IMG/VR virus record: IMGVR_UViG_3300023184_000076
Span: 1-64,000 of that record
Direction: 5' to 3' (one strand)
From: a virus
Lineage: Duplodnaviria > Heunggongvirae > Uroviricota > Caudoviricetes
Length of the DNA stretch: 64,000 nt
Part shown: one piece after another, positions 1 to 64,000 of the stretch
Position numbering within the stretch: position 1 is the stretch's first letter
How the letters are laid out: every line of letters begins with the position of its first letter
The notes under the pieces: model-generated
Seen by the model: only the letters and a program-made list of their open reading frames with translations
What the model was told of the DNA's origin: nothing
The model's database searches: none
Position numbers and translations under genes: made by a program

Positions 1-992
1 TCTATGTCTATGGTGATACACATCTTCACAGGTTTCTTTTACACCATTTTGAACAATATCATCAACCCCAAGAAGAGTACGTCGTAGTGTGGGAATAGTC
101 TCCTTCACACCTTCTTGAATAATATCTTTAATTCTTTCATCACCATCTAACCAATCACCATCTTCAGTGTGTTTCACACCATCTTTAATAACATCATCAA
201 AATCCTCATTAAAACCGATACCTTCGGTGTTCTTCACCCCATTTTCAATGGTATCTTCAACTTGTCCACTTAACGGTAACCTTAATGATATGGTCTCTTT
301 CACCCCATTTTGAATGGTATCTTTAACTTCAATTAGTTGTAAATCATTAAGTTCTGAGGTATACTTAACGCCATTTTGAATGGTGTCTTCAACGTCAATA
401 TGAATTGGTTGTTGATCCCCTTGGGTATATTTCACCCCATTTTTAATGGTATTATCAATGGTGTACCGTCCGTTCCATCGATCCATATTGGTACGTTTAA
501 TTCCATTTTGAATGGTGTCTTCAACATGATGGATTGAACCGAGTAATTCACATTGGGTGTGTTTCACCCCATTTTCAATGGTATCTTCAATAGCAAATGA
601 GTCGGCAATTGATTCAGGTAAGGTGCGTTTCACCCCATTTTGAATGGTATCTTCAACTTTTCTCGGAACTCGAACAACTGTATGTGAGGTGTGTTTCACC
701 CCATTTTGAATGGTATCTTCAACCACCTCAGGTTTGATAAATCTTGACTCAAACCATTCGGTAATATATTCTTGATTTTCTATAACATCCAAAGACATTG
801 CTTTAAATAAAGATTTAAAAATATTATAGTTATACCACAATGTTTTATCTTTAGTAAATTCAATCATCCATTTTAATTCTTTGGTGTTAATTAACCAAAA
901 AGATCCATTATGGTTATATATGTCCATACCATTGGCGAGATCATCAACTATCTCAAACAAACATTCTTTTTTCTTTAGTTCTTTATTAATCA
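1..992 (-). CDS. Partial (C-terminus beyond window) tandem-repeat protein; N-terminal ~85 aa domain then >=11 copies of a 22-aa repeat with core VEDTIQNGVK(H/R/Y)T
   Basis: Own reverse-complement translation of 1..992; start ATG at 990-992 overlaps stop of 986..1639 (ATGA). 33-nt DNA core gtgtttcaccccattttgaatggtatcttcaac recurs about every 66 nt. Confidence 0.6.
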
Positions 993-1639
993 TTGTCTAA
1001 ACTGTTTGGGTAATACAATAAAGTTGGATTCTTTTTTTGAATATCAACGTCAGGGTATTTCTCTTTGAACTTCTTAACATCAAATTTCTTGGTGATTAAA
1101 TGGAAACCACTTTTAGTTGGGATGATCGATTCAATCTTTGGACCTGAAATGTATCCATTTGGAATACCAACCTCATCAAATTTAACTTCAGTGATTGGGT
1201 TACATTCGTATTCAATGAATGCCATCATCAAAGGACTTACCGCCTCAACATCATCCAAATCAATAACCCATCTTTTCTCCTGAGTCTTGATCTGACCAAC
1301 AACCGAATCAAATAAACCTTTCTGATTTGACACACCATCCCGAATACGTTCAGCAAGTAACGATAACATATTTAACGATACGTCCTTATGATTTTGTTTT
1401 TGGACATGGATATAAGCACGAGCCTTAAACATCTCACAAAGTTGTTTAATCTCATCATATCGTTTATCAAGATACTCAATAGAATCAACGCAGTAAGTCT
1501 TAATAGTCCTTACAGATTGGTGATTGTCTCTCTCACCTTCAGGTTGGTCTTTCTTACGTTTGAATACATACAACATATAGAAATCACCAACCTCAGTGAA
1601 GTTAAGTAATGGTTTTATATTTTTTAAGTTATCAATCAT
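986..1639 (-). CDS. hypothetical protein (217 aa)
   Basis: Long ORF; TAnnTTTG-type motif 27 nt upstream of ATG. Confidence 0.6.
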   Translation of the reverse strand: MIDNLKNIKPLLNFTEVGDFYMLYVFKRKKDQPEGERDNHQSVRTIKTYCVDSIEYLDKRYDEIKQLCEMFKARAYIHVQKQNHKDVSLNMLSLLAERIRDGVSNQKGLFDSVVGQIKTQEKRWVIDLDDVEAVSPLMMAFIEYECNPITEVKFDEVGIPNGYISGPKIESIIPTKSGFHLITKKFDVKKFKEKYPDVDIQKKNPTLLYYPNSLDND

Positions 1640-1666
1640 TTTTGTATTTTTCTAAATAATATTTTA

Positions 1667-1674
1667 CAAATATA
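1667..1674 (-). promoter_or_regulatory. Bacteroidetes-type -7 box TAnnTTTG (TATATTTG) upstream of 986..1639
   Basis: Plus strand caaatata; 27 nt from ATG. Confidence 0.4.
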
Positions 1675-1681
1675 CAAATAT

Positions 1682-1852
1682 TATTGAGGATTTTGTTCCT
1701 CGTATAACATATCTCTTAACATTTTATTTTCCTCAACCAAAATTTCACATTTTTTATGTTCTTTCAACATTGAGTAGGACATCATGGATCCTATAACACA
1801 TCCAATAATAACTCCTATTATTGCGGCAATTTTATAACTTTTACTTTCCATT
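1682..1852 (-). CDS. small hydrophobic protein (~56 aa, MESKSYKIAAIIGVIIGCVIGSMM...), absent from ORF track
   Basis: Own translation; one predicted TM helix; fills gap between flanking genes. Confidence 0.35.
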
Positions 1853-2080
1853 TTCTATTTGTTTTTTTAATAATTCATCTCGTTTAAAACTTAATTCTAA
1901 ATCTAAAGAAGCCCTAACAGACCAAATTAAACTACGATCAACTTTATTACGACGCATTTGACTCTCAAAATTACGTATCAAACTTCTCACACTAAAAGTT
2001 TGTTGATACGTCTCGCAGGAATCAATTACTTTTCTTACCCATTTATCTACGTCTCCGTAATGTCTACTTCTATTTTCCAT
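1841..2080 (-). CDS. hypothetical protein (79 aa)
   Basis: ORF in co-linear minus-strand array. Confidence 0.4.
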   Translation of the reverse strand: MENRSRHYGDVDKWVRKVIDSCETYQQTFSVRSLIRNFESQMRRNKVDRSLIWSVRASLDLELSFKRDELLKKQIENGK

Positions 2081-2086
2081 AATTTA

Positions 2087-2821
2087 TTAATTTTCCATTG
2101 TGGGCTTCAACCACATTAATTTGTTTTCAAAAATATATCTCTTTAACGTTGGGTAGTCATTTAACATATCTAACGTACCCATTGTATCGTGTTTGAAACA
2201 TTTAAACAACTCTTCTCGAATTCTTTCAGATGACACAACTCCCATCTTATTTTCATAATCGTAGTTGTTGACGTAGTAATCTAAAAATTTTAAACTGAAC
2301 CCTTTTGTTATTGCAAATCTTACCGCTCTTAAAACACGAAGCGGATCATCATTAAATGTTTGTTCAGGTGGTAGTGGAGTTATAAGAACCATTCGTTTTA
2401 AATCATTCATTCCATCAAATAAATCAATGATCTTACCATCTTCACCTTTAGCCATGGCGTTAACGGTAAAGTCTCTACGTTCTAAATCGTCTTTAAGGGT
2501 TCCTGGTACAACGATAGGAGTTCTTGTTCCTTCCACATACCCAACCTCTTTGCGAGCCATTACAAAGTCTGCAACCCCTTGATATTTGTGATCCTTTGGG
2601 AACTTAGCTCTTATAGTAAAACAATCAGGTGTTGATAGGAATATCTCAAATTTCTCATTTAAAAGAAATGTTTCCAACACCACATACATCTCGTGAGCAC
2701 TCTTGTACTTTTCCAATAATGTATCACTTGGGACCGCAACATAGTCAACGTCTTTAGATTGGAGTCCTAAGATCTCGTCTCTAATTTTTCCCCCTACCTC
2801 ATAAAATTTAAATAAACTCAT
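2087..2821 (-). CDS. tRNA nucleotidyltransferase (CCA-adding)/poly(A) polymerase family; start moved to internal Met MSLFKFYEVGG
   Basis: Head-domain motif YEVGGKIRDEILGLQSKDVDY matches GGxVRDxLLGx4DxD of the class II nucleotidyltransferase family. Confidence 0.65.
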   Translation of the reverse strand: MSLFKFYEVGGKIRDEILGLQSKDVDYVAVPSDTLLEKYKSAHEMYVVLETFLLNEKFEIFLSTPDCFTIRAKFPKDHKYQGVADFVMARKEVGYVEGTRTPIVVPGTLKDDLERRDFTVNAMAKGEDGKIIDLFDGMNDLKRMVLITPLPPEQTFNDDPLRVLRAVRFAITKGFSLKFLDYYVNNYDYENKMGVVSSERIREELFKCFKHDTMGTLDMLNDYPTLKRYIFENKLMWLKPTMEN

Positions 2822-2822
2822 A

Positions 2823-3140
2823 TTAATATCCTTCTCCCGTTTCGTTAATAAAATCAACCCCTTTTTCTTTTGCGAACTCAGACACCAGTCTCTCAACTAA
2901 ATCTTTATCCATTCTTCCATAATCAACAGAATAACCATAAACTCTAATTCCAAGATCAGACCAACGAACTCTTCCCCCACCACGGATTCTCCAACCCTTC
3001 AGTTCAGGTTCTTCGTTTCTAAAATGATTTGCAACGTCTTCATGAAACTCACCGTAACCTGAACGAAATACAACTTCACCCTCATTTTCAAGGATGACAC
3101 ATTTACGAACCATATCTTTTTCAATGATAACTTTTTCCAT
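2823..3140 (-). CDS. hypothetical protein (105 aa)
   Basis: ORF abutting the CCA enzyme gene; contains GWRIRGGGRVRW / YGYSVDYG motifs of unknown family. Confidence 0.5.
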   Translation of the reverse strand: MEKVIIEKDMVRKCVILENEGEVVFRSGYGEFHEDVANHFRNEEPELKGWRIRGGGRVRWSDLGIRVYGYSVDYGRMDKDLVERLVSEFAKEKGVDFINETGEGY

Positions 3141-3220
3141 AAAACAAAAGTAATTAATTTTTAGTTATAAACCAAAAAAATCCCCACTTATTGTGAGGAT
3201 TTAATTTGTTTAACCTTTTA

Positions 3221-4126
3221 TTATTTGTTCAGGTTTAAAAACAATCCTGAACCACCTGCTACCGTTGTTGGTAATTTACCGTCCCAAGCGGATGCCTTTA
3301 AGTACTCAATATACATAGGTGTTATTTGACTTTGTTTGATCTTAATTGAAAGTGCCGAAGCATTTGCGTTAATTATAGTTTCTGCAGAATCAGCTCTTGC
3401 CACGGCCACCTTACGTCTTCCTTCAGAGATTGCGGCGATTGCCTGTTGTTCTGACGCTTCCGCTTGTTGGATTGCCTTTGTCTTTGCGATGATCGCCTCC
3501 TGTAATGTTTCAGGTGGTGTTATATTTGTTCTCAATTGAGACACATTAAACCATTTAGATAACCTAACATTACATTCCGCAACAATTGCTGATTCAAACG
3601 CTTGTCGGTGATTAAAAATACTATCAACCTCCCAAGTATTCGCAACATCATTAACTGCTCCGATAATTGCGTTTTTCAACCATCCTTGTTCAACATCTTT
3701 AATTGGTCGTCTCAAGTTTACAAACATATCACCAATCGCATCCTCACGTAATGAGTAGTTGAATGTTGGTTTGATAGTTGCACCAAATCCACCTTTTAAG
3801 ATTACAGATTGATCGTCATACTCAATGTGTTGTTGGAAGATTGGGAATTCTAATACTTGTGTTGTCCAAGTGTTATATACAACCCAACCCGTTTTGTATT
3901 GGTAATTTGATACACCACGTTCTGAACCACTTAAATTAACAACAATTCCTTTGTTTCCAGCATCAATTCTTTCCAATGAATACGGTTGTACTCCACTAAC
4001 TAAAAGACCTACCACAACAACCAAAACTGGTTTTAAAAATGGCATATTCACCTCATTTTTTACGTTTCTTAAAAACATAAACACTCCTACGATCACCGAG
4101 ATCACTAAAATTGCAATACTAATCAT
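3221..4126 (-). CDS. SPFH/band-7 (prohibitin/HflC-like) membrane protein
   Basis: N-terminal TM helix, SPFH-like core, C-terminal Ala/Glu-rich coiled segment (AIQQAEASEQQAIAAISEGRRKVAVARA) typical of band-7 proteins. Confidence 0.6.
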   Translation of the reverse strand: MISIAILVISVIVGVFMFLRNVKNEVNMPFLKPVLVVVVGLLVSGVQPYSLERIDAGNKGIVVNLSGSERGVSNYQYKTGWVVYNTWTTQVLEFPIFQQHIEYDDQSVILKGGFGATIKPTFNYSLREDAIGDMFVNLRRPIKDVEQGWLKNAIIGAVNDVANTWEVDSIFNHRQAFESAIVAECNVRLSKWFNVSQLRTNITPPETLQEAIIAKTKAIQQAEASEQQAIAAISEGRRKVAVARADSAETIINANASALSIKIKQSQITPMYIEYLKASAWDGKLPTTVAGGSGLFLNLNK

Positions 4127-4340
4127 TTTTTTCTTCTTTTTTTAATTTATCAAATAATTTATTTACCATTAGTCTTACCATAAAAACAGTGTACATCAAG
4201 ACTATAACTGATCCACCTGCCTGTAGAATTAAATCCACCTCTCTGTTAATCACATATTCAAAAAATACATTCATAACCAATAGGTAGATAATTGTGAGGA
4301 TTACAACTCCCCAGATACCTAACTTTTCTACTTTAAACAT
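4119..4340 (-). CDS. small 2-TM membrane protein, overlaps the SPFH gene; possible NfeD-like partner
   Basis: 73 aa, two hydrophobic helices, start/stop overlap with 3221..4126. Confidence 0.5.
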   Translation of the reverse strand: MFKVEKLGIWGVVILTIIYLLVMNVFFEYVINREVDLILQAGGSVIVLMYTVFMVRLMVNKLFDKLKKEEKND

Positions 4341-4437
4341 CTACTTCATTTTTATTTTATTACGTAATTTAAAATATACAAAATCATTGTGACACTTCCA
4401 AGTAATACAACCATTAATGCCTCTAAATCATTTTTTC

Positions 4438-4701
4438 TCATTTTACAATTGCGGAAGTTAGAGTGTTAATCAAACCTTGGACTTTACCGAAACTATCAAA
4501 TCGAACTAATGGATCTGTATTGAAAAACTCAACATACCATTCTCCGTTTTTAATTTCCTCATTTGTTGGTGTGATGAACGTTAACCCATCAACAATATCC
4601 AACACGTAGTAATAAGAGTCGTCCTCTTCGTGTTCTCTTATTTCTTCACTTTTAAATCCTAAAAGGATTAGTTCTCTTTCTGTCATATTATTTTGTTTCA
4701 A
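4438..4701 (-). CDS. hypothetical protein (87 aa)
   Basis: ORF in array. Confidence 0.5.
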   Translation of the reverse strand: MKQNNMTERELILLGFKSEEIREHEEDDSYYYVLDIVDGLTFITPTNEEIKNGEWYVEFFNTDPLVRFDSFGKVQGLINTLTSAIVK

Positions 4702-4951
4702 TTATTTTATATGTTCCTTCAATAACCCCATATGATGACTCTTCGTGAAACTCGTATGTCTCAGCAACATCATTTGAATCCATATCCTTAGTTAGATACC
4801 AAATCTGAGTTTCCTTCCAAGTTACATTAACTAATTTTTTACCTTTTGGTAAATTAATTGTTCCTTCACCACCCCAAGCTTTTACTCTTTCGTTCTCCGT
4901 GCAAGATGTTATCATAACACCCATTAAAATTGCCAAAAACACTTTTTTCAT
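4688..4951 (-). CDS. putative lipoprotein
   Basis: Signal peptide MKKVFLAILMGVMITSC with lipobox Cys. Confidence 0.55.
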   Translation of the reverse strand: MKKVFLAILMGVMITSCTENERVKAWGGEGTINLPKGKKLVNVTWKETQIWYLTKDMDSNDVAETYEFHEESSYGVIEGTYKIIETK

Positions 4952-4958
4952 ATATTAT

Positions 4959-5198
4959 TTATTTTAAAGATTTACTAATTAACACATAAGGAGGATAGAT
5001 TCTCACCTCAGACCCATCACTATTAAAGTAATATGCGGTGTCACCATCAAAACTAATAGTATCTGTATACCATATAGCATCATGCATTGGATTTGGTCCT
5101 GAAGTTGGTACATATACCTTACCATGAATCTCATATTTATATTCTTTCATCGTACAGGAGGTTAACCCCAGTAAGATAATAAACATTAATTTTCTCAT
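4959..5198 (-). CDS. putative lipoprotein
   Basis: MRKLMFIILLGLTSC signal/lipobox. Confidence 0.55.
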   Translation of the reverse strand: MRKLMFIILLGLTSCTMKEYKYEIHGKVYVPTSGPNPMHDAIWYTDTISFDGDTAYYFNSDGSEVRIYPPYVLISKSLK

Positions 5199-5428
5199 AA
5201 ACTTTCTTCTTTGATTTTTTCGTGTTTCTCTTTGAACTTGTTAAATAACTCAACCAATTCATCAACGGAATCAAACGCCCATCTTTCTGTTTCAATAACA
5301 AAGAAGTCACCACCACCACCATTATCAGTTTTGATTGTTAAGAATTGATCTTCAGATGTGCAACAGTCTGCATCTTGTGCAAACGTAACCTTAAACTCTT
5401 GACTCAATATTTCAGCTTTTTTAACCAT
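5195..5428 (-). CDS. hypothetical acidic protein (77 aa)
   Basis: ORF; overlapping 5137..5322 alternative judged less likely. Confidence 0.4.
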   Translation of the reverse strand: MVKKAEILSQEFKVTFAQDADCCTSEDQFLTIKTDNGGGGDFFVIETERWAFDSVDELVELFNKFKEKHEKIKEESL

Positions 5429-5459
5429 ATCTTATTTTTATCAAAGATATGTATTTTTT

Positions 5460-5858
5460 TTAAATAAACCTAATTTTACCCTCAAAATTTTCAACTTCAC
5501 ATAATCCTTCATCGACAGATAATATTCTATCAATGTCTTCAGGAGTTAAAGTTAATTTTTCAGGTTTGGCATGGATCTTAAAACTTCGAGTTAAACTTAA
5601 TTTAGGGTTCTTTATCAAATTTAATACGATTTCGTTTTCACACTTAACAATCATTGGGTATTGTCCATTTACGGTTACAATGGCATCATCACCAATAAAT
5701 ATTTCTTCTGTTGATCCAAGATAAGGCTTCTCATCAATTACAAATAATTTTACTCTAGTCATTTTTCTTTTTGTTATATATATGATTATGATTCCAATTA
5801 CCACACTGATCACAAGGTTCATAATCCATTGAATTTTCAACATCATACTCAAACTCAT
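5460..5858 (-). CDS. hypothetical membrane-anchored protein (132 aa)
   Basis: N-terminal TM helix. Confidence 0.45.
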   Translation of the reverse strand: MSLSMMLKIQWIMNLVISVVIGIIIIYITKRKMTRVKLFVIDEKPYLGSTEEIFIGDDAIVTVNGQYPMIVKCENEIVLNLIKNPKLSLTRSFKIHAKPEKLTLTPEDIDRILSVDEGLCEVENFEGKIRFI

Positions 5859-6066
5859 CTCCGTGATTAATAATCATTTGAACAATCTCTGTCCAATCAT
5901 TCATACTTAATTTATTTTTTATCAATCTTAGGTTATCAATCAATTTATCCTGCAAATCATTAACCATCTCAGGACTCCTGTTATCATATTCATGGGTAAA
6001 TAATGACTCGTCATCTATCTCAACATCATTACCAAAACAATTTTCACTTAAGCTAATCTTGTTCAT
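5755..6066 (-). CDS. hypothetical acidic protein with C-terminal CDQCGNWNHNH Zn-binding-like motif
   Basis: ORF. Confidence 0.4.
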   Translation of the reverse strand: MNKISLSENCFGNDVEIDDESLFTHEYDNRSPEMVNDLQDKLIDNLRLIKNKLSMNDWTEIVQMIINHGDEFEYDVENSMDYEPCDQCGNWNHNHIYNKKKND

Positions 6067-6410
6067 ATTCTTAAATTATTTTTATTGTTCATATCCATAA
6101 TATAAATCTTTAAATTTTTAACTAAAGATTCGGAATCACATTTCTCATACATATCAGGATATCTTTTTGCCAATTCGTTTGTTTCTTCCATATCACGACA
6201 ACTTGTTAATATATCTAATAACATAGTTCTTAACATATGTTCTTTATCGTATGAATCCTCAATTTTTCTTTCAAGTACAATTTCCTCAAGTTCCCTTGTG
6301 TAATCAATTAACTCTTCAACTGGACCTAAATCCATTAAATGTTCATTACCTCTGAATATTTGACTTACGCTCTTCATAATGTTTGTTACATAATGTACTA
6401 TACCAACCAA
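6063..6410 (-). CDS. hypothetical protein (115 aa)
   Basis: ORF. Confidence 0.45.
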   Translation of the reverse strand: MVGIVHYVTNIMKSVSQIFRGNEHLMDLGPVEELIDYTRELEEIVLERKIEDSYDKEHMLRTMLLDILTSCRDMEETNELAKRYPDMYEKCDSESLVKNLKIYIMDMNNKNNLRI

Positions 6411-6732
6411 GATCTGTTCTCATTTCACCCTTTTCACCACAGGTTTCACAAATCTCATAACTTTGATTTCCAGCTAAATGTATTCTTTTAAAAATTTCAT
6501 CAGATCCGGTATTGATGTAAAATCTTAAACCACCAAACTTTTCTTTAACCTGACATATCTGTTTGTCCCACCCAAGTTTTATTAGATCCTCAATAAGATC
6601 TTTAATTATCGGGTACCAACCACTATCAACATCAAACACCTCACAGTGTTTAATACTTGGTCTATCTGAGTAAAACCCATTCTCAAGTCCACCTATGGAC
6701 TCAAGGAAATCATTCATTTCTTCTTTAGTCAT
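6346..6732 (-). CDS. hypothetical protein with C-terminal CxxC...C..H motif
   Basis: ORF; CETCGEKGE...LCNKHYEE. Confidence 0.45.
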   Translation of the reverse strand: MTKEEMNDFLESIGGLENGFYSDRPSIKHCEVFDVDSGWYPIIKDLIEDLIKLGWDKQICQVKEKFGGLRFYINTGSDEIFKRIHLAGNQSYEICETCGEKGEMRTDLGWYSTLCNKHYEERKSNIQR

Positions 6733-7303
6733 CTTTTAAAAACTTTAATATTTTTTCTTTGATGCCAGATTGTTTAATACCTTCAGCACCTTTTGGTGTT
6801 AATACAAAATTATCTAATCCCCAATCTTTCCAACCCTCACCGTTTTTACCCATATCAAGGTCATCTACCGCAACCCAATGTGTAATCTCAGGATGGTCAT
6901 GTAAGTATTGTTTAATCTCAATAACACGAGTCATCTCTAAGTCCCATTGTGGTGACCATACCCAAACCATATCATTATACCAAGTACATTGACCTAAGTT
7001 TGGTGTTAAGGCAATTGGTTTTTTTGAGATTCCTTGTGATTCATAGTACTCACCCATCTCCTCAAGGTTTGCCCATCGTTTCCAATCAGATGAGGTAACA
7101 ATCTCAGCTCCCGTTTCTTCAATAATTTTATTGAGAATCTTAATTGCCTTCTGGTTGAAGTTATCAAATCGATACTCCAAAGGGAAATCTCCCATAGACA
7201 TGGATAATTTAATCCCGTCCCATTTCATTTGTTTCTTACGTCGTCCTCCCCACTCTGAAGATAAACAAATAACTCCATCGTGATCTAAAAATATTACTTT
7301 CAT
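6725..7303 (-). CDS. HAD-superfamily hydrolase-like (possible nucleotidase/phosphatase)
   Basis: N-terminal FLDHDGV motif (HAD motif I DxDGV). Confidence 0.4.
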   Translation of the reverse strand: MKVIFLDHDGVICLSSEWGGRRKKQMKWDGIKLSMSMGDFPLEYRFDNFNQKAIKILNKIIEETGAEIVTSSDWKRWANLEEMGEYYESQGISKKPIALTPNLGQCTWYNDMVWVWSPQWDLEMTRVIEIKQYLHDHPEITHWVAVDDLDMGKNGEGWKDWGLDNFVLTPKGAEGIKQSGIKEKILKFLKDD

Positions 7304-7305
7304 AA

Positions 7306-7581
7306 TTACATTATTGATCCTTTAATTTTAAAAACATATTCAATCCATTCTTCAATTATCTCATAAAGATCATTCAACATATCTTCTTTTATATTCAACG
7401 CTTTACATATTGGTTGAACAAAAGTTCTATATTCTAAAAAGATAATTTCATCTTTTAAGTTAAATCTAAAATAAACTTCACCTTCTTTATGATAACAAAG
7501 ATTTTTTGGGCTACACACTAAGTCACCGTAATGTGTGTCCAAAAAATTTAAAATAACATATATTTTATTTTTCCCTATCAT
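7306..7581 (-). CDS. hypothetical protein (91 aa)
   Basis: ORF. Confidence 0.45.
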   Translation of the reverse strand: MIGKNKIYVILNFLDTHYGDLVCSPKNLCYHKEGEVYFRFNLKDEIIFLEYRTFVQPICKALNIKEDMLNDLYEIIEEWIEYVFKIKGSIM

Positions 7582-7677
7582 TTAAGAATTTATTGAATGG
7601 ATGGTCCTTATCTTTATTGATTTTTCTAGCAAACCTTGATGTCATTAATATTATCAATAAAAGTATAATCCCTACCA
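7566..7677 (-). CDS. small TM peptide (~37 aa, MVGIILLLIILMTSRFARK...), not in ORF track
   Basis: Own translation; TATATTTG motif 5 nt upstream. Confidence 0.3.
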
Positions 7678-7682
7678 TATTG

Positions 7683-7690
7683 CAAATATA
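7683..7690 (-). promoter_or_regulatory. TATATTTG motif
   Basis: Upstream of small peptide ORF and 7306..7581. Confidence 0.3.
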
Positions 7691-7713
7691 GTAAATTAAT
7701 TCCAAATAAAAAA

Positions 7714-7733
7714 CCCCACCTGTTGGGATGGGG
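7714..7733. terminator. hairpin CCCCACCtgttggGATGGGG flanked by A- and T-runs (bidirectional)
   Basis: Downstream of 7754..9154 stop. Confidence 0.5.
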
Positions 7734-7753
7734 TTAAAAATTTTAGTAATTTT

Positions 7754-9154
7754 TTATTTATTCCTGTTGTAATCATCACACAATTTCCAAATTTCTTTTT
7801 TTGTAATTGATGTTTTACCTGTTTTACTTTTTAACACATTTTCCGTGTTTTTATCAAATTTACCATTTTTAGTAGTTTTTAAACAAGCTTGTAATGCAAA
7901 TATCTCATCGTCTTCATCATCTTTACACCCAAGACTGTAAGTACCATTACAACTTTTATATACCGTTTTATCTTCCTCACCTGCACCTCCAACTTTCGCA
8001 ACATTTTTACATTTTGCATCTTTTGGGTTTTTTTCACAATATACTCTTAATTTTTCCGCACATTCTTCAGGATTTTTTTCACAATAATCTTCAGCTTCAG
8101 ATTGTGCGTAGTTTTTAGTCATGTCAACTAATGATGTCGCAATTGGTTCCCACCCATAATCAAAGTCACCATCAAGGGCTTCTAATAATGATTCGTCAAA
8201 TGACTTTTCATACACATCACTCACTTTACAAAAATCGGCAGGACTTTTTAATGACTTAAATACCTTATAAATTGCATCTTCATCTGTTCCTAAACCTTCC
8301 ATAGCATGAAATAATTTACCAGAAAGTGCTCTTGCTTGATCATCGGTTAAAAATCTTTTCCATTTTTTTCTATCGGGACTTGTTTTACACATATCAAATA
8401 ATCTTGTGATCATTCCCATGTCATCATCTTTTGTCATACCCCACACACCTAATGCGGTGATACCTATTACCCCTAATGCTACCCAACCAACAGGACCTAA
8501 ACCTAAAAAAGTTGCTGCCGCTGCCGTTTCTCCACCTACCGCCGCAGCCGCTCCCGCACCCGCAACTTCAGCACCTACAACTTCCGCACCTGTTGCCGCA
8601 GCGACCTCAGCTCCCGCCAATTCAGCTCCCGCAACTTCAGCTCCCGCAACTTCAGCTCCCGCAACTTCAGCTCCCGCAACTTCAGCTCCCGCAACTTCAG
8701 CACCTGTGGATTCAATCCCCGCAAGTTCCGAACTTGAAGCAACATTTTTTCCACCACCAACAACTGACTTAGTGGTTTGTAACTCACCAGCGGTATTTGC
8801 AGTTTTTTCAATATTTTTAGTAGATGTAAGATCTTTAACCATATCAGCTTCTTTTTCAGGTCTGTTAATCCATTCAGATCCTTTAGGTACTTTACCTTTA
8901 TCAACTGCAGAGTCAAAAATATCCCCATCAGGTGTTTTATACCTTCTTGGTTTATTATCGGAAGTACCAAAATCATCATAGTCGTCGGTTAATCCTTTTA
9001 AATAATCCCTACCTTTTAATACGTCAGCATAACCATCTTGTTCTTTTAATTTCTTACGAGTTTTTGTGTTTTCATTTAAGGTTTTAGAACGATCATACCC
9101 CATAAGGTTTTTAATCCTATTCAATTCCTCAAGTATAATTTTATTATCTTTCAT
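7754..9154 (-). CDS. membrane-anchored protein with (AGAEV)n repeat, TM helix and a C-terminal annexin-type repeat
   Basis: KLFHAMEGLGTDEDAIYKVFKSL ... VYEKSFDESLLEALDGDFD matches the annexin repeat consensus (K-G-x-G-T-D-E ... Y..L...L.GDFE). TM segment FLGLGPVGWVALGVIGITALGVWGM. Start moved to MKDNKIIL. Confidence 0.55.
   Translation of the reverse strand: MKDNKIILEELNRIKNLMGYDRSKTLNENTKTRKKLKEQDGYADVLKGRDYLKGLTDDYDDFGTSDNKPRRYKTPDGDIFDSAVDKGKVPKGSEWINRPEKEADMVKDLTSTKNIEKTANTAGELQTTKSVVGGGKNVASSSELAGIESTGAEVAGAEVAGAEVAGAEVAGAEVAGAELAGAEVAAATGAEVVGAEVAGAGAAAAVGGETAAAATFLGLGPVGWVALGVIGITALGVWGMTKDDDMGMITRLFDMCKTSPDRKKWKRFLTDDQARALSGKLFHAMEGLGTDEDAIYKVFKSLKSPADFCKVSDVYEKSFDESLLEALDGDFDYGWEPIATSLVDMTKNYAQSEAEDYCEKNPEECAEKLRVYCEKNPKDAKCKNVAKVGGAGEEDKTVYKSCNGTYSLGCKDDEDDEIFALQACLKTTKNGKFDKNTENVLKSKTGKTSITKKEIWKLCDDYNRNK
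8566..8700. repeat. tandem 18-nt repeat (cagctcccgcaacttcag x5, with degenerate flanking copies) encoding the (AGAEV)n tract
   Basis: Visible directly in sequence; GC-rich. Confidence 0.7.
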
Positions 9155-9182
9155 AAAACTTTTTATTATAAATACTTGGTAA

Positions 9183-9219
9183 AACAAAAAACCCCCACCA
9201 TTTCTGATGAGGGTTTTAT
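9183..9219. terminator. hairpin AAAACCCCCACCA-tttc-TGATGAGGGTTTT
   Basis: 11/13 bp stem with A/U-rich flanks. Confidence 0.4.
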
Positions 9220-9392
9220 AACCTGGTTTTAAGTGAGTTCAATATGTTAAAGTATAATGAGTTTTAAGTTTTGACAAAAAAAGTTGTTGAACACTTGAAT
9301 TTTGACTAAAGGACCGTTACTTAATCAGTATCATAACATCGACTCCAGAATAGTATGTAGTTAAAACATAATCCCTACACTCTCACAGATTA

Positions 9393-9830
9393 TTAAATTT
9401 GGGTTATCGCATTATGAGTATCTAACTCATCTTGGATTACCTCAATCTCGTTTTCCAACCCTTTAACAATACCATCTCTATCAACAATTGAGATTTCTGA
9501 TGTCATTGTAGGAGTATTCTCAGACCGTCTTGAGTATTTATCAGTCGAAGTACCTTCTGTACAATCCATAAATTTGATTTTCGACACAATCGACTTCAAC
9601 TCAGACATTCTGAATATCTTACCATACACGGGTGAGTTTGCTTGGTGAATCTTTGTTTTTAATTCAACCAACTCATTGGTTAAGGATATCATCTTGTCCA
9701 AAGACTCTGTCGGTGAGTATGGTCTATCATTACCTACCTCAACACTATTGTACACGAGTACTTTTTGTGTCTCTTCGGTAATTTCTTTTACCAATTTATT
9801 CTTTAATTTTAACGCTTGTTTAATATTCAT
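9393..9830 (-). CDS. hypothetical protein (145 aa)
   Basis: ORF. Confidence 0.5.
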   Translation of the reverse strand: MNIKQALKLKNKLVKEITEETQKVLVYNSVEVGNDRPYSPTESLDKMISLTNELVELKTKIHQANSPVYGKIFRMSELKSIVSKIKFMDCTEGTSTDKYSRRSENTPTMTSEISIVDRDGIVKGLENEIEVIQDELDTHNAITQI

Positions 9831-9894
9831 AATAATTTTCTTTTCGTATTAAAGTATAAGTGATCTTTTTAGTTATGTCAAGTTTATTTTACTA

Positions 9895-10866
9895 TTATGG
9901 TAAATCATCACCAAGTGGGTTAGTAGGTCTCAACATACGAATTCTTTGTCTCATATCTTCTATAATATCATCATGAAGACCCGTATGTACCCTTATCTCT
10001 TCATTTGGTACAGATTCCTCCACAATCATTTCCTCCGTCATCATTTCCTCCATTGGTACTGGAATCGGTTCATCGTGTCGATACATTACCATTCTTTTCA
10101 ATTCACTTTCATCAAATAACTTGTAGTTAAAATTTTTATCTTTAACGTCAGATTTCATTCCACTAAACAACTTATGTAATAATTCTAACGGAAGTCCTGT
10201 CTCCATTGAATCCACTCTGTCATCTTTTTGATCGTATATTTGAATTTGATGATTGTTATGGTAAAACCCAAATTTCACATTATTTATTTTATCAATCACA
10301 TACACAAGTACACCATCTCTTGAGTGATTGTAAAAGTAACTTTGCTCATGAACTGAGGCGGTACACCATTTTGTTTGATACCCATAAGAAACAGACGCTT
10401 CATACGTTAAGGGTTTAATACAAAAATATTGGTCATCCTCGTAAACTACTTTTACTTGTTTTTTTGCCTTTTTAATTAGATCACGATTTTTTGCTTGGTA
10501 TACTTCAGTTGCAACCATTTCCCAACTATCGTATTTACTAACATCTTTTTCATTAGTTAACCCTCTTTCCATATAATCACAAAACTCAACAAATAAATTC
10601 ATCTCATCCCAACCATATAAATGACCAATCAATCTCTTTGTCATCCAACTATCAAAAGTATTATCACCTAAAACCTCATCAAGTTTTCTTTCCCTTGACG
10701 ATGATTCTTTAACCATATATTTAATATCGTTGTCAAAACTTTGTTTAAGTATCTTGACCAAAAATTGAGTATACTTTTTAGTTTCACTAGTATCTAGTTT
10801 TCCCATCAAATCGATTAAACTAACGTTAATCAAATCGTTTTCTTTTTTAATTTTCTTTATTCCCAT
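9895..10866 (-). CDS. hypothetical protein (323 aa)
   Basis: ORF. Confidence 0.55.
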   Translation of the reverse strand: MGIKKIKKENDLINVSLIDLMGKLDTSETKKYTQFLVKILKQSFDNDIKYMVKESSSRERKLDEVLGDNTFDSWMTKRLIGHLYGWDEMNLFVEFCDYMERGLTNEKDVSKYDSWEMVATEVYQAKNRDLIKKAKKQVKVVYEDDQYFCIKPLTYEASVSYGYQTKWCTASVHEQSYFYNHSRDGVLVYVIDKINNVKFGFYHNNHQIQIYDQKDDRVDSMETGLPLELLHKLFSGMKSDVKDKNFNYKLFDESELKRMVMYRHDEPIPVPMEEMMTEEMIVEESVPNEEIRVHTGLHDDIIEDMRQRIRMLRPTNPLGDDLP

Positions 10867-11050
10867 TTTCTTTTTCTTCTAATGATGTTCCAAGTATATA
10901 TAATTCAAAGAGTATCGTTATTGCGATTTGAAAGAACCCGCTGAATAACCACCAGTTAAGTGGATTAAAATCATTCTCAATCCATAACATTATTGAATAC
11001 CACAATAAGTTCTTTGAGAAGAATGCAAACGTATTTAATTCCTGTTTCAT
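10847..11050 (-). CDS. small 2-TM membrane protein
   Basis: Hydrophobic 67-aa ORF. Confidence 0.4.
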   Translation of the reverse strand: MKQELNTFAFFSKNLLWYSIMLWIENDFNPLNWWLFSGFFQIAITILFELYILGTSLEEKENGNKEN

Positions 11051-11322
11051 TATAATGGTAATCTATCTGCGATTTTCTTAATAGACTCTTCCTCTTCGTT
11101 TGTTAACTGATGATATGAATTCCATATCTTAGTTAGGTTATCTCTTAATTCACTTTCACCCTGAGATTCTTTATCACCTCTAACAACTTTTCTTATATCA
11201 GGATTAGTATGCGATTGTAAAATATCGTCTTCATATAACCATTCTGACATCATTTGTTTATCACGTCTATTCATTTCACTGTAGACATCTTCCAAGTCAA
11301 CATTAACACTAACCCAACTCAT
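11050..11322 (-). CDS. hypothetical protein (90 aa)
   Basis: ORF. Confidence 0.45.
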   Translation of the reverse strand: MSWVSVNVDLEDVYSEMNRRDKQMMSEWLYEDDILQSHTNPDIRKVVRGDKESQGESELRDNLTKIWNSYHQLTNEEEESIKKIADRLPL

Positions 11323-11348
11323 AATTTCATTTTATTTAATAATAAGAA

Positions 11349-11377
11349 AAAAAAGTGACCCCATCAAGTTAATGGGA
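11349..11377 (-). terminator. hairpin GTGACCCCatcaagttaatGGGAGTCAC plus U-run
   Basis: Overlaps stop of RNA ligase gene. Confidence 0.5.
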
Positions 11378-12502
11378 GTCACCCACGTTATTTTTTTCAC
11401 CATAGATCAAGTAGTCAGGGTTGATTACTTTAGAAACCTTTCTACGGTCACCAGTTACGGATTTCACAACTATACCTTCGTGAGGAACTTTAGTACCTTC
11501 TATGAAGTTACCGAAGACGTATTTGTCTTGTTCTTCTTTATCCCAATTACCTTGGTATAACAACTCAACCTGTGGTAACTCTAAACAATCAAAGTGTACA
11601 GTTTCATTTATGTATGGTTGGTATTCTCCATCAACTTCAACATCAAATCCTACAAACTTAACATCAGTCAAACCGTACTCGTAGTTTTTTTGTATACCCG
11701 CACCATATATCTCTCCGTATATAACAACACCATCAGTTAAGTTAAATGGTTCGTAAGTATCTTTTACGTGAGCCCACAACTTACCTCTTATATCGTAGTT
11801 GTTCGCCACAGTTTTCCACACATCAGTATCGTAGAAACCTTGAGAGTCAGATCCTTTTTCAACGTTGTGAGAACCATAGACATATTCAAACGCCGCCCAT
11901 TGATTACCAAATAGTACTTTAACACGATCCCACAAAGAAAGTTTTTTCTTTCTAACTATTCCGTAACGAGCGTTAGTTCCGTGAAGTTTACGAGTTATAA
12001 CAACTTCATCTTCCTCATTGAACATATCAGGTACATTCTTTTGGTTAGGGAATTTGTAGTAAACTTTGAAGTTAGGGTTTTGGTGGTATTTTATTTTACG
12101 TCCACCAACACTCAACTGAACGGTCTTAACTGGTGGTTCGTATTTGGTAACTCCCAATATAGTCATCATGTCATCACCATCATTAACATTGTTCTCCAAT
12201 GATTTTGGTGCCAAATATTTGAATGGTATTAACAAACACTCAGAGTAAACTCCACGAAGTTTTACAGTACGAACTCTTTGACCTTTACGAAGGTAGTTAG
12301 TAACTTCCATCAAGTCAGATAATGCCTGAGGTATTACCGCATCTGTGGTCGCAACAACAACCTTATCTCCAGATTGGTATTCACCTTTTTTAGTTATGGC
12401 GTTCCATCCACCAACTAACACTTGTTCTATGTTATCCGCCCCTTCTATTGGTTTAACCTCTCCGATTACACCAACGTAACATACACTATTTTGATTTTCC
12501 AT
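11369..12502 (-). CDS. ATP-dependent RNA ligase, Rnl2-like nucleotidyltransferase
   Basis: Motif I KLHGTN (KxHGxN lysine-adenylate site as in T4 Rnl2 KIHGTN), motif IV EGIVVK, motif V K..KVINPDY. Confidence 0.65.
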   Translation of the reverse strand: MENQNSVCYVGVIGEVKPIEGADNIEQVLVGGWNAITKKGEYQSGDKVVVATTDAVIPQALSDLMEVTNYLRKGQRVRTVKLRGVYSECLLIPFKYLAPKSLENNVNDGDDMMTILGVTKYEPPVKTVQLSVGGRKIKYHQNPNFKVYYKFPNQKNVPDMFNEEDEVVITRKLHGTNARYGIVRKKKLSLWDRVKVLFGNQWAAFEYVYGSHNVEKGSDSQGFYDTDVWKTVANNYDIRGKLWAHVKDTYEPFNLTDGVVIYGEIYGAGIQKNYEYGLTDVKFVGFDVEVDGEYQPYINETVHFDCLELPQVELLYQGNWDKEEQDKYVFGNFIEGTKVPHEGIVVKSVTGDRRKVSKVINPDYLIYGEKNNVGDSH

Positions 12503-12636
12503 TTTGTTTTATTTTTAAATTTGGTGTTAATAATAAAGCCCATAAACAATTTGCGTTTTTGGTAAAGTAAATTGAGATACCTATTAATCCAAAGAAACCT
12601 ATATAAATTAATCCAATTCCTAAATATTTCATACCA

Positions 12637-12644
12637 CAAATATA
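12637..12644 (-). promoter_or_regulatory. TATATTTG motif
   Basis: Upstream of small TM ORF/RNA ligase region. Confidence 0.3.
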
Positions 12645-12655
12645 CTCATTATTTT

Positions 12656-13021
12656 TTAATCAATATCATACAATCCGTCTTTTTGAGAATCGTTCATCAT
12701 TTTTACTAAAAGAGCTTCTCTACTATACTTTCGTATTAGTTTGAAGATCTCCCCTATATCTGTAAAATTAGATGGTGGACTATCGTTTCTCACAGGAAGA
12801 AATATGATCGTAAACCCATGATTTCCCTCAAACCTTTCTTTTACTCTGATACCACATATTTCATCAATATAAACCCAAGGGTAGTTCCCAGTAAGTTTAA
12901 CCTCAATCCCAATTTTTTTCAATCTTTCAACAAACCTTGTGATCTTATCACCTGTTAGTTTTGTACTACTTTCTGTTTCCATTTCTATATAAGTTCCAAA
13001 TTTAGTTTCTCTTGTTTTCAT
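12656..13021 (-). CDS. hypothetical protein (121 aa)
   Basis: ORF. Confidence 0.45.
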   Translation of the reverse strand: MKTRETKFGTYIEMETESSTKLTGDKITRFVERLKKIGIEVKLTGNYPWVYIDEICGIRVKERFEGNHGFTIIFLPVRNDSPPSNFTDIGEIFKLIRKYSREALLVKMMNDSQKDGLYDID

Positions 13022-13239
13022 CTTAATACGTATGAATGAATTACTACTATCAATTTACCATTTATGGTTGCACGATCTGATTTAATTTCAATATCCATCA
13101 TACCCAAGTCTTCCTTAAGTCTGTTGGCTTGAACTTCGACTTCGTGTTCCGCATCTTTTTCATCTTTAAAGAATCCGAAGTAGGAATCACATTTTCCTGT
13201 CTTATCACACACTCCGTAAATTATCTCTCTTTGATCCAT
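13018..13239 (-). CDS. hypothetical protein (73 aa)
   Basis: ORF, overlapping neighbours. Confidence 0.4.
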   Translation of the reverse strand: MDQREIIYGVCDKTGKCDSYFGFFKDEKDAEHEVEVQANRLKEDLGMMDIEIKSDRATINGKLIVVIHSYVLR

Positions 13240-13396
13240 AACATTCTAATTTTTTATCTTTAACATTCCACAAATCTTTTTTTCCTTCGGTCATATGACA
13301 ATTGTGTTTCTTACCGGTTCTCTCAGCAAAATCAACAATAGTATCGTTGTTACGATTACGTATAAAGTGAGGACATTCTTTACAAGGTTTTGTCAT
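13205..13396 (-). CDS. small zinc-ribbon protein (CKECPH...C..H...CYG)
   Basis: Cys/His spacing. Confidence 0.4.
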   Translation of the reverse strand: MTKPCKECPHFIRNRNNDTIVDFAERTGKKHNCHMTEGKKDLWNVKDKKLECYGSKRDNLRSV

Positions 13397-13626
13397 ATTT
13401 TATCTAAGATTGAATCAATATACTCTTTTACGTCTCTTAACAATTCTGAGTCGTATTTAACCCCAAAAATCTCAACCTGATAAGAATGCCATTTTGTAAA
13501 CATCTTATCGTCTTTTTGAAATGTGCGTGAGTCTCCACGTCTGAAGGAGTCTTTAACTTTTGATCCTTCAAACTTCCATATTGTTACCCCACGATATACC
13601 CTTTTAGTTTCTTTAGTTGTCCACAT
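13393..13626 (-). CDS. hypothetical protein (77 aa)
   Basis: ORF. Confidence 0.4.
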   Translation of the reverse strand: MWTTKETKRVYRGVTIWKFEGSKVKDSFRRGDSRTFQKDDKMFTKWHSYQVEIFGVKYDSELLRDVKEYIDSILDKI

Positions 13627-13663
13627 AGAAACAAAGGTAATAAATTAATTTGGATTTAACAAA

Positions 13664-14893
13664 CTATTTTTTGAATTTAAATTCGGTTTCTATTTTTCTT
13701 CTACCGTATTTTTTTTCCATCAGTTTCTGATGTAGTTCCCAATTGAGTATGGATTCATTCATTGGTTGATCGTCTTCTGCCATTGCGTAAAGTTTACCTA
13801 GTCTTTTAATAATTTTGTTTGCATCATAGGATAATTGTTCACATCTATCCTTAAAGAACATAATAGGATTTTTTTCATACTTAGTCAAATAGTTGATGAA
13901 TTTTTGTCTTACTTTATTTAGATTTTCTTCATCTTCATCGACCCCTAACATTCCCCCACCGAATGTTTGATTAAATAAAGATTTAATTGCATCAAAAGGT
14001 GTTGATGTCATCTTATCAAAATATTCAATCGTGTTATTTACCAAGTTTAGATAAAGTAAGTGTAAAACGATTTCAATCTTTCTATTTTCGGACATATTTT
14101 CATCGTATTGGCCAAGATGATCAAGTAACGCATCAACCCTATCCATTTGTTCTTTTAAACCATCAACTAACTTTTCAAAACTATAATCCCTAATATCCAT
14201 AATTTCTTTAAATGCCTTATCTTCTTTAAGGAAATTTAAGAATTGGGATTTTGTGATTTTCATTTGTCTCATTCTTGATGAAAGTTCAGTTGGTCTAACC
14301 AAACTTTCAGCCGCTTGCATAAAATAATTATACCTCATAAACTTTTGGTCAATCTCAGGTATTCCAAACCTTAAATTCCCTTTAGAATAGGTTTGATATT
14401 CAGCATCACGACCCATTAAATCAGTTTGTTTTTTTTGTTTATCGTATTTATGTTTTAATTCATGAGCTAAAGTGGATTCAGTTTCAACACGATCTCGTAT
14501 AAATCTTTCATATAAATCTTCAGTTTCCCATTCATCACCAACAATAAACGTAATATGTAATTCTATTTCTTTATCTAATATTTGAACCTTTAGTTGGACC
14601 TTTTTATTGTATGTAAAGTTTTGTCCCATACCCATGCCGGCAATTTCGGGTTTACCCTCATACTCAGGAATGTGTTCAACCATAACATGAAGATCAAGTG
14701 AGTTAATATGATAATCGGCAATAGTTAAATCAACACTACGATTAAAAACATACTCCTCTCTTTTATCGTAAATTCCTTTTATAAAATACATAACTATTTC
14801 ATATAAATCGGATGCGGCATCTAAAATACCTTCAGGAACTCCTAACGCTTCGTTAAGTATCTTATACTGGTTTTCTGTTAATATAATCTTCAT
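13664..14893 (-). CDS. hypothetical protein with HExxH motif (TLAHELKHKYD), possible zinc metallopeptidase
   Basis: HELKH motif only; no other peptidase landmarks verified. Confidence 0.5.
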   Translation of the reverse strand: MKIILTENQYKILNEALGVPEGILDAASDLYEIVMYFIKGIYDKREEYVFNRSVDLTIADYHINSLDLHVMVEHIPEYEGKPEIAGMGMGQNFTYNKKVQLKVQILDKEIELHITFIVGDEWETEDLYERFIRDRVETESTLAHELKHKYDKQKKQTDLMGRDAEYQTYSKGNLRFGIPEIDQKFMRYNYFMQAAESLVRPTELSSRMRQMKITKSQFLNFLKEDKAFKEIMDIRDYSFEKLVDGLKEQMDRVDALLDHLGQYDENMSENRKIEIVLHLLYLNLVNNTIEYFDKMTSTPFDAIKSLFNQTFGGGMLGVDEDEENLNKVRQKFINYLTKYEKNPIMFFKDRCEQLSYDANKIIKRLGKLYAMAEDDQPMNESILNWELHQKLMEKKYGRRKIETEFKFKK

Positions 14894-14919
14894 AGTTATA
14901 AATATATTGGAGTTGTGAT

Positions 14920-15573
14920 TTAACCCACAACCCCAACAATATCATCTAAGTGGTGATCATCATTTATTTCAGACATCACTATTCTTTTATCCATCATATG
15001 TACAATCTCAGTTATACTATATGGTTGAAGGTTGTTTCCATCAACTCCAACGTCCAATCTTTTTCCTTTGCCCCATTTTCTACCTGAAGGTAAGTGTACG
15101 TGACCATGAAGGTGAACAACACCTTTACTAAGTCCATTCCAACTTGCAAATGGGTAGTGAGTCATCACAAAGTTCTGACCATCAATATTAACCTGTAAGT
15201 AATCACTAACAGATAAAAACATATCTTTGATGTTATCTCTGTTGTTTTTAATGTGGTGATCGTGGTTTCCAAGAACCAAGTGAATATTTTTACATACCAA
15301 TCGGTCCAAGAAAATTCTAATAAACTCAAATCCACCAAATGCAATATCACCTAACATAATCAAAGTATCGTTCTGACCAACCTTTGAGTTAATGTTGTCA
15401 ACCAATGCGTTATTCATTAGTTCTAATGTTGGGAAATCTCTCGTATTATGATCCGGTACTTTTCCATCAGATGTTCTCCAATCAGTCACACCTCTACAAA
15501 TGTTTTTATGGTTGTAGTGTGGATCCGATGTAACCCACACTCTACCTGTTGTCAATATTTTATCAAATTTCAT
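14920..15573 (-). CDS. calcineurin-like metallophosphoesterase
   Basis: GDIAFGG ... GNHDHH ... GHVH motifs of binuclear metallophosphatases. Confidence 0.6.
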   Translation of the reverse strand: MKFDKILTTGRVWVTSDPHYNHKNICRGVTDWRTSDGKVPDHNTRDFPTLELMNNALVDNINSKVGQNDTLIMLGDIAFGGFEFIRIFLDRLVCKNIHLVLGNHDHHIKNNRDNIKDMFLSVSDYLQVNIDGQNFVMTHYPFASWNGLSKGVVHLHGHVHLPSGRKWGKGKRLDVGVDGNNLQPYSITEIVHMMDKRIVMSEINDDHHLDDIVGVVG

Positions 15574-15577
15574 TTTC

Positions 15578-15979
15578 TTATAATTTAATTTCGAACCTAT
15601 CTTTCATTATCTGAATTTTATCTTCAGGAACACCATGTTGATTAACCCCACCATGTCTGTTTTCAACAATAACGGTGAATACTTTATAATCAAACGTGTC
15701 AGCCATTTTAAAATACGGTTCCATTTCCCACTCTTGAGTAAACGTATTCGAAACGACAATTACATTATTAATATTAGCGGTATGGTTTAATATCATTGCA
15801 GTATGAACACGATCCTGACACCATTTATGAGCATCCTTCAATTTGGTAAAATCAAATTTATATTCACCATTATCCATAAAGAACATATCGGTCTCAAAAT
15901 GAGTACCACCTAATGACTTAGCAAGTGAGGACTTACCTGAACCAGGTACCCCTCTAACAATATAAAGTATTTTTTCCAT
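15578..15979 (-). CDS. P-loop nucleotide/polynucleotide kinase-like protein; start moved to MEKILYIV
   Basis: Walker A GVPGSGKSSLAK 10 aa from the N-terminus, as in T4 Pnk kinase domain. TATATTTG motif and terminator hairpin lie inside the longer track ORF. Confidence 0.55.
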   Translation of the reverse strand: MEKILYIVRGVPGSGKSSLAKSLGGTHFETDMFFMDNGEYKFDFTKLKDAHKWCQDRVHTAMILNHTANINNVIVVSNTFTQEWEMEPYFKMADTFDYKVFTVIVENRHGGVNQHGVPEDKIQIMKDRFEIKL

Positions 15980-15983
15980 ATTG

Positions 15984-15991
15984 CAAATATA
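15984..15991 (-). promoter_or_regulatory. TATATTTG motif upstream of kinase gene (ATG 15979)
   Basis: Sits between terminator hairpin 16015-16030 and the ATG. Confidence 0.4.
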
Positions 15992-16014
15992 CAAAAAAAA
16001 ACGGCATAAAAAAA

Positions 16015-16030
16015 GGGAGATCACTCTCCC
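16015..16030 (-). terminator. hairpin GGGAGAtcacTCTCCC
   Basis: Downstream of 16051..18237. Confidence 0.5.
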
Positions 16031-16050
16031 TCATTAAATTTATTTTTTTA

Positions 16051-18237
16051 TTAGAATAATTTATCCGTTACAGGTACAGGTTGTGTATTAACCACAGGTT
16101 CCTCTTTTGGTACAGGAGTTCCACCTGTAAGTGCCAACATAACTTCATTACGTATTTCTTGATTCCATTTACAATTAACCGTCATACTTAATCCTTTGGT
16201 ATTATTTAAATATTGTTTAATTTGTCTTAATGTATTACAAGTTTCTTGATTACGTAATTTTCTTTTTCTTTGAGCTTCCGTATCTACAGTAGTACTTACA
16301 CCATTACCATTTCCTGTTGGGAGTCTTTTTCCGGTACCTCTTTCTGTTTCACCACCTTCAGTTTCATTATCACTACCCATACTAGGAGTTTCTTTCGTCT
16401 CACCCTCAGCATTACGACCAAATAAAACTTTAGCGGTTACACCACCAACATGATCAATTTTATAATCGTCAGCCTTTAATGTGGTATTTCCTACCCCTAA
16501 ATCTAAAACAACTGTTTGACGATCATCACTTACACTTTTAATTTTATAATATTGTTTATCAAATATTCCACCCTCATTACCACCTTTTCTAGCTTTTATA
16601 TAAATCCAATCTCCCACACCATAATTAGTTTTATCCCCCGAATAAACTTTTCTTGAATCCTTACCTTTTAATTTTTTAATCTGATCAAAAGTTACCTGAT
16701 CAACAACCCCATCAGTTCTTAATGGTGGACTAACCGTATCTTTATATTTTTCTTGAAATGCTTTTACCGCAATTTCAGTATCAGTACCAAATCCCCCATC
16801 ATCTTTTAAATTTAACTTTTGTTGTACTAATTTAACATCATCACCTTTAGATTTTTTTGCAATAGATAATTCAAAAGCCGGTGGTGTTATTGCCATTATT
16901 GCATTATAAGTGGCATCATCAACAACACCATCAGTTCTTAATGGTGGAGTAAGTTTAGCCCCTTCAGTTTTTTGGAAATTAATTACCTTCTCTAATACCT
17001 GTGGACCAAAAGTAGGATTTTTTTCCGCAGGTAATTCTAATTTACTCATTATATTACCTACTTCCACACCTCTCTGTGGTTTGGATTTATCATACTTTAA
17101 TTCAATCTCAGTTAATAAATTATATCTAAAACCTTTATGTCTATAACTTTCCTGTACAAATGGATTTTCAAGGTCAGGGTCTGTTGTTAACGCAATAAAG
17201 TTATCACTTACTATAACATCATTATATTTCCAAGTATCGGTTTTAGATAATGCATATTGAAAATTAACATCAGTTGCGGGATCAATTGGAAATGGGGTGT
17301 TGGTTGTATCATCGTTTCTTACTTTAATAGCTTGAATGGTTTGATTGTCATTTCTTACTATATAACCATATGAAAATTTATTAATAGTAGGATCATCAGT
17401 CACTAACATATGAACAATACCGTTACCTATTGTGGTTTTTATTTGTCTTTGTTCCCCTAAAGCTGGATGACTAGTTAACCATGTTTCTGTTTGTCCTGCC
17501 CCACCAATTTTTGCAGTAGTTGCTGCATCATCCGCAGCCTTTTTTGCCTCATCATCTTTCTTCTTTTGTGCGGCATCCAAAGTTGCTTTATATTTTTCCT
17601 CAAGTTGTTTTTTCCATGTCTCATAAAACTCATCACTCACCGCAATTGAATTTTCAAATAAACCATCAGTTATTGCATAATCTTCAGCTCTATCTCCTTC
17701 ATCATCATTTTCAATACCATAATCACCACCACCCCAACTATCACTAGTCCCAGGTATACCTAAACCATAATCACCACCACCATATGTTTTAAATTTTTTA
17801 TTTGCCACACAAAAAGTAGGAAAATCAGCTAAATCTTTAAGTTTTGAGGTAATAGTTGCATGACTCATCGCATAGTCTGTTAATTGTGCAAAAAGTGGTG
17901 TAGTGACATTAGTTAGAGCAGTTCCACTTTTCGTTGGTTTACCCATAGCGTTTGCCATATAAGTTTGTGAGCACCACCTATTAATCAGGTCTTTTCCTGA
18001 TAAATTCTTTGCATCCTCTTTTGCCTGATCTAAGAATTCAAAACAAATTCCACCTTCGGGGCATTTTTCGTATGTCATATTATTCACGGAAGTTCCTTTG
18101 GGAACAGTACCGTGTTTAACACTAGTTTTTATACTATATGGTTCAACTTCTTGTAAGTCCTCATTTAACAAACCATAACTTTCATTTAGACTTTGTCTAA
18201 CAATATTTTTTATAAAACTATTTGTAATTTTTTTCAT
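16051..18237 (-). CDS. large protein with two peptidoglycan-binding (PG_binding_1-like) repeats; putative virion-associated cell-wall binding/lytic protein
   Basis: PPLRTDGVVDDATYNAIMAI and PPLRTDGVVDQVTFDQIKKL repeats. Confidence 0.5.
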   Translation of the reverse strand: MKKITNSFIKNIVRQSLNESYGLLNEDLQEVEPYSIKTSVKHGTVPKGTSVNNMTYEKCPEGGICFEFLDQAKEDAKNLSGKDLINRWCSQTYMANAMGKPTKSGTALTNVTTPLFAQLTDYAMSHATITSKLKDLADFPTFCVANKKFKTYGGGDYGLGIPGTSDSWGGGDYGIENDDEGDRAEDYAITDGLFENSIAVSDEFYETWKKQLEEKYKATLDAAQKKKDDEAKKAADDAATTAKIGGAGQTETWLTSHPALGEQRQIKTTIGNGIVHMLVTDDPTINKFSYGYIVRNDNQTIQAIKVRNDDTTNTPFPIDPATDVNFQYALSKTDTWKYNDVIVSDNFIALTTDPDLENPFVQESYRHKGFRYNLLTEIELKYDKSKPQRGVEVGNIMSKLELPAEKNPTFGPQVLEKVINFQKTEGAKLTPPLRTDGVVDDATYNAIMAITPPAFELSIAKKSKGDDVKLVQQKLNLKDDGGFGTDTEIAVKAFQEKYKDTVSPPLRTDGVVDQVTFDQIKKLKGKDSRKVYSGDKTNYGVGDWIYIKARKGGNEGGIFDKQYYKIKSVSDDRQTVVLDLGVGNTTLKADDYKIDHVGGVTAKVLFGRNAEGETKETPSMGSDNETEGGETERGTGKRLPTGNGNGVSTTVDTEAQRKRKLRNQETCNTLRQIKQYLNNTKGLSMTVNCKWNQEIRNEVMLALTGGTPVPKEEPVVNTQPVPVTDKLF

Positions 18238-18240
18238 ATC

Positions 18241-18453
18241 TTATCCCATTAAAGCATTTTTTATGGCCTTAAGTGTTAAAGGTCCTATTTTACCGTCAGG
18301 ATCTAACCCCGCACTTTTATTTGAATTTAACCAATTCTGTATATCCGAAGTGGTATAATCTTGAGTCTGTTCAACCAACACATTAGTTTTAACACCATGT
18401 TTGTTTAAAATGTCTCTGATCTCACTTTCCGTTAATTTTAGTTTAGGTAACAT
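18241..18453 (-). CDS. small PG-binding-domain protein
   Basis: LDPDGKIGPLTLKAIKNAL. Confidence 0.5.
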   Translation of the reverse strand: MLPKLKLTESEIRDILNKHGVKTNVLVEQTQDYTTSDIQNWLNSNKSAGLDPDGKIGPLTLKAIKNALMG

Positions 18454-18519
18454 AAATATTGCTTCTTAAATTTATTTATTATATAAATATAACCATATAA
18501 TAAAAAATAAATAAAAAAA

Positions 18520-18535
18520 GGGAACCGAAGTTCCC
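18520..18535. terminator. hairpin GGGAACcgaaGTTCCC with A/T runs; two further hairpins at ~18552-18590
   Basis: 3' of 18598..18873. Confidence 0.5.
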
Positions 18536-18597
18536 ATTTTAGGCCCGACATGGATATGTCTGACTCCACCACCTTGTTTTTCTAAACAAGGAAACAA

Positions 18598-18873
18598 TTA
18601 TTTTGTTACCAACGCCTCAATCTTACTTTTAACTTGTTCAGTCAAAGAAACCTCTTTAACATTTGTAACGATAACAGAATCTTTCAATACTTTAATTGGA
18701 ATGTGGACCAAGAATGTATCCCCGTTGAAGAAACTTAAATCCTCATTTAACACCAATGCTCCGTGCACCATCTTCAAAAAGATTTTGAACTGTGTCTGAT
18801 CCATGAATGTCTCGTTGATTAAATCCCCGAACTTATCATTTACTACTTTTATGTTGAAACCCGTCTTATTCAT
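18598..18873 (-). CDS. hypothetical protein (91 aa)
   Basis: ORF followed by three consecutive hairpins. Confidence 0.5.
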   Translation of the reverse strand: MNKTGFNIKVVNDKFGDLINETFMDQTQFKIFLKMVHGALVLNEDLSFFNGDTFLVHIPIKVLKDSVIVTNVKEVSLTEQVKSKIEALVTK

Positions 18874-18890
18874 ATAACAAAGATACTAAA

Positions 18891-19247
18891 TTATTTCTCA
18901 ATAACAAATTTTCTACCCACTTTTTTTAATGTACCAACAAAATCATTTTTGGGATCAATACCTGACCAAAAACCAGATCCATCAGACCAAACACCACGTT
19001 TATTGTTTTTAAAAACAGTTTCACCTTCAAATATAATATAATCAGGTTGATCGTTTTCAGTCAAAGCATATGCTCTTGTCATTTCTCTACTCTCTGATGG
19101 TGAGTAATTACCCGACCAATCTTGTCTACATAGAAATGTCGCTTGTCCAACAATTACTTCTTGCCCATCAAGGGTTGCTTTCTTGTTGAATTTTTTCTTG
19201 AATGTGTTAATGTAAGTTCCCATAGTTATATAATTCTTTCTTTCCAA
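18891..19247 (-). CDS. hypothetical protein (118 aa)
   Basis: ORF. Confidence 0.5.
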   Translation of the reverse strand: MERKNYITMGTYINTFKKKFNKKATLDGQEVIVGQATFLCRQDWSGNYSPSESREMTRAYALTENDQPDYIIFEGETVFKNNKRGVWSDGSGFWSGIDPKNDFVGTLKKVGRKFVIEK

Positions 19248-19417
19248 ATACGATTTAATTCATCTTCTTCAATTCTCTGACTAAGATCGGAGAACATATT
19301 TGTTAACACCTTTACAAAACGAATTCTTTGACTCGCCAACTCAGGATTAAAATCCATCTCAATAAGTGAATCACTTAGGTGGCTATTTACTACAATGTAT
19401 AAAGGAATCGATCTCAT
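19226..19417 (-). CDS. hypothetical protein; start moved to MRSIPLY
   Basis: Promoter motif and upstream-gene terminator hairpin lie within the longer track ORF. Confidence 0.4.
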   Translation of the reverse strand: MRSIPLYIVVNSHLSDSLIEMDFNPELASQRIRFVKVLTNMFSDLSQRIEEDELNRIWKERII

Positions 19418-19433
19418 ATATTTCTTATTTCTA

Positions 19434-19441
19434 CAAATATA
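19434..19441 (-). promoter_or_regulatory. TATATTTG motif upstream of 19226..19417
   Basis: Preceded by hairpin 19467-19499. Confidence 0.4.
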
Positions 19442-19602
19442 CAAATAAAATTGACACGGCATAAAAAATCCCATACTTTTTTCTCAAAAAACATGGGATT
19501 TAGTATTGATAAACCAATTAATTCGTAGAAAGGAAGGGTATTGGTTGTTTTTGTGTATTATAAATACAACTTAAATAACAAAAAATCAAAAAATTTTTGT
19601 GT

Positions 19603-20013
19603 TTAAGATAATATTTTTGTTAAAATTTTAAATAATTCATCATTTTTATCCACAGGTAAGTCATCTATTGTAAAAAAACCACAATCTGAATGTTCATGAC
19701 CATCTTGAGCTTTATTTAAATTTGGCATCTTTTTTACGTCAGATTCGTATAAATAAACATAAATCAAACCTTTTTGTTCACCTTCTTCATCTTTCTTAGT
19801 GATAAATCCAACTAAACTTATTTCATCTTCTATTTTAATATTTGTCTCTTCGTAAAATTCACGATAAGCACAATCTCTTGGTGTTTCATTTGCTTCCAAA
19901 TGCCCTGTTGGGATAAACCATTTGCCTGCATAAGTTTCGTGATCCGCTCGTTTACATAACAAGACTTTATCTCCATATTTTAATATTATGCCCGAACTTC
20001 TATCTGATTTCAT
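19603..20013 (-). CDS. Nudix hydrolase
   Basis: Nudix box GHLEANETPRDCAYREFYEETNI (Gx5Ex7REUxEExGU). Confidence 0.75.
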   Translation of the reverse strand: MKSDRSSGIILKYGDKVLLCKRADHETYAGKWFIPTGHLEANETPRDCAYREFYEETNIKIEDEISLVGFITKKDEEGEQKGLIYVYLYESDVKKMPNLNKAQDGHEHSDCGFFTIDDLPVDKNDELFKILTKILS

Positions 20014-20036
20014 TATAAGAATATATTTATAAGTAT

Positions 20037-20384
20037 ATGGAGTTAATTGTAAATAATAATTTATTCAATGTCAAATGTGTGATCACCAGTAAAGACATAC
20101 AAAAAGGTATGATGGGTAAAAAATTTGACAAAAGTTTTGATGGTATGTTATTCATAATGAAAGATAGTAATCATTCTTTTTGGATGAAGAATTGTATTAT
20201 ACCTTTGGACATAATTTTTATTAAAAATAATAAAATAACAAAAATACATAATAACTGTAAACCATGTAAAAAACCTGAGTGTGATCGTTATACCGGTAAT
20301 GGTGATATGATATTAGAACTCAAAGGTGGTGCCTGTATTAAATATGATATTACAGAAGGTGATACCATTATATTACAAGATTAA
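20037..20384 (+). CDS. DUF192-family protein
   Basis: GMLFIM ... IPLDIIFI motifs characteristic of DUF192/COG1430. Confidence 0.5.
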   Translation: MELIVNNNLFNVKCVITSKDIQKGMMGKKFDKSFDGMLFIMKDSNHSFWMKNCIIPLDIIFIKNNKITKIHNNCKPCKKPECDRYTGNGDMILELKGGACIKYDITEGDTIILQD

Positions 20385-20402
20385 TCTTTTATTTTTTTAA
20401 TA

Positions 20403-21959
20403 TTATCTATTATTTGATCTGAATCTCATTTGATTTGATTTTACTGCCGACTTTGGGAATCTTAATCCTTGTCCTTGTTTTCTAGCGTTTCCTAATGATC
20501 TTGCGTGTTCCGTCATTTCAACCTCAAAATTTGGTTCATATCTATCACCACCATCTTCATCAATTTTTGCTTTTAAAACTCTAACAAACTCATTCTGTAC
20601 CATCTTAGTAAATTTAACATAAGGAGAATCATCTGACTCTTCGTTATATTTGTACTTACCTTCAGGTGGTCTTTTAGATCTCCCTAAGTATGATAACCCA
20701 GAAATATTTGTAATACATTTGTGTCCACCACTATTGGATTGAATTAAATCCCAAGCGTTTACACTAATTGAATCTAACATTCTCATTTCTTTATCTGTTA
20801 AACTACTAAATGGTTTTCTCATTGCCGTTTCAACATCATCAAGAATATCTTCCCCATCAGCCATTTGTTTAAATTCTTTACCATATAAAGCGTTAAAATC
20901 TCTGAATGTAAAACCAACAGATTGTTCACCAAAACCTTTTCCTGATTCTGATATCCATTTTATTGTGGATAAAGGAATATCCTTATCTTGTAATTGCGAT
21001 TTCCACTTGTTTAAGACCTCATCTTTGATATCACCCAAGTTTACACCTTTAAGTGCTCTTTCTTTCTTAAATGGATTACAAGACGCTTGTACTAACCCTA
21101 ATGGCCAAGCAATTACTATGAAGTCAGCATCAGGATTATTTCTGAATGGTGTGTATCTATCGTAGGATCCAGGTTTCATCATACTACCTCCACCATACTG
21201 AACTATAATTTTATCATCAACCTTAACATTCTTATGGGTTTTCATTGTTTGAACATAATTCTCTTTGTTTTTTTCCAAAGATTCTACATCAGCATAATTT
21301 TTTTCTTTGATCTGAGATCTAATGTTCAATAAAATACTTAATAAAGATGGGTTCGCATTCATTACAATATTTTCCAAGAATCCTGGTTTGTTTTTGAACG
21401 CTAGCAATAATTTATTTGCAACCATACCCATTACCATTTTGTTTCTTTGTAATGATTTATCTTTATCTACTTTAAACAAATAGTTCATTACTTCTTCAGG
21501 ACTAATGTCATGTTGTGCATAATTTGCCGAGTCAACCGTAGATATCAAAGTAATATCATCAGAAGGGAAAATATCTCTTGGAGATACTGTTTGGGAAATT
21601 GTTTCAACGTTAGATCTTGAAGATTTAAAATTAGTTGAGGTACCTTGTTCAACACCCGCTTGTGTGTCATGGTGATCCGTATGTATTATGAACATTGGTT
21701 TTCCATGAGCAAAGTCAACCAACACCGGCATTACATCACCTTCAGCGTCTAATTTTTTAATAGCAAATTCTTTATCACCATACTGAATGATTTCAGAATC
21801 AACCACTTTAATTCCGTTTTGCTCTAAGTAATTTTTCATACCTAACGCAGTGGTTACACCGTCTAAATCTTGGTGAAAGTATATTTTTGCTTCAGGGTAT
21901 CTTTTAGATAATTCTCTGATGTTTCTTATTCCCGATTCTGTTATTAACTTTTTCTTCAT
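20403..21959 (-). CDS. DHH-family phosphoesterase (nanoRNase/RecJ-like catalytic core)
   Basis: FHQDLDGVTTA (DxD) and HTDHHDT (DHH) motifs. Confidence 0.6.
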   Translation of the reverse strand: MKKKLITESGIRNIRELSKRYPEAKIYFHQDLDGVTTALGMKNYLEQNGIKVVDSEIIQYGDKEFAIKKLDAEGDVMPVLVDFAHGKPMFIIHTDHHDTQAGVEQGTSTNFKSSRSNVETISQTVSPRDIFPSDDITLISTVDSANYAQHDISPEEVMNYLFKVDKDKSLQRNKMVMGMVANKLLLAFKNKPGFLENIVMNANPSLLSILLNIRSQIKEKNYADVESLEKNKENYVQTMKTHKNVKVDDKIIVQYGGGSMMKPGSYDRYTPFRNNPDADFIVIAWPLGLVQASCNPFKKERALKGVNLGDIKDEVLNKWKSQLQDKDIPLSTIKWISESGKGFGEQSVGFTFRDFNALYGKEFKQMADGEDILDDVETAMRKPFSSLTDKEMRMLDSISVNAWDLIQSNSGGHKCITNISGLSYLGRSKRPPEGKYKYNEESDDSPYVKFTKMVQNEFVRVLKAKIDEDGGDRYEPNFEVEMTEHARSLGNARKQGQGLRFPKSAVKSNQMRFRSNNR

Positions 21960-22043
21960 AGTTATAAATAGTTTTCAACAAAAAAAAGTTTGAGATTCCG
22001 ATGTTTTTATGTAAATTTACTTAAATCAATTAAATTTTATATT

Positions 22044-22361
22044 ATGAAGGAGAAAATCACAAATTTTTTAGAAAAAAGAAAATCAACATTTAAGTCTATG
22101 GGTGTTGTAATTTTTGTTGCGGCGTCACTATTAGGTGGGTTCTCAATGGGTTATCTTTATAACCAACAATATGGACCAAAGAAACCTACCATTGAAATGG
22201 TTAAGGTTAACAGGTCACAGGTTAATTTGGCAATAGATGAACATAATCATCTGATCGTGATCGACAAAACCACAGGTGACTACACGGTTTACCAAGATTC
22301 AATTGGTATGTCAATCTTTAAACTTTACGCTAAGAACATTTATATTGACCAAACAAAATAA
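22044..22361 (+). CDS. membrane-anchored hypothetical protein; start at MKEKITNF
   Basis: TM helix VVIFVAASLLGGFSMGYL. Confidence 0.45.
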   Translation: MKEKITNFLEKRKSTFKSMGVVIFVAASLLGGFSMGYLYNQQYGPKKPTIEMVKVNRSQVNLAIDEHNHLIVIDKTTGDYTVYQDSIGMSIFKLYAKNIYIDQTK

Positions 22362-22367
22362 GAAACT

Positions 22368-22919
22368 ATGAATATCCTCAAATTAACAAAAATAACTTAT
22401 CTTGGTTTATGTGTTGGGGTATTTGTTTTTTTTGGTTCCATGTCCAATGTTAAAACTTCGGATGATTCTGTTTTTACAGACTTAAATGATTACTCAACTA
22501 TTCAATCCCCTACATCAATGAGAATGTATGAACTAATTGAAAAATATAGTACTGAGTATAACATACCAAGATACATCGCCTATAACGTGGCATACATGGA
22601 GACAAGATACTTGGGTCCCTTCCATTGGAACTATAACCCTTATCAAGAATCTTTTGCAGGTGCGGTTGGTCCGATGCAAATTATGCCCTCAACATCTGAT
22701 TATATTAATAAAGTTAATTACGGGAAAAAAAGATTAACTAATGATATTAGATTGAATGTTGAAACAAGTATGAAATTACTTAATAGATTATATTCAAGGT
22801 ATAAAGATTGGGCAGTTGTTTGTGGATGTTACAACACAGGAAGACCCTTAATTAATGATTACGCAAGATACTGTTCGAGTAATTACAATTTTAAAAATAA
22901 GTGGGTTAGTATTAATTAA
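22368..22919 (+). CDS. lytic transglycosylase (SLT domain) with N-terminal signal/TM
   Basis: AYMETRY...AGAVGPMQIMPST matches SLT catalytic E-S / GxMQ motifs. Confidence 0.6.
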   Translation: MNILKLTKITYLGLCVGVFVFFGSMSNVKTSDDSVFTDLNDYSTIQSPTSMRMYELIEKYSTEYNIPRYIAYNVAYMETRYLGPFHWNYNPYQESFAGAVGPMQIMPSTSDYINKVNYGKKRLTNDIRLNVETSMKLLNRLYSRYKDWAVVCGCYNTGRPLINDYARYCSSNYNFKNKWVSIN

Positions 22920-22995
22920 AATTCACAAATAGTGTGATCCCCAACCATATTGTCGTATTCATCTTCCATCGTAATAAATACTAAGTAAAAAGGAA

Positions 22996-23021
22996 AACTC
23001 CCACTGATTATAGTGGGAGTT
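22996..23021. terminator. perfect 10-bp hairpin AACTCCCACTgattatAGTGGGAGTT, bidirectional
   Basis: Between convergent SLT and MTase genes. Confidence 0.6.
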
Positions 23022-23856
23022 CTTTTATTTGTTCTAATGCCTTGAAGTAATTAATTCTTGTCTCGGCTATTTGTTTGTAATTTTCACTTAACTCAATCCC
23101 TAACCATCTACGTTCCAATATCTGTGCTGCAACTAATGTTGTTCCTGAACCAGCAAATGGGTCCAATATTACATCGTTTTTGTAGGATAGTATCTTAATC
23201 GCTTTGGTGGGTATGTCCATTGAGAAAGTCGCCTTGGTGAGTGATTTAGTATCTGCAAAGTAATTCCACTGACCAAACACAAGTTCCATAAACTCTTTCT
23301 TATCCGTCTCCTCATATACAATTTTTTTCTTTAATGACCCATCTTCCTGTTCAATTTCAGTTGGTGTCCCTTTCCACTGAGGTTCTCCTTTAACCTTTTT
23401 AATGTGGTGTTTTTTGTATGCCAATATCACACACTCCTTTGGATTATATATATACGGACTTGATGGGCTCATCCAAGATCCCCACGCAGTAGTTTTACTT
23501 CTATGTGGCGACTGTTCTTCAAGATCAACGATACCAAAGAACCCAAATCCAATTTCTTTCATTATCTGATACATCTCAGAAACGAAGAAGATTCGACCAC
23601 CTTTTTTCTGACGATTGATTTCATACGGAATATTCAAGGCAATTCTTCCATCATCTTTTAGTACGTTGTAAGCCTCGGTTAACCAATTTTTTGCAAATAC
23701 CAAATACTCATCAAATTCAACATCGTCGTCGTGTACATCATAAGCAATACCAACACCATATGGTGGTGATGTACAAATTAAGTCCACAGATCCCTCAGGT
23801 AATGTTTTCATTACCTCAATACAATCCCCATTTATTATTTTTCCTGTTTCTATCAT
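23008..23856 (-). CDS. DNA N6-adenine/N4-cytosine methyltransferase (beta class, orphan)
   Basis: Motif IV DLICTSPPY near N-terminus, motif I LDPFAGSGTT near C-terminus. Confidence 0.8.
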   Translation of the reverse strand: MIETGKIINGDCIEVMKTLPEGSVDLICTSPPYGVGIAYDVHDDDVEFDEYLVFAKNWLTEAYNVLKDDGRIALNIPYEINRQKKGGRIFFVSEMYQIMKEIGFGFFGIVDLEEQSPHRSKTTAWGSWMSPSSPYIYNPKECVILAYKKHHIKKVKGEPQWKGTPTEIEQEDGSLKKKIVYEETDKKEFMELVFGQWNYFADTKSLTKATFSMDIPTKAIKILSYKNDVILDPFAGSGTTLVAAQILERRWLGIELSENYKQIAETRINYFKALEQIKELPL

Positions 23857-23866
23857 TTCTTTTTTT

Positions 23867-24058
23867 TTAATTTAGTAATGAATTATCTAATTGTATATCT
23901 AAACCAAACAACGATTTTTCAATAACTTCACTTATTGTTAAAGTTGGATCATCTTTCATAATATTTAAACAAACAAGTAATAATTCGTTTGTCCTATTAG
24001 TTTGATTCGTAAATTTAATTACATAATCGACATATTTTAAATCATCAATATATTTCAT
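23867..24058 (-). CDS. hypothetical protein (63 aa)
   Basis: ORF. Confidence 0.4.
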   Translation of the reverse strand: MKYIDDLKYVDYVIKFTNQTNRTNELLLVCLNIMKDDPTLTISEVIEKSLFGLDIQLDNSLLN

Positions 24059-24069
24059 AATTAATTTTT

Positions 24070-24276
24070 TTATTTAATACTTTCTAAAAAATCCCACACA
24101 TTATTTGAAAACTCTTCAAAAAGGTCCCCATCCTCATCATCCGATAAGTCAACAATATTTTCATCAACACAAAAATCAACAATTATTTCATGTACTTCAC
24201 CAAGTGTTTGTTCATCATTTTTTAATCCTTCATATAGATTAAGGATCTGATTTTTTTGTTCTTCCGTTAATTCCAT
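24070..24276 (-). CDS. hypothetical acidic protein (68 aa)
   Basis: ORF. Confidence 0.4.
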   Translation of the reverse strand: MELTEEQKNQILNLYEGLKNDEQTLGEVHEIIVDFCVDENIVDLSDDEDGDLFEEFSNNVWDFLESIK

Positions 24277-24278
24277 CT

Positions 24279-24551
24279 TTATTTATTTTTTAATGTTTCT
24301 ATGTGATGTTCTAAATACCATAACGCTTTTTTAAGGTCCTGTAATTCTTTATCCGAATCTTTCTTACCCGCCCTTGATATATACTTTACCGTATTTCCTA
24401 ATGAGAATCCTAATTCCCAAGCATCAATTACTTTGATTGCCTCATAAGGGTTATCTTCTCCTCCGTAATGTTGGGGGTGATTAACTTGTTCTATTTTTGG
24501 TGGGGGGCACATACAAAGTACGTTAGCTCCACATACACATTCTTTTTCCAT
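24279..24551 (-). CDS. DUF3310-family phage protein
   Basis: PQHYGGEDNPYEAIKVIDAW ... GNTVKYISRAGKK ... DLKKALWYLE. Confidence 0.65.
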   Translation of the reverse strand: MEKECVCGANVLCMCPPPKIEQVNHPQHYGGEDNPYEAIKVIDAWELGFSLGNTVKYISRAGKKDSDKELQDLKKALWYLEHHIETLKNK

Positions 24552-25669
24552 TAGTCTTCTCTATATTCTTTTAATAATTCATCATTTGAAATGGTCCCAT
24601 ATTTCTCATTAAGACCTTCCATATCAACATCCTTATTCATCATTATTTTAACATCGTAGATTTGATCGGTAGTTATTAAAGATATGTCAATTTCTTTAAT
24701 AATTTTGTATGGGTCAGCATTTGATCCAGGTCTTCTATCCTCAACATAACCTTTCCAATTTTTTGCGGTATCTCTTGGAATTCGAATTGATGCCCCACGA
24801 TCTGAAACCCCCCAACTAAATTTATCAATTGATTGTGTTTCAAATTTACCAGTTAAACGGAGATTGTTATCTGACCCGTAAGCTTTTATATGTGCTTCAT
24901 GTCTTACCTCAAACGCATTAAACAATGATATAAAATATTTTTCGTTACCATCATTTCTCATTTTATCTGTTGAGAAGTTCGTATGAAGTCCAGACCCGTT
25001 CCATTCCCCTTTTTGAATTGGTTTTGGATGTAGAATAATCCTATAATTATATTTTTCAGAAATTTTAAACAAAAAGTACCTAGTCATCCACAAATCATCA
25101 CCCGCTTTTAATTTACCTTTTGTAAACACTTGGTATTCCCATTGACCTAACGCAACCTCAGCGTTAATCCCTGTAATGTCAATTCCATATTTTAAACACA
25201 TATCCATATGTTCTTCAACAAAATCTCTTCCGGCAACATATTCTCCAACACCACAATAATATTTACCTTGTGGTTCCAAGTTATTTTCGTCGTGACCTAA
25301 AATACATTTGTTTTTTCTATCGTAGATAAAATATTCTTGTTCAAACCCAAACCACAAATCTTCTTGATCTCCAATTAGTTCTGATCTTGTATTAGTTTCG
25401 TGTGGAGTACCATCAGAATTCATTACTTCACACAACACGTAAATTGTATTTGTATGATCAGAAAAATAATGTCTAACAGGTTTTAAAATACAATCAGAAC
25501 TATTACCTTCCGCTTGTAATGTTGATGACCCATCAAAGTTCCATTCAGGAAAATTATTTAGAACTAAACAGTTTTTAATTTGTTCATAGTCCATAATTTT
25601 AACTTTACTTCTTAAATTTGGTTCAGGCGTATACCCATCAATCCACACATATTCTAACTTAACTTTCAT
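24551..25669 (-). CDS. glnA: glutamine synthetase, type II-like (372 aa)
   Basis: N-terminal signature FDGSSTLQAEGNSSDCIL and ATP-site signature KPIQKGEWNGSGLHTNFS both match the GS PROSITE patterns; EYVWIDG N-terminus. Confidence 0.85.
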   Translation of the reverse strand: MKVKLEYVWIDGYTPEPNLRSKVKIMDYEQIKNCLVLNNFPEWNFDGSSTLQAEGNSSDCILKPVRHYFSDHTNTIYVLCEVMNSDGTPHETNTRSELIGDQEDLWFGFEQEYFIYDRKNKCILGHDENNLEPQGKYYCGVGEYVAGRDFVEEHMDMCLKYGIDITGINAEVALGQWEYQVFTKGKLKAGDDLWMTRYFLFKISEKYNYRIILHPKPIQKGEWNGSGLHTNFSTDKMRNDGNEKYFISLFNAFEVRHEAHIKAYGSDNNLRLTGKFETQSIDKFSWGVSDRGASIRIPRDTAKNWKGYVEDRRPGSNADPYKIIKEIDISLITTDQIYDVKIMMNKDVDMEGLNEKYGTISNDELLKEYRED

Positions 25670-25848
25670 TTGTTTTCATTTATATATTTTATTATTTCTT
25701 CCTCATTTTTCCCTTCATTAAAAATTCTATACACATTGCGTGAAAATTCATCCGTAGACATTACTGCGTCGGCATCTAAATAAGTCATAATATCTTCTAA
25801 GTGAATAAGGATGTTTTCTTTCTTTAAAAATCTTTTATTAAAACCCAT
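25666..25848 (-). CDS. hypothetical protein (60 aa)
   Basis: ORF overlapping GS start by 4 nt. Confidence 0.4.
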   Translation of the reverse strand: MGFNKRFLKKENILIHLEDIMTYLDADAVMSTDEFSRNVYRIFNEGKNEEEIIKYINENK

Positions 25849-25850
25849 GT

Positions 25851-26639
25851 TTAATCTTCTAAAAATTCTTTTTCTTTTTTCTTGTCCTCTTGTTCAATAC
25901 TGTAATTTCTCGCTTGATTAATTAACATTATTGTTTTTCTTTTGAATAGTGGTAATAATGTTTCTTCAATCGGGAAATCACCTTTGCTTATCATTTCTAA
26001 TACCGGTAACTTTGTTTTATTTTCGGTCTCAGAAAATGTAGTTATTATCTTTGGTATTGTCAATTTGATTTTATCATCACAATAAATTAATTTAACACTT
26101 GTCTTACTTTCAGGTGATCTTTTAGCTGCCGGAGATACTTCATACTCCCAAACATAATACTTATTGTCTCTCTTATCTAAATGAAAGAAGAAACCTTTGT
26201 TAGATAAAATTTCCTTTTTGTTCTTTCTGTATTTTGTTTCAATACTATCGTAAACTATTGTCCACACAGATTTTGCAATGTTGAAGTATTCTAACATTCT
26301 TGGTGCGGTGTATTGTAAAATTTTTGTGAATTCTTCATACTCATCAGTTGACATCTCAGGGACATTTTTAACTTTAAGATCTTTCACTAAAAGTTCGTCA
26401 TCAACTGAATTAAATTTCTTATTTGTATAAATAATTTTCTTATCCCTGATAAGTGTTTGTATGTTTGCTAAATGTAATGATAATTCTATAAACCCAGGAT
26501 AAAGTTCCATGTTATCTAACTTTTCACCCATACGTTGGAAATATGAAAGTAACTTATATTCTTTATGTTCCCTGTCAATTGGCCTTTCGAACATCCAATC
26601 GGTGCCCATTACAAATTCTATTTTTTTCTTTCTCGTCAT
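25851..26639 (-). CDS. hypothetical protein (262 aa)
   Basis: ORF. Confidence 0.55.
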   Translation of the reverse strand: MTRKKKIEFVMGTDWMFERPIDREHKEYKLLSYFQRMGEKLDNMELYPGFIELSLHLANIQTLIRDKKIIYTNKKFNSVDDELLVKDLKVKNVPEMSTDEYEEFTKILQYTAPRMLEYFNIAKSVWTIVYDSIETKYRKNKKEILSNKGFFFHLDKRDNKYYVWEYEVSPAAKRSPESKTSVKLIYCDDKIKLTIPKIITTFSETENKTKLPVLEMISKGDFPIEETLLPLFKRKTIMLINQARNYSIEQEDKKKEKEFLED

Positions 26640-26680
26640 TAAACATAAACATAATGATATAATTGTATTCTGTAAAGATA

Positions 26681-28216
26681 TTAATCAATTCTCATAACAA
26701 CAAAAGTTGAATCATTAACTGAGACTGTATCATAATTACCGTCATAACCATTTATTACACTATAATCGGCCTCGTCAACTAAATCACGTAGTAACGCTCT
26801 TTTATCAACAAAATTAGTATAATCATCACCCATGTCATCTAACCAACTTGCAGGGTCATCTTTAATTTCTTGTAACTTGTCTTCAACCGCTTCTTCTACC
26901 TCGTCATCATTTAAATCACCATCTGGATCATCTTTAATGTCTTGTATTTCAACATCAAGGTCTTCTATTTCACTTTCAATTTCATCTGACCTTGATTCGT
27001 TATCTGATTCATGTTCACCATCCTCATCCTCATCTTCATAATATACTTCATCAACTTTTTTACCATTTTGGTAAATTTGCCATTTATTTTCAGACCACTC
27101 AACAATTAAAATGTTATCCATATAATCGTTAAATTTGAAGTATTTAACACTCTCAACTTCTTCTTCCGTAAGTGGGGATCTGGCACCACATTTAATCAAA
27201 TAGGTTTCTATTTCAAGGGACCTTTTTTGGTTTTGTAGTCTTTCAATTTCTCTATCTTGGCTATTACTAGTTTCTCTACTAATACCATAATTGGTCGGAT
27301 CATCAGTAACCCATTCACGAATCATATCTTCATAATAGTCCGCAACCTCATCACCATCAATATGATATGATAAAGTATTTTTATCAAAATTACTAAAATC
27401 ATTTACCATTTCTTCATAATACTGTTCAACAGAATCATCCGCCTCACTTTCAGTTCCAACCGCATAAACATTACCACTTACATCATCATGTACAGATCTA
27501 AATGAATGTAATTCATAATGGGTACCATCAGGTATTAAATCATAAACATCATTATCATTTCTCTTAAGACTATCTATATCATCTTGAAGGTCGCTACGTT
27601 CCATATCCAATTCATCAAGAACATCAGGATCTTCCTCATTATCTATTTTTTCCTCAAGTTCCTCCATTAATCTTTCAAATTCTTTTAGGTCCTCACGTTC
27701 AGAATCACTTAAATACCCAATATCACCCTGTTGACTCATATATTCAAACACGGCATTTGCCATTAAACCTTCATCGTCAATATCAGGATTATCTAAATTC
27801 CATACACCCTCTTCTCGTCTTTCTTCTGCCTCTAGTCTTAACGCTCTTTCTTTTTTTCTCTCAAGTTCTTGATAATATGGTGTATCATAATAATTTAAAC
27901 TACCACCAACTGTAACACCATCAAAATTTACAATACCTGAGGAACGAACATTTAAATCGCCAGTCACAATTAACTCACCTAAATTAGTTATTTGTTTTAA
28001 ACCCGCTAAGGGTAAGTTACCCTTAACTCTTATTTTTTTACCTCTGAAATCAGGAAATTTAGGAATGGCTTGCGCCTTATAATTAACAGACTTTAATAGA
28101 TCCATATATTCTTGTGGGGTAAAATCTTCATATTCGACACTATCATCTTGTTCAAGAATAATACTCTTTATTAATCCAATTAATTCACCCTCATTAATTC
28201 TTACAACTTTTTTCAT
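26681..28216 (-). CDS. large highly acidic (D/E-rich) protein
   Basis: 511 aa, long poly-acidic tracts. Confidence 0.6.
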   Translation of the reverse strand: MKKVVRINEGELIGLIKSIILEQDDSVEYEDFTPQEYMDLLKSVNYKAQAIPKFPDFRGKKIRVKGNLPLAGLKQITNLGELIVTGDLNVRSSGIVNFDGVTVGGSLNYYDTPYYQELERKKERALRLEAEERREEGVWNLDNPDIDDEGLMANAVFEYMSQQGDIGYLSDSEREDLKEFERLMEELEEKIDNEEDPDVLDELDMERSDLQDDIDSLKRNDNDVYDLIPDGTHYELHSFRSVHDDVSGNVYAVGTESEADDSVEQYYEEMVNDFSNFDKNTLSYHIDGDEVADYYEDMIREWVTDDPTNYGISRETSNSQDREIERLQNQKRSLEIETYLIKCGARSPLTEEEVESVKYFKFNDYMDNILIVEWSENKWQIYQNGKKVDEVYYEDEDEDGEHESDNESRSDEIESEIEDLDVEIQDIKDDPDGDLNDDEVEEAVEDKLQEIKDDPASWLDDMGDDYTNFVDKRALLRDLVDEADYSVINGYDGNYDTVSVNDSTFVVMRID

Positions 28217-28297
28217 ATTACAATAAATATTTAATGGTTTACAAAATATGAGTCCTATCTGATATTTATAATTAAATAAACCTATTAAAACAAATAT

Positions 28298-28438
28298 TAT
28301 GGGATGCGGATGTAAAAATAAAGCAAATCAACAACCTGCTCAGGCACCTCAACAAGCTCCTAAACAACCAGCGGCGAATCAATCTACGGTTCAAGAGTCG
28401 GTAAAGAAAATTGTTGAGAAGTATTACAACAAAAAGTA
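28298..28438 (+). CDS. small Gln/Pro/Ala-rich protein (46 aa, MGCGCKNKANQQPAQAPQQAPKQ...), not in ORF track
   Basis: Own translation; locally GC-rich; followed by hairpin plus T-run terminator. Antisense track ORF 28272..28481 looks like nonsense. Confidence 0.4.
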
Positions 28439-28462
28439 ATCGGTGATTGGTTAAAAAGTTGA

Positions 28463-28489
28463 GGTGGGAAATATTTTCCACCTTTTTTT
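28463..28489 (+). terminator. hairpin GGTGGGAAATA/TATTTTCCACC plus T7
   Basis: After small + ORF. Confidence 0.5.
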
Positions 28490-28502
28490 ATATTTATAAG
28501 GT

Positions 28503-29597
28503 ATGAATGATATTGAAGAAATAATAGAAGAATTTAACGATGGTAATTGGGGTGGTATATCCAAAATATTTAATAATAAGATTGAGGTATTTTTAAGTTT
28601 TATACTTAGAAAAGGTTTAATTGATGAATTAGAATTATCTAATATACCTTATAATAACGTACCCTCATTTGACTTTTTAGTTAAAACAAAAATTTTAGAT
28701 AGGTTTGAATATAAATCTATACCAGAAGTTCTTGAAAATGATTTTCTTTTGTATAAAATACAACAGGATCCTGAAGTTTGGTTAGAATGGTTAACCGGAA
28801 ACATTCTAACTGATGTTGAGAGAAGATCAGATGGTTATTACCTATTCTTAAGAGACCGTACAGAACTTGCCGAATTATTTGATGATAGTGGTCGTGATAC
28901 CACGGCAAAAGATGTTGCAGAACGTGTATTAGGTGAGGATTACTGGGAAGATTTTTACGAATCAACCAATAATGTTTATGAAGATGTTATTGAAGAATTA
29001 GATGTTGAAAATGTTATAAAATTAAGAAATTATATATTCAGAGAAATTGGTAATGTTGAGTTTTCATTAGATAAATATGATTCAGATTTTTTTGAGGGTT
29101 TGTCTGAAGAACAAGGAACTGAAGGTTATTTCATAATCAAAGAAGAAGATTTAGATGAATTAATAAAGGATGAAGATGCCATGAATCAACTTCTTGGTGA
29201 CGATTTATCCGACTTAAAAAGTGAATTATATAGTATTCATAGTAATGCATATAATGGAGCATATCAAAGTGAATTATATGGTTTAATTTGGTCAGAATTG
29301 AGTAGACACTTTGTTGGTAGGGTAATTGACGAACAAATCCAATCAGGTGAAAAAACTAAATGGTTACAATATGTTAAAATACTTGACTTCAAACGTGATG
29401 TTGAAAAATTTCTTTCCAATCGTTTGGGTAGTGAATATAATGAAGATAAATTAGATTACGAAGGTAGTTATACCCGTATGATGAAACAACTAATGGATGA
29501 TGATGAATATGATTGGTTAGACTTTAGAATACCTGACTATCCGGATTATACTTTAGTCAACAAAGATATAAATGATATATTCGGAGACTATATTTAA
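28503..29597 (+). CDS. large acidic protein (364 aa)
   Basis: ORF, D/E-rich. Confidence 0.6.
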   Translation: MNDIEEIIEEFNDGNWGGISKIFNNKIEVFLSFILRKGLIDELELSNIPYNNVPSFDFLVKTKILDRFEYKSIPEVLENDFLLYKIQQDPEVWLEWLTGNILTDVERRSDGYYLFLRDRTELAELFDDSGRDTTAKDVAERVLGEDYWEDFYESTNNVYEDVIEELDVENVIKLRNYIFREIGNVEFSLDKYDSDFFEGLSEEQGTEGYFIIKEEDLDELIKDEDAMNQLLGDDLSDLKSELYSIHSNAYNGAYQSELYGLIWSELSRHFVGRVIDEQIQSGEKTKWLQYVKILDFKRDVEKFLSNRLGSEYNEDKLDYEGSYTRMMKQLMDDDEYDWLDFRIPDYPDYTLVNKDINDIFGDYI

Positions 29598-29648
29598 GTC
29601 AACTATTTATATATCCATTTAAAACTCATATTCATTACAAAAAAAGAT

Positions 29649-30338
29649 ATGAGATTAATCAATAAAAATTCAAGACGAGGCATAGTAAATTTATTTGCCG
29701 ATTTCATTGTGTCTAAAATTGACCCAAAAGAAAGATCAATAATACAAATAACAGATTGTGATGTATTCATGGTCGTAAATGGTCAGACCACAAGCGAAAT
29801 AGAACTTAACATTGATGAGTTAAAAAACGAATTCAATGAAACCTATAAGGTTATACTTAAATCATTAGGTTTAGAACATTTTAATATTATTAATATAATT
29901 AAATACGGAGTTGAGATATTCCCCATTGAGAAGGGTTTAGTTAGTACCAACAAAAAAGTATTTGTAGAAGAAGATGAATCATTTAATGAAATCTCAATTA
30001 GTTCTGAGTTTCCTTATGGATATAGTTTACGTACAGGTAGATCTATGGCTTACTACTCACATTATATACTTAATCAAATTTCATCAACAATAGGATCGGA
30101 TAGTATGTATATCCATTTCTTACCTAAAGTAGATGATGAGGTTGACATTAATGTTGTTGTTGACTCAATGTACAACACTAAAACTATCAAATCATTAATT
30201 TTAGATGTATTTGACTTCGATTTAGAGGACTTCTCTAATAGAATGGAATCTTATGACCTTACCCAAGATATATTGGATCCTGAGGGAGAAAAACCATACT
30301 TGGTTCAGGACAGATTAGAGGATGTGATTATATTCTAA
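29649..30338 (+). CDS. hypothetical protein (229 aa)
   Basis: ORF with terminator downstream. Confidence 0.6.
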   Translation: MRLINKNSRRGIVNLFADFIVSKIDPKERSIIQITDCDVFMVVNGQTTSEIELNIDELKNEFNETYKVILKSLGLEHFNIINIIKYGVEIFPIEKGLVSTNKKVFVEEDESFNEISISSEFPYGYSLRTGRSMAYYSHYILNQISSTIGSDSMYIHFLPKVDDEVDINVVVDSMYNTKTIKSLILDVFDFDLEDFSNRMESYDLTQDILDPEGEKPYLVQDRLEDVIIF

Positions 30339-30343
30339 AAAGA

Positions 30344-30371
30344 AACCCCACTCTTATTAGGAATGGGGGTT
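30344..30371. terminator. hairpin AACCCCactcttattaggaatgGGGGTT
   Basis: Between convergent genes. Confidence 0.5.
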
Positions 30372-30375
30372 TTAA

Positions 30376-30663
30376 TTATCTTTCGTAAAACTCTTTGATG
30401 ATTGTTACCCCTTCATCAAGTTCATTAAAATCTCGTTCAGGTGCGTATAATTCAGTTTTAGAATTTTCTTGTCCTGGTGATTCAATTAACATAAATGCAG
30501 GTACATATTCATTCTTAGTTATTGAAACAAACATATCGTATTCATCACTATGTTCGTCAATATCTCTATCAACGTAAGGTATGTCTTCTTTATCCAGCAT
30601 TTCCTTAAGGACTTTACAATGACCACATGATTTCATTGAAAATATGATTGCTAACTTATCCAT
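30376..30663 (-). CDS. glutaredoxin/NrdH-like redoxin
   Basis: CGHC active site in thioredoxin-fold context (SMKSCGHCKVLKEMLDKEDIPYVDRDID). Confidence 0.55.
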   Translation of the reverse strand: MDKLAIIFSMKSCGHCKVLKEMLDKEDIPYVDRDIDEHSDEYDMFVSITKNEYVPAFMLIESPGQENSKTELYAPERDFNELDEGVTIIKEFYER

Positions 30664-30970
30664 TGATCAATTCTGTTAGGATCCCGTTTATTTGACCTTC
30701 ACTCATTAATCCAACTTTAGTATCAATAACATTCCCATTTTGGAAAACTTTAATTGTTGGTATACTTCTAATACCTAAACTCATAGCAATCTCTTTATTA
30801 AGATCAATATCCATTGTATACATCTGAACTTCAGATTTATTTTTGTTTGCAATACCCTCAAAGATTGGTTTCATTATACCACATGGTCGACACCAAACTC
30901 CATGAAAATCAACAATTATTTTCTCACCTTTGTTAATTTTTTCTTGTAAATCTACACTACTAATTTCCAT
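30656..30970 (-). CDS. trx: thioredoxin
   Basis: WCRPC active site, 104 aa. Confidence 0.75.
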   Translation of the reverse strand: MEISSVDLQEKINKGEKIIVDFHGVWCRPCGIMKPIFEGIANKNKSEVQMYTMDIDLNKEIAMSLGIRSIPTIKVFQNGNVIDTKVGLMSEGQINGILTELING

Positions 30971-30989
30971 AATTTTAATTTAATTTTAT

Positions 30990-31655
30990 TTATATATTTC
31001 CCCATCTTCTTCCATTTTTTATATCATAAAAAAAATGTTCTTTTACGTTAGGATAAAGTTCTATTAATTGTTTTATTTTATAACCTTCTTTTAATTTATT
31101 TTTAATATCAACAACTAAATCAACACCATATTTAGATGTCTTTTGTAAAGTTTCAGTTACCTTTATTATTCTTTTTTGTTTTTCTTCATCAGACATTTTA
31201 TCCCAACCTTTTTTAACCGCTAATCTTCGTTTTTCTATTTGTTCCTTAGCTCTATCACCATATAATTCTTCATAAGTTTTACCTTTGTGGGAATTACCAT
31301 TTTTGGTGTTTTCGGAAATTTTTTGTCTTATTTCCGCAGAGTGAGTATACCCTAAACAACCTTCACCCCCAAAAGTAGAATTTAACCCGTTACTATATGA
31401 GTCGTAACTTTCAATATATTTTTTTTCTGTCTCATATATTACACTTAAATCACATTCTTCAATCAACTCTATAGTAAAATTATCTTGACCATATTTTTTC
31501 ATTGAGTTATATAATTTTGATTTGTATTCAGAAGTAAAACATCTTGATAAATGTTCACCAAATCTTTTTTCTAAAGAATTGATTGTACAACCTATATAAA
31601 TTAAACCATTTTCTTTATTTGTTATTTTATATATCTTACCCTTTTCCGTGATCAT
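30990..31655 (-). CDS. GIY-YIG homing endonuclease (free-standing)
   Basis: GLIYIGCT...LEKRFGEH... N-terminal GIY-YIG module. Confidence 0.75.
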   Translation of the reverse strand: MITEKGKIYKITNKENGLIYIGCTINSLEKRFGEHLSRCFTSEYKSKLYNSMKKYGQDNFTIELIEECDLSVIYETEKKYIESYDSYSNGLNSTFGGEGCLGYTHSAEIRQKISENTKNGNSHKGKTYEELYGDRAKEQIEKRRLAVKKGWDKMSDEEKQKRIIKVTETLQKTSKYGVDLVVDIKNKLKEGYKIKQLIELYPNVKEHFFYDIKNGRRWGNI

Positions 31656-31702
31656 AAATACTATTTATAATAAATATCACTAACCCGCCCAAAAATCAGT
31701 TT

Positions 31703-32059
31703 TTATTTAATTTTTGATAAGTTTTTAATGAAGAATGATACTTCGTTTAATTGATCCATATCGTAATAAATTTTCATCTGATACGACATATCTGCGACCT
31801 CCATTTTAGATAAATATAAGTAAAACCCAGATTTATGTTTAAGAATTGATTCTAAGTGATTAAGTTCAAATTCAAACTCAACACTATCCAAATATTCAAT
31901 TTCAAATTTCTTTTCTATTAATATTTTAGGTGTTAAACCTATAGTACTATTAACCTTAATGATACCATATAATTTACCATGTCTTTCCTTTAAGATATCT
32001 AAAAAATCGTTCTCTCGTATAAACATATTAGTATAAATTAAAAAAGTGGGGTTGTTCAC
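31703..32059 (-). CDS. hypothetical protein (118 aa)
   Basis: ORF. Confidence 0.5.
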   Translation of the reverse strand: MNNPTFLIYTNMFIRENDFLDILKERHGKLYGIIKVNSTIGLTPKILIEKKFEIEYLDSVEFEFELNHLESILKHKSGFYLYLSKMEVADMSYQMKIYYDMDQLNEVSFFIKNLSKIK

Positions 32060-32064
32060 CCCAC
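32046..32064 (-). terminator. hairpin GTGGGGttgttcaCCCCAC
   Basis: After 32072..32827. Confidence 0.5.
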
Positions 32065-32071
32065 GTTTCTT

Positions 32072-32827
32072 TTAGATCATTGACTCAGCAGTCTCCCAAA
32101 GTTTTGTGTTTATTGCGTTTACCGCCATAATGTTTTTCAAACCTCTCAATCCTGTCTTACGACCACTTTGTGATTTGTACTCAACTCCACCTCGTACAAA
32201 TTTCTCTTGTACTACGTTGAAGATTTTCCAAAGGTCATCCCCTTCATCTTCCTTACGATTAGGTGTCAACAAGTCAACCAAATCAAGTGTTGATGGTACT
32301 GAACCTGTTGCCCATCTAAGTTTAGATGCTTTTTGAACAAACTCTACTTTCTCGTCCATAGTAAGTTCTCGTTCCATCATTCGTCCAACAGAGTGTTGAA
32401 TCATTGGTAGTTTCTTTGCAAAACTCTCAGTTAACATTTTAACATCATCAAGTTGGAAATCTTTGTGACGGATTCGGAATTGATCCGCTACTGATGTAGG
32501 AACAGTCAAACCATTACTACATACCAATCTGTGAAGTCCTGCACTCATTGAGAATGCTGACATTCCATTGTGGGAGTTTTTGATGATCGCTTCAACCAAA
32601 GTATCACCAACTGATGGAAGTTGTCCATTACGGAACTTTACTTCGTGTAGGGCATGAATCCCTCTACCATTTTGTTTTACTGATGAAATTTCCCACCCTT
32701 CTCTATCGAAGAACTCCATGATCTTGTCTGTAGGGACAAACTCATATTTGTTTGTCAATTTTGACGATGGAGATGTTGCGAAGATTGATGGTGCCGCTGA
32801 CTTGATTAATTCTGGAGTATAGATCAT
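32072..32827 (-). CDS. hypothetical protein (251 aa); weak resemblance to DUF932-type phage/plasmid proteins
   Basis: ORF; family assignment from memory only. Confidence 0.5.
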   Translation of the reverse strand: MIYTPELIKSAAPSIFATSPSSKLTNKYEFVPTDKIMEFFDREGWEISSVKQNGRGIHALHEVKFRNGQLPSVGDTLVEAIIKNSHNGMSAFSMSAGLHRLVCSNGLTVPTSVADQFRIRHKDFQLDDVKMLTESFAKKLPMIQHSVGRMMERELTMDEKVEFVQKASKLRWATGSVPSTLDLVDLLTPNRKEDEGDDLWKIFNVVQEKFVRGGVEYKSQSGRKTGLRGLKNIMAVNAINTKLWETAESMI

Positions 32828-32899
32828 ATAATTAGTTTTTTTTAGTACATTACAAAGGTAGGCAATTTTTTCAATTCCACAAGCCTTTACATAAAAAAA

Positions 32900-33217
32900 T
32901 TAATTTAATATAATGTCCCCAAACTTAGTCTTTTGGATAAACCCTTCCACTTTGTTTGCATAAAGTAACTTTTGGTTTAATTCAGGTGCTTTGAGGTCAA
33001 CCACAACATCAATAATTTGTTGTTTGGTCAACACAAAGTCTTCACCTTTACTATGGTTCTCAATAGATTTTTCTTTCAATTTTTGAAAGAACTCTTCTTT
33101 TTGTACTTCACCAACAAGATCCATAAAGTCACCTGGGTTTTTTTCAAAGAAGAGTATTAGTTGACTAATATAAATTTCTATGTCTACGTTCATTATTATG
33201 ATCTTATAGGTCCACAA
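32900..33217 (-). CDS. hypothetical protein (105 aa)
   Basis: ORF. Confidence 0.45.
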   Translation of the reverse strand: MWTYKIIIMNVDIEIYISQLILFFEKNPGDFMDLVGEVQKEEFFQKLKEKSIENHSKGEDFVLTKQQIIDVVVDLKAPELNQKLLYANKVEGFIQKTKFGDIILN

Positions 33218-35085
33218 TGTTTCTTCAATTCAGGAGGGAAATTAATAAACCAAAATCCCTCATCTTCTGTCATATATTCTTCTAATTTTTTAGGTATTCT
33301 CATACCAGGATTTGAGTTTTCAGTTGAGAAGAAGTTCAAACAATATAACTCACCGAACGCCTCAGGAATACTCTCTAATTGCGGATTATTTGGTAAGTTT
33401 ATAAATTTCAATTTGGTACAATTTCCAATACTTTCAGGAATTGATTTAACCATATTATCAATAATCAATGTTTTTAATTCGGTTAATTTACCAATACTTG
33501 ACGGTATATCCAAAGCAATTGTACTTTTACTTGTATTTTCCATTTGGATCATAGTTGTATTAGACGGAATGTGTTCAAAGAAATCTTCAAATCCAAATAA
33601 AGCAACATACTTAGAGTTATCATCTTTTGGATATTCAAGTCCAACGTAACCACTACTACTAACTCCACCCAATTGACCTGAGAATTTTTCTCTTAATTTT
33701 TTCTTATTCTCTCTCATTATAGGACTATTGATGAATGCAATATCAGTGTCATTCAATTGACCTAAACTTTTTGACATCAACCCTTGTAGTTTTCTTGCCG
33801 CATAATATTTCAATACACTAGGTTCTGAATTATTGATCATGTCCGCAGTCAAGTCCATTCCCAAACCTAAGTATTTGTTTTTAAGATTCTCAGTAAAATT
33901 ACTATAAATTTCATTACCGTTACCTCTGTATGTTAAATCAGGACTTGCAATCTCAAGCCACATTTCAGCCGCTTGTTCACTACCAAGTTCTTTAATCGCA
34001 TCTTTATTGATACTAGTGTTTTTGAAATTATTCATTTCTCTTTGTTCCTCCGCAGATAATGGATCGGCAACAAACAAATGTTCTTTACCTTCTAATTTTG
34101 GAACTTTACTAACAATCGTAGACCAAGCCTCTCTCTTATGTCCTGAATATCCACCAGCCATATTTTGACCATCAGCAATTCTCTTACCACCGTAAGGTTC
34201 AACTAAGATAACAACCGCATAGTTAAGATCCCCAAATGGTTTATCTTTATCGATAACATAATAAATTGTTAAGTTATGACCCAAACGATAGTTATAGTAC
34301 ATATTACCACCACCTGATTTAGAAATGCACCAACTTCTTCCGTTGGCCAATTTAATACATTGTTCTTTACCACTTGGTTTGAAGATTAATAAGTTATTGT
34401 CATCATATATTGTTTCAATATCCTTATAATCATCTTTACTATCTTTAATATCATCCGTTAAGTCTCCCATACCATCTAATGTATGTTCAAGCTCATCAAA
34501 ACTCATAAACAACAATGGTGGTAAATTAGCCGGTAATCTATGGTATAGATCTAGGTATGTTGATACATAATATATTAATTGTTCAGGTGTCACATTAGCC
34601 CCGTCTTCCTTAAATTTCTTAAGTGCCGCCGCAGTCAACATGGTATTAAACTTACTCTGTAAAAACTCAACTAATTTCAAATAAGGCATTTTAAGAACAT
34701 CTCTTTGATTTAAAGGTAAAATAGGAAATAATTCATAGAATTTACGTAAAGCCAATTTAACCGCATTTTTGTCGGCTCCTTTGTTCGCCTCCATATATTT
34801 TTTGAAGATACCTTTTTCTTGTTTTTTAATCTCTTTGGATAAAACAATATTTTTAACAACACTATAACTTAATTTAGTAATGTCCCTCTGATCTTGTGGT
34901 AAACCACCTTTATATTTATCGAATGCGTTAATAACCGCAGTTATTTGTTCTTCCGTATCTTTAGTTGTAGGTTTGTATTTGTCAATTAAAAATTTAACAA
35001 CCTTTTCAGACATTGCCTCACTCACAAGACGTTTACCGTTTGTGTTTTCTTTAATGACAGTTGATAATACCTTAAGTAATTCCAT
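33196..35085 (-). CDS. large protein with C-terminal leucine-rich repeats
   Basis: LTELKTLIIDNMVKSIPESIGNCTKLKFINLPNNPQLESIPEAFGELYCL (LxxLxLxxN/LxxIP periodicity). Confidence 0.55.
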   Translation of the reverse strand: MELLKVLSTVIKENTNGKRLVSEAMSEKVVKFLIDKYKPTTKDTEEQITAVINAFDKYKGGLPQDQRDITKLSYSVVKNIVLSKEIKKQEKGIFKKYMEANKGADKNAVKLALRKFYELFPILPLNQRDVLKMPYLKLVEFLQSKFNTMLTAAALKKFKEDGANVTPEQLIYYVSTYLDLYHRLPANLPPLLFMSFDELEHTLDGMGDLTDDIKDSKDDYKDIETIYDDNNLLIFKPSGKEQCIKLANGRSWCISKSGGGNMYYNYRLGHNLTIYYVIDKDKPFGDLNYAVVILVEPYGGKRIADGQNMAGGYSGHKREAWSTIVSKVPKLEGKEHLFVADPLSAEEQREMNNFKNTSINKDAIKELGSEQAAEMWLEIASPDLTYRGNGNEIYSNFTENLKNKYLGLGMDLTADMINNSEPSVLKYYAARKLQGLMSKSLGQLNDTDIAFINSPIMRENKKKLREKFSGQLGGVSSSGYVGLEYPKDDNSKYVALFGFEDFFEHIPSNTTMIQMENTSKSTIALDIPSSIGKLTELKTLIIDNMVKSIPESIGNCTKLKFINLPNNPQLESIPEAFGELYCLNFFSTENSNPGMRIPKKLEEYMTEDEGFWFINFPPELKKHCGPIRS

Positions 35086-35127
35086 AGTAAAGTTTTATTA
35101 TAAATATTCCAGTAGTGTAAAAAATAA

Positions 35128-35967
35128 TTAGTAATTCATTATTAATAATTCCTCACCCATATTTTGTTTTGTTCCTTTCTTTGCCGCTGCCGCTTTAGCA
35201 AACTCTTTTTTCTCCCATCGATATATGTTATCAGGAAACCAAAAATGTAAAAGTTCAAAATCATAATACGATAATGAAAACTTACCTTGAATCCCGTTTA
35301 AAACATTTGCCAACCTCTCGTGATCTTCTCTATCAAAATCGTGGTTAGAATAGTAGTTCTCAGTTTTCCAATAAGGTGGATCAACATAGAAGTAAGTTGT
35401 TGGTGAATCATACTTTTCAATAACCTCAGCAAAATCCATATTCTCAACGTGAGTTATCTTTATGAAATGTTCAACCCAATCAGGTTTCATTAACTTATCT
35501 CTGAATGTTAAGTATTTAGATTTGTACTTACCTTTTAAGTCAATGAAAGAACTTTTTTCAGGTTTAGATCCTGAGAACACTTGTGTTAAAACATATGCGT
35601 ATTTAGCAGCAACATCATAATTACCAGGTTCTACGCTGAAATTATCAGCAAATATTTCAGCCTGAAACCTTACAAATTGTTCTTTATAAATTGAAGGTGT
35701 CACTTCTTCCCCAAATTGTTGACACGGTATTGCATTAATTGACTCTAATAATCTTTCAGGATTTTGAATACATTGAAACAAATTATAGTTGAGTGGGTTA
35801 AAGTCGTTGTAAACAACTCTCTTTAGATTTGGAAACTGTTTTAAGTCCATATTAAAGAAACACCAAAACATACCCCCAAATGTTTCAACATATGTCTCCA
35901 TGTCTTTATCATAGAAAGGGACAATCCACTTTCCAATTTTACTTTTACCTCCGATGTATGATAGCAT
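35128..35967 (-). CDS. dam: Dam-like D12-class N6-adenine DNA methyltransferase
   Basis: MLSYIGGKSKIGKWI N-terminus and FYVDPPYW motif IV. Confidence 0.8.
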   Translation of the reverse strand: MLSYIGGKSKIGKWIVPFYDKDMETYVETFGGMFWCFFNMDLKQFPNLKRVVYNDFNPLNYNLFQCIQNPERLLESINAIPCQQFGEEVTPSIYKEQFVRFQAEIFADNFSVEPGNYDVAAKYAYVLTQVFSGSKPEKSSFIDLKGKYKSKYLTFRDKLMKPDWVEHFIKITHVENMDFAEVIEKYDSPTTYFYVDPPYWKTENYYSNHDFDREDHERLANVLNGIQGKFSLSYYDFELLHFWFPDNIYRWEKKEFAKAAAAKKGTKQNMGEELLIMNY

Positions 35968-36069
35968 AGTTTTTATTCAAAATATAGTTATTTTATAATC
36001 ATATGTCAATTCAAAAATTCTTCACTTATAAAATGTTTAGTAGTATAATTATTATTATAAGAAAACATT

Positions 36070-36243
36070 ATGGAAGAAGAAACATACAACAAAACAGAAG
36101 CAACCCAAGTTACAGGTTGTAGAAAATGTAATCAAACCACAGGGAAAACACAAAAATTTGTTTTTATTACCGGTGGTATCATGTTTGCATTATCAATATA
36201 TGGGGCGGTTTCCTTATATAAAGACATTATGTCTTTATTTTAA
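36070..36243 (+). CDS. small membrane protein (57 aa, ...CRKCNQ...FVFITGGIMFALSIYGAVSLY), not in track
   Basis: Own translation. Confidence 0.3.
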   Translation: MEEETYNKTEATQVTGCRKCNQTTGKTQKFVFITGGIMFALSIYGAVSLYKDIMSLF

Positions 36244-37148
36244 GGTCTATCAAACCTAACAATCTGATTAATTAAAAGATCACCAATTTGTCCTGCTCTA
36301 AACCCTTTACCTTTAACTCTCAAAGGTTTTGAGGAATCAAAAAATTTAGGTAATTTAATATTTAATTCACCATCAGGATGAGGTATGTTGATATCCTCTT
36401 TCATAAGATCTTCATAGTTCAAGTAAGAATTATATATTAAATGTGGACCATTCTTAAAGAAACCATTTTCTTCCACTAAATTAATCCTTATTACCAAATC
36501 CCCGAACCTACCACTTCTAAAATCACCAACACCTGACATTTTTATGAACTGACCATCCTCAATCCCATGTGGTATTTTAACTTCAACTGTTTTCATTTCA
36601 TCTTTAGTCTCTGATCCATTACAAGCATAACAAGCATTTATGGTGATTTTACCTGTACCAGAACAAGTATCACAACTCATATTAACAACTTGTATAAACA
36701 TACCTGTACCCACTTGTCTCATTACACTACCAACACCGTCACAGGTTGTACATACTTTCTTTTCACCTCCCGTACCACCACAAGAATTACAATTAGTTTT
36801 TCTCTTATATGTTATTTGTTTGTTTCTACTTAAAAATGAATCCAACACACCTATGTTAACCGTTATAACACTACTGTGATTATCCTGTCTTTGTCGTTGT
36901 TGATTGAACGAATGAAACATATCGGCAAAATTACCACCAAATGGGTTATTCCGTTGATTATCGTATTGTTTTCGTTTACTTTCGTCTCCAATCGTATCAT
37001 AAGCGGCTGAGATCTTTTTAAACATCTCACCATCCCCACCTTTATCTGGATGATTTTCTTTGGCTAGGTTTCTATACGCCTTCTTAATGTCTTCTTGCGT
37101 CGCCTTTTCATCAACACCTAAAACCTCATAATAGTTATCATTATTCAT
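36240..37148 (-). CDS. dnaJ: DnaJ/Hsp40 co-chaperone
   Basis: J-domain with HPD (DYYEVLGV...HPDK), four CxxCxGxG zinc-finger repeats, C-terminal domain. Confidence 0.9.
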   Translation of the reverse strand: MNNDNYYEVLGVDEKATQEDIKKAYRNLAKENHPDKGGDGEMFKKISAAYDTIGDESKRKQYDNQRNNPFGGNFADMFHSFNQQRQRQDNHSSVITVNIGVLDSFLSRNKQITYKRKTNCNSCGGTGGEKKVCTTCDGVGSVMRQVGTGMFIQVVNMSCDTCSGTGKITINACYACNGSETKDEMKTVEVKIPHGIEDGQFIKMSGVGDFRSGRFGDLVIRINLVEENGFFKNGPHLIYNSYLNYEDLMKEDINIPHPDGELNIKLPKFFDSSKPLRVKGKGFRAGQIGDLLINQIVRFDRP

Positions 37149-37181
37149 TTATAAAAAAAAATTAATATACTTAATTAAAGA

Positions 37182-37829
37182 GTGATCAATATTATGAACT
37201 ATTTAATCGTACTATTCAAAAATAAAGAAAGAAAAAAAATAATAAAGTCGTTTAAGACTTACGAGAACGCTAAAAAGTTCTACGATGGTAAAATAGTAGG
37301 TAATAAAGACATTAGATTCAACACCTTATTTGAAAACGGTAAATCCTGTTCATTTGAAATTGGTTTACTTGAAAAGTATTCTAAAAATTTTGATTCCTAC
37401 TTTATTAAAGATGAACTAGGTCGCCAAATAAAAGTGGACTTGGATAATAGTGATTATACAATACTTTCTGTTTCTGAATTATTAATGGAGGAATTAATTT
37501 ACGATATACAAACCTCATCTAAAATTTCATTTGATAAGTTTGTTAAAACCTATCTACCTAAAGATGGGTTGAAACTTGTATCTAAAATTAACAATAAGAT
37601 TGTGGTTCAAAATGACGATAAGTTTAATTGTTTCTCTTTGAAGTCTGTTAATGAATCTGGTAGGTTCCTTGACGTATTAGGTAAATTTCTACAGGATAAA
37701 AATAGAATGGATTGTATATTGGTTCCTGACTCAAGTAAGTCACAAAAGAAATACATTTATGATATTTTAGAAAAAGGGGGGATCCCTAAATCAAAGTTGT
37801 ATAGGACTTATACAACATATAAAAGATAA
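37182..37829 (+). CDS. hypothetical protein (215 aa)
   Basis: ORF. Confidence 0.55.
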   Translation: MINIMNYLIVLFKNKERKKIIKSFKTYENAKKFYDGKIVGNKDIRFNTLFENGKSCSFEIGLLEKYSKNFDSYFIKDELGRQIKVDLDNSDYTILSVSELLMEELIYDIQTSSKISFDKFVKTYLPKDGLKLVSKINNKIVVQNDDKFNCFSLKSVNESGRFLDVLGKFLQDKNRMDCILVPDSSKSQKKYIYDILEKGGIPKSKLYRTYTTYKR

Positions 37830-38153
37830 TTATTTTAAATAATTTTTTAATAATCTTTTAATAAAACCTTCTTTTTTAACAACAATAGGTTCTTCAATTG
37901 GTTCTTCAATTGGTTTTTCTTCTTCATATGAATTTTCTAATATGAAAATTACCTCAACACCTGAAAGATCAATTTTAAATTTAGTATAGTTACTATCAAT
38001 TTCTCTAAAGTTTTTTTGGACTTCTTTAAAATCAACTTCCGGTAATTCAAACACTATTGCCGTTTTACCATTTGGAAATAAAGATTGGGTGGCATCTGTA
38101 ATCATTGCCAATTTTTCCATTACCCCAACAATACTTTCTTTATTCTCTTCCAT
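37830..38153 (-). CDS. hypothetical protein (107 aa)
   Basis: ORF. Confidence 0.45.
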   Translation of the reverse strand: MEENKESIVGVMEKLAMITDATQSLFPNGKTAIVFELPEVDFKEVQKNFREIDSNYTKFKIDLSGVEVIFILENSYEEEKPIEEPIEEPIVVKKEGFIKRLLKNYLK

Positions 38154-38320
38154 AATGTCATTTTCTCAACATTGACTTTTACAATGTCTTCTTTCTTTAA
38201 TTGTTTGATTTGGTTGATATACTTACTTTTATTTATTTCAACCTCTAACCTATCTTTCTCCAATTCATTATTCAACCACTCAATTTGAGTTTCTAACTGG
38301 GTCTGTATTTTCTTCTCCAT
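38120..38320 (-). CDS. small coiled-coil protein (66 aa)
   Basis: ORF, overlaps both neighbours slightly. Confidence 0.35.
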   Translation of the reverse strand: MEKKIQTQLETQIEWLNNELEKDRLEVEINKSKYINQIKQLKKEDIVKVNVEKMTLWKRIKKVLLG

Positions 38321-38708
38321 CTTCTAATTCAATTTTTTGATCATCGGAAATTTCAAATTTTAATGCTTGTAGATTATCTAAATTTTGTTTTTCAAAAATA
38401 GATTTTAACTCATTAACTTTGGTTTGGAACAGTTTATCCTTTTCCTCTCTTTCTTTATTATATTTAATAATGTTTCTGAGATTGTTAAAAATTTTTTCAA
38501 CCTCTTCTTCATTAAAGGTACTAACAAATGAAAAGAATCTTTTACCTGTTTCAGTAGATTCATTTTCTAATAACGTTTCTTCATCAACAAACTTTTTTGG
38601 TATTTTCCATGTGTTAGGAAAATGTATGTCAAATGAAAGATATGTTTTCAACTTTCTTACGGATTGTAAGTATGGTGATAAAGTATTAAATTCAGTAAAA
38701 AAACTCAT
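38280..38708 (-). CDS. hypothetical protein (142 aa)
   Basis: ORF. Confidence 0.5.
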   Translation of the reverse strand: MSFFTEFNTLSPYLQSVRKLKTYLSFDIHFPNTWKIPKKFVDEETLLENESTETGKRFFSFVSTFNEEEVEKIFNNLRNIIKYNKEREEKDKLFQTKVNELKSIFEKQNLDNLQALKFEISDDQKIELEDGEENTDPVRNSN

Positions 38709-38899
38709 AAAAAATTTTGTATTGTGTAAGTTATAACATAAGACAATGAAATACCTTGGAATAATATTTCCCTATTACTCATCACCAATCTTTCAGGTAA
38801 AGTTTGTAATAGGGAAAATATAAATTTTACAACAACTCTAAAAACTGACAGAGCTGAAAAAATGAACATAAATAGATATAAACTATCAATATTAGTCAT
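38705..38899 (-). CDS. small membrane protein (64 aa)
   Basis: ORF, hydrophobic. Confidence 0.4.
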   Translation of the reverse strand: MTNIDSLYLFMFIFSALSVFRVVVKFIFSLLQTLPERLVMSNREILFQGISLSYVITYTIQNFL

Positions 38900-39065
38900 T
38901 TTTCTTAGAATCTAAGATTTCACCTCTTAATGTTTGCAATAAAGCTTTTAATTCTTGAGATGTTTTTCTTGCTCTTGTTCCTGCACTTTTATTTCCTGCA
39001 AAAAATTTAGTTGTGTCAGCACTTAATAGTTCAACTAATGTTTTAATTTGTTCTAACGTTTCCAT
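38892..39065 (-). CDS. histone H1-like (Hc1-family) small basic nucleoid protein, 57 aa, not in ORF track
   Basis: Own translation METLEQIKTLVELLSADTTKFFAGNKSAGTRARKTSQELKALLQTLRGEILDSKKND; aligns with Chlamydia Hc1 N-terminal domain (...KAEKGNKAAAQRVRTESIKLEK...); ATGA overlap with next gene. Confidence 0.45.
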   Translation of the reverse strand: METLEQIKTLVELLSADTTKFFAGNKSAGTRARKTSQELKALLQTLRGEILDSKKND

Positions 39066-39129
39066 TTTTTAAATGTATTTTATTGTTTATGTAATTTAAT
39101 TATACCTCACTAATTTACCATAGTAAATA

Positions 39130-39597
39130 CTATAATACCAAATTTTTATCCAAACTTCTGTAAATATTAAGTATCATATCTAAATCAGATTGGGTGAATG
39201 GTTTATCTAAGTCAAACACATCTCTAAAGAAAACATTAATAGAATCTTTAATTTTTTTATCAACCTGATTATAATATATTTCAGAAAAAAATGATTGAAA
39301 GTGATCATAATGATCCCCCCGTTTGTTGAAGGTTATGTTTTCCAAATTAAAACTATCTATTGTTTTGTCCCAACACCAATCAAAGTGTTTATTCTTATCC
39401 TCTTCGGTCATCAATACTTTGGTTTCATTAAAACCATCGTCATCACCAAGATAAGTCTCTAAAATTAATTTATGTATGGATATAGAGAAATCATAATATA
39501 ATTCCATCTTCTCAGGAATGATATTGTTGATGTTAAACCAAATCTCAATATCCTCCTGTTTTAATTGTTTTGATATGTAGTTAAAAAAATTGTCCAT
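39130..39597 (-). CDS. hypothetical protein (155 aa)
   Basis: ORF. Confidence 0.5.
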   Translation of the reverse strand: MDNFFNYISKQLKQEDIEIWFNINNIIPEKMELYYDFSISIHKLILETYLGDDDGFNETKVLMTEEDKNKHFDWCWDKTIDSFNLENITFNKRGDHYDHFQSFFSEIYYNQVDKKIKDSINVFFRDVFDLDKPFTQSDLDMILNIYRSLDKNLVL

Positions 39598-39645
39598 AGA
39601 TTAATACCTATGGACAATGATAATACCTAATTATGTAATTGTAAA

Positions 39646-41238
39646 TTATTGAGTGTTTTTCTTATAAGACATTAAATTCATAATACGTGTAAAATCCTCA
39701 TTGATTTTTTGTTTTTTCTTTTCATCAATAGATTCTAACTTAGTCATAATTTTATCTCCCTCATTTTCACCTGATTTGTCAGTTACGACAGGTTGAGGTG
39801 CTTTATTGTAAGCCTTACGTTTAATTTTAGCCAATAAATTATCTTTTCTAATCTTATTTCTCTTCTCATTATTTGGTGTCTCAACTGCGTTTGCCCATTC
39901 AGGATTATTACCCGTTCTTGAAGACCCAACTACGTTGTCAGTTACCCAATCTTCATCAGGATGTATTTCATCGTAATCTAAGTTTTCTAAACCAGCAGCA
40001 GTGAAGTTATCAATATAATCTTCAATTGCTCCTGAAGCAACATAAGCTTTTTTATCCATTTTAGCCAATTCACCATTTCCTTTTGGAAAATGTTTTGGTG
40101 ACATTTCATATTCACCTTTAGATCCGTCTTTCAAATAATCTTTCATTTTTTTGGTCAAATCTTTCATATAACCTTCTTCATTTTTTTTTGACGTTTTAAT
40201 AGATCTTTCATATTCAGCATATCCAGCCGGTGTCTTACCTTTATTGAATTTACCTTCTTCTTTTAAAACAATATTTTCAATCATTTCTTCAAACTGGTTT
40301 TCATTAAATAAAAGTTTTTCTCTTTTACCATTTACTGCGGTTGTTAATTCATAGAACACATTTTCATTTACATCTTCTTTTTTTCTTAACATTTTGAAGT
40401 CCTGCGAATCCAATCTTCCATTTTTATTTTTATCCAATCTGCGTTGATTTCCGTAAAATTTTTCATCCAACTCACCTTCATCGGACGCATAAGTTGATAT
40501 TTCACCAAATCCAGGAAGAAAAAAACTATCGTCATCACTTTCATATTCATGTGACATATTTTTGATTTTATCAAAATGACCTTGATACCATTCTTTTGTT
40601 TTATCGTCCGTTGAATCTGTTTCGTATGAGTGTGCCTTAAATTTTTCACCATCACGTTTTCCTTTTAAAGTATGTTTTCCGTTATCTAACCAATTATGAA
40701 TAATTTCATCATCTTTTGTTCGGTTATGGGTATTTCTTGATTCAGCATCATCTTCTCTCATTTCGTGGTAAACACCTTCGTTCATGTCATCTTCAACATC
40801 TTTATGTCTGTCTTCACGAGATCTCATACCCATAGCATCTCTCATAGGAGTTTTAAATTTACCTTTATTAGCTCTGATAGCATCTCTCATAGGAGTTCTA
40901 AATTTACCTTTATGAGATCTAATGGCATCTCTCATAGGTGTTTTAAAATCCATTTCGTCATCTTCTTTCATTTCTCCACCACATTCAGAACATTCACCTT
41001 CTCTCATTTCACCACCACATTCATTACATTCTTGTGAGTCACCTTCGGACATATATCCACATTCGGAACATTCACCTTCTCTAACCATTCCACCACATTC
41101 TGAGCATTCAGCTTCTTCAACGTAGTCAAAAGAACTGCCAGGTTTGTTAAATTTTAATTTTCCCATAACTTCATTTGCCTTATCTTCTAAAGTTTCGTTG
41201 ATAAGTTTTTGAATTTTATTTTTTAAATAATTGTTCAT
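39646..41238 (-). CDS. Cys-repeat protein: 4x (E)GECSECGG zinc-ribbon-like motifs, 3x KTPMRDAIR..KGKF repeats, EF-hand-like loop DKNKNGRLDSQD
   Basis: Internal repeats visible at protein and DNA level (40820-40960). Confidence 0.55.
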   Translation of the reverse strand: MNNYLKNKIQKLINETLEDKANEVMGKLKFNKPGSSFDYVEEAECSECGGMVREGECSECGYMSEGDSQECNECGGEMREGECSECGGEMKEDDEMDFKTPMRDAIRSHKGKFRTPMRDAIRANKGKFKTPMRDAMGMRSREDRHKDVEDDMNEGVYHEMREDDAESRNTHNRTKDDEIIHNWLDNGKHTLKGKRDGEKFKAHSYETDSTDDKTKEWYQGHFDKIKNMSHEYESDDDSFFLPGFGEISTYASDEGELDEKFYGNQRRLDKNKNGRLDSQDFKMLRKKEDVNENVFYELTTAVNGKREKLLFNENQFEEMIENIVLKEEGKFNKGKTPAGYAEYERSIKTSKKNEEGYMKDLTKKMKDYLKDGSKGEYEMSPKHFPKGNGELAKMDKKAYVASGAIEDYIDNFTAAGLENLDYDEIHPDEDWVTDNVVGSSRTGNNPEWANAVETPNNEKRNKIRKDNLLAKIKRKAYNKAPQPVVTDKSGENEGDKIMTKLESIDEKKKQKINEDFTRIMNLMSYKKNTQ

Positions 41239-41260
41239 AGTTATTTTTATTTAATAAATA

Positions 41261-42037
41261 TCACATTAAATTCCTTTTTGACATCTCATTGAAGATTATT
41301 TCTTTTATGAAATCTTCATGAATTTGGTATCTATCTGATAAATCGTTTATTACTTTTGAAAGAGTCTCGTTTTCAAAGATTCTAAGTGCGTTAATATCCC
41401 CCTGATTACAATAAGGAAACTTTTTACACTTTTTCTTAACTTGAACAAACTTACCTCCAGGTATTTGTGTTTTACGTTTTGTTCCCCAATCTTTTTTGTT
41501 GGTTGACTTTGCCCATACCGAGGGTCCTGAGTATTGACCCGATGATGCCGATCCTGTGGCTTCTTTTGTTTCTCTTCTTGGTGTATTACCATGTTTTTTG
41601 TCCTGACATTTGCAGTTTTTCATACCACAAATCTTACAAACACTTTCTTTCATTTCACGACCAAATAATGGAGCCGAATAACCACCCGCACTACCTGACC
41701 CTGTCATTTCTTTTGTTTCTTCTTTATCGTTACCTTTTTTAGATTTAACGAATGAAAGTATTGAATTTAAAAAATCATTAATCTCTTCAGGATTTTTTAA
41801 TAATTTTTTTATCTCTCTTCTTATTGTTGTCTTATTAGTTTTTTTTTGTTTTGCCAATTCAAAAACCAATTTTAACCCATTAGAGTCTTTTAAATAATCT
41901 TGTGGAGCATCTCTTTTTTCCCCCTCATCATTTTCTTTAACATCTTTAAGACCTTTCAAAGCATTTGTTCTAGCCTCAGCATTACCCGAAGTCTGACTAG
42001 ATATCATATCTTTAATTTTTGCAGTTATCTCATCCAT
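41261..42037 (-). CDS. Cys-motif protein (CKICGMKNCKC ... CKKFPYCNQGD) with duplicated G/S-rich segments
   Basis: ORF; shares an N-terminal helix-rich region with 39646..41238. Confidence 0.5.
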   Translation of the reverse strand: MDEITAKIKDMISSQTSGNAEARTNALKGLKDVKENDEGEKRDAPQDYLKDSNGLKLVFELAKQKKTNKTTIRREIKKLLKNPEEINDFLNSILSFVKSKKGNDKEETKEMTGSGSAGGYSAPLFGREMKESVCKICGMKNCKCQDKKHGNTPRRETKEATGSASSGQYSGPSVWAKSTNKKDWGTKRKTQIPGGKFVQVKKKCKKFPYCNQGDINALRIFENETLSKVINDLSDRYQIHEDFIKEIIFNEMSKRNLM

Positions 42038-42282
42038 TATGAACTTCTAAATTTAGATTCCCAGAAACTTCTTTGGTGGAACATCATTGTGAAAAATTCT
42101 CTGAATGATTTCACAACTATATCTTTAATATCACCTTCTAGTTTACCTCTTTTTATGTCTTTAGAGACTTTAGCAATTAATTTATCTTCAAATTGTTTGG
42201 CAGTAGTAGATCCCAAGAAATCTTTCATTTCTTTTCTAATTAAAGTTTCAATTTCTTTTTTATCTGTTTGCGATAATGCCAT
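42037..42282 (-). CDS. hypothetical protein (81 aa)
   Basis: ORF. Confidence 0.45.
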   Translation of the reverse strand: MALSQTDKKEIETLIRKEMKDFLGSTTAKQFEDKLIAKVSKDIKRGKLEGDIKDIVVKSFREFFTMMFHQRSFWESKFRSS

Positions 42283-42692
42283 TATTGTGTTACTACTTGA
42301 TAGGTTAATGCTCCAATTAAAATGCCTGAGACTATTTCTATAATTACATTCTTTCTTCTTAATTTTTTGTTATCGGTAACTAAATTTTTATTTATTTTAT
42401 CAACGATATCAAATTTCTCATTTGTTTTTTGAATTATTGTATCACTCATCTTAACTTTATCTTCTAAATTCCCAATAATTCCTTGTTGAGCATCTATTTT
42501 TTTATTTAATTCAATAACTTCAGTTTCAGTTAATTTAAGGATTGCCGTTGTGGAATCTAATCTATTTAGATCCAACATAATTTGTTTACCAACACTATAA
42601 GGTAAACATATTTCAGTTGTGTCAACTTTTTTAATTTGACTAAATGATGTCAATGACACCAAAAGAAATAACATTGATATTATATTTTTCAT
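42282..42692 (-). CDS. secreted/periplasmic coiled-coil protein with C-terminal TM
   Basis: Bacteroidetes-type signal peptide MKNIISMLFLLVSLTSFSQ. Confidence 0.5.
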   Translation of the reverse strand: MKNIISMLFLLVSLTSFSQIKKVDTTEICLPYSVGKQIMLDLNRLDSTTAILKLTETEVIELNKKIDAQQGIIGNLEDKVKMSDTIIQKTNEKFDIVDKINKNLVTDNKKLRRKNVIIEIVSGILIGALTYQVVTQ

Positions 42693-42694
42693 AC

Positions 42695-43048
42695 TTAAAA
42701 TTTATATCTTGATCTTAATAAACTATCAACTTGTTTAGCATTAGCATCTTTAATCTCTTTCCCTTTTTGTTCGTAGTAATTATTTACCACTTCCTTCTTA
42801 ACTTTAATGTTAGATATTGTTGAATCAATTTTTTCAATCTCTTTTTTATATTCATTAATTGATTCATCTAATTTCTTTTGACTTTCAATCAACAAATTAA
42901 TGTCTTTATCTATTTGTTCTATTTTCTTTAGATCTTCTTTAGTCATACCATTTGATGGTGTCATTAAATCTAATATGAATAGATATACTATTATTGACCC
43001 AACAACAATTAAAATATACTTGAAATTATCATTTAAGAACTTTTTCAT
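42695..43048 (-). CDS. N-terminally TM-anchored coiled-coil protein
   Basis: TM helix ILIVVGSIIVYLFILDL then coiled coil. Confidence 0.5.
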   Translation of the reverse strand: MKKFLNDNFKYILIVVGSIIVYLFILDLMTPSNGMTKEDLKKIEQIDKDINLLIESQKKLDESINEYKKEIEKIDSTISNIKVKKEVVNNYYEQKGKEIKDANAKQVDSLLRSRYKF

Positions 43049-43644
43049 GACTCAGGAGTTTTCTTTCTTGATGCAATTACTTTAGACCACTTAGATTTGA
43101 ATTTCTCATAGTATTGTTTCAACTTATTTAAGAATTCTAAATAATCGTCATCAATCTTAGTCATTGTACCGTTTATGTATATACCATTTGTTTCTCCAAT
43201 TGAATAGAAAAACTCAACATCCAATTCAGTAATCTTACCTGACCACTCAACATTGTTTGAATATAGGTTTAATTTATTAAAGTCTACAATTTCAGATACC
43301 TCAGTAACAAAATCATCCATAGTTTCTTGGAACGCTTTCTTATCATCAGTAGTTAATTGTAGGTCTGATTTATCTTTACCATGAATAACAATAATACCAC
43401 CAGATATTCTATAACCCTTTGACTTGTCAGTTTTTACAACATCATCTTCTTTATTACCATCAGTTTCCTCAGGTTCCGCAGTCTCATATTCTTTAGGTTG
43501 ATCTTCGGTTGGTCCTTCCTCACCTTGTTCCAATATTAATCCGTGATTTTTTCTGATATGATTAATATCCTCAGTAATTAAATTTTTATTTAATAATTTT
43601 TTAGATGCCTCTATTAAATTTTTTATTTCATCGTGTCTATTCAT
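43045..43644 (-). CDS. hypothetical protein (199 aa)
   Basis: ORF. Confidence 0.5.
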   Translation of the reverse strand: MNRHDEIKNLIEASKKLLNKNLITEDINHIRKNHGLILEQGEEGPTEDQPKEYETAEPEETDGNKEDDVVKTDKSKGYRISGGIIVIHGKDKSDLQLTTDDKKAFQETMDDFVTEVSEIVDFNKLNLYSNNVEWSGKITELDVEFFYSIGETNGIYINGTMTKIDDDYLEFLNKLKQYYEKFKSKWSKVIASRKKTPES

Positions 43645-44242
43645 CTTCTATATTTTTTTTAAAATAATCAAAATCAAATGCCGGACTTAGATCCGTAACA
43701 TCTGTGGTGTAATTGCTTCTGGTAACAATACCATCAAATTGATTCACACCATTTACTTTAGTGTTATGTCCCACACATTTTTTACTAATGTTAAAATCTT
43801 CCATTAGTTTTTTACATATTAGTATGGTACTATCAATTTGAACTTCAGTATAAGGTTGCCATAAAAAATAATCCCTCCACTTACGCTCAAAAGCCTTTCC
43901 ATTATAAATATTACCAATCCAGTTAATGTATCTATTTTTTAATGGTTCTTTTTCTAACCAACCTAAATTTTCCAAAGAAACCGTAATTGACTTCTTAGAT
44001 ATGTTCTCATCTTTTATATACTTAGAATATTTTTTTGGTTCTAATAGCTCTATGATCTTACCATCACGGGTAACTATGTAGTTTGGTACTTTGTTATATT
44101 TTTTTCCATAACGATACTTTAGACCATTAATGTAGTCCACCGCAAATCTTGAGGTGTGAGATAAAATTATTTGAGTTTTACCTTTCTCCTCGCCTTCATA
44201 ATTGAAGTCCCCGAATTTTATGATATCTTCATCATTCATCAT
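43637..44242 (-). CDS. putative N-acetylmuramoyl-L-alanine amidase (amidase_2/PGRP-like), endolysin candidate
   Basis: IILSHTS, TVSLENLG and VGHNTKVNG segments resemble amidase_2 Zn-ligand regions; weak. Confidence 0.35.
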   Translation of the reverse strand: MMNDEDIIKFGDFNYEGEEKGKTQIILSHTSRFAVDYINGLKYRYGKKYNKVPNYIVTRDGKIIELLEPKKYSKYIKDENISKKSITVSLENLGWLEKEPLKNRYINWIGNIYNGKAFERKWRDYFLWQPYTEVQIDSTILICKKLMEDFNISKKCVGHNTKVNGVNQFDGIVTRSNYTTDVTDLSPAFDFDYFKKNIEDE

Positions 44243-45443
44243 TTTTTTTATATACTAATCTCTTAATACCATCATCAGTAGTTGTTGTAGTTATCGACTC
44301 ATCTCCAGTACCATTACTTTTCATATAGTATTCTTGATTCTCAAATAAATCATCATCAGATAACGGCTCCCAACTTTTTTCAACACTAATGGTTAAAGGT
44401 TCTCTTTGTACTATAGGTGCTTCAACAATTTTTTCTTCCTCCTCCTCTATATAATATGGTGTAAATGCTAATGCAGAAGGTTCATCATCATGTGATTCAG
44501 GAGATAATTTACCTTCTTCTCTTAGTTTTTTAACCCTTTCCCATACTTTTTTTACTTGGTCGGTACTTGGTCGGTACTTGGTCGGTACTTGGGGGGTAAC
44601 TTGGGGGGTAACTTGGGGGGTAACTTGGGGGGTAATACTTCCTTTTTTATTTTTTTTAAATGCTTGGTTAGTTGCAATAACTAAAGTAATTGCCAATGGA
44701 TCAAATACAAAAATTAAAAGTAAAATAAAAAGGTTCGCCACCTTCTTAACATCCCACCCTGAAATCTCACTAATATATTTAATAGATCCTAATTCGGTAC
44801 CTTCCAACTCCGCAGATTCCATATCAAGTATCTCAATATCTAATCTTGTAATACTATCATTCATACCATCAATACGAGTTGATACCTTATCCCTATTCTC
44901 TGTGGTCATTTTTAATTGATCTTCAAATGATTTACGGTTAGCATTATTTGCCCTTGTAATTAATTGACCTGTTTTTCTATCAACAGTTTGTGTTGTAGTA
45001 TTGTTAGATAAACCATCTCTTAACTTTGAAATATCTTTGTCTAAAAGGTCTTTTTCTTTTTGTAACTCATCTTTTATTTCTGTGAATCTTGTCTTCTTAA
45101 CTTCTATGTTTGCTATTTTTTTCTGACCAATCTCAAGTTTTGCAATATTCCCTTGAAACCCAGTGCTTAATAACCCATAGATCCCAAGTGAAGTAATTAA
45201 CGATAACGTCACAAGAGCAATTGTAAGATATACTTTTAACACTCCGTATGTTTCTTTCCACTTGTCGTGTAAGTATGTTGCAATCGCAATCTTAGATATC
45301 TCAAGAAATGAACCCATAATAATTACAGGTAACGCAACACCAACAAACACAACTGATAACCCCACCACACTGTAATAGGCTGCGGTTCCTGATAACCCAA
45401 GAGCACAAAATAATAAAAACCAAGGTAAAAATTTTTCTTTCAT
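44232..45443 (-). CDS. multi-TM membrane protein with coiled coil and (PQVT)4 repeat
   Basis: Three N-terminal TM helices, one TM before ITPQVTPQVTPQVTPQV. Confidence 0.55.
   Translation of the reverse strand: MKEKFLPWFLLFCALGLSGTAAYYSVVGLSVVFVGVALPVIIMGSFLEISKIAIATYLHDKWKETYGVLKVYLTIALVTLSLITSLGIYGLLSTGFQGNIAKLEIGQKKIANIEVKKTRFTEIKDELQKEKDLLDKDISKLRDGLSNNTTTQTVDRKTGQLITRANNANRKSFEDQLKMTTENRDKVSTRIDGMNDSITRLDIEILDMESAELEGTELGSIKYISEISGWDVKKVANLFILLLIFVFDPLAITLVIATNQAFKKNKKGSITPQVTPQVTPQVTPQVPTKYRPSTDQVKKVWERVKKLREEGKLSPESHDDEPSALAFTPYYIEEEEEKIVEAPIVQREPLTISVEKSWEPLSDDDLFENQEYYMKSNGTGDESITTTTTDDGIKRLVYKKNDE
44543..44640. repeat. tandem 11/12-nt repeats (ggtcggtactt x3; ggggggtaactt x3-4) encoding (PQVT)n
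   Basis: Direct inspection. Confidence 0.7.
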
Positions 45444-45492
45444 AGTAATTGTTATGTATTTATAAATATCAATATAAGGTATTTATATAATT

Positions 45493-45912
45493 ATGTCATT
45501 ACTTAGAGAATCAATACGTAAAGTTTTAATCTTAGAAAAGAAGATTGCACAGATAGTTACTACTATTGAAGTTACATTTAATTTAGAAGTGGATCGTATA
45601 CCTCACACCTATGAAAGATCCACACGGCCTGAATTAGAAAATACTGGATACAATCAAAGACCTATAGAAAGTAGGGAGATCAGAGAGATTATAATGATGG
45701 CTAAAACTGAAATAGCTGAAAAAATAATTAACCGTGAAATAAAGGAAGGTGAACGTTTTGTGATAAAGTCAGAAAAATGGGAATTAGCCATTCCTTTAGA
45801 CCCCATCCATGTGTCAGGTACAAATTGGATCTTACGAGTGTTTACCGTATTTAGAGAATCAAGAGAAAATCCATTTAGAGTTGGTAAGAACCAAATTGTA
45901 ATTTGGGTATAA
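45493..45912 (+). CDS. hypothetical protein (139 aa)
   Basis: ORF with terminator immediately downstream. Confidence 0.55.
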   Translation: MSLLRESIRKVLILEKKIAQIVTTIEVTFNLEVDRIPHTYERSTRPELENTGYNQRPIESREIREIIMMAKTEIAEKIINREIKEGERFVIKSEKWELAIPLDPIHVSGTNWILRVFTVFRESRENPFRVGKNQIVIWV

Positions 45913-45919
45913 AAATAAA

Positions 45920-46052
45920 ACCCCCCTTGGTACCAAGAGGGGAGTGTAGTTTCATCTTATCGCCAGGACAAGATTGAGGATTTTCACCTAGAGAACATCG
46001 TGTCTCATTCCGCCGAGTTGTAAGGGTAATCTCGGTTCAACCCTTTTCGTTT
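45920..46052 (-). ncRNA. candidate small non-coding RNA (~130 nt), GC-rich island with own promoter motif and intrinsic terminator
   Basis: No ORF on either strand. TATATTTG motif at 46059-46066 (minus sense) upstream. Hairpin CCCCTCTTGGTACCAAGGGGGG plus U-run at 45921-45942 downstream. GC-rich relative to flanks. Confidence 0.4.
45921..45942. terminator. hairpin CCCCCCTTGGtaCCAAGAGGGG, bidirectional (ends + gene 45493..45912 and the minus-strand candidate sRNA)
   Basis: GC stem flanked by A-run/T-run. Confidence 0.55.
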
Positions 46053-46058
46053 GTCTTA

Positions 46059-46066
46059 CAAATATA
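46059..46066 (-). promoter_or_regulatory. TATATTTG motif upstream of candidate sRNA
   Basis: No ORF downstream; terminator about 120 nt downstream. Confidence 0.4.
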
Positions 46067-46078
46067 TATCTTTTTTAC

Positions 46079-46366
46079 TTACAAACCTAACAATTCACCA
46101 ACTTTTTTAAAATGTTTTTCAATTTTGTTCAAAGCTGCGGTCGCTTTTTGTTTGGTATCGAAGTACACATAGAACTGACAACTTTCAGAATCAAAATCAC
46201 CATTAATCTTTAATGTGTTTTTAACAAAACTTTCAAAGTCATACGCACTATCCCAATTACGGAATGTGTTTTTGTTTGGGTAACCTGTTAATGTCCATTT
46301 GGCACCTTCCCATGTACCTTTGTCAATTGATAACCCTACGTTCTTGATTGTCTCTGTGTTTGTCAT
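46079..46366 (-). CDS. hypothetical protein; start moved to MTNTETIKN
   Basis: Promoter motif lies inside the longer track ORF. Confidence 0.5.
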   Translation of the reverse strand: MTNTETIKNVGLSIDKGTWEGAKWTLTGYPNKNTFRNWDSAYDFESFVKNTLKINGDFDSESCQFYVYFDTKQKATAALNKIEKHFKKVGELLGL

Positions 46367-46386
46367 AGTTGTTTTGTTTTGTTCTA

Positions 46387-46394
46387 CAAATATA
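46387..46394 (-). promoter_or_regulatory. TATATTTG motif upstream of 46079..46366
   Basis: 22 nt from ATG. Confidence 0.4.
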
Positions 46395-46424
46395 TAACAT
46401 TTATCCCAACCCACAAAATCTTTT

Positions 46425-46877
46425 TTAAATAAAATTATCTTCGTGTGTAAAACCCGCAGAATCAACCTTAGGTCCATTATCAATTAACATTTCAACTTTG
46501 ATCTCACCATCAACTAATCTTGACACAGAACAGAACTCAATTTCAACATCATCTTCAATATTTTTTTTGAATTCATTGTATTGGTCCTCATTTTCAAATG
46601 ACCCACATTGATTTGCGGGTGATTGATAAACTTTTAAACGGTAAGAACCAAATGGATTTTTAAGTTCCGAAACTTCATATATAAGATTGTCAAATTTATA
46701 ATTTTCAGTACCATCTTCAGTTATAAATTTCCCATTCTCATCTCTTTTTAATGTTTGAGAATAATGGTATCCACAATTATTACAATTCACATAATCTTCC
46801 CCCGTTTTATAATAAAAGTCGCTAAACGCCTCTTGTTTACAATTTGGACATTCAATATAATCAATTACACTTCCCAT
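46425..46877 (-). CDS. zinc-ribbon protein (CPNCK...CNNCGY)
   Basis: CxxC...CxxC N-terminus. Confidence 0.5.
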   Translation of the reverse strand: MGSVIDYIECPNCKQEAFSDFYYKTGEDYVNCNNCGYHYSQTLKRDENGKFITEDGTENYKFDNLIYEVSELKNPFGSYRLKVYQSPANQCGSFENEDQYNEFKKNIEDDVEIEFCSVSRLVDGEIKVEMLIDNGPKVDSAGFTHEDNFI

Positions 46878-46889
46878 GTTTTTTATTTT

Positions 46890-47690
46890 TTATAAGTAAT
46901 CAAATAGTTCTGAACTTTCATTTCTCAATCTTCTAAGGGCTCTTTCCTTGATCTGTCTAACTCGTTCTTTAGTTAAACCAAAGTCACCCCCAATATCTTC
47001 AAGTGTTCTTGGTGTTCCACTTAACCCGAAGTAATCCTCAATGATCACTTTCTCTCTGTCATCTAACACATTCAATAAAGATAATAATTTGTCTTTCAAA
47101 ATGTCTTTGGTGTTAAATCCTGCATCAGGAGCAAGTGCGTCAGGGTTTGCAATCATATCAACCAACGTATCACCTTCTTCATTGATTGTCATGTCCAAAT
47201 CAATCATTGATGGTAATGAAGTAAACTTAGACTCTAATTCTTTACCTGTGATCTCAATTTCTTTCTTAGCCTTATGTAAGTCCTGAACAACATTAACAGG
47301 GAGTCTAATTGTTCTTGAATTATCATTTAGTGACTGTATGATCGATTGTTTAACCCACCAAACCGCATATGATATAAAACGTAAATCTTTATGCCAATCA
47401 AAATGTTTAATCGCTTTCATCAAACCTAAATTACCCTCAGCAATAAGATCAGATAAATCTAAACCTTGATTTTGATACTGTTTTGCCACCGTAATAACAA
47501 AACGTAAATTACCAACTAATAACTCAGACTCAATTTGTTCTCTCTCACGTTTTGAAGTGTCCTCAGACTTCATCTTAAGAGCAAGTTCTTTCTCTCTGTC
47601 AGGTGTCATTACTTTTATTCTACGAATATCTTTCAGATAGTGTTGAATCTCTTCTTGATTAATTGGAATCCCTAGGTTTTTGTCTTTCAT
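46890..47690 (-). CDS. RNA polymerase sigma-70 family factor
   Basis: Region 2 (GNLGLMKAIKHFDWHKDLRFISYAVWWVKQSI) and region 4.2 HTH (LEDIGGDFGLTKERVRQIKERALRRLR). Confidence 0.85.
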   Translation of the reverse strand: MKDKNLGIPINQEEIQHYLKDIRRIKVMTPDREKELALKMKSEDTSKREREQIESELLVGNLRFVITVAKQYQNQGLDLSDLIAEGNLGLMKAIKHFDWHKDLRFISYAVWWVKQSIIQSLNDNSRTIRLPVNVVQDLHKAKKEIEITGKELESKFTSLPSMIDLDMTINEEGDTLVDMIANPDALAPDAGFNTKDILKDKLLSLLNVLDDREKVIIEDYFGLSGTPRTLEDIGGDFGLTKERVRQIKERALRRLRNESSELFDYL

Positions 47691-47698
47691 ATTTTTAA

Positions 47699-48223
47699 TT
47701 AATAGTTTTTTGAATATTCGTCTAATTTACTTTTTTCTTCTTTAGTTAATGAATCTATACCTTGTGAAGTGATTTTATCCAAAAGTTCGTCCATTGTCAA
47801 TTCACATTCTTTTTTGGGTAAAAATTTCATTATCGTATCTGATATACGATTGAATTCTTCTCCACCCTCAGTTTCCAAGTTGAACTCAATCTTTTTTGGT
47901 GGTGTTTGTTTTTTCTTATTAGTATTCCTTAACGTAAGTAAATGTAATAAGTTGTCTTGATCAAAGTTAGATGCGATATTTTTAGTCTTTTGATTTAATA
48001 AATAATTAAAATTACTGTATTCGGCGGACACTAAACATAAAAAGTCATCAATCTCATCAACCGAGAAATCACTTGCAAAGTGGTAAATTGCGTGTTTATC
48101 ACCAAACATATATTTAACTTGATTTGATGACATAATCTTTGATAACTCAGCCCCAATGTTTTCAGTTGTTACATCGGGGGTTTTCATATCTTCATTGTGG
48201 TATACAAAAAGTAAGTAATTCAT
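47699..48223 (-). CDS. hypothetical protein (174 aa) immediately upstream of the sigma factor
   Basis: ORF with own promoter motif. Confidence 0.55.
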   Translation of the reverse strand: MNYLLFVYHNEDMKTPDVTTENIGAELSKIMSSNQVKYMFGDKHAIYHFASDFSVDEIDDFLCLVSAEYSNFNYLLNQKTKNIASNFDQDNLLHLLTLRNTNKKKQTPPKKIEFNLETEGGEEFNRISDTIMKFLPKKECELTMDELLDKITSQGIDSLTKEEKSKLDEYSKNY

Positions 48224-48244
48224 ATCTTAATTTTAATTGTTCTA

Positions 48245-48252
48245 CAAATATA
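48245..48252 (-). promoter_or_regulatory. TATATTTG motif upstream of 47699..48223 (and thereby the sigma factor gene)
   Basis: 22 nt from ATG. Confidence 0.4.
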
Positions 48253-48269
48253 CAGATAAAATCCTATTC

Positions 48270-50642
48270 CTACAACACTTTCGAAATATTATTTTCTTTT
48301 TTGATCTTAACGATAGTGTCTGCCCATTGACTAACCATTGGGTTATGGGTTATAACAAAGATTTTTTCAAAATAATCTTTAATCTTAATAAAGAACTCAG
48401 ATACCATTTCTAAGTTATCATTACTAATTTTACCAAAAACCTCATCAAAAACAACTATGTTTGGTTTTGGTAATGAACATACCTTACTCAATACCGATCT
48501 TAACGCTAGTGACGCAATTGTTCTTTCGTAACCAGATCCTGACACCATTAATTTTTCAATACCACTACTATTATCAATCATTAAGAATTCAACTTCGTTC
48601 TTATCGTTAATCCTAATTTCCAATTTGAAGTAACAACTATCCTCCATCAATCTTTGCAACTCAGAATTAATTAAAGGCATCATTGTTTTCATAATAATTT
48701 TTGATAGTCCGTTCTTACCAAAGGCCTCCATGTATATTTTATAAATTCTTTCCTTCTCCTCCTCCTCTTTGATCTTAACAATTAACTTTTTATTGTTATC
48801 AATTTTATCATTACAAGTTTTGATTTGATATTCATTATTTGTAATGATGGTGTTTTTTTGTTTCTTTAGGTGTTCAAGTTCATCTAACCTTAAGTCAGCC
48901 TTAATCAACATTGAATCGATCTGAGTATTCTCTTTAATCTTATCTTGAACATCACCCCAACGATCCAACTTACCTTTTAAAGACCCAATCTTCAAATCAC
49001 AACTTTCAATACTTAATTCGTATTTTTCTTTGATTAGTTTGTTTTTTTCATACTCGTCAAAGTCTTTTTTAAGTTGTACAAATGCCTGCTCTTTGATGGT
49101 TAAATCCTTCATTAACCCCACTTTTTGGTCTTTATGCATGATATAACCATCAAGTTCCGCAATTTTTTGCTGGGTAATTGATGCGTTCATTAACTCAATT
49201 CCACAATGTTCACATTTAATACCATCACTCACAGAACTCTTCAATTTCTCAATTTCTTTGATCTGTGTTTCAAGTTCAATTTTAGATTTGAACACGTCAT
49301 TGTATTCCTCTTTAATTTTATCGTGATCATCTTCATGATAAAATTCCTTTGGTTCAACAACTTTAAGTTCATCTAACTTTTGTTGGAACGTTGTTTTCTC
49401 TCTACCAAAACCATCGATTTCTTCTTGAGTCTTAATCGGGTTCATCAAACTGATTTCCTTATCAATGTCTCCGTGTTTCTTCTTCAACATATCATCACGA
49501 TACTCTTTTCCCTTAACAATTTTATCATCAATATCGTTAAGTTCCAATTTGGTCGAATCAATTTGATCATTTAATTCACCGATTTTTGTTGTTAAAGATT
49601 CGTTGTCCGTTTTTAATTCTTCCGAATTATAAATGTTAGACATCTTTGATTTATTAAATTCAGAATAAATCTCTTTACCAACTTCCTCTTTCCGTTTTAA
49701 AAACTCAAGTCCCATAAATCTTGACAACACCTGTCCTCTTGCGGTTGGTTTTGACTCCAATAACTCCTCAAGATTAGTTGCGGTTGTAAGTATGGTCATT
49801 AAGAAATCTTCTTTGGTCCCAATGGAATTTTTAATGAACGCTTCAGTTTCCCTTCTTTGTTCCCCCGTGAAATTCTGTAAACTACCATCAGACATTTTTT
49901 TAAAAAAGTCCAATTCTGTTTTTACATTCCATTCTCCTTTTTTAGAAAGTTTTCTTTCGATCTTTCTAAGGATAATGTAATCTTCACCATCAATTGTGAC
50001 TTCACCTTTAACAACTACCGAGTCTTTATCGGTAAATCGATTAAAGATTTCTTCAGCCTTTGTAGTCTTTGTTGTCTCATTAAAAAATAAAAACAACAAT
50101 AAATCCACAGAAAGAACGGTCTTCCCACCAAAGTTAGGCGGATCTGATTCAACGACAACGACTCCGTTACATTTATCAAAATCCATTCTTTGGTTCTCAC
50201 CATACGATAAGAAGTTAGAAAACTCGATGTTTCTGATATACCACTTTTTGAATTGTGTTGTTTCAGTTTCATCCTCTTTCATTCGGTTCTCAACCATTCT
50301 GTTAATACCTAAGATATCTTCAGAATAGTTTGTGTACCCTTTAGACTCCAAAAATTTCTTTAATAGATCAAGTTGATAATTAACATCAGTTACGTTAACG
50401 GACACATCAACGCTTTGCATTGTATCTGTGTCAACGTTTTTAACCTTTGTTAATACATTCACATTGGTAGTGTTATATTTCTTTTGGAAATAATGTTTAA
50501 CACTCTTAATCTTATCTTGTGTGAAATTTTCTTGTAGATCTTCCCACACAACTTGTATTGTTGGGTTCTCGTACTTTGAAAAGTCTAAATCTTTTATCAT
50601 TATATTGTAATTAAATAATTTTGGTGGGTTGAACAGGTCCAT
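48270..50642 (-). CDS. sbcC: SbcC/Rad50-like ATPase
   Basis: N-terminal P-loop (PNFGGKT), long coiled coil with central CxxC zinc hook (KCEHCG), C-terminal signature/Walker B/H-loop (SGSGYERT, IVVFDEVF, VITHN). Confidence 0.7.
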   Translation of the reverse strand: MDLFNPPKLFNYNIMIKDLDFSKYENPTIQVVWEDLQENFTQDKIKSVKHYFQKKYNTTNVNVLTKVKNVDTDTMQSVDVSVNVTDVNYQLDLLKKFLESKGYTNYSEDILGINRMVENRMKEDETETTQFKKWYIRNIEFSNFLSYGENQRMDFDKCNGVVVVESDPPNFGGKTVLSVDLLLFLFFNETTKTTKAEEIFNRFTDKDSVVVKGEVTIDGEDYIILRKIERKLSKKGEWNVKTELDFFKKMSDGSLQNFTGEQRRETEAFIKNSIGTKEDFLMTILTTATNLEELLESKPTARGQVLSRFMGLEFLKRKEEVGKEIYSEFNKSKMSNIYNSEELKTDNESLTTKIGELNDQIDSTKLELNDIDDKIVKGKEYRDDMLKKKHGDIDKEISLMNPIKTQEEIDGFGREKTTFQQKLDELKVVEPKEFYHEDDHDKIKEEYNDVFKSKIELETQIKEIEKLKSSVSDGIKCEHCGIELMNASITQQKIAELDGYIMHKDQKVGLMKDLTIKEQAFVQLKKDFDEYEKNKLIKEKYELSIESCDLKIGSLKGKLDRWGDVQDKIKENTQIDSMLIKADLRLDELEHLKKQKNTIITNNEYQIKTCNDKIDNNKKLIVKIKEEEEKERIYKIYMEAFGKNGLSKIIMKTMMPLINSELQRLMEDSCYFKLEIRINDKNEVEFLMIDNSSGIEKLMVSGSGYERTIASLALRSVLSKVCSLPKPNIVVFDEVFGKISNDNLEMVSEFFIKIKDYFEKIFVITHNPMVSQWADTIVKIKKENNISKVL

Positions 50643-50645
50643 TCA

Positions 50646-50945
50646 TTATTTTTGTTCTTCTTCTGTCGTGCCAACATTAATAGGTAATTCCTCATCATTA
50701 CCCATAATTAATTCAGGGTGGTTTTCTTTAAAATTAACAATTGAATCTAAATGTTCTTTTTCAAAAACTTCAAATGGTACCGTATCACCGGATAAATTCA
50801 CATCTAAACCATCACCATTTTTTAATTTTTCTATTTGTTCCTCCATTAACTTATCAAACGCTTTTTGCATTCCTGATTTTTCCTGAGCGATACGTTTATT
50901 TCTTTTTGCAACTTTTGCTCTGTGTTCTTTTGCCCTTTTTCCCAT
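50646..50945 (-). CDS. hypothetical basic/acidic protein (99 aa)
   Basis: ORF. Confidence 0.45.
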   Translation of the reverse strand: MGKRAKEHRAKVAKRNKRIAQEKSGMQKAFDKLMEEQIEKLKNGDGLDVNLSGDTVPFEVFEKEHLDSIVNFKENHPELIMGNDEELPINVGTTEEEQK

Positions 50946-50959
50946 TTTTATATTTGTTT

Positions 50960-51313
50960 TTAATTATTATTCGGTCTATTTTCCTCAAACCATTCGATTA
51001 TACCATTGATTGCCCATACTGATCCTGCGGACAACATACCATCAAAGAATACGGATAAAAACTTATTAAGTCCAATGAATTCATGAGACGGTGAAAAATA
51101 TAATAAAGATAATATAAAACCAACCCAAGTCCCTGTACATAACATACAAGATATCAAATCCGATATGAACTTGAACGTTGGTCTAGTTAATCGATATCCG
51201 TCCTCACTACCCGCAATTTTAATTTTATTTCTTAATCCATTAAAGATGGATCCGTACACTAAGATTGTGGTCATTCCGTAAGCCACAATCATAAACATTA
51301 TTAATTGTATCAT
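50960..51313 (-). CDS. multi-TM membrane protein (117 aa)
   Basis: Hydrophobic. Confidence 0.5.
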   Translation of the reverse strand: MIQLIMFMIVAYGMTTILVYGSIFNGLRNKIKIAGSEDGYRLTRPTFKFISDLISCMLCTGTWVGFILSLLYFSPSHEFIGLNKFLSVFFDGMLSAGSVWAINGIIEWFEENRPNNN

Positions 51314-52023
51314 ATTCTACTATTTAAATTGGAACCTTTCATATAAGTGGCACTTTGTAGATTTGCCGTTCTTTGTAGTTCCTGGTTTATTTTTTCTAAT
51401 TCAGTTATTCTTTCGTTTTTCAAGGATAAGTCATTTCTTAGATTCTGTAAAGTCGTTGACATCATTTTTAATTTTTCACTTGATTTATCCACCTCAATAA
51501 TCTTTTCAACCTCCACTATTTTTTCAATTTCAACAGGTGGTTTGTCTAAAACAATGTCTAAATTACGTCTAAGTTCGTCTAACTTTTCATCTTTTTTAGA
51601 TATTTCTTTTTCCAACTGTTCGATTTTTCCGAACAGTTCATTTTCAGAATCTTTGTCACAAATATATTCAACTTTTGTGACAACTTTCTCAACTGGAACT
51701 TCTTTGATTACTTCAACAGGAACCTCAACTATTTTTTCTACTTCTTTGATTACTTCAACAGGGACTTCCACACGTATTTCTCGGATTACCTCAATTTCCA
51801 CACGTTTTTCACCAATCCCGTCCGTTTTTAAGTCTTTTTCACCTTCATTAAGTGTTTCTCCCAAAAAACCAAACTTCTTAATGTCAAACCCCTGTTTGAA
51901 ACAAAGGTAAATGAAGTCGTCCTTGTCCTCAATATTGTTTGCATCACAAAATGCAGACACTGCCTGCATTATTGATTTATTAAATATTTTGGAGTCTTTC
52001 TGTTCCATTCTCAATATCTTCAA
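51310..52023 (-). CDS. coiled-coil protein with (V/I)E(V/K)(I/P)VEV repeats
   Basis: EVIREIRVEVPVEVIKEVEKIVEVPVEVIKEVPVEK. Confidence 0.5.
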   Translation of the reverse strand: MKILRMEQKDSKIFNKSIMQAVSAFCDANNIEDKDDFIYLCFKQGFDIKKFGFLGETLNEGEKDLKTDGIGEKRVEIEVIREIRVEVPVEVIKEVEKIVEVPVEVIKEVPVEKVVTKVEYICDKDSENELFGKIEQLEKEISKKDEKLDELRRNLDIVLDKPPVEIEKIVEVEKIIEVDKSSEKLKMMSTTLQNLRNDLSLKNERITELEKINQELQRTANLQSATYMKGSNLNSRI

Positions 52024-52759
52024 ATGATTTAATGGAAAACTTCAAAAATGGTTTTGGATTAGGTAAATCAACATAATCATATTCCTTTGTTTCAACATCG
52101 TATATACCATATCCGTGTCTACCTATACTTTCACCAATGTTATTTTGAATGGTTGATCCAATCATATATCCTTTCCCCTCTTTAATTTGAAACTCAGCTC
52201 GTTTGTGAATGTCACCACATAAAACAGTTTCCAACCCATCAAACTTTTCAATCTCATATGCCTCCTCACCAAACTCAAATCCAAGATCAGTTTTTAATCC
52301 ATTAATAGGTCCGTGAAATAACCCAATTTTTCTACCTTTACCTTCAATAATGTCAGGAGGAATATTTCCTTGATATTGTGAATATACACACCAACTAATA
52401 TTGTCATCTTCATAAACACCTCTGTCTTTATAATAGACAATATTTTTACTATTCAATGAGTTGATAATCGGAGATAAAGCATCTAACCTATCAGTATTAT
52501 TCACTAAAAAGTCGTGGTTACCAGGAATTATAATTGTCTTGGCAATAAAAGAACATTCCGTTAAAATCCAAGCAACGAACTCAATAAGTTCAGGTGTCAT
52601 TTGGTTTTTAGAGTGAACTAAATCTCCCGTAAATACAATACGATCAGGTTCCAATTCTCTCCATTGTTCAATTGCCTTTTCTAAAATTGAACGGTATAAA
52701 TCGTGATCTTTATATAATCTGATATGTAAATCAGAAAAGTGTATTATTTTTTTAACCAT
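51980..52759 (-). CDS. sbcD: SbcD/Mre11-family nuclease
   Basis: IIHFSDLHI, GDLVHS, GNHD, GDIH metallophosphoesterase motifs. Track start is a TTG; ATG at 52757-52759 used. Confidence 0.75.
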   Translation of the reverse strand: MVKKIIHFSDLHIRLYKDHDLYRSILEKAIEQWRELEPDRIVFTGDLVHSKNQMTPELIEFVAWILTECSFIAKTIIIPGNHDFLVNNTDRLDALSPIINSLNSKNIVYYKDRGVYEDDNISWCVYSQYQGNIPPDIIEGKGRKIGLFHGPINGLKTDLGFEFGEEAYEIEKFDGLETVLCGDIHKRAEFQIKEGKGYMIGSTIQNNIGESIGRHGYGIYDVETKEYDYVDLPNPKPFLKFSIKSFEDIENGTERLQNI

Positions 52760-52760
52760 A

Positions 52761-52988
52761 TTAATCTTCAATGAACATTATTACTTCATTAATTGGGATT
52801 CTAACTTTAGGTCTTCCGTGTCCATTTTTAGGATCCCTTACAAAAACTTCATAAAAACCTTCAGGACAAACTTTTACTGTTGGAGTTTCATTAACTTTTA
52901 ACAAAATAGTGTCATTATCTAATTCAGAATAAAGGACTACCGTTTTTTCAGTTGTATTAAATACTAATTTCATCATTTTCTTATTCAT
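52761..52988 (-). CDS. hypothetical protein (75 aa)
   Basis: ORF. Confidence 0.4.
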   Translation of the reverse strand: MNKKMMKLVFNTTEKTVVLYSELDNDTILLKVNETPTVKVCPEGFYEVFVRDPKNGHGRPKVRIPINEVIMFIED

Positions 52989-53974
52989 CTTTTACTTACT
53001 TTTTTAAGTTCCATAATCAATTTTCTTACTTCACTATCTTTTTTTTCCATAGAACTAACTCTGTCCTCAACGTCTTTATTTTTCTTCAAAATATCCTTTA
53101 ACCTATTCATATCCCAAGGTTTTGGTACATTATTAAACTCCATAAAATCATCAATCAATTCCTCAGTAATTAACTTAGGGTCAGTACCAACTTCATCAAT
53201 AAATTTATCTTTTAAATGTGGCGGAATTACTTTTTGTTTTAACTCTAAATTAATTTCTCCATGTTTACTTACATTTTGTTGAAAATAGTACACCAAATAA
53301 CCAACATCTGCAGGTGATTGATTTGTCACATCAATATCGTAATCTTTTTTAATTACTTCACTACCATCATTATTGTCAATAACCTCAAATAAACCTCTAA
53401 CCAAAATACCTCTAAACCCTTTAGTTTTGTATTCTTCTGGATTATCCAAAACATCATCCAATAACTTATGAATGTCATTTCTCAATGTTTTTTCATTATT
53501 AGTACCTTCAAATAAATCTTGAGCCATTTCGGGTGACCAAGTTAGTAAAATATGTTTTCTTGGTTCAAATGTCATTGGGTCATAAATTGTTGGTCCCATA
53601 GCGGCACCATTCTTAACGGGTTTAATCAATTGACTTGGATCATACATTTCAGGTGTTAGTGCCAATGATAATAGATAACATCTACCTTTAAATTCCATTA
53701 AATCAGACAATTTAATTGTGTTAGGTGTGTAAATTTCACCATTTTTACCTTTAACCAACGGCATTGTTAAAATTTCTAATGAATCACATTTAGTAAATTC
53801 ATCACATTCTTTAATGATGTTTTTATATTTATTCAATTCATCACCATAAAAACAAGTGTCATCAACAAATTTTTCGTTGGTTAAATTTGGATTGTCTCTT
53901 TTACTTATTAATGCAACTTCCAAAAATTCTTTTAATTTCATATTGTATCGTTTAATTTTTATTTTGTTCCACAA
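52985..53974 (-). CDS. hypothetical protein (329 aa)
   Basis: ORF. Confidence 0.55.
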   Translation of the reverse strand: MWNKIKIKRYNMKLKEFLEVALISKRDNPNLTNEKFVDDTCFYGDELNKYKNIIKECDEFTKCDSLEILTMPLVKGKNGEIYTPNTIKLSDLMEFKGRCYLLSLALTPEMYDPSQLIKPVKNGAAMGPTIYDPMTFEPRKHILLTWSPEMAQDLFEGTNNEKTLRNDIHKLLDDVLDNPEEYKTKGFRGILVRGLFEVIDNNDGSEVIKKDYDIDVTNQSPADVGYLVYYFQQNVSKHGEINLELKQKVIPPHLKDKFIDEVGTDPKLITEELIDDFMEFNNVPKPWDMNRLKDILKKNKDVEDRVSSMEKKDSEVRKLIMELKKVSKR

Positions 53975-54198
53975 TAAACTTCATATGGTGGTTTATATGG
54001 ATCGGTATTATTTGGTAATGGATTAACAGGAATTGGTATCATCCAATCAGGTCGTGTTTTTCCACCTAATGATGGTAAATCATCCTTAACCTCTTTCATT
54101 TTATTTTGGATTGATTCAATATCGACCTGTTTAATTGTCGTCCAATCTCTGTTGGTCATAAAACCATCTAACCAAACGTAAAATTCTTTATGTGTCAT
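53959..54198 (-). CDS. hypothetical protein (79 aa)
   Basis: ORF. Confidence 0.4.
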   Translation of the reverse strand: MTHKEFYVWLDGFMTNRDWTTIKQVDIESIQNKMKEVKDDLPSLGGKTRPDWMIPIPVNPLPNNTDPYKPPYEVYCGTK

Positions 54199-54340
54199 AC
54201 TAATTCTCTATTATAAAGGTTTACCAAGATAAGTCTTGCAAATCTAAATTCTCTTACCCTATTTAAATTTAGTCCATAAGCTAAAGCCACACTTTTAAGG
54301 TGTGGGTAAGCCTCACTTATAGTCATTTTACCTATTTCCA

Positions 54341-54559
54341 TTATTCAAAAATTAAAAACTCTTCATTTACGAATCCACAATTATTACACATATATGTCGG
54401 AAACGGTACGATTGTATCGTCAGGACTCCCTGTCAATAATTTAGGTACTTTCTTTAACATAGTTACTTCTTTGAAGAATTTTGATCCACATTCACCACAA
54501 ACAATGGTTGGTTGTTGCCTAAGATCAATCTTAGGTCTTATGATATTGTCATCACTCAT
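54341..54559 (-). CDS. small zinc-ribbon protein (CGECG...CNNCG)
   Basis: Two CxxC pairs. Confidence 0.45.
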   Translation of the reverse strand: MSDDNIIRPKIDLRQQPTIVCGECGSKFFKEVTMLKKVPKLLTGSPDDTIVPFPTYMCNNCGFVNEEFLIFE

Positions 54560-54670
54560 TTTATTATATAATTAATGTTTATTTTAAAAGGTAATTCGTG
54601 ATCCCAACTTGTTGTTGTAACCCAAATCATTTCTATTGAACTTTCCATACGATAATATAGTTTATTTTAT

Positions 54671-55525
54671 TTATTTTGTCAAATACTTTTTCATATCCAT
54701 TTCAAGAATTGTATTAATAGTTTTCTTTCCAACTCTATGTTCCACAAATTCTCTATCTTCTGTTAATAACACAACAATACATCCCATCAGTTTTATGTTC
54801 TCATATTTTGTTCCCTCCAACATCTTTAATAATAACTTACCATAAAAAGGTAATTGTGTGTTGTAGTGACCAAGAGCATTATCGGGTAAATCCTCAAATG
54901 GTCTTTTCATTGGTTTTGTGTAATTATTCTTTTCAAAGTTTTTAGGTTTGTTTGTTTTCCAATCCGTAATCAAAATACCAAGATCACCATTTGTACCAAT
55001 AATCAACCACACCTTATCGGGTTGTCCTGTGTACCCCAATTCAGGGTGTCCTAAAACCATCTCCGTATCAAGTAAGATACAGTTACGTTCTTTTATTAAA
55101 TCAATGTACCGTTTACCGGCAATAACCATTGTGTCTCCTTTAATTATTTGTTCTGCATCACATTCATAAATTGGTTGTCGTACTTCTTTATCAATTCCGA
55201 ATTCTTCCAACGTATGTTTCTCTAATATGAAGTGAACACGAGATCCCATGTTTGTAGAGTATGTTCCAGCATTTGCCCATTCCTCTAACAATCGTTGTTG
55301 TTCATAAGGATCACCATTTGCTTTCCTATATGAAATTCCCTCAGAATCAAATTCAGTATAGAATAATTTCATTACTTTAGAAACCGAAGGAAAATCATCC
55401 CTTAATTTACCATTAATATCCAACATTGTATATTTGTGAGCGTCTTCCTCAAATGTTAGTTGGAACTCTTTTTGTTTTTCTGAGATGATTTCTCTAATCT
55501 CTTCCGCTATTTTTTTTAAATCCAT
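54671..55525 (-). CDS. putative PD-(D/E)XK-family nuclease
   Basis: LDTEMV ... QPDKVW ... ITDWKTN consistent with D...(D/E)xK core; weak. Confidence 0.4.
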   Translation of the reverse strand: MDLKKIAEEIREIISEKQKEFQLTFEEDAHKYTMLDINGKLRDDFPSVSKVMKLFYTEFDSEGISYRKANGDPYEQQRLLEEWANAGTYSTNMGSRVHFILEKHTLEEFGIDKEVRQPIYECDAEQIIKGDTMVIAGKRYIDLIKERNCILLDTEMVLGHPELGYTGQPDKVWLIIGTNGDLGILITDWKTNKPKNFEKNNYTKPMKRPFEDLPDNALGHYNTQLPFYGKLLLKMLEGTKYENIKLMGCIVVLLTEDREFVEHRVGKKTINTILEMDMKKYLTK

Positions 55526-56424
55526 TAATCTTTTAATTTTACAAAGTATTCATTTATATTTCCTCTTAAATCACACACATCTTGGTCCATAGGTAAATGA
55601 ACAATCTTAATTCGTTCATACAACTCACCACCATTAAGTTCACGATATAGTTTAATCGCATTACTCCAAGCATCACCATCAAGAGCAATAATTACATCTC
55701 CCTTAGATTTCATGTATATTTTTTCAAATAAGATCTCCGACATATGTTTACCTAACATCGGAATGGAGTTATCTAAGAAAAACCCATCAAATACTCCTTC
55801 AACTAAATAAATGTCTTTATCCCAATCTATTAACCTTTCGTTGAAGATGATTTTATCTTTCTCCGCTTCAGGGTTCTTATATTTAAATTTACTTTTTGTG
55901 TCCCAACTACGGGCAACATAGTAATTTAATTCTCCATCACTATCGTATGATGGGACGACAATGCGACCTGTATGACTACCACGATCACAAAAGCCAATAT
56001 TATATTTCTTAATGATTTCATCCGTTATTCCCCGACTTTTTAAATAATTATATGCTTGTCTTCTAACAGGGTACACCGGACTTGATTCCGTAAATAAGGT
56101 GAATCCCTCAGGAAGTGTTAATTTTTTTGTTCTTTTTTGTCTTGGTTGTACCGTCTCAGGTTTTAAGACATTATATAATTTTTTTAATTTTTTGTTTCCA
56201 TACTTATCAAAAAGTTTACCCAAAGATCCATGTGTTCCATCTATATCACCACAAGACCAACATTTATAAACATTATTTACGTAATTTATTTCTAAATTAT
56301 GTTTATTTCTACCCTCATCACAGACGGGGCAGTTAAATGATATCTGACCCTTATTGGGATAGTGTAGACCATGGTCACCCAAAAGATCCTCCAATAACTC
56401 AACAATCGCATCATTTTCTTCCAT
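55525..56424 (-). CDS. DNA primase (CHC2 zinc finger + TOPRIM)
   Basis: CPVCDEG...H...CWSCG zinc finger; TOPRIM LVEGVFDGF and ALDGDAW. Confidence 0.7.
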   Translation of the reverse strand: MEENDAIVELLEDLLGDHGLHYPNKGQISFNCPVCDEGRNKHNLEINYVNNVYKCWSCGDIDGTHGSLGKLFDKYGNKKLKKLYNVLKPETVQPRQKRTKKLTLPEGFTLFTESSPVYPVRRQAYNYLKSRGITDEIIKKYNIGFCDRGSHTGRIVVPSYDSDGELNYYVARSWDTKSKFKYKNPEAEKDKIIFNERLIDWDKDIYLVEGVFDGFFLDNSIPMLGKHMSEILFEKIYMKSKGDVIIALDGDAWSNAIKLYRELNGGELYERIKIVHLPMDQDVCDLRGNINEYFVKLKD

Positions 56425-56510
56425 CCTTTAAAATATAGATAAATTATTTCGTTTAATCAACTACACAAGTTTTTCATTCCCCCTATATTTATACAATAGA
56501 ATAAAAATAT

Positions 56511-56732
56511 ATGGATACAAACATTACAATCACTTCTATTACCGGAATATCACCTTACGATGTTTACGTGTGTGATACAGGGTACACAACTTGTATATAC
56601 GTGTCAACAATTAATAGTGGTGATTTACCATATTCTTTTATGATTCCATCAATTTTTTCCTCATTTACAAATTTTGTGGTTAAAGTGATTGATGATAATG
56701 ATTGTGTGATAACAGAAAATATTAGTATATAA
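56511..56732 (+). CDS. hypothetical protein (73 aa)
   Basis: ORF with TATATTTAT motif 20 nt upstream. Confidence 0.45.
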   Translation: MDTNITITSITGISPYDVYVCDTGYTTCIYVSTINSGDLPYSFMIPSIFSSFTNFVVKVIDDNDCVITENISI

Positions 56733-58909
56733 TGGCAATTTCAGTAGGATTTTTTATATCAGGCACAACATCATCAGGACTGTGTTCAGGACCATTTACC
56801 ATTGAGTTGTTTACTACAACGCCACCTCTTGTAATTGGTTCCGATCTTTTTTTAAATGCGGGTGGTACCATAAATCCTCCTGATCCAGCATATTATTCAG
56901 ATGGGATAAATGTATATAGTTATAAAGGTCGTCAAATAGATGGTATTGTTCCTTGTCCAACTCCAACACCAACACCAAATTTAACCGCAACACCAACACC
57001 AACTCCGACACCAACAGAAACATTAACAACTACAACCACAACAATTTGTGCAAATAGTTGTATGGATTGCGGACCAAGTTATTCGGCATATAGTGAAACT
57101 CAATGTTATTCATTAGATGTTGTATCGGCAACGGCCCCTTTAACACCAATATCTTTTGTTGATATAGGGTATTCACAATATAGTAGTTATGGTTCATTTA
57201 TTTATGACCCAGGTTATAGCATTTCAGGTTTTACTAACCCAAGTGGGGGTGATTATGTTTTATTACCTTCAAATACTTTATGGGATAATCCCTCACTTAA
57301 TACTACTGATGGACCATTAAATAGATGTGGTGTATGGACCGTAAATTACCCTTCTTACGCACCCCCATACAATATATGGCTTGGTTTTAGTCAATGTATT
57401 GATATTACAGAAACAAAAACATACTATATTGGTATTGGAGCAGATAATGATTTCAAATTAAAAATTGATGGTATCACAATTGTTGATTCTAGTTTATCAA
57501 CATATTGGAACACCGCAGGTAGGTCTTATAAAAGATGGAATATTTATCCATTAACTTTAAATTCAGGTAATCACATTATTGAATTATATGGTCGAAATGA
57601 TAATTTATATGGTGGTTTTGGTTGTGAAATTTATGATAACACATTACCCGAATTAAATTCCGCAACATTATATTCGGATCTTAACATTATATTCACATCA
57701 TCAGGTAAAACCCAAGCAACTTTAGTACAATCTAATAGTGGTGAATATTTAACTTCAGGTTATACTTGTTCATCAGGTTATATTTATAATTCTTGTGATA
57801 ATACCTGTGTTAAATATGATTTTTGTGATATTTGCCCTGAACCACCAATTATATGTCCTTTTGAAACCTATTGTATATCAATAGGTGATAGTTATTATGA
57901 TGACACATATATAAGTGGTGGTACGTGGGATGATCAAATTTTTTGGGGTGGTGTTTCAAATGGTTTATTCATTTATTACTCATCAAGTCATGATCGTTGG
58001 TGTTTATCAGATTCCTTAGGTGGTGCATGTTTTTTATTTGGCCCATCTCCTTGTAATAGTGATTGTCCTGACTTATGTGATAATTTTTTCACTGGTGGAT
58101 CTTGTCCTACACCAACTCCAACCCCAACAGAATATTGTCAACCAATTTCTTTTGAGGCGGTGTTTGATTGTGAATTACCTTTAACCCCAACGGCAACGGT
58201 AACAGGCACACCAACACCAACACCAACACCAACACCTACCGCAACTGAAATTTGTGGTGGTAAAGGAATATCGGTAACAGTAAATGTATTAACACCTACC
58301 CCTACCGCAACAAGTGGTAAAATGGTCCCAACACCAACGGCTTCACCACAATATAATTGTAACTTTGATGGGTCAGTTGTATTTAACACATTTGACGATT
58401 ATATCAGATGTAATGGTAGTAAAAGTTTTAAAGACTGTGTTTCAGGTTTCTTATATTATACGACTGATGTTGTTTTAGATCCTTTTGGTGAAACACCAGC
58501 TGAAGAATATGTGTACCAATCATTTGTGAATGGTATTTCAACTTGTATAACATATGAAGGATTTGTAAGTGATATTTCAGGAGTTAGTACTATCGTATTA
58601 ACAGGAATACTTGGCCCTAAATCGGAAGGATCTTGTTCACAATGTGTTATAATAAATACCCCAACTCCAACACCAACATTAACAAGTACCCCAACACCAA
58701 CGGCTTCATCCCCACTACCTATTTGTTACCAATATTTAGTTGTAAATAATTACATTAAACCAAGTCCTTTTACCTACACATTGTGTTCAACAGGATCACC
58801 AATAACACAAGACGTTAATGGTTATGGGTCAACAACTATATGTTCATCAACAATCCCAACAACAACATCAAATTTCATCACAATAACCAATACTGGTATT
58901 TGTAATTAA
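56732..58909 (+). CDS. large structural-type protein with Pro-Thr (PTPTPT) linkers and many Cys; putative tail fibre/adhesin
   Basis: Multiple PTPTPTP linkers separating globular segments. Confidence 0.55.
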   Translation: MAISVGFFISGTTSSGLCSGPFTIELFTTTPPLVIGSDLFLNAGGTINPPDPAYYSDGINVYSYKGRQIDGIVPCPTPTPTPNLTATPTPTPTPTETLTTTTTTICANSCMDCGPSYSAYSETQCYSLDVVSATAPLTPISFVDIGYSQYSSYGSFIYDPGYSISGFTNPSGGDYVLLPSNTLWDNPSLNTTDGPLNRCGVWTVNYPSYAPPYNIWLGFSQCIDITETKTYYIGIGADNDFKLKIDGITIVDSSLSTYWNTAGRSYKRWNIYPLTLNSGNHIIELYGRNDNLYGGFGCEIYDNTLPELNSATLYSDLNIIFTSSGKTQATLVQSNSGEYLTSGYTCSSGYIYNSCDNTCVKYDFCDICPEPPIICPFETYCISIGDSYYDDTYISGGTWDDQIFWGGVSNGLFIYYSSSHDRWCLSDSLGGACFLFGPSPCNSDCPDLCDNFFTGGSCPTPTPTPTEYCQPISFEAVFDCELPLTPTATVTGTPTPTPTPTPTATEICGGKGISVTVNVLTPTPTATSGKMVPTPTASPQYNCNFDGSVVFNTFDDYIRCNGSKSFKDCVSGFLYYTTDVVLDPFGETPAEEYVYQSFVNGISTCITYEGFVSDISGVSTIVLTGILGPKSEGSCSQCVIINTPTPTPTLTSTPTPTASSPLPICYQYLVVNNYIKPSPFTYTLCSTGSPITQDVNGYGSTTICSSTIPTTTSNFITITNTGICN

Positions 58910-58927
58910 ATTATAAGACAAAAAAAA

Positions 58928-58988
58928 ATATCGTCTAAAAAGACGATATCTGTATTTATCGGTTAAAAAGACGATATTTGGATTTATG
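58928..58988. repeat. 22-bp perfect palindrome ATATCGTCTaaaaAGACGATAT followed by two ~25-nt direct repeats (TAAAAAGACGATATNTGNATTTAT) 28 nt apart
   Basis: Direct inspection of the intergenic region between convergent genes. Confidence 0.6.
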
Positions 58989-59004
58989 TATGTTTTTTAT
59001 GGAC

Positions 59005-59613
59005 TTAAATCCAAATTTCCTTACTTCTCATGTAACCTAATACACAAGTATAAGCATCTGTTTGGTCAAAGTTCTCTTTCTTTAAAGTATTGTTTCTAGT
59101 GTATTGCCATTGGATCTGAGGTTCTTTTTTCGCCACCAACTCCCATATGATCATTTTCTTATCAATGTCCTTAGGAAGTCCTCCAAATAGGACGTGTTTC
59201 TTTTTATCGTTTTCTTGAACTAATTCAGGAAACGCAAATTTTCTTGAGTTATAGGTTGAGATGAATTCAGGTACAATTCCTAATATATCATATATTGTTT
59301 TACAAATTAAAGTATTAAATCTTAATAATGTTTGAATTGTATAAACATTATTAGAGTTTAATAATGGTTCTTCAATAATAACACTTACAATACCTAATTT
59401 TTTATAATCCTCCAATTTAGTTTTGAATACTTCAGATTTCAATATTAATTCTAACATTTTATTTTCTTCAGTATCTTTATTTTTAGGTCTTGGTGATACA
59501 TGAGTTAATTCTAATAACTCTTTAGTTTTAATATCAAAAAGTGCCCATCCTATTGTTTTAGTTGAAATGTCTAACCCTAATACTTTGGGTGAATTTTTCA
59601 TTGGTGTCCTCAT
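59005..59613 (-). CDS. RuvC-fold Holliday junction resolvase-like protein
   Basis: N-terminal VLGLDISTKTIGWALFD (RuvC/YqgF/poxvirus A22-type motif). Confidence 0.5.
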   Translation of the reverse strand: MRTPMKNSPKVLGLDISTKTIGWALFDIKTKELLELTHVSPRPKNKDTEENKMLELILKSEVFKTKLEDYKKLGIVSVIIEEPLLNSNNVYTIQTLLRFNTLICKTIYDILGIVPEFISTYNSRKFAFPELVQENDKKKHVLFGGLPKDIDKKMIIWELVAKKEPQIQWQYTRNNTLKKENFDQTDAYTCVLGYMRSKEIWI

Positions 59614-59664
59614 AAAAGATTGTTTTATTATAATATAATAGTAAGAAGATAAAACTAAAGTTTT

Positions 59665-62205
59665 TTACAAATCTAACTTAACTACAAACTGTTGTATACC
59701 TTGTCTTAACACAGGTGATTGCATCTTAGAAATTACCATAACATCTTTATTACTATCAAGTAAAGCAATTTCAGTTATGTAAGAATTGGATCCTGACTTC
59801 CACGTTGGGTTTGTTGTAGTTTGGAATTCAGCAAAACTTAAATTTACTTTATACCTCATCTCATATATTGTCGCTTGAATATCACTTTCAAAAGATCCAT
59901 AGAAAAAATACTCATCACCAAAATTAAGTTTAGGGTTTGTATTACCAAGTGGAGTTAATGGTATGTAATTATTAAGGTTATAGTATGGTGCGTTATTATA
60001 AAGATCAGGAGTAATAACAAATGTTGTTCCTGTCAAACCTTCTTCAGTAATGTACCCATTTGATGTGGTACCCGATAATGAATTAGTGTAATCAATAATT
60101 CTCCATTTAGATGGATCAGGTCTTTGTCCTGTAATCACTTTTTGAGCGATAACTTGGAAATTAGTCGCAAAGAACCCATTAGGTGTTTCACAAAATGTAG
60201 GACAAAATGTAGTCGTTGTTGTTGTTAATGGTGAATAAGTTGTTGTTGTTGTTAATGGTGAATAAGTTGTTGTTGTTGTTAATGGTGAATAAGTTGTTGT
60301 TGTCGTCACAGGTAGATAACCAGGTTGGGTTAAACATTTAAACTCTGCACCAAATCTTACCGCCACATTTTTAGATGTGTCAGGATTACAATTATTATTG
60401 TTACCAACAATTTTAGAATAATAATTACAATGTAATGAATCAGTAAAATTACTAGGATTACTTAATCTATACGTAACGTACATAGTCTCACTATTACCCG
60501 TTAAAATACCATCTGTGGTTGCAGTTGTTAAACCACAAGTGTTTGGTGTTATTAACGAAACTTGTGGTGCCGTTAAAGTCCAATTTCTATTTGATTTGTA
60601 AGATAACGCAGCAATTATTTCCTCATCATCAATAATAATTAATTTACTATCAGGGAATACTTTACCAACTCTACTTGGTAATCCATTTGCATTTGCATTG
60701 GTGTCCCATAAATGATAATAACGAATACCAGGTTGGTTCATATCACCATTTTTAGTTGACTTAATATATTGAACTTGGAATAAGTCTTTCCCATCAAATC
60801 CCGGAGGATCAACCCAAAATGTTTGACCATAACAACATTCAGGATTTTTATGCCACATTAATGTTGGTATATGTAATTTAAAGTTTCTTGCTTGCCCTGT
60901 AGTGTTTTCAGGATTTGAATTATTGTATGGTTCCAACGCAAATTTCTCACCGTAGAAGAAATCTATAGTCTGATTGGTATAATGTATAATCGCTATTGCT
61001 TTTTGTTCTTCAGGTTTAACCTGAACAATTTCATCAAATGAGTTGTAGTAATATGTGTAACTTGTATCTGTCTGACCTGATGTTGAATTGTAACCAAAAT
61101 ATTCTTTACTTCCAATATAATCGATAGAACCAAAATAAGTATAATCTTCATACTCAGTAGATCTTAACCCCGCAGGACTCTCGGTCCACGGAATATTCAT
61201 ATTCCATACTTTTACATCAAATTGATCAACATCACAAATAGATTCAAAATTGATAACATCATCCGCCCAATGTGGACGAGGTGTGATGCTATCATATATT
61301 GTCGTCATATTCGGTGGGTATACCAATACTCTACCAAAACAATACGTACTTAACCCAACATAATTAGGTGTTGGTCTATCTAATGTTACATTATCCTCAC
61401 ATATATCAATAATTCTATAAGTTAATATAGGAAAACATGAATGAACAGGTTTAACACATGACGGATCAGGTGGTAATGGACAAACAGGACTATTAGATGG
61501 TGTTAAACAAGGTGTTGCCGATGGTGTTGGTGTCGGAGTTGGTGACGCACATGGATCAGAATTAGTATTTGACGCAGTTGGCGTATTAGTAAGTGTGGGT
61601 GTTGTCCCTATTGTTGCCGTTGGTGTTGGTGTAGGTAAATTAATACAAGAACAATCATATTTCGCTAAACCATCATAATAAATCGTAATAAAATCTCCAA
61701 CACCAGGTTTTTTAGTGTTAGTAGGATCACATATGTCTTGAATAATTTTTATTTGATTTGATCCATTTAACGTTGACATATCAACTATGTAGTTAGATGT
61801 CACAACATATTTGGAACTAGTAAATGCACTCCAATTTATTGTACTTGCACTTGTATTACCCGTAAAAAATCCTCTTAATGGAGCTCTATTATAAACAGGT
61901 TCAATGACAGAATCCATAAATGGTATTCCATAAGTATTACTATTATTAACATCCACAAAATATGGATACTTAATGTTTTGTTTGTTTGATTCAGGAGAAC
62001 CCGCACTATTTTGACTATTAAAACTTGGTTCTAATACAACACTATTAAATTGGTTGTACGTGTTTGGCAATTCATTATATGACACCTCACTATCTCCAAT
62101 TTGGAAATATGAGATGTTAAAATTACCCTGTGATAACTTTAACCTTCCTGTATCAGTGATCCTAGTGTTAACCAACCCTGATGTATTTTTTAATATATAG
62201 CTCAT
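59665..62205 (-). CDS. large structural-type protein with PT linkers and 3x TTTTTYSPL repeat
   Basis: PTPTPTATIGTTPT..., tandem 24-nt DNA repeat at ~60205-60300. Confidence 0.55.
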   Translation of the reverse strand: MSYILKNTSGLVNTRITDTGRLKLSQGNFNISYFQIGDSEVSYNELPNTYNQFNSVVLEPSFNSQNSAGSPESNKQNIKYPYFVDVNNSNTYGIPFMDSVIEPVYNRAPLRGFFTGNTSASTINWSAFTSSKYVVTSNYIVDMSTLNGSNQIKIIQDICDPTNTKKPGVGDFITIYYDGLAKYDCSCINLPTPTPTATIGTTPTLTNTPTASNTNSDPCASPTPTPTPSATPCLTPSNSPVCPLPPDPSCVKPVHSCFPILTYRIIDICEDNVTLDRPTPNYVGLSTYCFGRVLVYPPNMTTIYDSITPRPHWADDVINFESICDVDQFDVKVWNMNIPWTESPAGLRSTEYEDYTYFGSIDYIGSKEYFGYNSTSGQTDTSYTYYYNSFDEIVQVKPEEQKAIAIIHYTNQTIDFFYGEKFALEPYNNSNPENTTGQARNFKLHIPTLMWHKNPECCYGQTFWVDPPGFDGKDLFQVQYIKSTKNGDMNQPGIRYYHLWDTNANANGLPSRVGKVFPDSKLIIIDDEEIIAALSYKSNRNWTLTAPQVSLITPNTCGLTTATTDGILTGNSETMYVTYRLSNPSNFTDSLHCNYYSKIVGNNNNCNPDTSKNVAVRFGAEFKCLTQPGYLPVTTTTTYSPLTTTTTYSPLTTTTTYSPLTTTTTTFCPTFCETPNGFFATNFQVIAQKVITGQRPDPSKWRIIDYTNSLSGTTSNGYITEEGLTGTTFVITPDLYNNAPYYNLNNYIPLTPLGNTNPKLNFGDEYFFYGSFESDIQATIYEMRYKVNLSFAEFQTTTNPTWKSGSNSYITEIALLDSNKDVMVISKMQSPVLRQGIQQFVVKLDL
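60205..60300. repeat. tandem 24-nt repeat x3 (gttgttgttgttaatggtgaataa) encoding TTTTTYSPL x3
   Basis: Direct inspection. Confidence 0.7.
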
Positions 62206-62243
62206 TTAATCAATAAATAGTTTATTTATAATTTTTTATCCTT

Positions 62244-63584
62244 TTAAGCCCTAGTTTCACTAAATTGTTTAACAGGATTTTTAATTGTTAGATTACAACA
62301 TTCACAATTATTTAAGATCGCTTTCTCAATAATTACATTAGTTGTTCGATTAACCGAATAACAATTAACTAAAGGAGTAATCGGATTTATTGTGTCTGTA
62401 AATGTACCACTAACAGTTGTCGTAGAATTAAAAGTTAATGAGTTCCAAGTGGTAACATTAGTATTTGTATAAACAGATCCTGAATCACAAGGGTTAAACG
62501 CAACACTCGTACTTAACATAGGTGATGGTGTTGTAATAGGTGACCCATTAACAATAAGAGTAACCACATTATTGTATACCGCTACGGTTGGTGATGGTGC
62601 CACTTTAAATACACTATTATGTTTTAAATCAAAAGTGATAGACGCACCAACAGGTAATGTAGGTGTCACATTTATATTAAATGAGTTAGGTCCCGTTGAG
62701 ACCAAAGCAATTTGATATGTTTGATTAGGTGGGGGAGCCAATAATGTAACACTTTGTGTTGTTGTTATGTTATTTGAGTCTTTCACTTTAACAGAATAAA
62801 TTCCACCAGATAAATTAGTAAACACAGGACTCGATTGATATGTAGTCCCACCATTAATTGAATATTGGTATGACGGTGTCCCGCCATTTGCAGTTATGAT
62901 AATACTACCATTACTACCACAAGTTGGTGATTGACTACTTATTGACATATTAACTATAGGATTATCAATACATAGTCCTTCTGTTACCGTAATAATAAAT
63001 GTCCCCGAATAACTTCCACCTAAGAATTGCCATCCCGTTAATGGAGGTACTGATGTATTTGAATTGTATATAATACCATCACTCCATCCATCTACTAACC
63101 ATTGATTTGTAGTACCTGTACTCCAATATATATTATATAAGTCATCATCAGATACCCAAGTAGGGTATCCATTTAAATAACCATTAAATAAGAATTGATT
63201 TGTTTGATAATTTGACCCAGTAGTATCTATAAAATTCATACATAAATCACCATAAGGAGGTAATGTGGTTGTTGAGGTAGAGGTTGTTGATGTAGTTGTT
63301 GTTGCAGTTAAACTACAAATTGTATTTGCAGTAAAATCACCATAAAAATCAACGATAGTTGCATGGTAATCTCCAACACCAAGATTATCTTTTGTTGGAC
63401 CTGAACCACCTTCTTCCCAAGTAATATTATATGGTGGAGTTCCACCACTAACCATTAAACTAATTGCCCCATCATAAGATTGTGGAGAACTTGGATTAGT
63501 TGTATTACAAATAGCAGTCATTGGAAATAACGTTACTATCGCACATTCATTTACAGGTTTTATTGATATCGGTTGAGTTCCCAT
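62244..63584 (-). CDS. Thr/Ser-rich structural-type protein (Ig-like/β-rich)
   Basis: Composition, adjacency to PT-linker proteins. Confidence 0.5.
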   Translation of the reverse strand: MGTQPISIKPVNECAIVTLFPMTAICNTTNPSSPQSYDGAISLMVSGGTPPYNITWEEGGSGPTKDNLGVGDYHATIVDFYGDFTANTICSLTATTTTSTTSTSTTTLPPYGDLCMNFIDTTGSNYQTNQFLFNGYLNGYPTWVSDDDLYNIYWSTGTTNQWLVDGWSDGIIYNSNTSVPPLTGWQFLGGSYSGTFIITVTEGLCIDNPIVNMSISSQSPTCGSNGSIIITANGGTPSYQYSINGGTTYQSSPVFTNLSGGIYSVKVKDSNNITTTQSVTLLAPPPNQTYQIALVSTGPNSFNINVTPTLPVGASITFDLKHNSVFKVAPSPTVAVYNNVVTLIVNGSPITTPSPMLSTSVAFNPCDSGSVYTNTNVTTWNSLTFNSTTTVSGTFTDTINPITPLVNCYSVNRTTNVIIEKAILNNCECCNLTIKNPVKQFSETRA

Positions 63585-63601
63585 TACTAATAAATAATCA
63601 G

Positions 63602-64000
63602 TTATTTATTTTTTTCCAAAAATGACTTCATTACTTCAATATATTTAATTGTAGAACTATTTTTGTCCACATAATTAAAGAAATTAATGTCCTTTCTTAA
63701 ATCCTCAATCGGATTCCTGTTTATGAAATCTCCCTTATAAAATTTCGTGGTCTTTAAATGGTCGGTAACACCTGCCATATGTAATATTGGTTTTTTATTA
63801 TAAATATCAATATCATCAGTTGCCCAAGAAAAATCTAACTCATTTGTGATTTTTGTTTCATATCCCGAATTCCACATATTCCATAATAACGACCACATTT
63901 CTGCGGTCCAAAATTGTATTTGTCCTGGATTAATTGGGAACCTTCTTTGGTAATCTAACATTTGATTATATAGTGGTGTACAATCATCATAAATCTTACC
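63602..64000 (-). CDS. hypothetical protein; frame stays open upstream to the window edge, so N-terminus may lie outside
   Basis: No in-frame stop between 63962 and 64000. Confidence 0.4.
   Translation of the reverse strand, partial: GKIYDDCTPLYNQMLDYQRRFPINPGQIQFWTAEMWSLLWNMWNSGYETKITNELDFSWATDDIDIYNKKPILHMAGVTDHLKTTKFYKGDFINRNPIEDLRKDINFFNYVDKNSSTIKYIEVMKSFLEKNK

What the first reader, a model, noticed from the sequence alone, without database searches (positions are those of the whole stretch)
38892..39065. Unannotated 57-aa ORF resembling histone H1-like protein Hc1
The ORF is absent from the track (<60 aa) but is tightly packed (ATGA overlap with the next gene) and strongly basic in its centre. 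FFAGNKSAGTRARKTSQELKALLQTLRGEIL aligns with the DNA-binding N-terminal domain of chlamydial/Bacteroidetes Hc1 (KAEKGNKAAAQRVRTESIKLEKIAKVYRKESI). A phage-encoded nucleoid-compaction or histone-like protein could silence host DNA, package phage DNA or act as an anti-defence DNA binder.
Basis: partly seen in the sequence, partly recalled or inferred. Interest (0 to 1): 0.6.

Follow-up and report, generated by a model that had tools for sequence, protein, structure and literature searches.

The report
Phage stand-alone Hc1-domain small protein
The 57-codon ORF is a real, strongly conserved gene of a widespread freshwater jumbo-phage lineage and belongs to the bacterial "Hc1/histone H1-like" family, but it carries only the helical domain that dimerises chlamydial Hc1 and lacks that protein's DNA-binding tail, so its DNA-compaction role is plausible but unproven and the gene family has already been reported in such phages.

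Summary
The ORF is real: 38892..39065, minus strand, 57 aa. It matches Pfam Hc1 (PF07432) end to end at 68.2 bits against a cutoff of 23.5. It recurs in at least 331 viral contigs of up to 321 kb in fixed synteny. It is under strong purifying selection (dN/dS about 0.075) and is one of the two best-conserved genes in its neighbourhood.

The functional reading is only partly right.
- The protein aligns only to HctA residues 5-57. A paper citing the primary studies says this part mediates dimerisation, while the Lys-rich C-terminal tail binds DNA. That tail is absent here.
- The protein fails the NCBIfam HctA equivalog (16.9 against 100 bits).
- It is predicted with high confidence (pLDDT 97) to be a two-helix hairpin, not a linker-histone winged helix.
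- This short form is the family's usual architecture in Bacteroidota, Balneolaceae and Planctomycetota, and no held paper characterises it.

A conserved basic stripe (K26/R33/K40/R47/K54, plus K20, R31, K34) makes nucleic-acid binding by a dimer my best guess, at about 0.4 confidence.

PF07432 proteins in "moraphage" jumbo phages were published in 2025, and phage S-SRM01 already carries the annotation "histone H1". This is a new member of a known kind, of moderate interest.

The parts
38892..39065 (-). CDS of the 57-aa stand-alone Hc1-domain protein (METLEQIK...DSKKND). Predicted helix 2-22, GN turn at 23-25, helix 26-56.
   Evidence: ORF listing. Pfam PF07432 at 68.2 bits, full length. AlphaFold2 pLDDT 97.1. 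dN/dS 0.075 across 81 copies. Median 81% aa identity over 80 syntenic viral loci.
39066..39129 (-). 64-nt upstream intergenic region with conserved promoter-like elements. TTTACT lies at 39127..39122 (TTTAC is at least 90% conserved across 43 distinct upstream sequences). TATAAT lies at 39104..39099 after a 17-nt spacer (only TA...TT is conserved). ATAAAC lies at 39090..39085, 20 nt before the ATG (near-invariant). There is no Shine-Dalgarno sequence; an A-rich leader precedes the start.
   Evidence: Consensus scan. Alignment of 43 distinct upstream sequences. The motifs are not enriched elsewhere in the window, so they are specific to this gene. A promoter function is inferred, not shown.
38705..38899 (-). 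Downstream 64-aa ORF whose ATG lies 8 nt inside the end of the Hc1 gene. It is a conserved small membrane protein with two hydrophobic segments. It is probably co-transcribed and translationally coupled; a functional link is unknown.
   Evidence: ORF listing. Present in 79 of 80 loci at median 50% identity. 41 distinct variants of 60-65 aa with Kyte-Doolittle 19-residue maxima of 1.7-2.55 and a conserved start offset. No family match.

Best explanation
This is a genuine, strongly constrained phage gene for a stand-alone Hc1-domain protein, the short form of PF07432.

Shown:
- It is a roughly 57-residue two-helix hairpin.
- It is homologous to the N-terminal domain of chlamydial Hc1/HctA only.
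- It keeps every family-conserved residue: K20, G24, N25, A28, G29, R31, R33, Q37, R47.
- It lacks the Lys/Ala-rich tail that gives HctA its H1 resemblance.
- It forms a phage-specific clade, with at most 54% identity to cellular copies.
- It sits in fixed synteny in a widespread freshwater jumbo-phage lineage consistent with 'moraphages' that infect Bacteroidota.

Inferred mechanism:
- The hairpin pairs into a four-helix-bundle dimer, as reported for Hc1 residues 2-57.
- The dimer displays a heptad-spaced basic stripe on helix 2 (K26, R33, K40, R47, K54, flanked by Q37 and Q44), plus K20, R31 and K34 near the turn.
- Through this surface it binds nucleic acid without sequence specificity.
- It would then act as the phage's own version of the host-type short Hc1 nucleoid-associated protein, made from its own promoter. 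Its job would be to organise or compact the very large phage genome during replication or packaging, or to coat and remodel the host nucleoid.

It is not a linker histone and cannot work through the HctA tail mechanism.
For: Identity:
- Pfam Hc1 at 68.2 against 23.5 bits, full length.
- hhalign to HctA residues 5-57, probability 93.6%.
- 264 cluster representatives at 50% identity, mostly 57-63 aa single-domain proteins with net charge about +2 to +5.

Real and important gene:
- dN/dS of 0.075.
- 81% median identity where most neighbours are at 36-53%.
- The exact sequence occurs in 1,465 index blocks.
- Conserved upstream motifs.

Structure: pLDDT 97 helical hairpin. The nearest shapes are dimeric hairpin and four-helix-bundle proteins (CDK2AP1, SSV1 D-63, Aqs1) and the rRNA-binding protein uL29.

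Binding surface: the basic residues at 26/33/40/47/54 fall on one helical face at about 75 degrees. That face is separate from the hydrophobic face at about 300 degrees and the acidic face at about 190 degrees. R33 and K20 are invariant.

Family link to nucleic acids: full-length Hc1 binds and condenses DNA. Some non-chlamydial members carry Lys-rich tails, for example P0170, P0197, P0247 and P0262.

Phage and host setting:
- DnaJ, a Dam methylase and an SbcC-like protein lie nearby.
- Only 2 of 51 genes have a Shine-Dalgarno core.
- An SprB repeat is present.
- Moraphages are reported to encode PF07432 and DnaJ and to infect Bacteroidota.
- The close tblastn hits among deposited phages are all genomes of 240-642 kb.
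Against: - The only experimental statement available says the homologous N-terminal domain of Hc1 dimerises and the C-terminal tail binds DNA. From my memory of the Pedersen 1996 abstract, which I could not read here, Hc1 residues 2-57 showed no nucleic-acid binding in gel-shift or Southwestern assays.
- The phage protein is only net +2.
- Some family members carry acidic tails or a net negative charge. Recurrent acquisition of Lys-rich tails could mean the core alone binds DNA poorly.
- No solved structure or characterised short-form member exists.
- Fold matches are non-significant and generic.
- The gene's neighbours give no functional pointer.
- More distant Hc1-like proteins also occur outside the huge-phage hits, for example the 'Histone H1' entry of Pseudomonas phage ZC08, which as far as I recall is not a jumbo phage. 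A link to huge genomes is therefore weak.
- The 80 loci were chosen by Hc1 similarity, which inflates its apparent relative conservation somewhat.
Confidence: 0.42

Rival explanations
1. The protein works through protein-protein contacts rather than by binding DNA. Because it equals the dimerisation module of Hc1, the phage copy would heterodimerise with the host's own short Hc1-family protein, or with another host partner. It would thereby poison, replace or redirect that protein, which is a dominant-negative or mimic take-over strategy.
For: - The N-terminal Hc1 domain is described as the dimerisation site.
- The phage protein covers exactly that domain and nothing else.
- Bacteroidota and relatives, the predicted host group, encode short Hc1 proteins 47-54% identical to it with the same hydrophobic core positions.
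- The nearest structural shapes include Aqs1, a phage hairpin dimer that acts by binding a host regulator.
Against: - The phage protein is not a truncated form. It has the same complete architecture as the cellular proteins, so it looks like a functional equivalent rather than an antagonist.
- All surface-exposed conserved basic and polar residues are retained, which a pure dimerisation decoy would not need.
- There is no direct evidence for any partner.
Confidence: 0.2
2. The protein binds RNA or associates with the ribosome to modulate translation or RNA stability during infection, rather than organising DNA.
For: - Chlamydial Hc1 binds RNA as well as DNA and represses translation in vitro (title of reference 57).
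- Several of the closest hairpin shapes are ribosomal protein uL29 and its eukaryotic equivalent, which lie on rRNA.
- The conserved residues (Arg, Lys, Gln, Asn, Gly) are equally typical of RNA contacts.
Against: - In Hc1 the RNA binding is attributed to the C-terminal tail, which is missing here.
- The structural matches have E-values above 0.3 and are generic for any helical hairpin.
- No Rfam element or RNA-related gene is linked to the locus.
Confidence: 0.1
3. The ORF is a chance reading frame, or a recently captured host gene that rides along as a passenger without a phage function.
For: It is short (57 aa). The genome is AT-rich and full of small ORFs. PHROGs holds no family for it.
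Against: - Pfam E = 5.5e-19.
- dN/dS of 0.075, and an ATG start conserved in all 81 copies.
- Fixed synteny in 80 loci, and higher conservation than most neighbours.
- The best cellular homologue is only 54% identical, whereas the phage copies listed are at least 75% identical to each other. This means long vertical inheritance inside the phage lineage, not recent capture.
Confidence: 0.01

Closest known systems
Chlamydial histone H1-like protein Hc1 / HctA (NCBIfam NF051889; founding member of Pfam PF07432)
   Same: The N-terminal conserved helical domain is homologous. Window residues 2-54 align to HctA residues 5-57 (hhalign probability 93.6%, 26% identity), including the GNK..A..R.R core.
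   Different: - There is no Lys/Ala-rich C-terminal tail. HctA residues 58-125 carry net +28, and this tail is the part credited with DNA/RNA binding and with the H1 resemblance.
- It scores 16.9 bits against the equivalog cutoff of 100.
- Pairwise BLASTP finds no alignment.
- HctA differs at several family-conserved stripe positions: G29 to A, K34 to T, Q37 to I, K40 to E (read from the alignment).
Short single-domain 'histone H1' proteins (PF07432 only) of Balneolaceae, Bacteroidia/Cytophagia, Planctomycetota and Fibrobacterota
   Same: Same length of about 57-63 aa, same single-domain architecture, same conserved residues and a similar modest positive charge. This is the group it truly belongs to.
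   Different: The phage copies form their own clade. The 80 viral loci listed are at least 75% identical to the window protein, while the best cellular hit is 54%. No member of this group has a tested function in the literature I could search.
Histone H1-like proteins (PF07432) reported in 'moraphage' jumbo phages (PMC12619734), and the 'histone H1' of Synechococcus phage S-SRM01 (QPX48246.1)
   Same: - Same Pfam family in large aquatic phages.
- The window shares the moraphage hallmarks of DnaJ, Bacteroidota-type features and relatives of 200-320 kb.
- The S-SRM01 protein is 42.6% identical over 95% of the query.
   Different: - I could not place the window in the moraphage clade by marker phylogeny.
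- S-SRM01 is an unrelated T4-like cyanophage. Its gene has a different downstream partner, so there is no shared module.
- The moraphage paper equates the protein with linker histone H1, which the evidence here does not support.
Eukaryotic and giant-virus linker histone H1 (winged-helix globular domain, Pfam Linker_histone PF00538)
   Same: Only the name. The name comes from the Lys-rich tail of chlamydial Hc1.
   Different: - The Pfam scan returned only Hc1.
- The predicted fold is a two-helix hairpin. The linker-histone globular domain is a three-helix winged helix, which is established knowledge.
- There is no Lys-rich tail.

Membership tests
Pfam PF07432 (Hc1 domain family) | Profile score above the curated gathering threshold, over the full domain | tested here: met
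   68.2 bits against a cutoff of 23.5, E = 5.5e-19, protein residues 1-55 on profile positions 1-56 of 57.
Pfam PF07432 (Hc1 domain family) | Conserved core motif K-F-x-x-G-N-K-x-A-G-T-R-x-R-K ... Q ... R | tested here: met
   The window protein has K20, G24, N25, K26, A28, G29, T30, R31, R33, K34, Q37 and R47. All invariant or at least 90% conserved columns of a 63-sequence alignment are matched.
Pfam PF07432 (Hc1 domain family) | All-alpha-helical domain | tested here: met
   AlphaFold2 gives helices 2-22 and 26-56 at mean pLDDT 97.1. This is a prediction only, and no solved structure exists.
HctA / chlamydial Hc1 orthologue (NCBIfam NF051889 equivalog) | Score at or above the 100-bit equivalog cutoff | tested here: not met
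   16.9 bits, E = 0.0078. A recalled C. trachomatis HctA sequence scores 155.3 bits as a positive control.
HctA / chlamydial Hc1 orthologue (NCBIfam NF051889 equivalog) | Lys/Ala-rich C-terminal tail, the H1-like DNA/RNA-binding domain | tested here: not met
   The protein ends at residue 57, and the alignment stops at HctA residue 57. The HctA tail carries net +28, while the whole phage protein carries net +2.
HctA / chlamydial Hc1 orthologue (NCBIfam NF051889 equivalog) | Condenses DNA and represses transcription and translation | not testable with these tools
   Requires EMSA, microscopy or expression experiments.
Eukaryotic-type linker histone H1/H5 | Winged-helix globular domain (Pfam PF00538) | tested here: not met
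   No such Pfam hit at E up to 1. The predicted fold is a two-helix hairpin.
Moraphage lineage of jumbo phages (PMC12619734) | Genome above 200 kb, aquatic, Bacteroidota host signals, and DnaJ/DnaK and PF07432 genes | tested here: inconclusive
   - The window is only 64 kb, but contigs carrying the identical protein reach 279-292 kb, and related viral contigs reach 321 kb.
- DnaJ is present.
- Only 2 of 51 genes have a Shine-Dalgarno core, and an SprB repeat is present.
- All of this is consistent with moraphages.
Moraphage lineage of jumbo phages (PMC12619734) | Placement inside the clade by MCP, TerL and PolB phylogeny or shared VOGs | not tested

The most novel reading that the evidence does not exclude
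The stand-alone Hc1 hairpin is by itself a nucleoid or chromatin protein of a structurally new class: a dimeric alpha-hairpin with a heptad-spaced basic stripe. A whole lineage of jumbo phages makes its own diverged copy as a core gene to build 'phage chromatin'. That could mean coating or compacting its roughly 300-kb genome, or being packaged with it. Alternatively the copy invades and takes over the host's Hc1-based nucleoid.
Probability: 0.2. Interest if true: 0.65.

Novelty: new member of a known kind. Interest (0 to 1): 0.35.

Why it matters
Very little is known about how jumbo phages organise genomes of 200-600 kb. The short Hc1-domain proteins that are common in Bacteroidota and Planctomycetota have, as far as I could find, never been characterised biochemically.

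This gene is one of the most constrained in its region of a very widespread freshwater phage. At 57 residues it is trivially easy to synthesise, so it is a cheap and well-defined test case. A gel shift and a cross-linking experiment would settle whether the 'histone H1' label carried by hundreds of database entries means anything for the short form.

The practical lesson for annotation is that 'histone H1' here is a name inherited from the tail of a chlamydial protein. These proteins do not have that tail.

Tried and rejected
- Pairwise BLASTP of the phage protein against HctA gave no alignment. Only profile methods see the relationship.
- PHROGs has no family for it; the best match has E = 0.067.
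- PADLOC gave no hit for the protein or for its small neighbours.
- Rfam gave nothing at gathering thresholds anywhere in the window, so there is no structured-RNA alternative.
- A sequence search of the PDB with a family profile found no homologue.
- Foldseek against PDB and BFVD gave no match at E up to 0.001, only generic hairpins. A few viral proteins there are already named 'Histone H1'. The afdb50 library was not available.
- I asked whether Hc1 and its downstream ORF form a module conserved across phage families. They do not: the downstream ORF of S-SRM01 is an unrelated hydrophilic protein.
- I asked whether the conserved upstream motifs are a general promoter of this phage. They are not enriched in the window, and sigma-70-like sites in the region are no more frequent than in shuffles.
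- Neighbours of cellular homologues showed no family recurring across phyla. My crude ORF calling in GC-rich genomes produced many spurious frames, so this is weak negative evidence.
- The primary papers, Pedersen 1996 and Remacha 1996, are not held. The domain assignment therefore rests on a secondary citation and on my memory.
- The first genome scan, with the 63-sequence alignment, failed for lack of a conserved stretch.
- Megablast of 20 kb of the window against deposited phages found nothing.

Full report
**1. The observation**

- The window holds an ATG-to-TAA ORF of 57 codons at 38892..39065 on the minus strand. It encodes METLEQIKTLVELLSADTTKFFAGNKSAGTRARKTSQELKALLQTLRGEILDSKKND.
- No ORF of 30 aa or more overlaps it on the other strand.
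- The protein has 10 K/R and 8 D/E, so net +2 and pI 9.2. Its centre, residues 20-47, has 7 basic residues against 1 acidic.
- The next ORF downstream (38705..38899) starts 8 nt inside its end, at ATGACTAA.

**2. Family membership**

- Pfam gives a full-length match to Hc1 (PF07432). E = 5.5e-19 and 68.2 bits against a gathering score of 23.5, on profile positions 1-56 of 57.
- NCBIfam's HctA equivalog scores only 16.9 bits against a cutoff of 100.
- PHROGs, PADLOC and Rfam give nothing.
- As a control, the C. trachomatis HctA sequence that I recalled from memory scores 155 bits on the HctA model.
- A profile of 63 family members aligns window residues 2-54 to HctA residues 5-57 (probability 93.6%, E = 2e-7, 26% identity) and to nothing beyond.
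- HctA residues 58-125, the Lys/Ala-rich tail with net +28, have no counterpart.

**3. Is it a real gene?**

- The protein database returns 928 homologues. All 120 listed are 51-75 aa and carry PF07432.
- The viral-contig collection holds 331 relatives, on contigs of up to 321 kb.
- The identical sequence is indexed in 1,465 blocks of public assemblies, on contigs of up to 292 kb. Gene callers already call it there.
- Eighty viral loci are collinear with window 32.8-45.5 kb at 68-94% nucleotide identity. The order is the same in all of them: 155-aa gene, Hc1, 64-aa gene, 142-aa gene, then DnaJ further on and the Dam methylase beyond that.
- Across these loci Hc1 has a median 81% amino-acid identity. 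Most neighbours are at 36-53%, and only the D12 adenine methyltransferase is comparable at 80%.
- All 81 copies start with ATG. Mean pN is 0.106 against pS of 0.549, and the median dN/dS is 0.075.
- Caveat: the 80 loci were the top ones by Hc1 similarity, which flatters Hc1 somewhat. The dN/dS result does not depend on that choice.
- The 64-nt upstream spacer carries two near-invariant motifs across 43 distinct sequences. TTTAC sits directly after the upstream gene's stop codon. ATAAAC lies about 20 nt before the ATG. A TAnnnT element (TATAAT in the window) follows TTTAC after 17 nt.
- These motifs are not enriched elsewhere in the window. I read them as a dedicated promoter and leader, which is an inference.

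**4. What kind of genome**

- About 31% GC, almost all genes on one strand, and no tRNA genes.
- Most large proteins have no family match.
- Recognisable genes are a full-length DnaJ, a Dam-like methylase, DUF932, a GIY-YIG homing endonuclease, an amidase, an SbcC-like protein, and proteins with a peptidoglycan-binding domain and an SprB repeat.
- Only 2 of 51 genes have a Shine-Dalgarno core, and the leaders are 50% A. By established knowledge this fits hosts in Bacteroidota.
- No deposited phage is close at the DNA level.
- All of this fits the 'moraphages' of Perez-Hernandez et al. 2025. These are aquatic jumbo phages of 200-307 kb with predicted Bacteroidota hosts, DnaJ and DnaK genes, and a PF07432 'histone H1-like' protein in the four complete genomes.
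- I could not test clade membership by phylogeny.

**5. Structure and conserved surface**

- AlphaFold2 with the 63-sequence alignment predicts a two-helix hairpin: helix 2-22, a turn at G24-N25, and helix 26-56. Mean pLDDT is 97.1.
- Nothing in the PDB or BFVD matches at E up to 0.001. The nearest shapes are generic hairpins: CDK2AP1, SSV1 D-63 and phage Aqs1, which as far as I recall are all dimers, plus ribosomal uL29.
- No PDB entry contains the domain.
- K20 and R33 are invariant. G24, N25, A28, G29, R31, Q37 and R47 are at least 90% conserved.
- On a helical wheel, helix 2 has three faces. The hydrophobic face lies at about 300 degrees, the acidic face at about 190 degrees, and the basic face at about 75 degrees.
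- The basic face is made of K26, R33, K40, R47 and K54, exactly one heptad apart, flanked by Q37 and Q44.
- The fold is not the winged helix of linker histones, which is established knowledge. 'Histone H1' is therefore a misnomer for this short form.

**6. What the literature supports**

[quoted passage not shown] It cites Pedersen 1996 and Remacha 1996.
- PMC1403754 reports that cleavage of the C-terminal part of Hc1 dissociates Hc1-DNA complexes.
- The primary papers are not held. From memory, Pedersen 1996 found Hc1 residues 2-57 to be alpha-helical, dimeric and without nucleic-acid binding in their assays.
- I found no paper on the short single-domain proteins.
- The moraphage paper only speculates about genome compaction, and it equates the protein with linker histone H1.

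**7. Distribution**

- An exhaustive search of 1.84 billion cluster representatives finds 264 at E up to 0.001. Most are 57-63 aa single-domain proteins with net charge about +2 to +5.
- A few carry Lys-rich tails (P0170, P0197, P0247, P0262) or acidic tails (P0161, P0211, P0223, P0244).
- In one genome per species, more than 531 cellular loci match the core pattern. The best are in Balneolaceae, Phycisphaerae and other Planctomycetota, Fibrobacterota, Bacteroidia and Dyadobacter. They reach at most 54% identity to the phage protein.
- The 80 viral loci listed are at least 75% identical to the window protein. The phage copies are thus an old, vertically inherited clade of their own, not a recent capture.
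- Among deposited phages, tblastn finds close relatives only in S-SRM01 (241 kb, annotated 'histone H1') and three metagenomic huge phages of 462-642 kb.
- BFVD shows more distant 'Histone H1' entries in other viruses too, for example Pseudomonas phage ZC08 and Virus NIOZ-UU157. I therefore do not claim a strict link with genome size.

**8. How it most likely works**

- Shown: a real, constrained, stand-alone Hc1-domain hairpin that keeps all family-conserved residues and has no tail.
- Inferred: it dimerises into a four-helix bundle and uses the conserved basic stripe to bind nucleic acid non-specifically. It would serve as a phage-made equivalent of the host-type short Hc1 protein, organising the large phage genome or remodelling the host nucleoid. 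My confidence is about 0.4.
- One reason the negative result for Hc1 residues 2-57 may not transfer: HctA has replaced several stripe residues (G29 to A, K34 to T, Q37 to I, K40 to E; read). That fits a shift of DNA binding to its tail.
- Rival 1, action purely through protein contacts, for example heterodimers with host Hc1 proteins: about 0.2.
- Rival 2, RNA or ribosome binding: about 0.1.
- Rival 3, chance ORF or passenger gene: refuted.
- The remaining probability is for functions I cannot name.

**9. Verdict**

- The mechanistic claim is not established and is partly at odds with the literature.
- The presence of this family in such phages is already published.
- This is a new member of a known kind, of moderate interest. 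Its value is mainly as an easy experimental entry point to an uncharacterised but very common small protein family.

Noticed in passing
window 39646..41238 (-): A 530-aa protein two genes upstream of Hc1 has repeated CxxC zinc-ribbon-like units and internal tandem repeats: 45 bp x 2.6 copies at 40832-40947 and 36 bp x 2.1 copies at 40958-41031. Its length varies from 368 to 718 aa among phages that carry the identical Hc1 protein. It is a hypervariable-length gene in an otherwise conserved block.
   Followed up: partly
window 38705..38899 (-): A conserved small protein of 60-65 aa with two hydrophobic segments overlaps the end of the Hc1 gene by 8 nt. It is present in 79 of 80 related loci and has no family match.
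   Followed up: partly
window 42282..42692 (-): A 136-aa protein gives a sub-threshold match to the CAP12/Pycsar effector TIR domain (PF10137, E = 1.1e-4, 22.7 against 24.7 bits). PADLOC gives no hit. It may be a phage TIR-like protein.
   Followed up: no
window 35128..35967 (-) and 36240..37148 (-): A D12-class N6-adenine DNA methyltransferase is as conserved as Hc1, at a median 80% identity across related phages. A complete three-domain DnaJ lies next to it, and DnaJ is a hallmark reported for moraphages.
   Followed up: partly
window 30990..31655 (-) and 32072..32827 (-): A GIY-YIG homing endonuclease and a DUF932 protein lie in the same block. No group I intron or other Rfam family was detected anywhere in the window.
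   Followed up: no
whole window (51 genes checked): Only 2 of 51 genes have a Shine-Dalgarno core within 21 nt of the start, and the leaders are 50% A. An SprB-repeat protein lies at 62244..63584. Both point to a Bacteroidota host.
   Followed up: partly
window 39589..39618 (-): A terminator-like hairpin with a 13-bp stem followed by a T-run sits between the 530-aa gene and the 155-aa gene. It is the only such site in 1.5 kb, against 0.2 expected. It would end the upstream transcript about 0.5 kb before the Hc1 promoter-like motifs.
   Followed up: no
L161 (Synechococcus phage S-SRM01, record 186889..187323): This unrelated cyanophage carries a Dps-family 'DNA starvation/stationary phase protection protein' about 3 kb from its own 'histone H1' gene. 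That is a second DNA-coating-type protein in the same region.
   Followed up: no

Follow-up and report, generated by a model that had tools for sequence, protein, structure and literature searches.

What does the 165-bp gap at 45913-46078 encode? It lies between two convergent ORFs, one of 139 aa on the plus strand (45493-45912), termed c5, and one of 95 aa, counted from its ATG, on the minus strand (46079-46366). The window analysed here comprises 64,000 nucleotides of a Caudoviricetes record in IMG/VR (IMGVR_UViG_3300023184_000076); it had no DNA match among 50,697 deposited phages, and all matches to its sigma factor were below 38% identity, and therefore this phage has no cultured relative. 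The initial annotation, made from the sequence alone, proposed that the gap is a GC-rich non-coding unit with its own -7 promoter motif and terminator, i.e., a candidate small RNA, and it also considered a tRNA-like element. It further remarked that the phage encodes a CCA-adding enzyme, which is plausible, as a PolyA_pol head domain is found at 2087-2896; the same phage also encodes an RNA ligase.

Conservation and expression signals of the gap RNA

As first described, the gap is an ORF-free island of elevated GC content. No ORF of at least 25 aa was found in the RNA body, and two marginal ORFs (25-26 aa) on the minus strand clip the terminator of the RNA unit. The GC content is 0.45 at 45950-46049 and 0.46 over the covariance-model match, as compared with 0.26-0.37 in the flanks on either side. 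Homologs of the RNA were identified in approximately 100 contigs of IMG/VR and JGI, which represent freshwater Bacteroidota phages. Our covariance model of the family, R1, gave 89 matches in 89 loci, one per locus; the window RNA matched it with 156.9 bits (E = 3.5e-40) and is the sole copy in the window. In relatives, the RNA is 82-99% identical, whereas their c5 proteins are 61-96% identical and the third codon positions of c5 only 43-75%, and the RNA core does not vary even among phages whose proteins share no more than 35-60% identity. The island, which the initial annotation had suggested looking for in related phages, is thus present there and better conserved than the flanking coding sequence. 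A lack of compensatory structural change in these relatives had been named as an argument against an RNA gene; instead, 17-20 pairs are changed on both sides, a number matched by none of 500 shuffles, and 96-98% of the alignment cells are paired versus 40-55% in slid controls. The alignment contains G-U pairs, and the RNA is therefore read from the minus strand. Because this comparative evidence is overwhelming, we consider the RNA to be real despite a single-sequence folding energy that is not significant (z = -0.89) and hence uninformative. Taken together, sequence comparison shows that the gap encodes a structured RNA of about 135 nt, a predicted separate transcription unit that belongs to a phage-specific family absent from Rfam.

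A host origin of the element, an attP site, and a mimic of a host RNA were considered and rejected: among 185,579 species genomes, the one true match was to a copy that is truncated and sits on a 5.7-kb contig of a Crocinitomicaceae MAG, and the gene downstream of this copy has homologs without the RNA element. Weak model matches upstream of relatives of the 95-aa gene (L015-L021) represent another, non-homologous locus, probably a 24-aa ORF followed by a terminator. A literature search for the RNA sequence returned chance matches only.

The consensus TAnnTTTG is typical of Bacteroides and Flavobacterium promoters. The -7 box of the gap RNA, TATATTTG, conforms to it, and the same octamer stands upstream of the 95-aa gene (46387-46394) and of a DUF6576 gene (48245-48252), in agreement with the earlier observation that protein genes share this motif. 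Fifteen copies were counted in the window against 8.9 expected, a number reached in 3 of 100 shuffles. Transcription is predicted to start near 46050-46053, and a candidate -33 element, TTTG, is located at 46082-46085, with a short spacer of 15 nt to the -7 box. In 24 of the 70 distinct versions of the RNA, the TAnnTTTG box is kept at a distance of 11-28 nt on the 5' side of P1 (mode 15); the rest begin 0-5 nt past a stop codon, usually that of a phage sigma-factor gene. At the other end, the hairpin and its U-tract, UUUUAUUUUU, which the initial annotation had called strong, form the best terminator-like site within 43000-49000. Nearly all family members end in this terminator, the stem of which shows double-sided changes at 9/9 pairs. 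The c5 stop codon lies directly next to it, and the terminator may act in both directions; read from the plus strand, the hairpin has a poor U-tract.

In the window, as in roughly half of the loci, the RNA is followed by a convergent gene. In at least 25 loci the next gene is c0, which lies on the same strand about 60 nt past the terminator and carries its own conserved, promoter-like motif upstream. Wherever the RNA is found outside the slot between the sigma-factor gene and c0, c5 is always adjacent (L063/069, L071/115, L075/111, L090/092/119, L081/108, and L242).

Architecture of the RNA and comparison with known classes

Table 1. Coordinates of the gap RNA, its elements and the neighbouring c5 gene in the window
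Feature	Position	Strand	Description
Conserved structured RNA	45913..46048	minus	136 nt: pseudoknot core, three hairpins, linker, terminator
-7 promoter box	46059..46066	minus	TATATTTG; Bacteroidota sigma-A type, TAnnTTTG
P1	46023..46044	minus	AGGGU (46040-46044) with ACCCU (46023-46027); stem 1 of candidate H-type pseudoknot
PK (stem 2)	46013..46035	minus	Predicted pairing of CCGAG (46031-46035) with CUCGG (46013-46017), interleaved with P1
P3 hairpin	45991..46006	minus	GAGA(C)/(G)UCUC; CACGA within the loop
P4 hairpin	45977..45989	minus	AGG-UGAAAAU-CCU
P5 variable hairpin	45954..45974	minus	AUCUUGUC-CUGGC-GAUAAGAU
Linker	45943..45953	minus	GAAACUACACU; single-stranded, conserved
Intrinsic terminator	45913..45942	minus	Stem 45921-45942 and U-tract 45913-45920, UUUUAUUUUU
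c5	45493..45912	plus	139 aa, unassigned family; convergent with the RNA, proposed RNA partner

The elements of the RNA are listed in Table 1. Covariation, including G-U pairs, backs the outer P1 pair, the hairpins P3 to P5, and the terminator. Double-sided changes occur at all four pairs of P3 (e.g., GAGA/UCUC, GGUG/CACC, UGAAC/GUUCA, and GGG/CCC) and at 5 of the 8 pairs of P5, where U-G pairs are many. The outer pair of P4 is AU in 33, GU in 23, and GC in 10 cases, and variants of this hairpin include GGC-GGAA-GCC and GGUUU-GGU-AAACC. For the outer pair of P1, 34 of 67 distinct sequences have A-U, 23 have U-A, and 10 have other combinations, and the inner GGG/CCC is invariant. GAAA follows immediately 3' of P5 in all family members. 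A seed test revealed no site complementary to the linker GAAACUACACU elsewhere in the window.

Both complementarities pointed out in the initial annotation are present. One of them, CCGAG with CUCGG, would interleave with P1 to form an H-type pseudoknot at the 5' end (GGG..CCGAG..CCC..CUCGG) with the loops UGAA, AUU, and UACAA; this pairing is a prediction from sequence, and the pseudoknot is a candidate. The 10 PK positions did not vary, not even in a scan of IMG/VR that put no constraint on them. The sole variant found is a G-U at the A-U pair, present in L131 and in 14/14 metagenome matches, and this position is never C or U. A metagenome scan for compensatory change at this pair thus recovered A-to-G only, which is pairing-compatible, and no double change. 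The other complementarity, GGGUUGA with UCAAUCU, is compatible in 94% of the cells and shows 0 double-sided changes; RNAalifold also offers a competing closing helix. The RNA has a riboswitch-style anatomy, with a conserved core, covarying helices, and invariant junctions.

A search of the window with all families of Rfam 15 gave no match at the gathering threshold. The best sub-threshold match was L10_leader (25.5 bits versus a threshold of 44), and it was driven by the terminator. Ten related loci yielded tRNAs only, and the same search recovered 12 tRNAs in L142. A possible resemblance to a CRISPR repeat, which would suit an RNA anti-CRISPR of the solitary-repeat-unit kind, consists of GUUG...ACAAC at the ends and of GAUUACCCU, which would match the complement of a Cas13b repeat over 9 nt. 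The GAUUACCCU region is predicted to be base-paired within the pseudoknot.

The c5 protein and candidate functions of the RNA

The c5 product is a soluble alpha/beta protein without the character of a small hydrophobic type I toxin. Searches of Pfam, NCBIfam, PADLOC, and PDB sequence profiles, as well as Foldseek against the PDB, retrieved nothing, and the single PHROGs match, to a family without an assigned function, was weak (E = 0.003). Among the best 80 c5 loci, 76 (95%) carry a convergent sRNA gene, which is of the window type in 18 and of a second type in 58. These type-2 sRNAs are hairpin arrays with 2-4 repeated hairpin loops bearing GGnAACGAUUnAGAUACAA, and composite RNAs found beside c5 fuse the pseudoknot core to type-2 hairpins. 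The type-2 loop motif is absent from the window RNA (PWM score -1.2). Conversely, c5 is near 53% of the RNA loci and missing from the vicinity of 32 of the 68 that could be evaluated. Comparison by eye revealed no link between the P5 sequence and the presence of c5.

The reading that we favour, with a probability of about 0.4, is that the gap encodes an early trans-acting RNA that binds c5 and acts as its antidote or regulator. The RNA would be made early from the host-type TAnnTTTG promoter, would end at its own intrinsic terminator, and would work in trans by binding a protein, the partner being c5, encoded tail-to-tail with it; its role could resemble that of ToxI for ToxN or of RCd22 for AbiF. 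Action in trans rather than in cis is suggested because a convergent gene comes next in the window and in roughly every second locus, and because c0 has its own motif. The partnership with c5 is suggested because nearly all of the best c5 loci have a convergent sRNA, because c5 and the RNA relocate together, and because composite RNAs exist. The asymmetry between the two, with an sRNA at 95% of c5 loci and c5 at 53% of RNA loci, is as expected for a toxin whose antidote at times occurs alone. It counts against this reading that c5 is missing near so many RNA loci, which means that the core must have a use independent of c5: phages without c5 may retain the RNA like an orphan antitoxin, or the core may have a second, c5-independent target. 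Further observations speak against the antidote reading. The window RNA lacks the type-2 loop motif, the one most tightly tied to c5; its convergent, single-copy gene does not resemble the tandem repeats upstream on the toxin strand of type III systems; and much of the synteny could reflect shared descent inside one phage clade. The near-invariant core and the possible alternative pairing would also fit a ligand-sensing or catalytic RNA.

An RNA that acts in trans without c5 is rather unlikely in our view. Its core would serve as a decoy, sponge, or inhibitor directed at some conserved factor of the host, for instance the ribosome, RNA polymerase, an RNase, or a defence nuclease, and c5 would do no more than share the accessory-gene slot at an operon boundary. 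The RNA loci that lack c5 fit this idea, as does early expression via a host-type promoter or the end of a sigma-factor operon. A core that stays invariant amid such divergent proteins suggests a slowly evolving partner on the host side, and the RNA ligase and CCA-adding-like enzyme of this phage point to an RNA-level conflict with the host. What it leaves aside is that c5 accompanies the RNA into six independent new contexts and that composite RNAs join the core to c5-linked hairpins; nor can a host homolog or target be named, and the one bacterial copy found is truncated. It is also unlikely, and somewhat more so, that the RNA is a riboswitch-like attenuator acting in cis, in which the core would be an aptamer gating the terminator and thereby read-through to c0 and an amidase gene, or to c5 antisense. 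The aptamer-like combination of invariant pseudoknot and junctions with variable, covarying peripheral stems, always placed immediately upstream of a terminator, would suit such a device, as would the loci with c0 on the same strand beyond it. A two-state switch is conceivable, as GGGUUG has two potential partners, ACCC of P1 and CAAYYY at the P5 base, the latter with the same 94% compatibility; the competing closing helix points the same way. This alternative pairing, however, shows no double-sided covariation, and the variable hairpin and linker separate the putative aptamer from the terminator, with no conserved anti-terminator. Moreover, the window and about half of the loci have no directly following same-strand gene, c0 carries its own promoter-like motif, about a third of the versions (24/70) are stand-alone units running from promoter to terminator, and no Rfam riboswitch is similar.

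Direct pairing with the c5 transcript has a slim chance of being the answer. Here the 3' ends of the RNA and the c5 mRNA would overlap as in type I systems, through the shared hairpin or through read-through from c5, and the duplex would set the stability of the c5 mRNA. Convergent toxin and antisense-RNA pairs are known in Bacillus prophages, the layout is tail-to-tail in both sRNA types, the U-tract of the RNA abuts the c5 stop codon, and the poor U-tract on the plus strand may let c5 transcripts enter the RNA gene. Such a function leaves the invariant core, the covarying hairpins, and the survival of the RNA without c5 unexplained; c5 is not a hydrophobic toxin, and scanning the RNA with duplexfold for pairing to the 5' region of c5 revealed no conserved interaction. 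Slimmer still is the chance of a self-cleaving ribozyme, a processing signal, or an exonuclease-resistant 3' structure, by which the end of an early operon would be set or shielded. A start 0-5 nt past a stop codon in most loci would accord with this, as would the compact candidate pseudoknot at the 5' end and its invariant junction nucleotides, but no Rfam ribozyme matched even at E <= 10, the promoter-driven stand-alone copies need no processing of an upstream mRNA, and a terminator alone would suffice to protect a 3' end. The tRNA-like or decoy cloverleaf, with GGGUUGA/UCAAUCU as acceptor stem and three arms, is largely refuted. A four-way junction with this 7-bp pairing can be drawn, and the phage encodes a nucleotidyltransferase with a PolyA_pol head and an RNA ligase. 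Nevertheless, ARAGORN found 0 tRNA or tmRNA genes in the window, there was no Rfam tRNA or tmRNA match even at E <= 10, and the gap RNA contains no T-loop (UUCRA), D-loop, or 3' CCA, so that the missing canonical loops had been correctly noted from the outset. The last acceptor pair, A12-U77, is contradicted by the covariation of U77 in the outer pair of P4; the 3' half of the acceptor overlaps the covarying base of P5, and the pairing also clashes with P1.

To return to the antidote reading, its extension is more tentative: the RNA and c5 may form a new class of phage RNA-protein module, in which the genes for a family of small RNase-toxin-like proteins would in every case lie tail-to-tail with that of a modular promoter-to-terminator sRNA, serving as antidote, immunity factor, or cofactor. 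The sRNA of this possible module would have two interchangeable parts, the pseudoknot core and the hairpins displaying GGnAACGAUUnAGAUACAA.

Related systems and biological significance

Antitoxins that consist of RNA and act by direct binding to the toxin have been described, as have copies of such RNAs in phages (PMC3401426, PMC3475682, PMC12373285). The gap RNA is similar to those of the type III systems ToxI/ToxN, CptIN, and TenpIN, and to the pseudo-ToxI mimics of phages, in being a small pseudoknotted RNA that ends in a terminator (PMC3401426, PMC3475682). As in these systems, it is coupled to a small protein (c5, with RNase-toxin-like features), is borne or used by phages, and sometimes occurs alone. 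It differs in that it is a single copy, in the window as in every locus, whereas type III antitoxins consist of tandem repeats of about 34-45 nt, and in that it is convergent with c5 rather than located upstream on the same strand and co-transcribed. In addition, c5 falls outside the ToxN/AbiQ/CptN/TenpN endoribonuclease families, matching neither ToxN/AbiQ in sequence nor Kid/MazF in fold, and the pseudoknot of the window RNA is a predicted one. Another phage-borne structured ncRNA beside a protein gene is RCd22, an abiF-motif RNA of Clostridioides difficile, which neutralises the toxic prophage protein AbiF through direct binding (PMC12373285). The type-2 RNAs at c5 loci likewise display a repeated conserved loop. 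The RNA motif, the protein family (Abi_2 versus c5), and the orientation are different, and the window RNA has no repeated motif.

Among convergent type I pairs of Bacillus prophages, bsrG/SR4 and txpA/RatA encode short hydrophobic peptides as toxins and have an extended 3' overlap. They share with our locus a small protein gene that lies tail-to-tail with a promoter-to-terminator sRNA in phage DNA, the terminators touching. In the window, however, c5 is no hydrophobic peptide, the two transcripts would have no more than the hairpin in common without read-through from c5, and the RNA is conserved beyond what an antisense function needs and survives without c5. The H-type pseudoknot aptamers of the SAM-II, SAM-V, preQ1-II, and fluoride riboswitches are comparable in size (a core of about 75 nt), interleaved stems, A-rich third loop, invariant junctions, covarying peripheral helices, and downstream terminator, but there is no similarity in sequence or covariance model, no consistent downstream gene, and many copies are stand-alone units. 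Bacterial small RNAs derived from 3'UTRs or embedded in terminators work, as a rule, via short single-stranded seeds and have little structure 5' of the terminator. The gap RNA has the same dual expression, from an mRNA 3' end or from its own or an internal promoter, with a shared operon terminator; it is, in contrast, almost fully structured, and neither the linker scan of the window nor the comparison with the c5 5' region found target complementarity.

Few structured ncRNAs of phages are known, and almost all of these are enterobacterial or from Firmicutes, whereas the family described here is common among Bacteroidota phages of fresh water. It matches no curated family, and its core is under conservation as strict as in a riboswitch or ribozyme. 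The sister RNA type and the composite forms reveal a modular design, and c5 is a clear genetic partner. If the core binds a host factor or metabolite instead, it would represent a new aptamer class. If the RNA neutralises or guides c5, the RNA-antidote biology known from type III systems would gain a new protein fold, a new gene arrangement, a new phylum, and a phage side; and should the two form a module as proposed, phages with the RNA only would be immune to c5-armed competitors or hosts, pointing to RNA-based toxin and immunity functions in conflicts between phages or between phage and host.

The non-coding gap and its small RNA

The initial annotation had described the space between the convergent c5 gene and the next ORF as a GC-rich non-coding unit, bracketed on the minus strand by a promoter-like box and a terminator hairpin, and our ORF, GC, box, and hairpin data show this description to be accurate. 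The minus strand is the coding strand of nearly all window genes. An ORF search of the gap found no frame of at least 25 aa inside the RNA body, whose sole AUG-led frame has six codons and is missing in relatives, and the GC content of the gap is 0.45–0.46 vs. 0.26–0.37 on its flanks. The octamer TATATTTG also stands ahead of the next two upstream transcription units (46387–46394 and 48245–48252), and the window holds 15 copies of it vs. 8.9 expected.

The checks named at that stage, ARAGORN and Rfam, gave no above-threshold match at the RNA locus. In the window, ARAGORN detected neither a tRNA nor a tmRNA, and Rfam 15 gave no match across it at gathering thresholds. At E ≤ 10, positions 45800–46200 yielded only four matches, all sub-threshold, the top one being L10_leader (25.5 bits vs. 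a threshold of 44), which aligned on the terminator; on ten related loci, Rfam matched tRNAs only. We found no description of the RNA in the literature, and it has no match among curated families. The single sequence did not stand out in folding energy (minus strand, z = −0.89; plus strand, z = −0.05); all later evidence on the RNA is comparative.

A DNA comparison with 50,697 deposited phages gave no match, and all matches to the neighbouring sigma factor were below 38% identity. IMG/VR relatives, found via two flanking proteins, carry the element at 85–98% identity. Using a 16-mer and then a pattern across the 5' part, we recovered 94 stretches (63 distinct versions), 58 of the latter being used to build a covariance model, R1. 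The element is kept in related phages as one copy per locus (89/89 by R1), and its conservation is far above that of the surrounding genes: against the related locus L009 it is 88% identical, compared with 64% (protein), 66% (DNA), and 47% (third codon positions) for c5, and a dozen further loci show the same excess over c5. Among 185,579 species-representative genomes there was one true copy, a truncated core without P5 or terminator on a 5.7-kb Crocinitomicaceae MAG contig, with a T9SS-type hydrolase gene on one side and two genes without known function (287 and 243 aa) on the other. Since this sole bacterial copy is truncated and the element is absent at homologs of the 287-aa gene, the RNA is a phage feature; the hosts are probably freshwater Flavobacteriales.

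Positions of the RNAs and associated genes in the window and in related contig loci (L-numbers)
Feature	Location	Positions	Strand	Details
Non-coding gap	Window	45913–46078		165 bp, between convergent c5 and 95-aa ORF
Pseudoknot RNA	Window	45913–46048	minus	Single R1 match, 156.9 bits
TATATTTG box	Window	46059–46066	minus	
Terminator	Window	45921–45942	minus	9-bp GC-rich hairpin, then UUUUAUUUUU
c5 ORF	Window	45493–45912	plus	139 aa
95-aa ORF	Window	46079–46366	minus	
Sigma factor	Window	46890–47690		
c0	Window	44232–45443	minus	~400 aa, four membrane helices and coiled coil
RNA ligase	Window	11369–12502	minus	PF09414 and PHA02142 OB-fold domain
Nucleotidyltransferase	Window	2087–2896	minus	PolyA_pol head, 269 aa
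Accessory gene	Window	24551–25669	minus	Glutamine-synthetase-like
Accessory gene	Window	36240–37148	minus	Full DnaJ
Accessory gene	Window	3221–4126	minus	SPFH/Band 7
Accessory gene	Window	7754–9187	minus	Annexin-repeat match
Truncated bacterial copy	L124	3019–3133	plus	
Type-2 RNA	L134	3412–3566	minus	
Type-2 RNA	L150	6793–6927	minus	
Type-2 RNA	L154	12166–12219	minus	
Type-2 RNA	58 loci among L160–L239			Directly downstream of c5 match
Composite RNA	L242	920–1095	plus	
Convergent c5 homolog	L242	1096–1515	minus	
Hybrid RNA	L140	2957–3115	minus	
c5 homolog and type-2 RNA	L142	1–3316		Inside cluster of 12 tRNA genes, opposite strand

Secondary structure and covariation

In a structure-blind MAFFT alignment, the proposed structure (helices P1, PK, P3, P4, and P5 and the terminator) had 96.4% of cells paired, vs. 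41–54% with partners slid, and 17 pairs changed on both sides, which 0/500 shuffles attained; with 67 distinct sequences aligned to the model, the corresponding values were 97.9% and 20. P3 is replaced completely among relatives (GAGA/UCUC, GGUG/CACC, UGAAC/GUUCA, and GGG/CCC), double changes occur at five pairs of P5 and nine of the terminator stem, the outer pair of P1 alternates between A-U (34) and U-A (23), and that of P4 is AU (33), GU (23), or GC (10). This covariation supports the structured small RNA proposed at the outset, and the RNA is the minus strand, because its numerous G-U pairs would turn into C-A mismatches if the plus strand were read.

The 5' segment follows the pattern (A/U)GGGUUGAACCGAGAUUACCC(U/A)nACAACUCGG. 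From its interleaved GGG/CCC and CCGAG/CUCGG pairings, whose strands are invariant, we infer an H-type pseudoknot whose third loop is A-rich. When none of the ten PK positions was constrained, a scan again yielded the same set of loci, together with one variant in which A-U became G-U, and a metagenome scan requiring a change at the PK A gave 14 matches, all with a G facing the unchanged U and none with C or U. Such variants are compatible with pairing, short of compensatory proof, and because they are not compensatory we treat the pseudoknot as a candidate.

The 7-bp acceptor-like pairing (GGGUUGA/UCAAUCU) that had suggested a tRNA-like element did not hold up as the acceptor stem of a tRNA. 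Of the cells, 94% are compatible with it, solely via G-U to G-C changes; it shows no double change across the family and clashes with P1, the covarying P4 outer pair, and the P5 base; a tRNA-like reading is essentially excluded. GGGUUG (46038–46043) can pair with CAAUCU (45971–45976), the family positions facing the Gs being U or C only. This pairing may be an alternative conformer competing with P1 and the P5 base or a by-product of wobble-mediated evolution, and the region may make a tertiary UUG/CAA contact.

Gene order, promoters, and the c5 protein

When we called and clustered the ORFs of 79 distinct loci, a recurrent order emerged: a DUF6576 protein, the sigma factor, an optional small gene, the RNA and its terminator, an optional convergent c5, c0, and an amidase. 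The RNA starts 0–5 nt past a stop codon in 46/70 versions, mostly that of the sigma-factor gene. The −7 promoter motif initially assigned to it is borne out by a TAnnTTTG box 11–28 nt upstream in 24/70 versions, the window included. In Bacteroides and Flavobacterium promoters, TAnnTTTG serves the host housekeeping sigma factor as its −7 element, so the RNA is probably made early by unmodified host polymerase. A distinct motif, TT(G/A)ATATTTAT or (T/G)ATATTTAT, lies ~20 nt ahead of the c0 start in more than 25 loci; given its conservation, c0 probably has its own promoter, independent of read-through past the RNA terminator. A similar motif, GTATTTATA, precedes c5 in the region between the two genes (45444–45492), and both may be promoters recognised by the phage-encoded sigma factor. 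c0, a membrane/coiled-coil protein ahead of the amidase, is a possible lysis protein or holin-like factor; its gene carries a tandem PQVT x4 peptide repeat (ITPQVTPQVTPQVTPQVPTKY, 44552–44650) with a local spike in GC and GC skew.

The c5 protein had no match in Pfam, NCBIfam, PADLOC, or PDB sequences and one weak match (E = 0.003) in PHROGs, to a family of unknown function. Two AlphaFold2 models (pLDDT 77 and 82) predict an N-terminal helix, two more helices, and a four-stranded sheet. Foldseek gave no significant match, and the second list for the models was diluted with longin/roadblock folds, for which reason a predicted RNase-toxin-like fold is a lead rather than a result. Invariant residues include H38, R42, S93, T118, R121, and Q134.

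Gene neighbourhoods give stronger evidence on c5 than its predicted fold. Distant c5 homologs (40–55% identity) occur in very different contexts, one beside a T4-like capsid gene and one within a 12-tRNA-gene cluster, and do not adjoin the pseudoknot RNA. They adjoin another convergent promoter-to-terminator unit, type 2, in which a TAnnTTTG promoter is followed by two to four hairpins displaying a ~19-nt loop (GGnAACGAUUnAGAUACAA), often with a CGAAA-loop hairpin in the middle and with the last hairpin as terminator. A second family of small RNAs absent from Rfam, type 2 nearly always lies in convergent orientation to a c5 homolog. The best 80 c5 loci in IMG/VR comprise 18 with the pseudoknot RNA, 58 with type 2, and 4 with neither; c5 is present at 36 of the 68 evaluable pseudoknot-RNA loci, and always where that RNA lies outside the sigma-to-c0 slot. 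The composite RNA of L242 joins a promoter, the P1/PK/P3/P4 core, a short hairpin, and then two hairpins of type 2, of which the latter is the terminator; in the L075/L090 group, the RNA tail bears a type-2-like loop. Collectively, the locus counts, RNA-only loci, and composites indicate that c5 is practically always paired with a convergent small RNA, that the pseudoknot RNA can stand without c5, and, because L242 carries both, that the two designs are interchangeable or combinable modules of one system.

A hybrid RNA in the sigma-to-c0 slot of three loci (L140, L205, and L168), downstream of c5, combines a GGUGAAAAAAU segment and a single type-2 motif with a long closing stem and a hairpin whose loop is CGAAAC; R1 does not recognise it, and its leader shares homology with the leaders of L009 and L041. 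The position of the L142 c5 homolog and its type-2 RNA among 12 tRNA genes hints that the c5/small-RNA system could be connected with tRNA biology. The CCA-adding enzyme attributed to this phage corresponds to the nucleotidyltransferase, a candidate for that role, which together with the RNA ligase makes up a toolkit for RNA or tRNA repair in a region without a detected tRNA gene. The four accessory genes listed are unusual for a phage.

Candidate functions of the RNA

The RNA is thus conserved, structured, single-copy, and phage-specific, with its own expression signals, and the genomic coupling of c5 to such RNAs is strong. RNA antidotes that bind a toxin directly occur in ToxIN-type systems, phage pseudo-ToxI, and prophage AbiF/RCd22 (PMC3401426, PMC3475682, PMC12373285). 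Given these precedents and the toxin/antidote pattern of a c5 that is practically never alone and an RNA that often is, we consider the likeliest single model to be an RNA that is made early and serves as antidote to, or regulator of, c5, at a probability of roughly 0.4. The RNA would act in trans by binding protein, with c5 as its putative partner. Membership of the type III toxin-antitoxin systems is ruled out: the pseudoknot RNA lacks tandem repeats, its gene and c5 are convergent, and c5 does not resemble ToxN.

The invariant core and the existence of RNA-only phages would also suit one main rival, a decoy that targets a conserved host factor independently of c5. Another, a riboswitch-like attenuator, would fit the aptamer-like anatomy and the alternative pairing that may form; it is weakened in that the RNA occurs as stand-alone units, its neighbour is convergent, and c0 probably has its own promoter. 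An antisense regulator acting by 3' overlap and a ribozyme or 3'-end element are the other main rivals to the antidote or regulator model.

That phages carry here a new RNA-based toxin/immunity module is a tentative proposal, on balance doubtful. Precedents exist for structured RNAs of phages that are coupled with a small protein resembling a toxin; what is new is the fold, the protein family, the tail-to-tail layout, the two RNA designs as a modular pair, and the phylum of the hosts.
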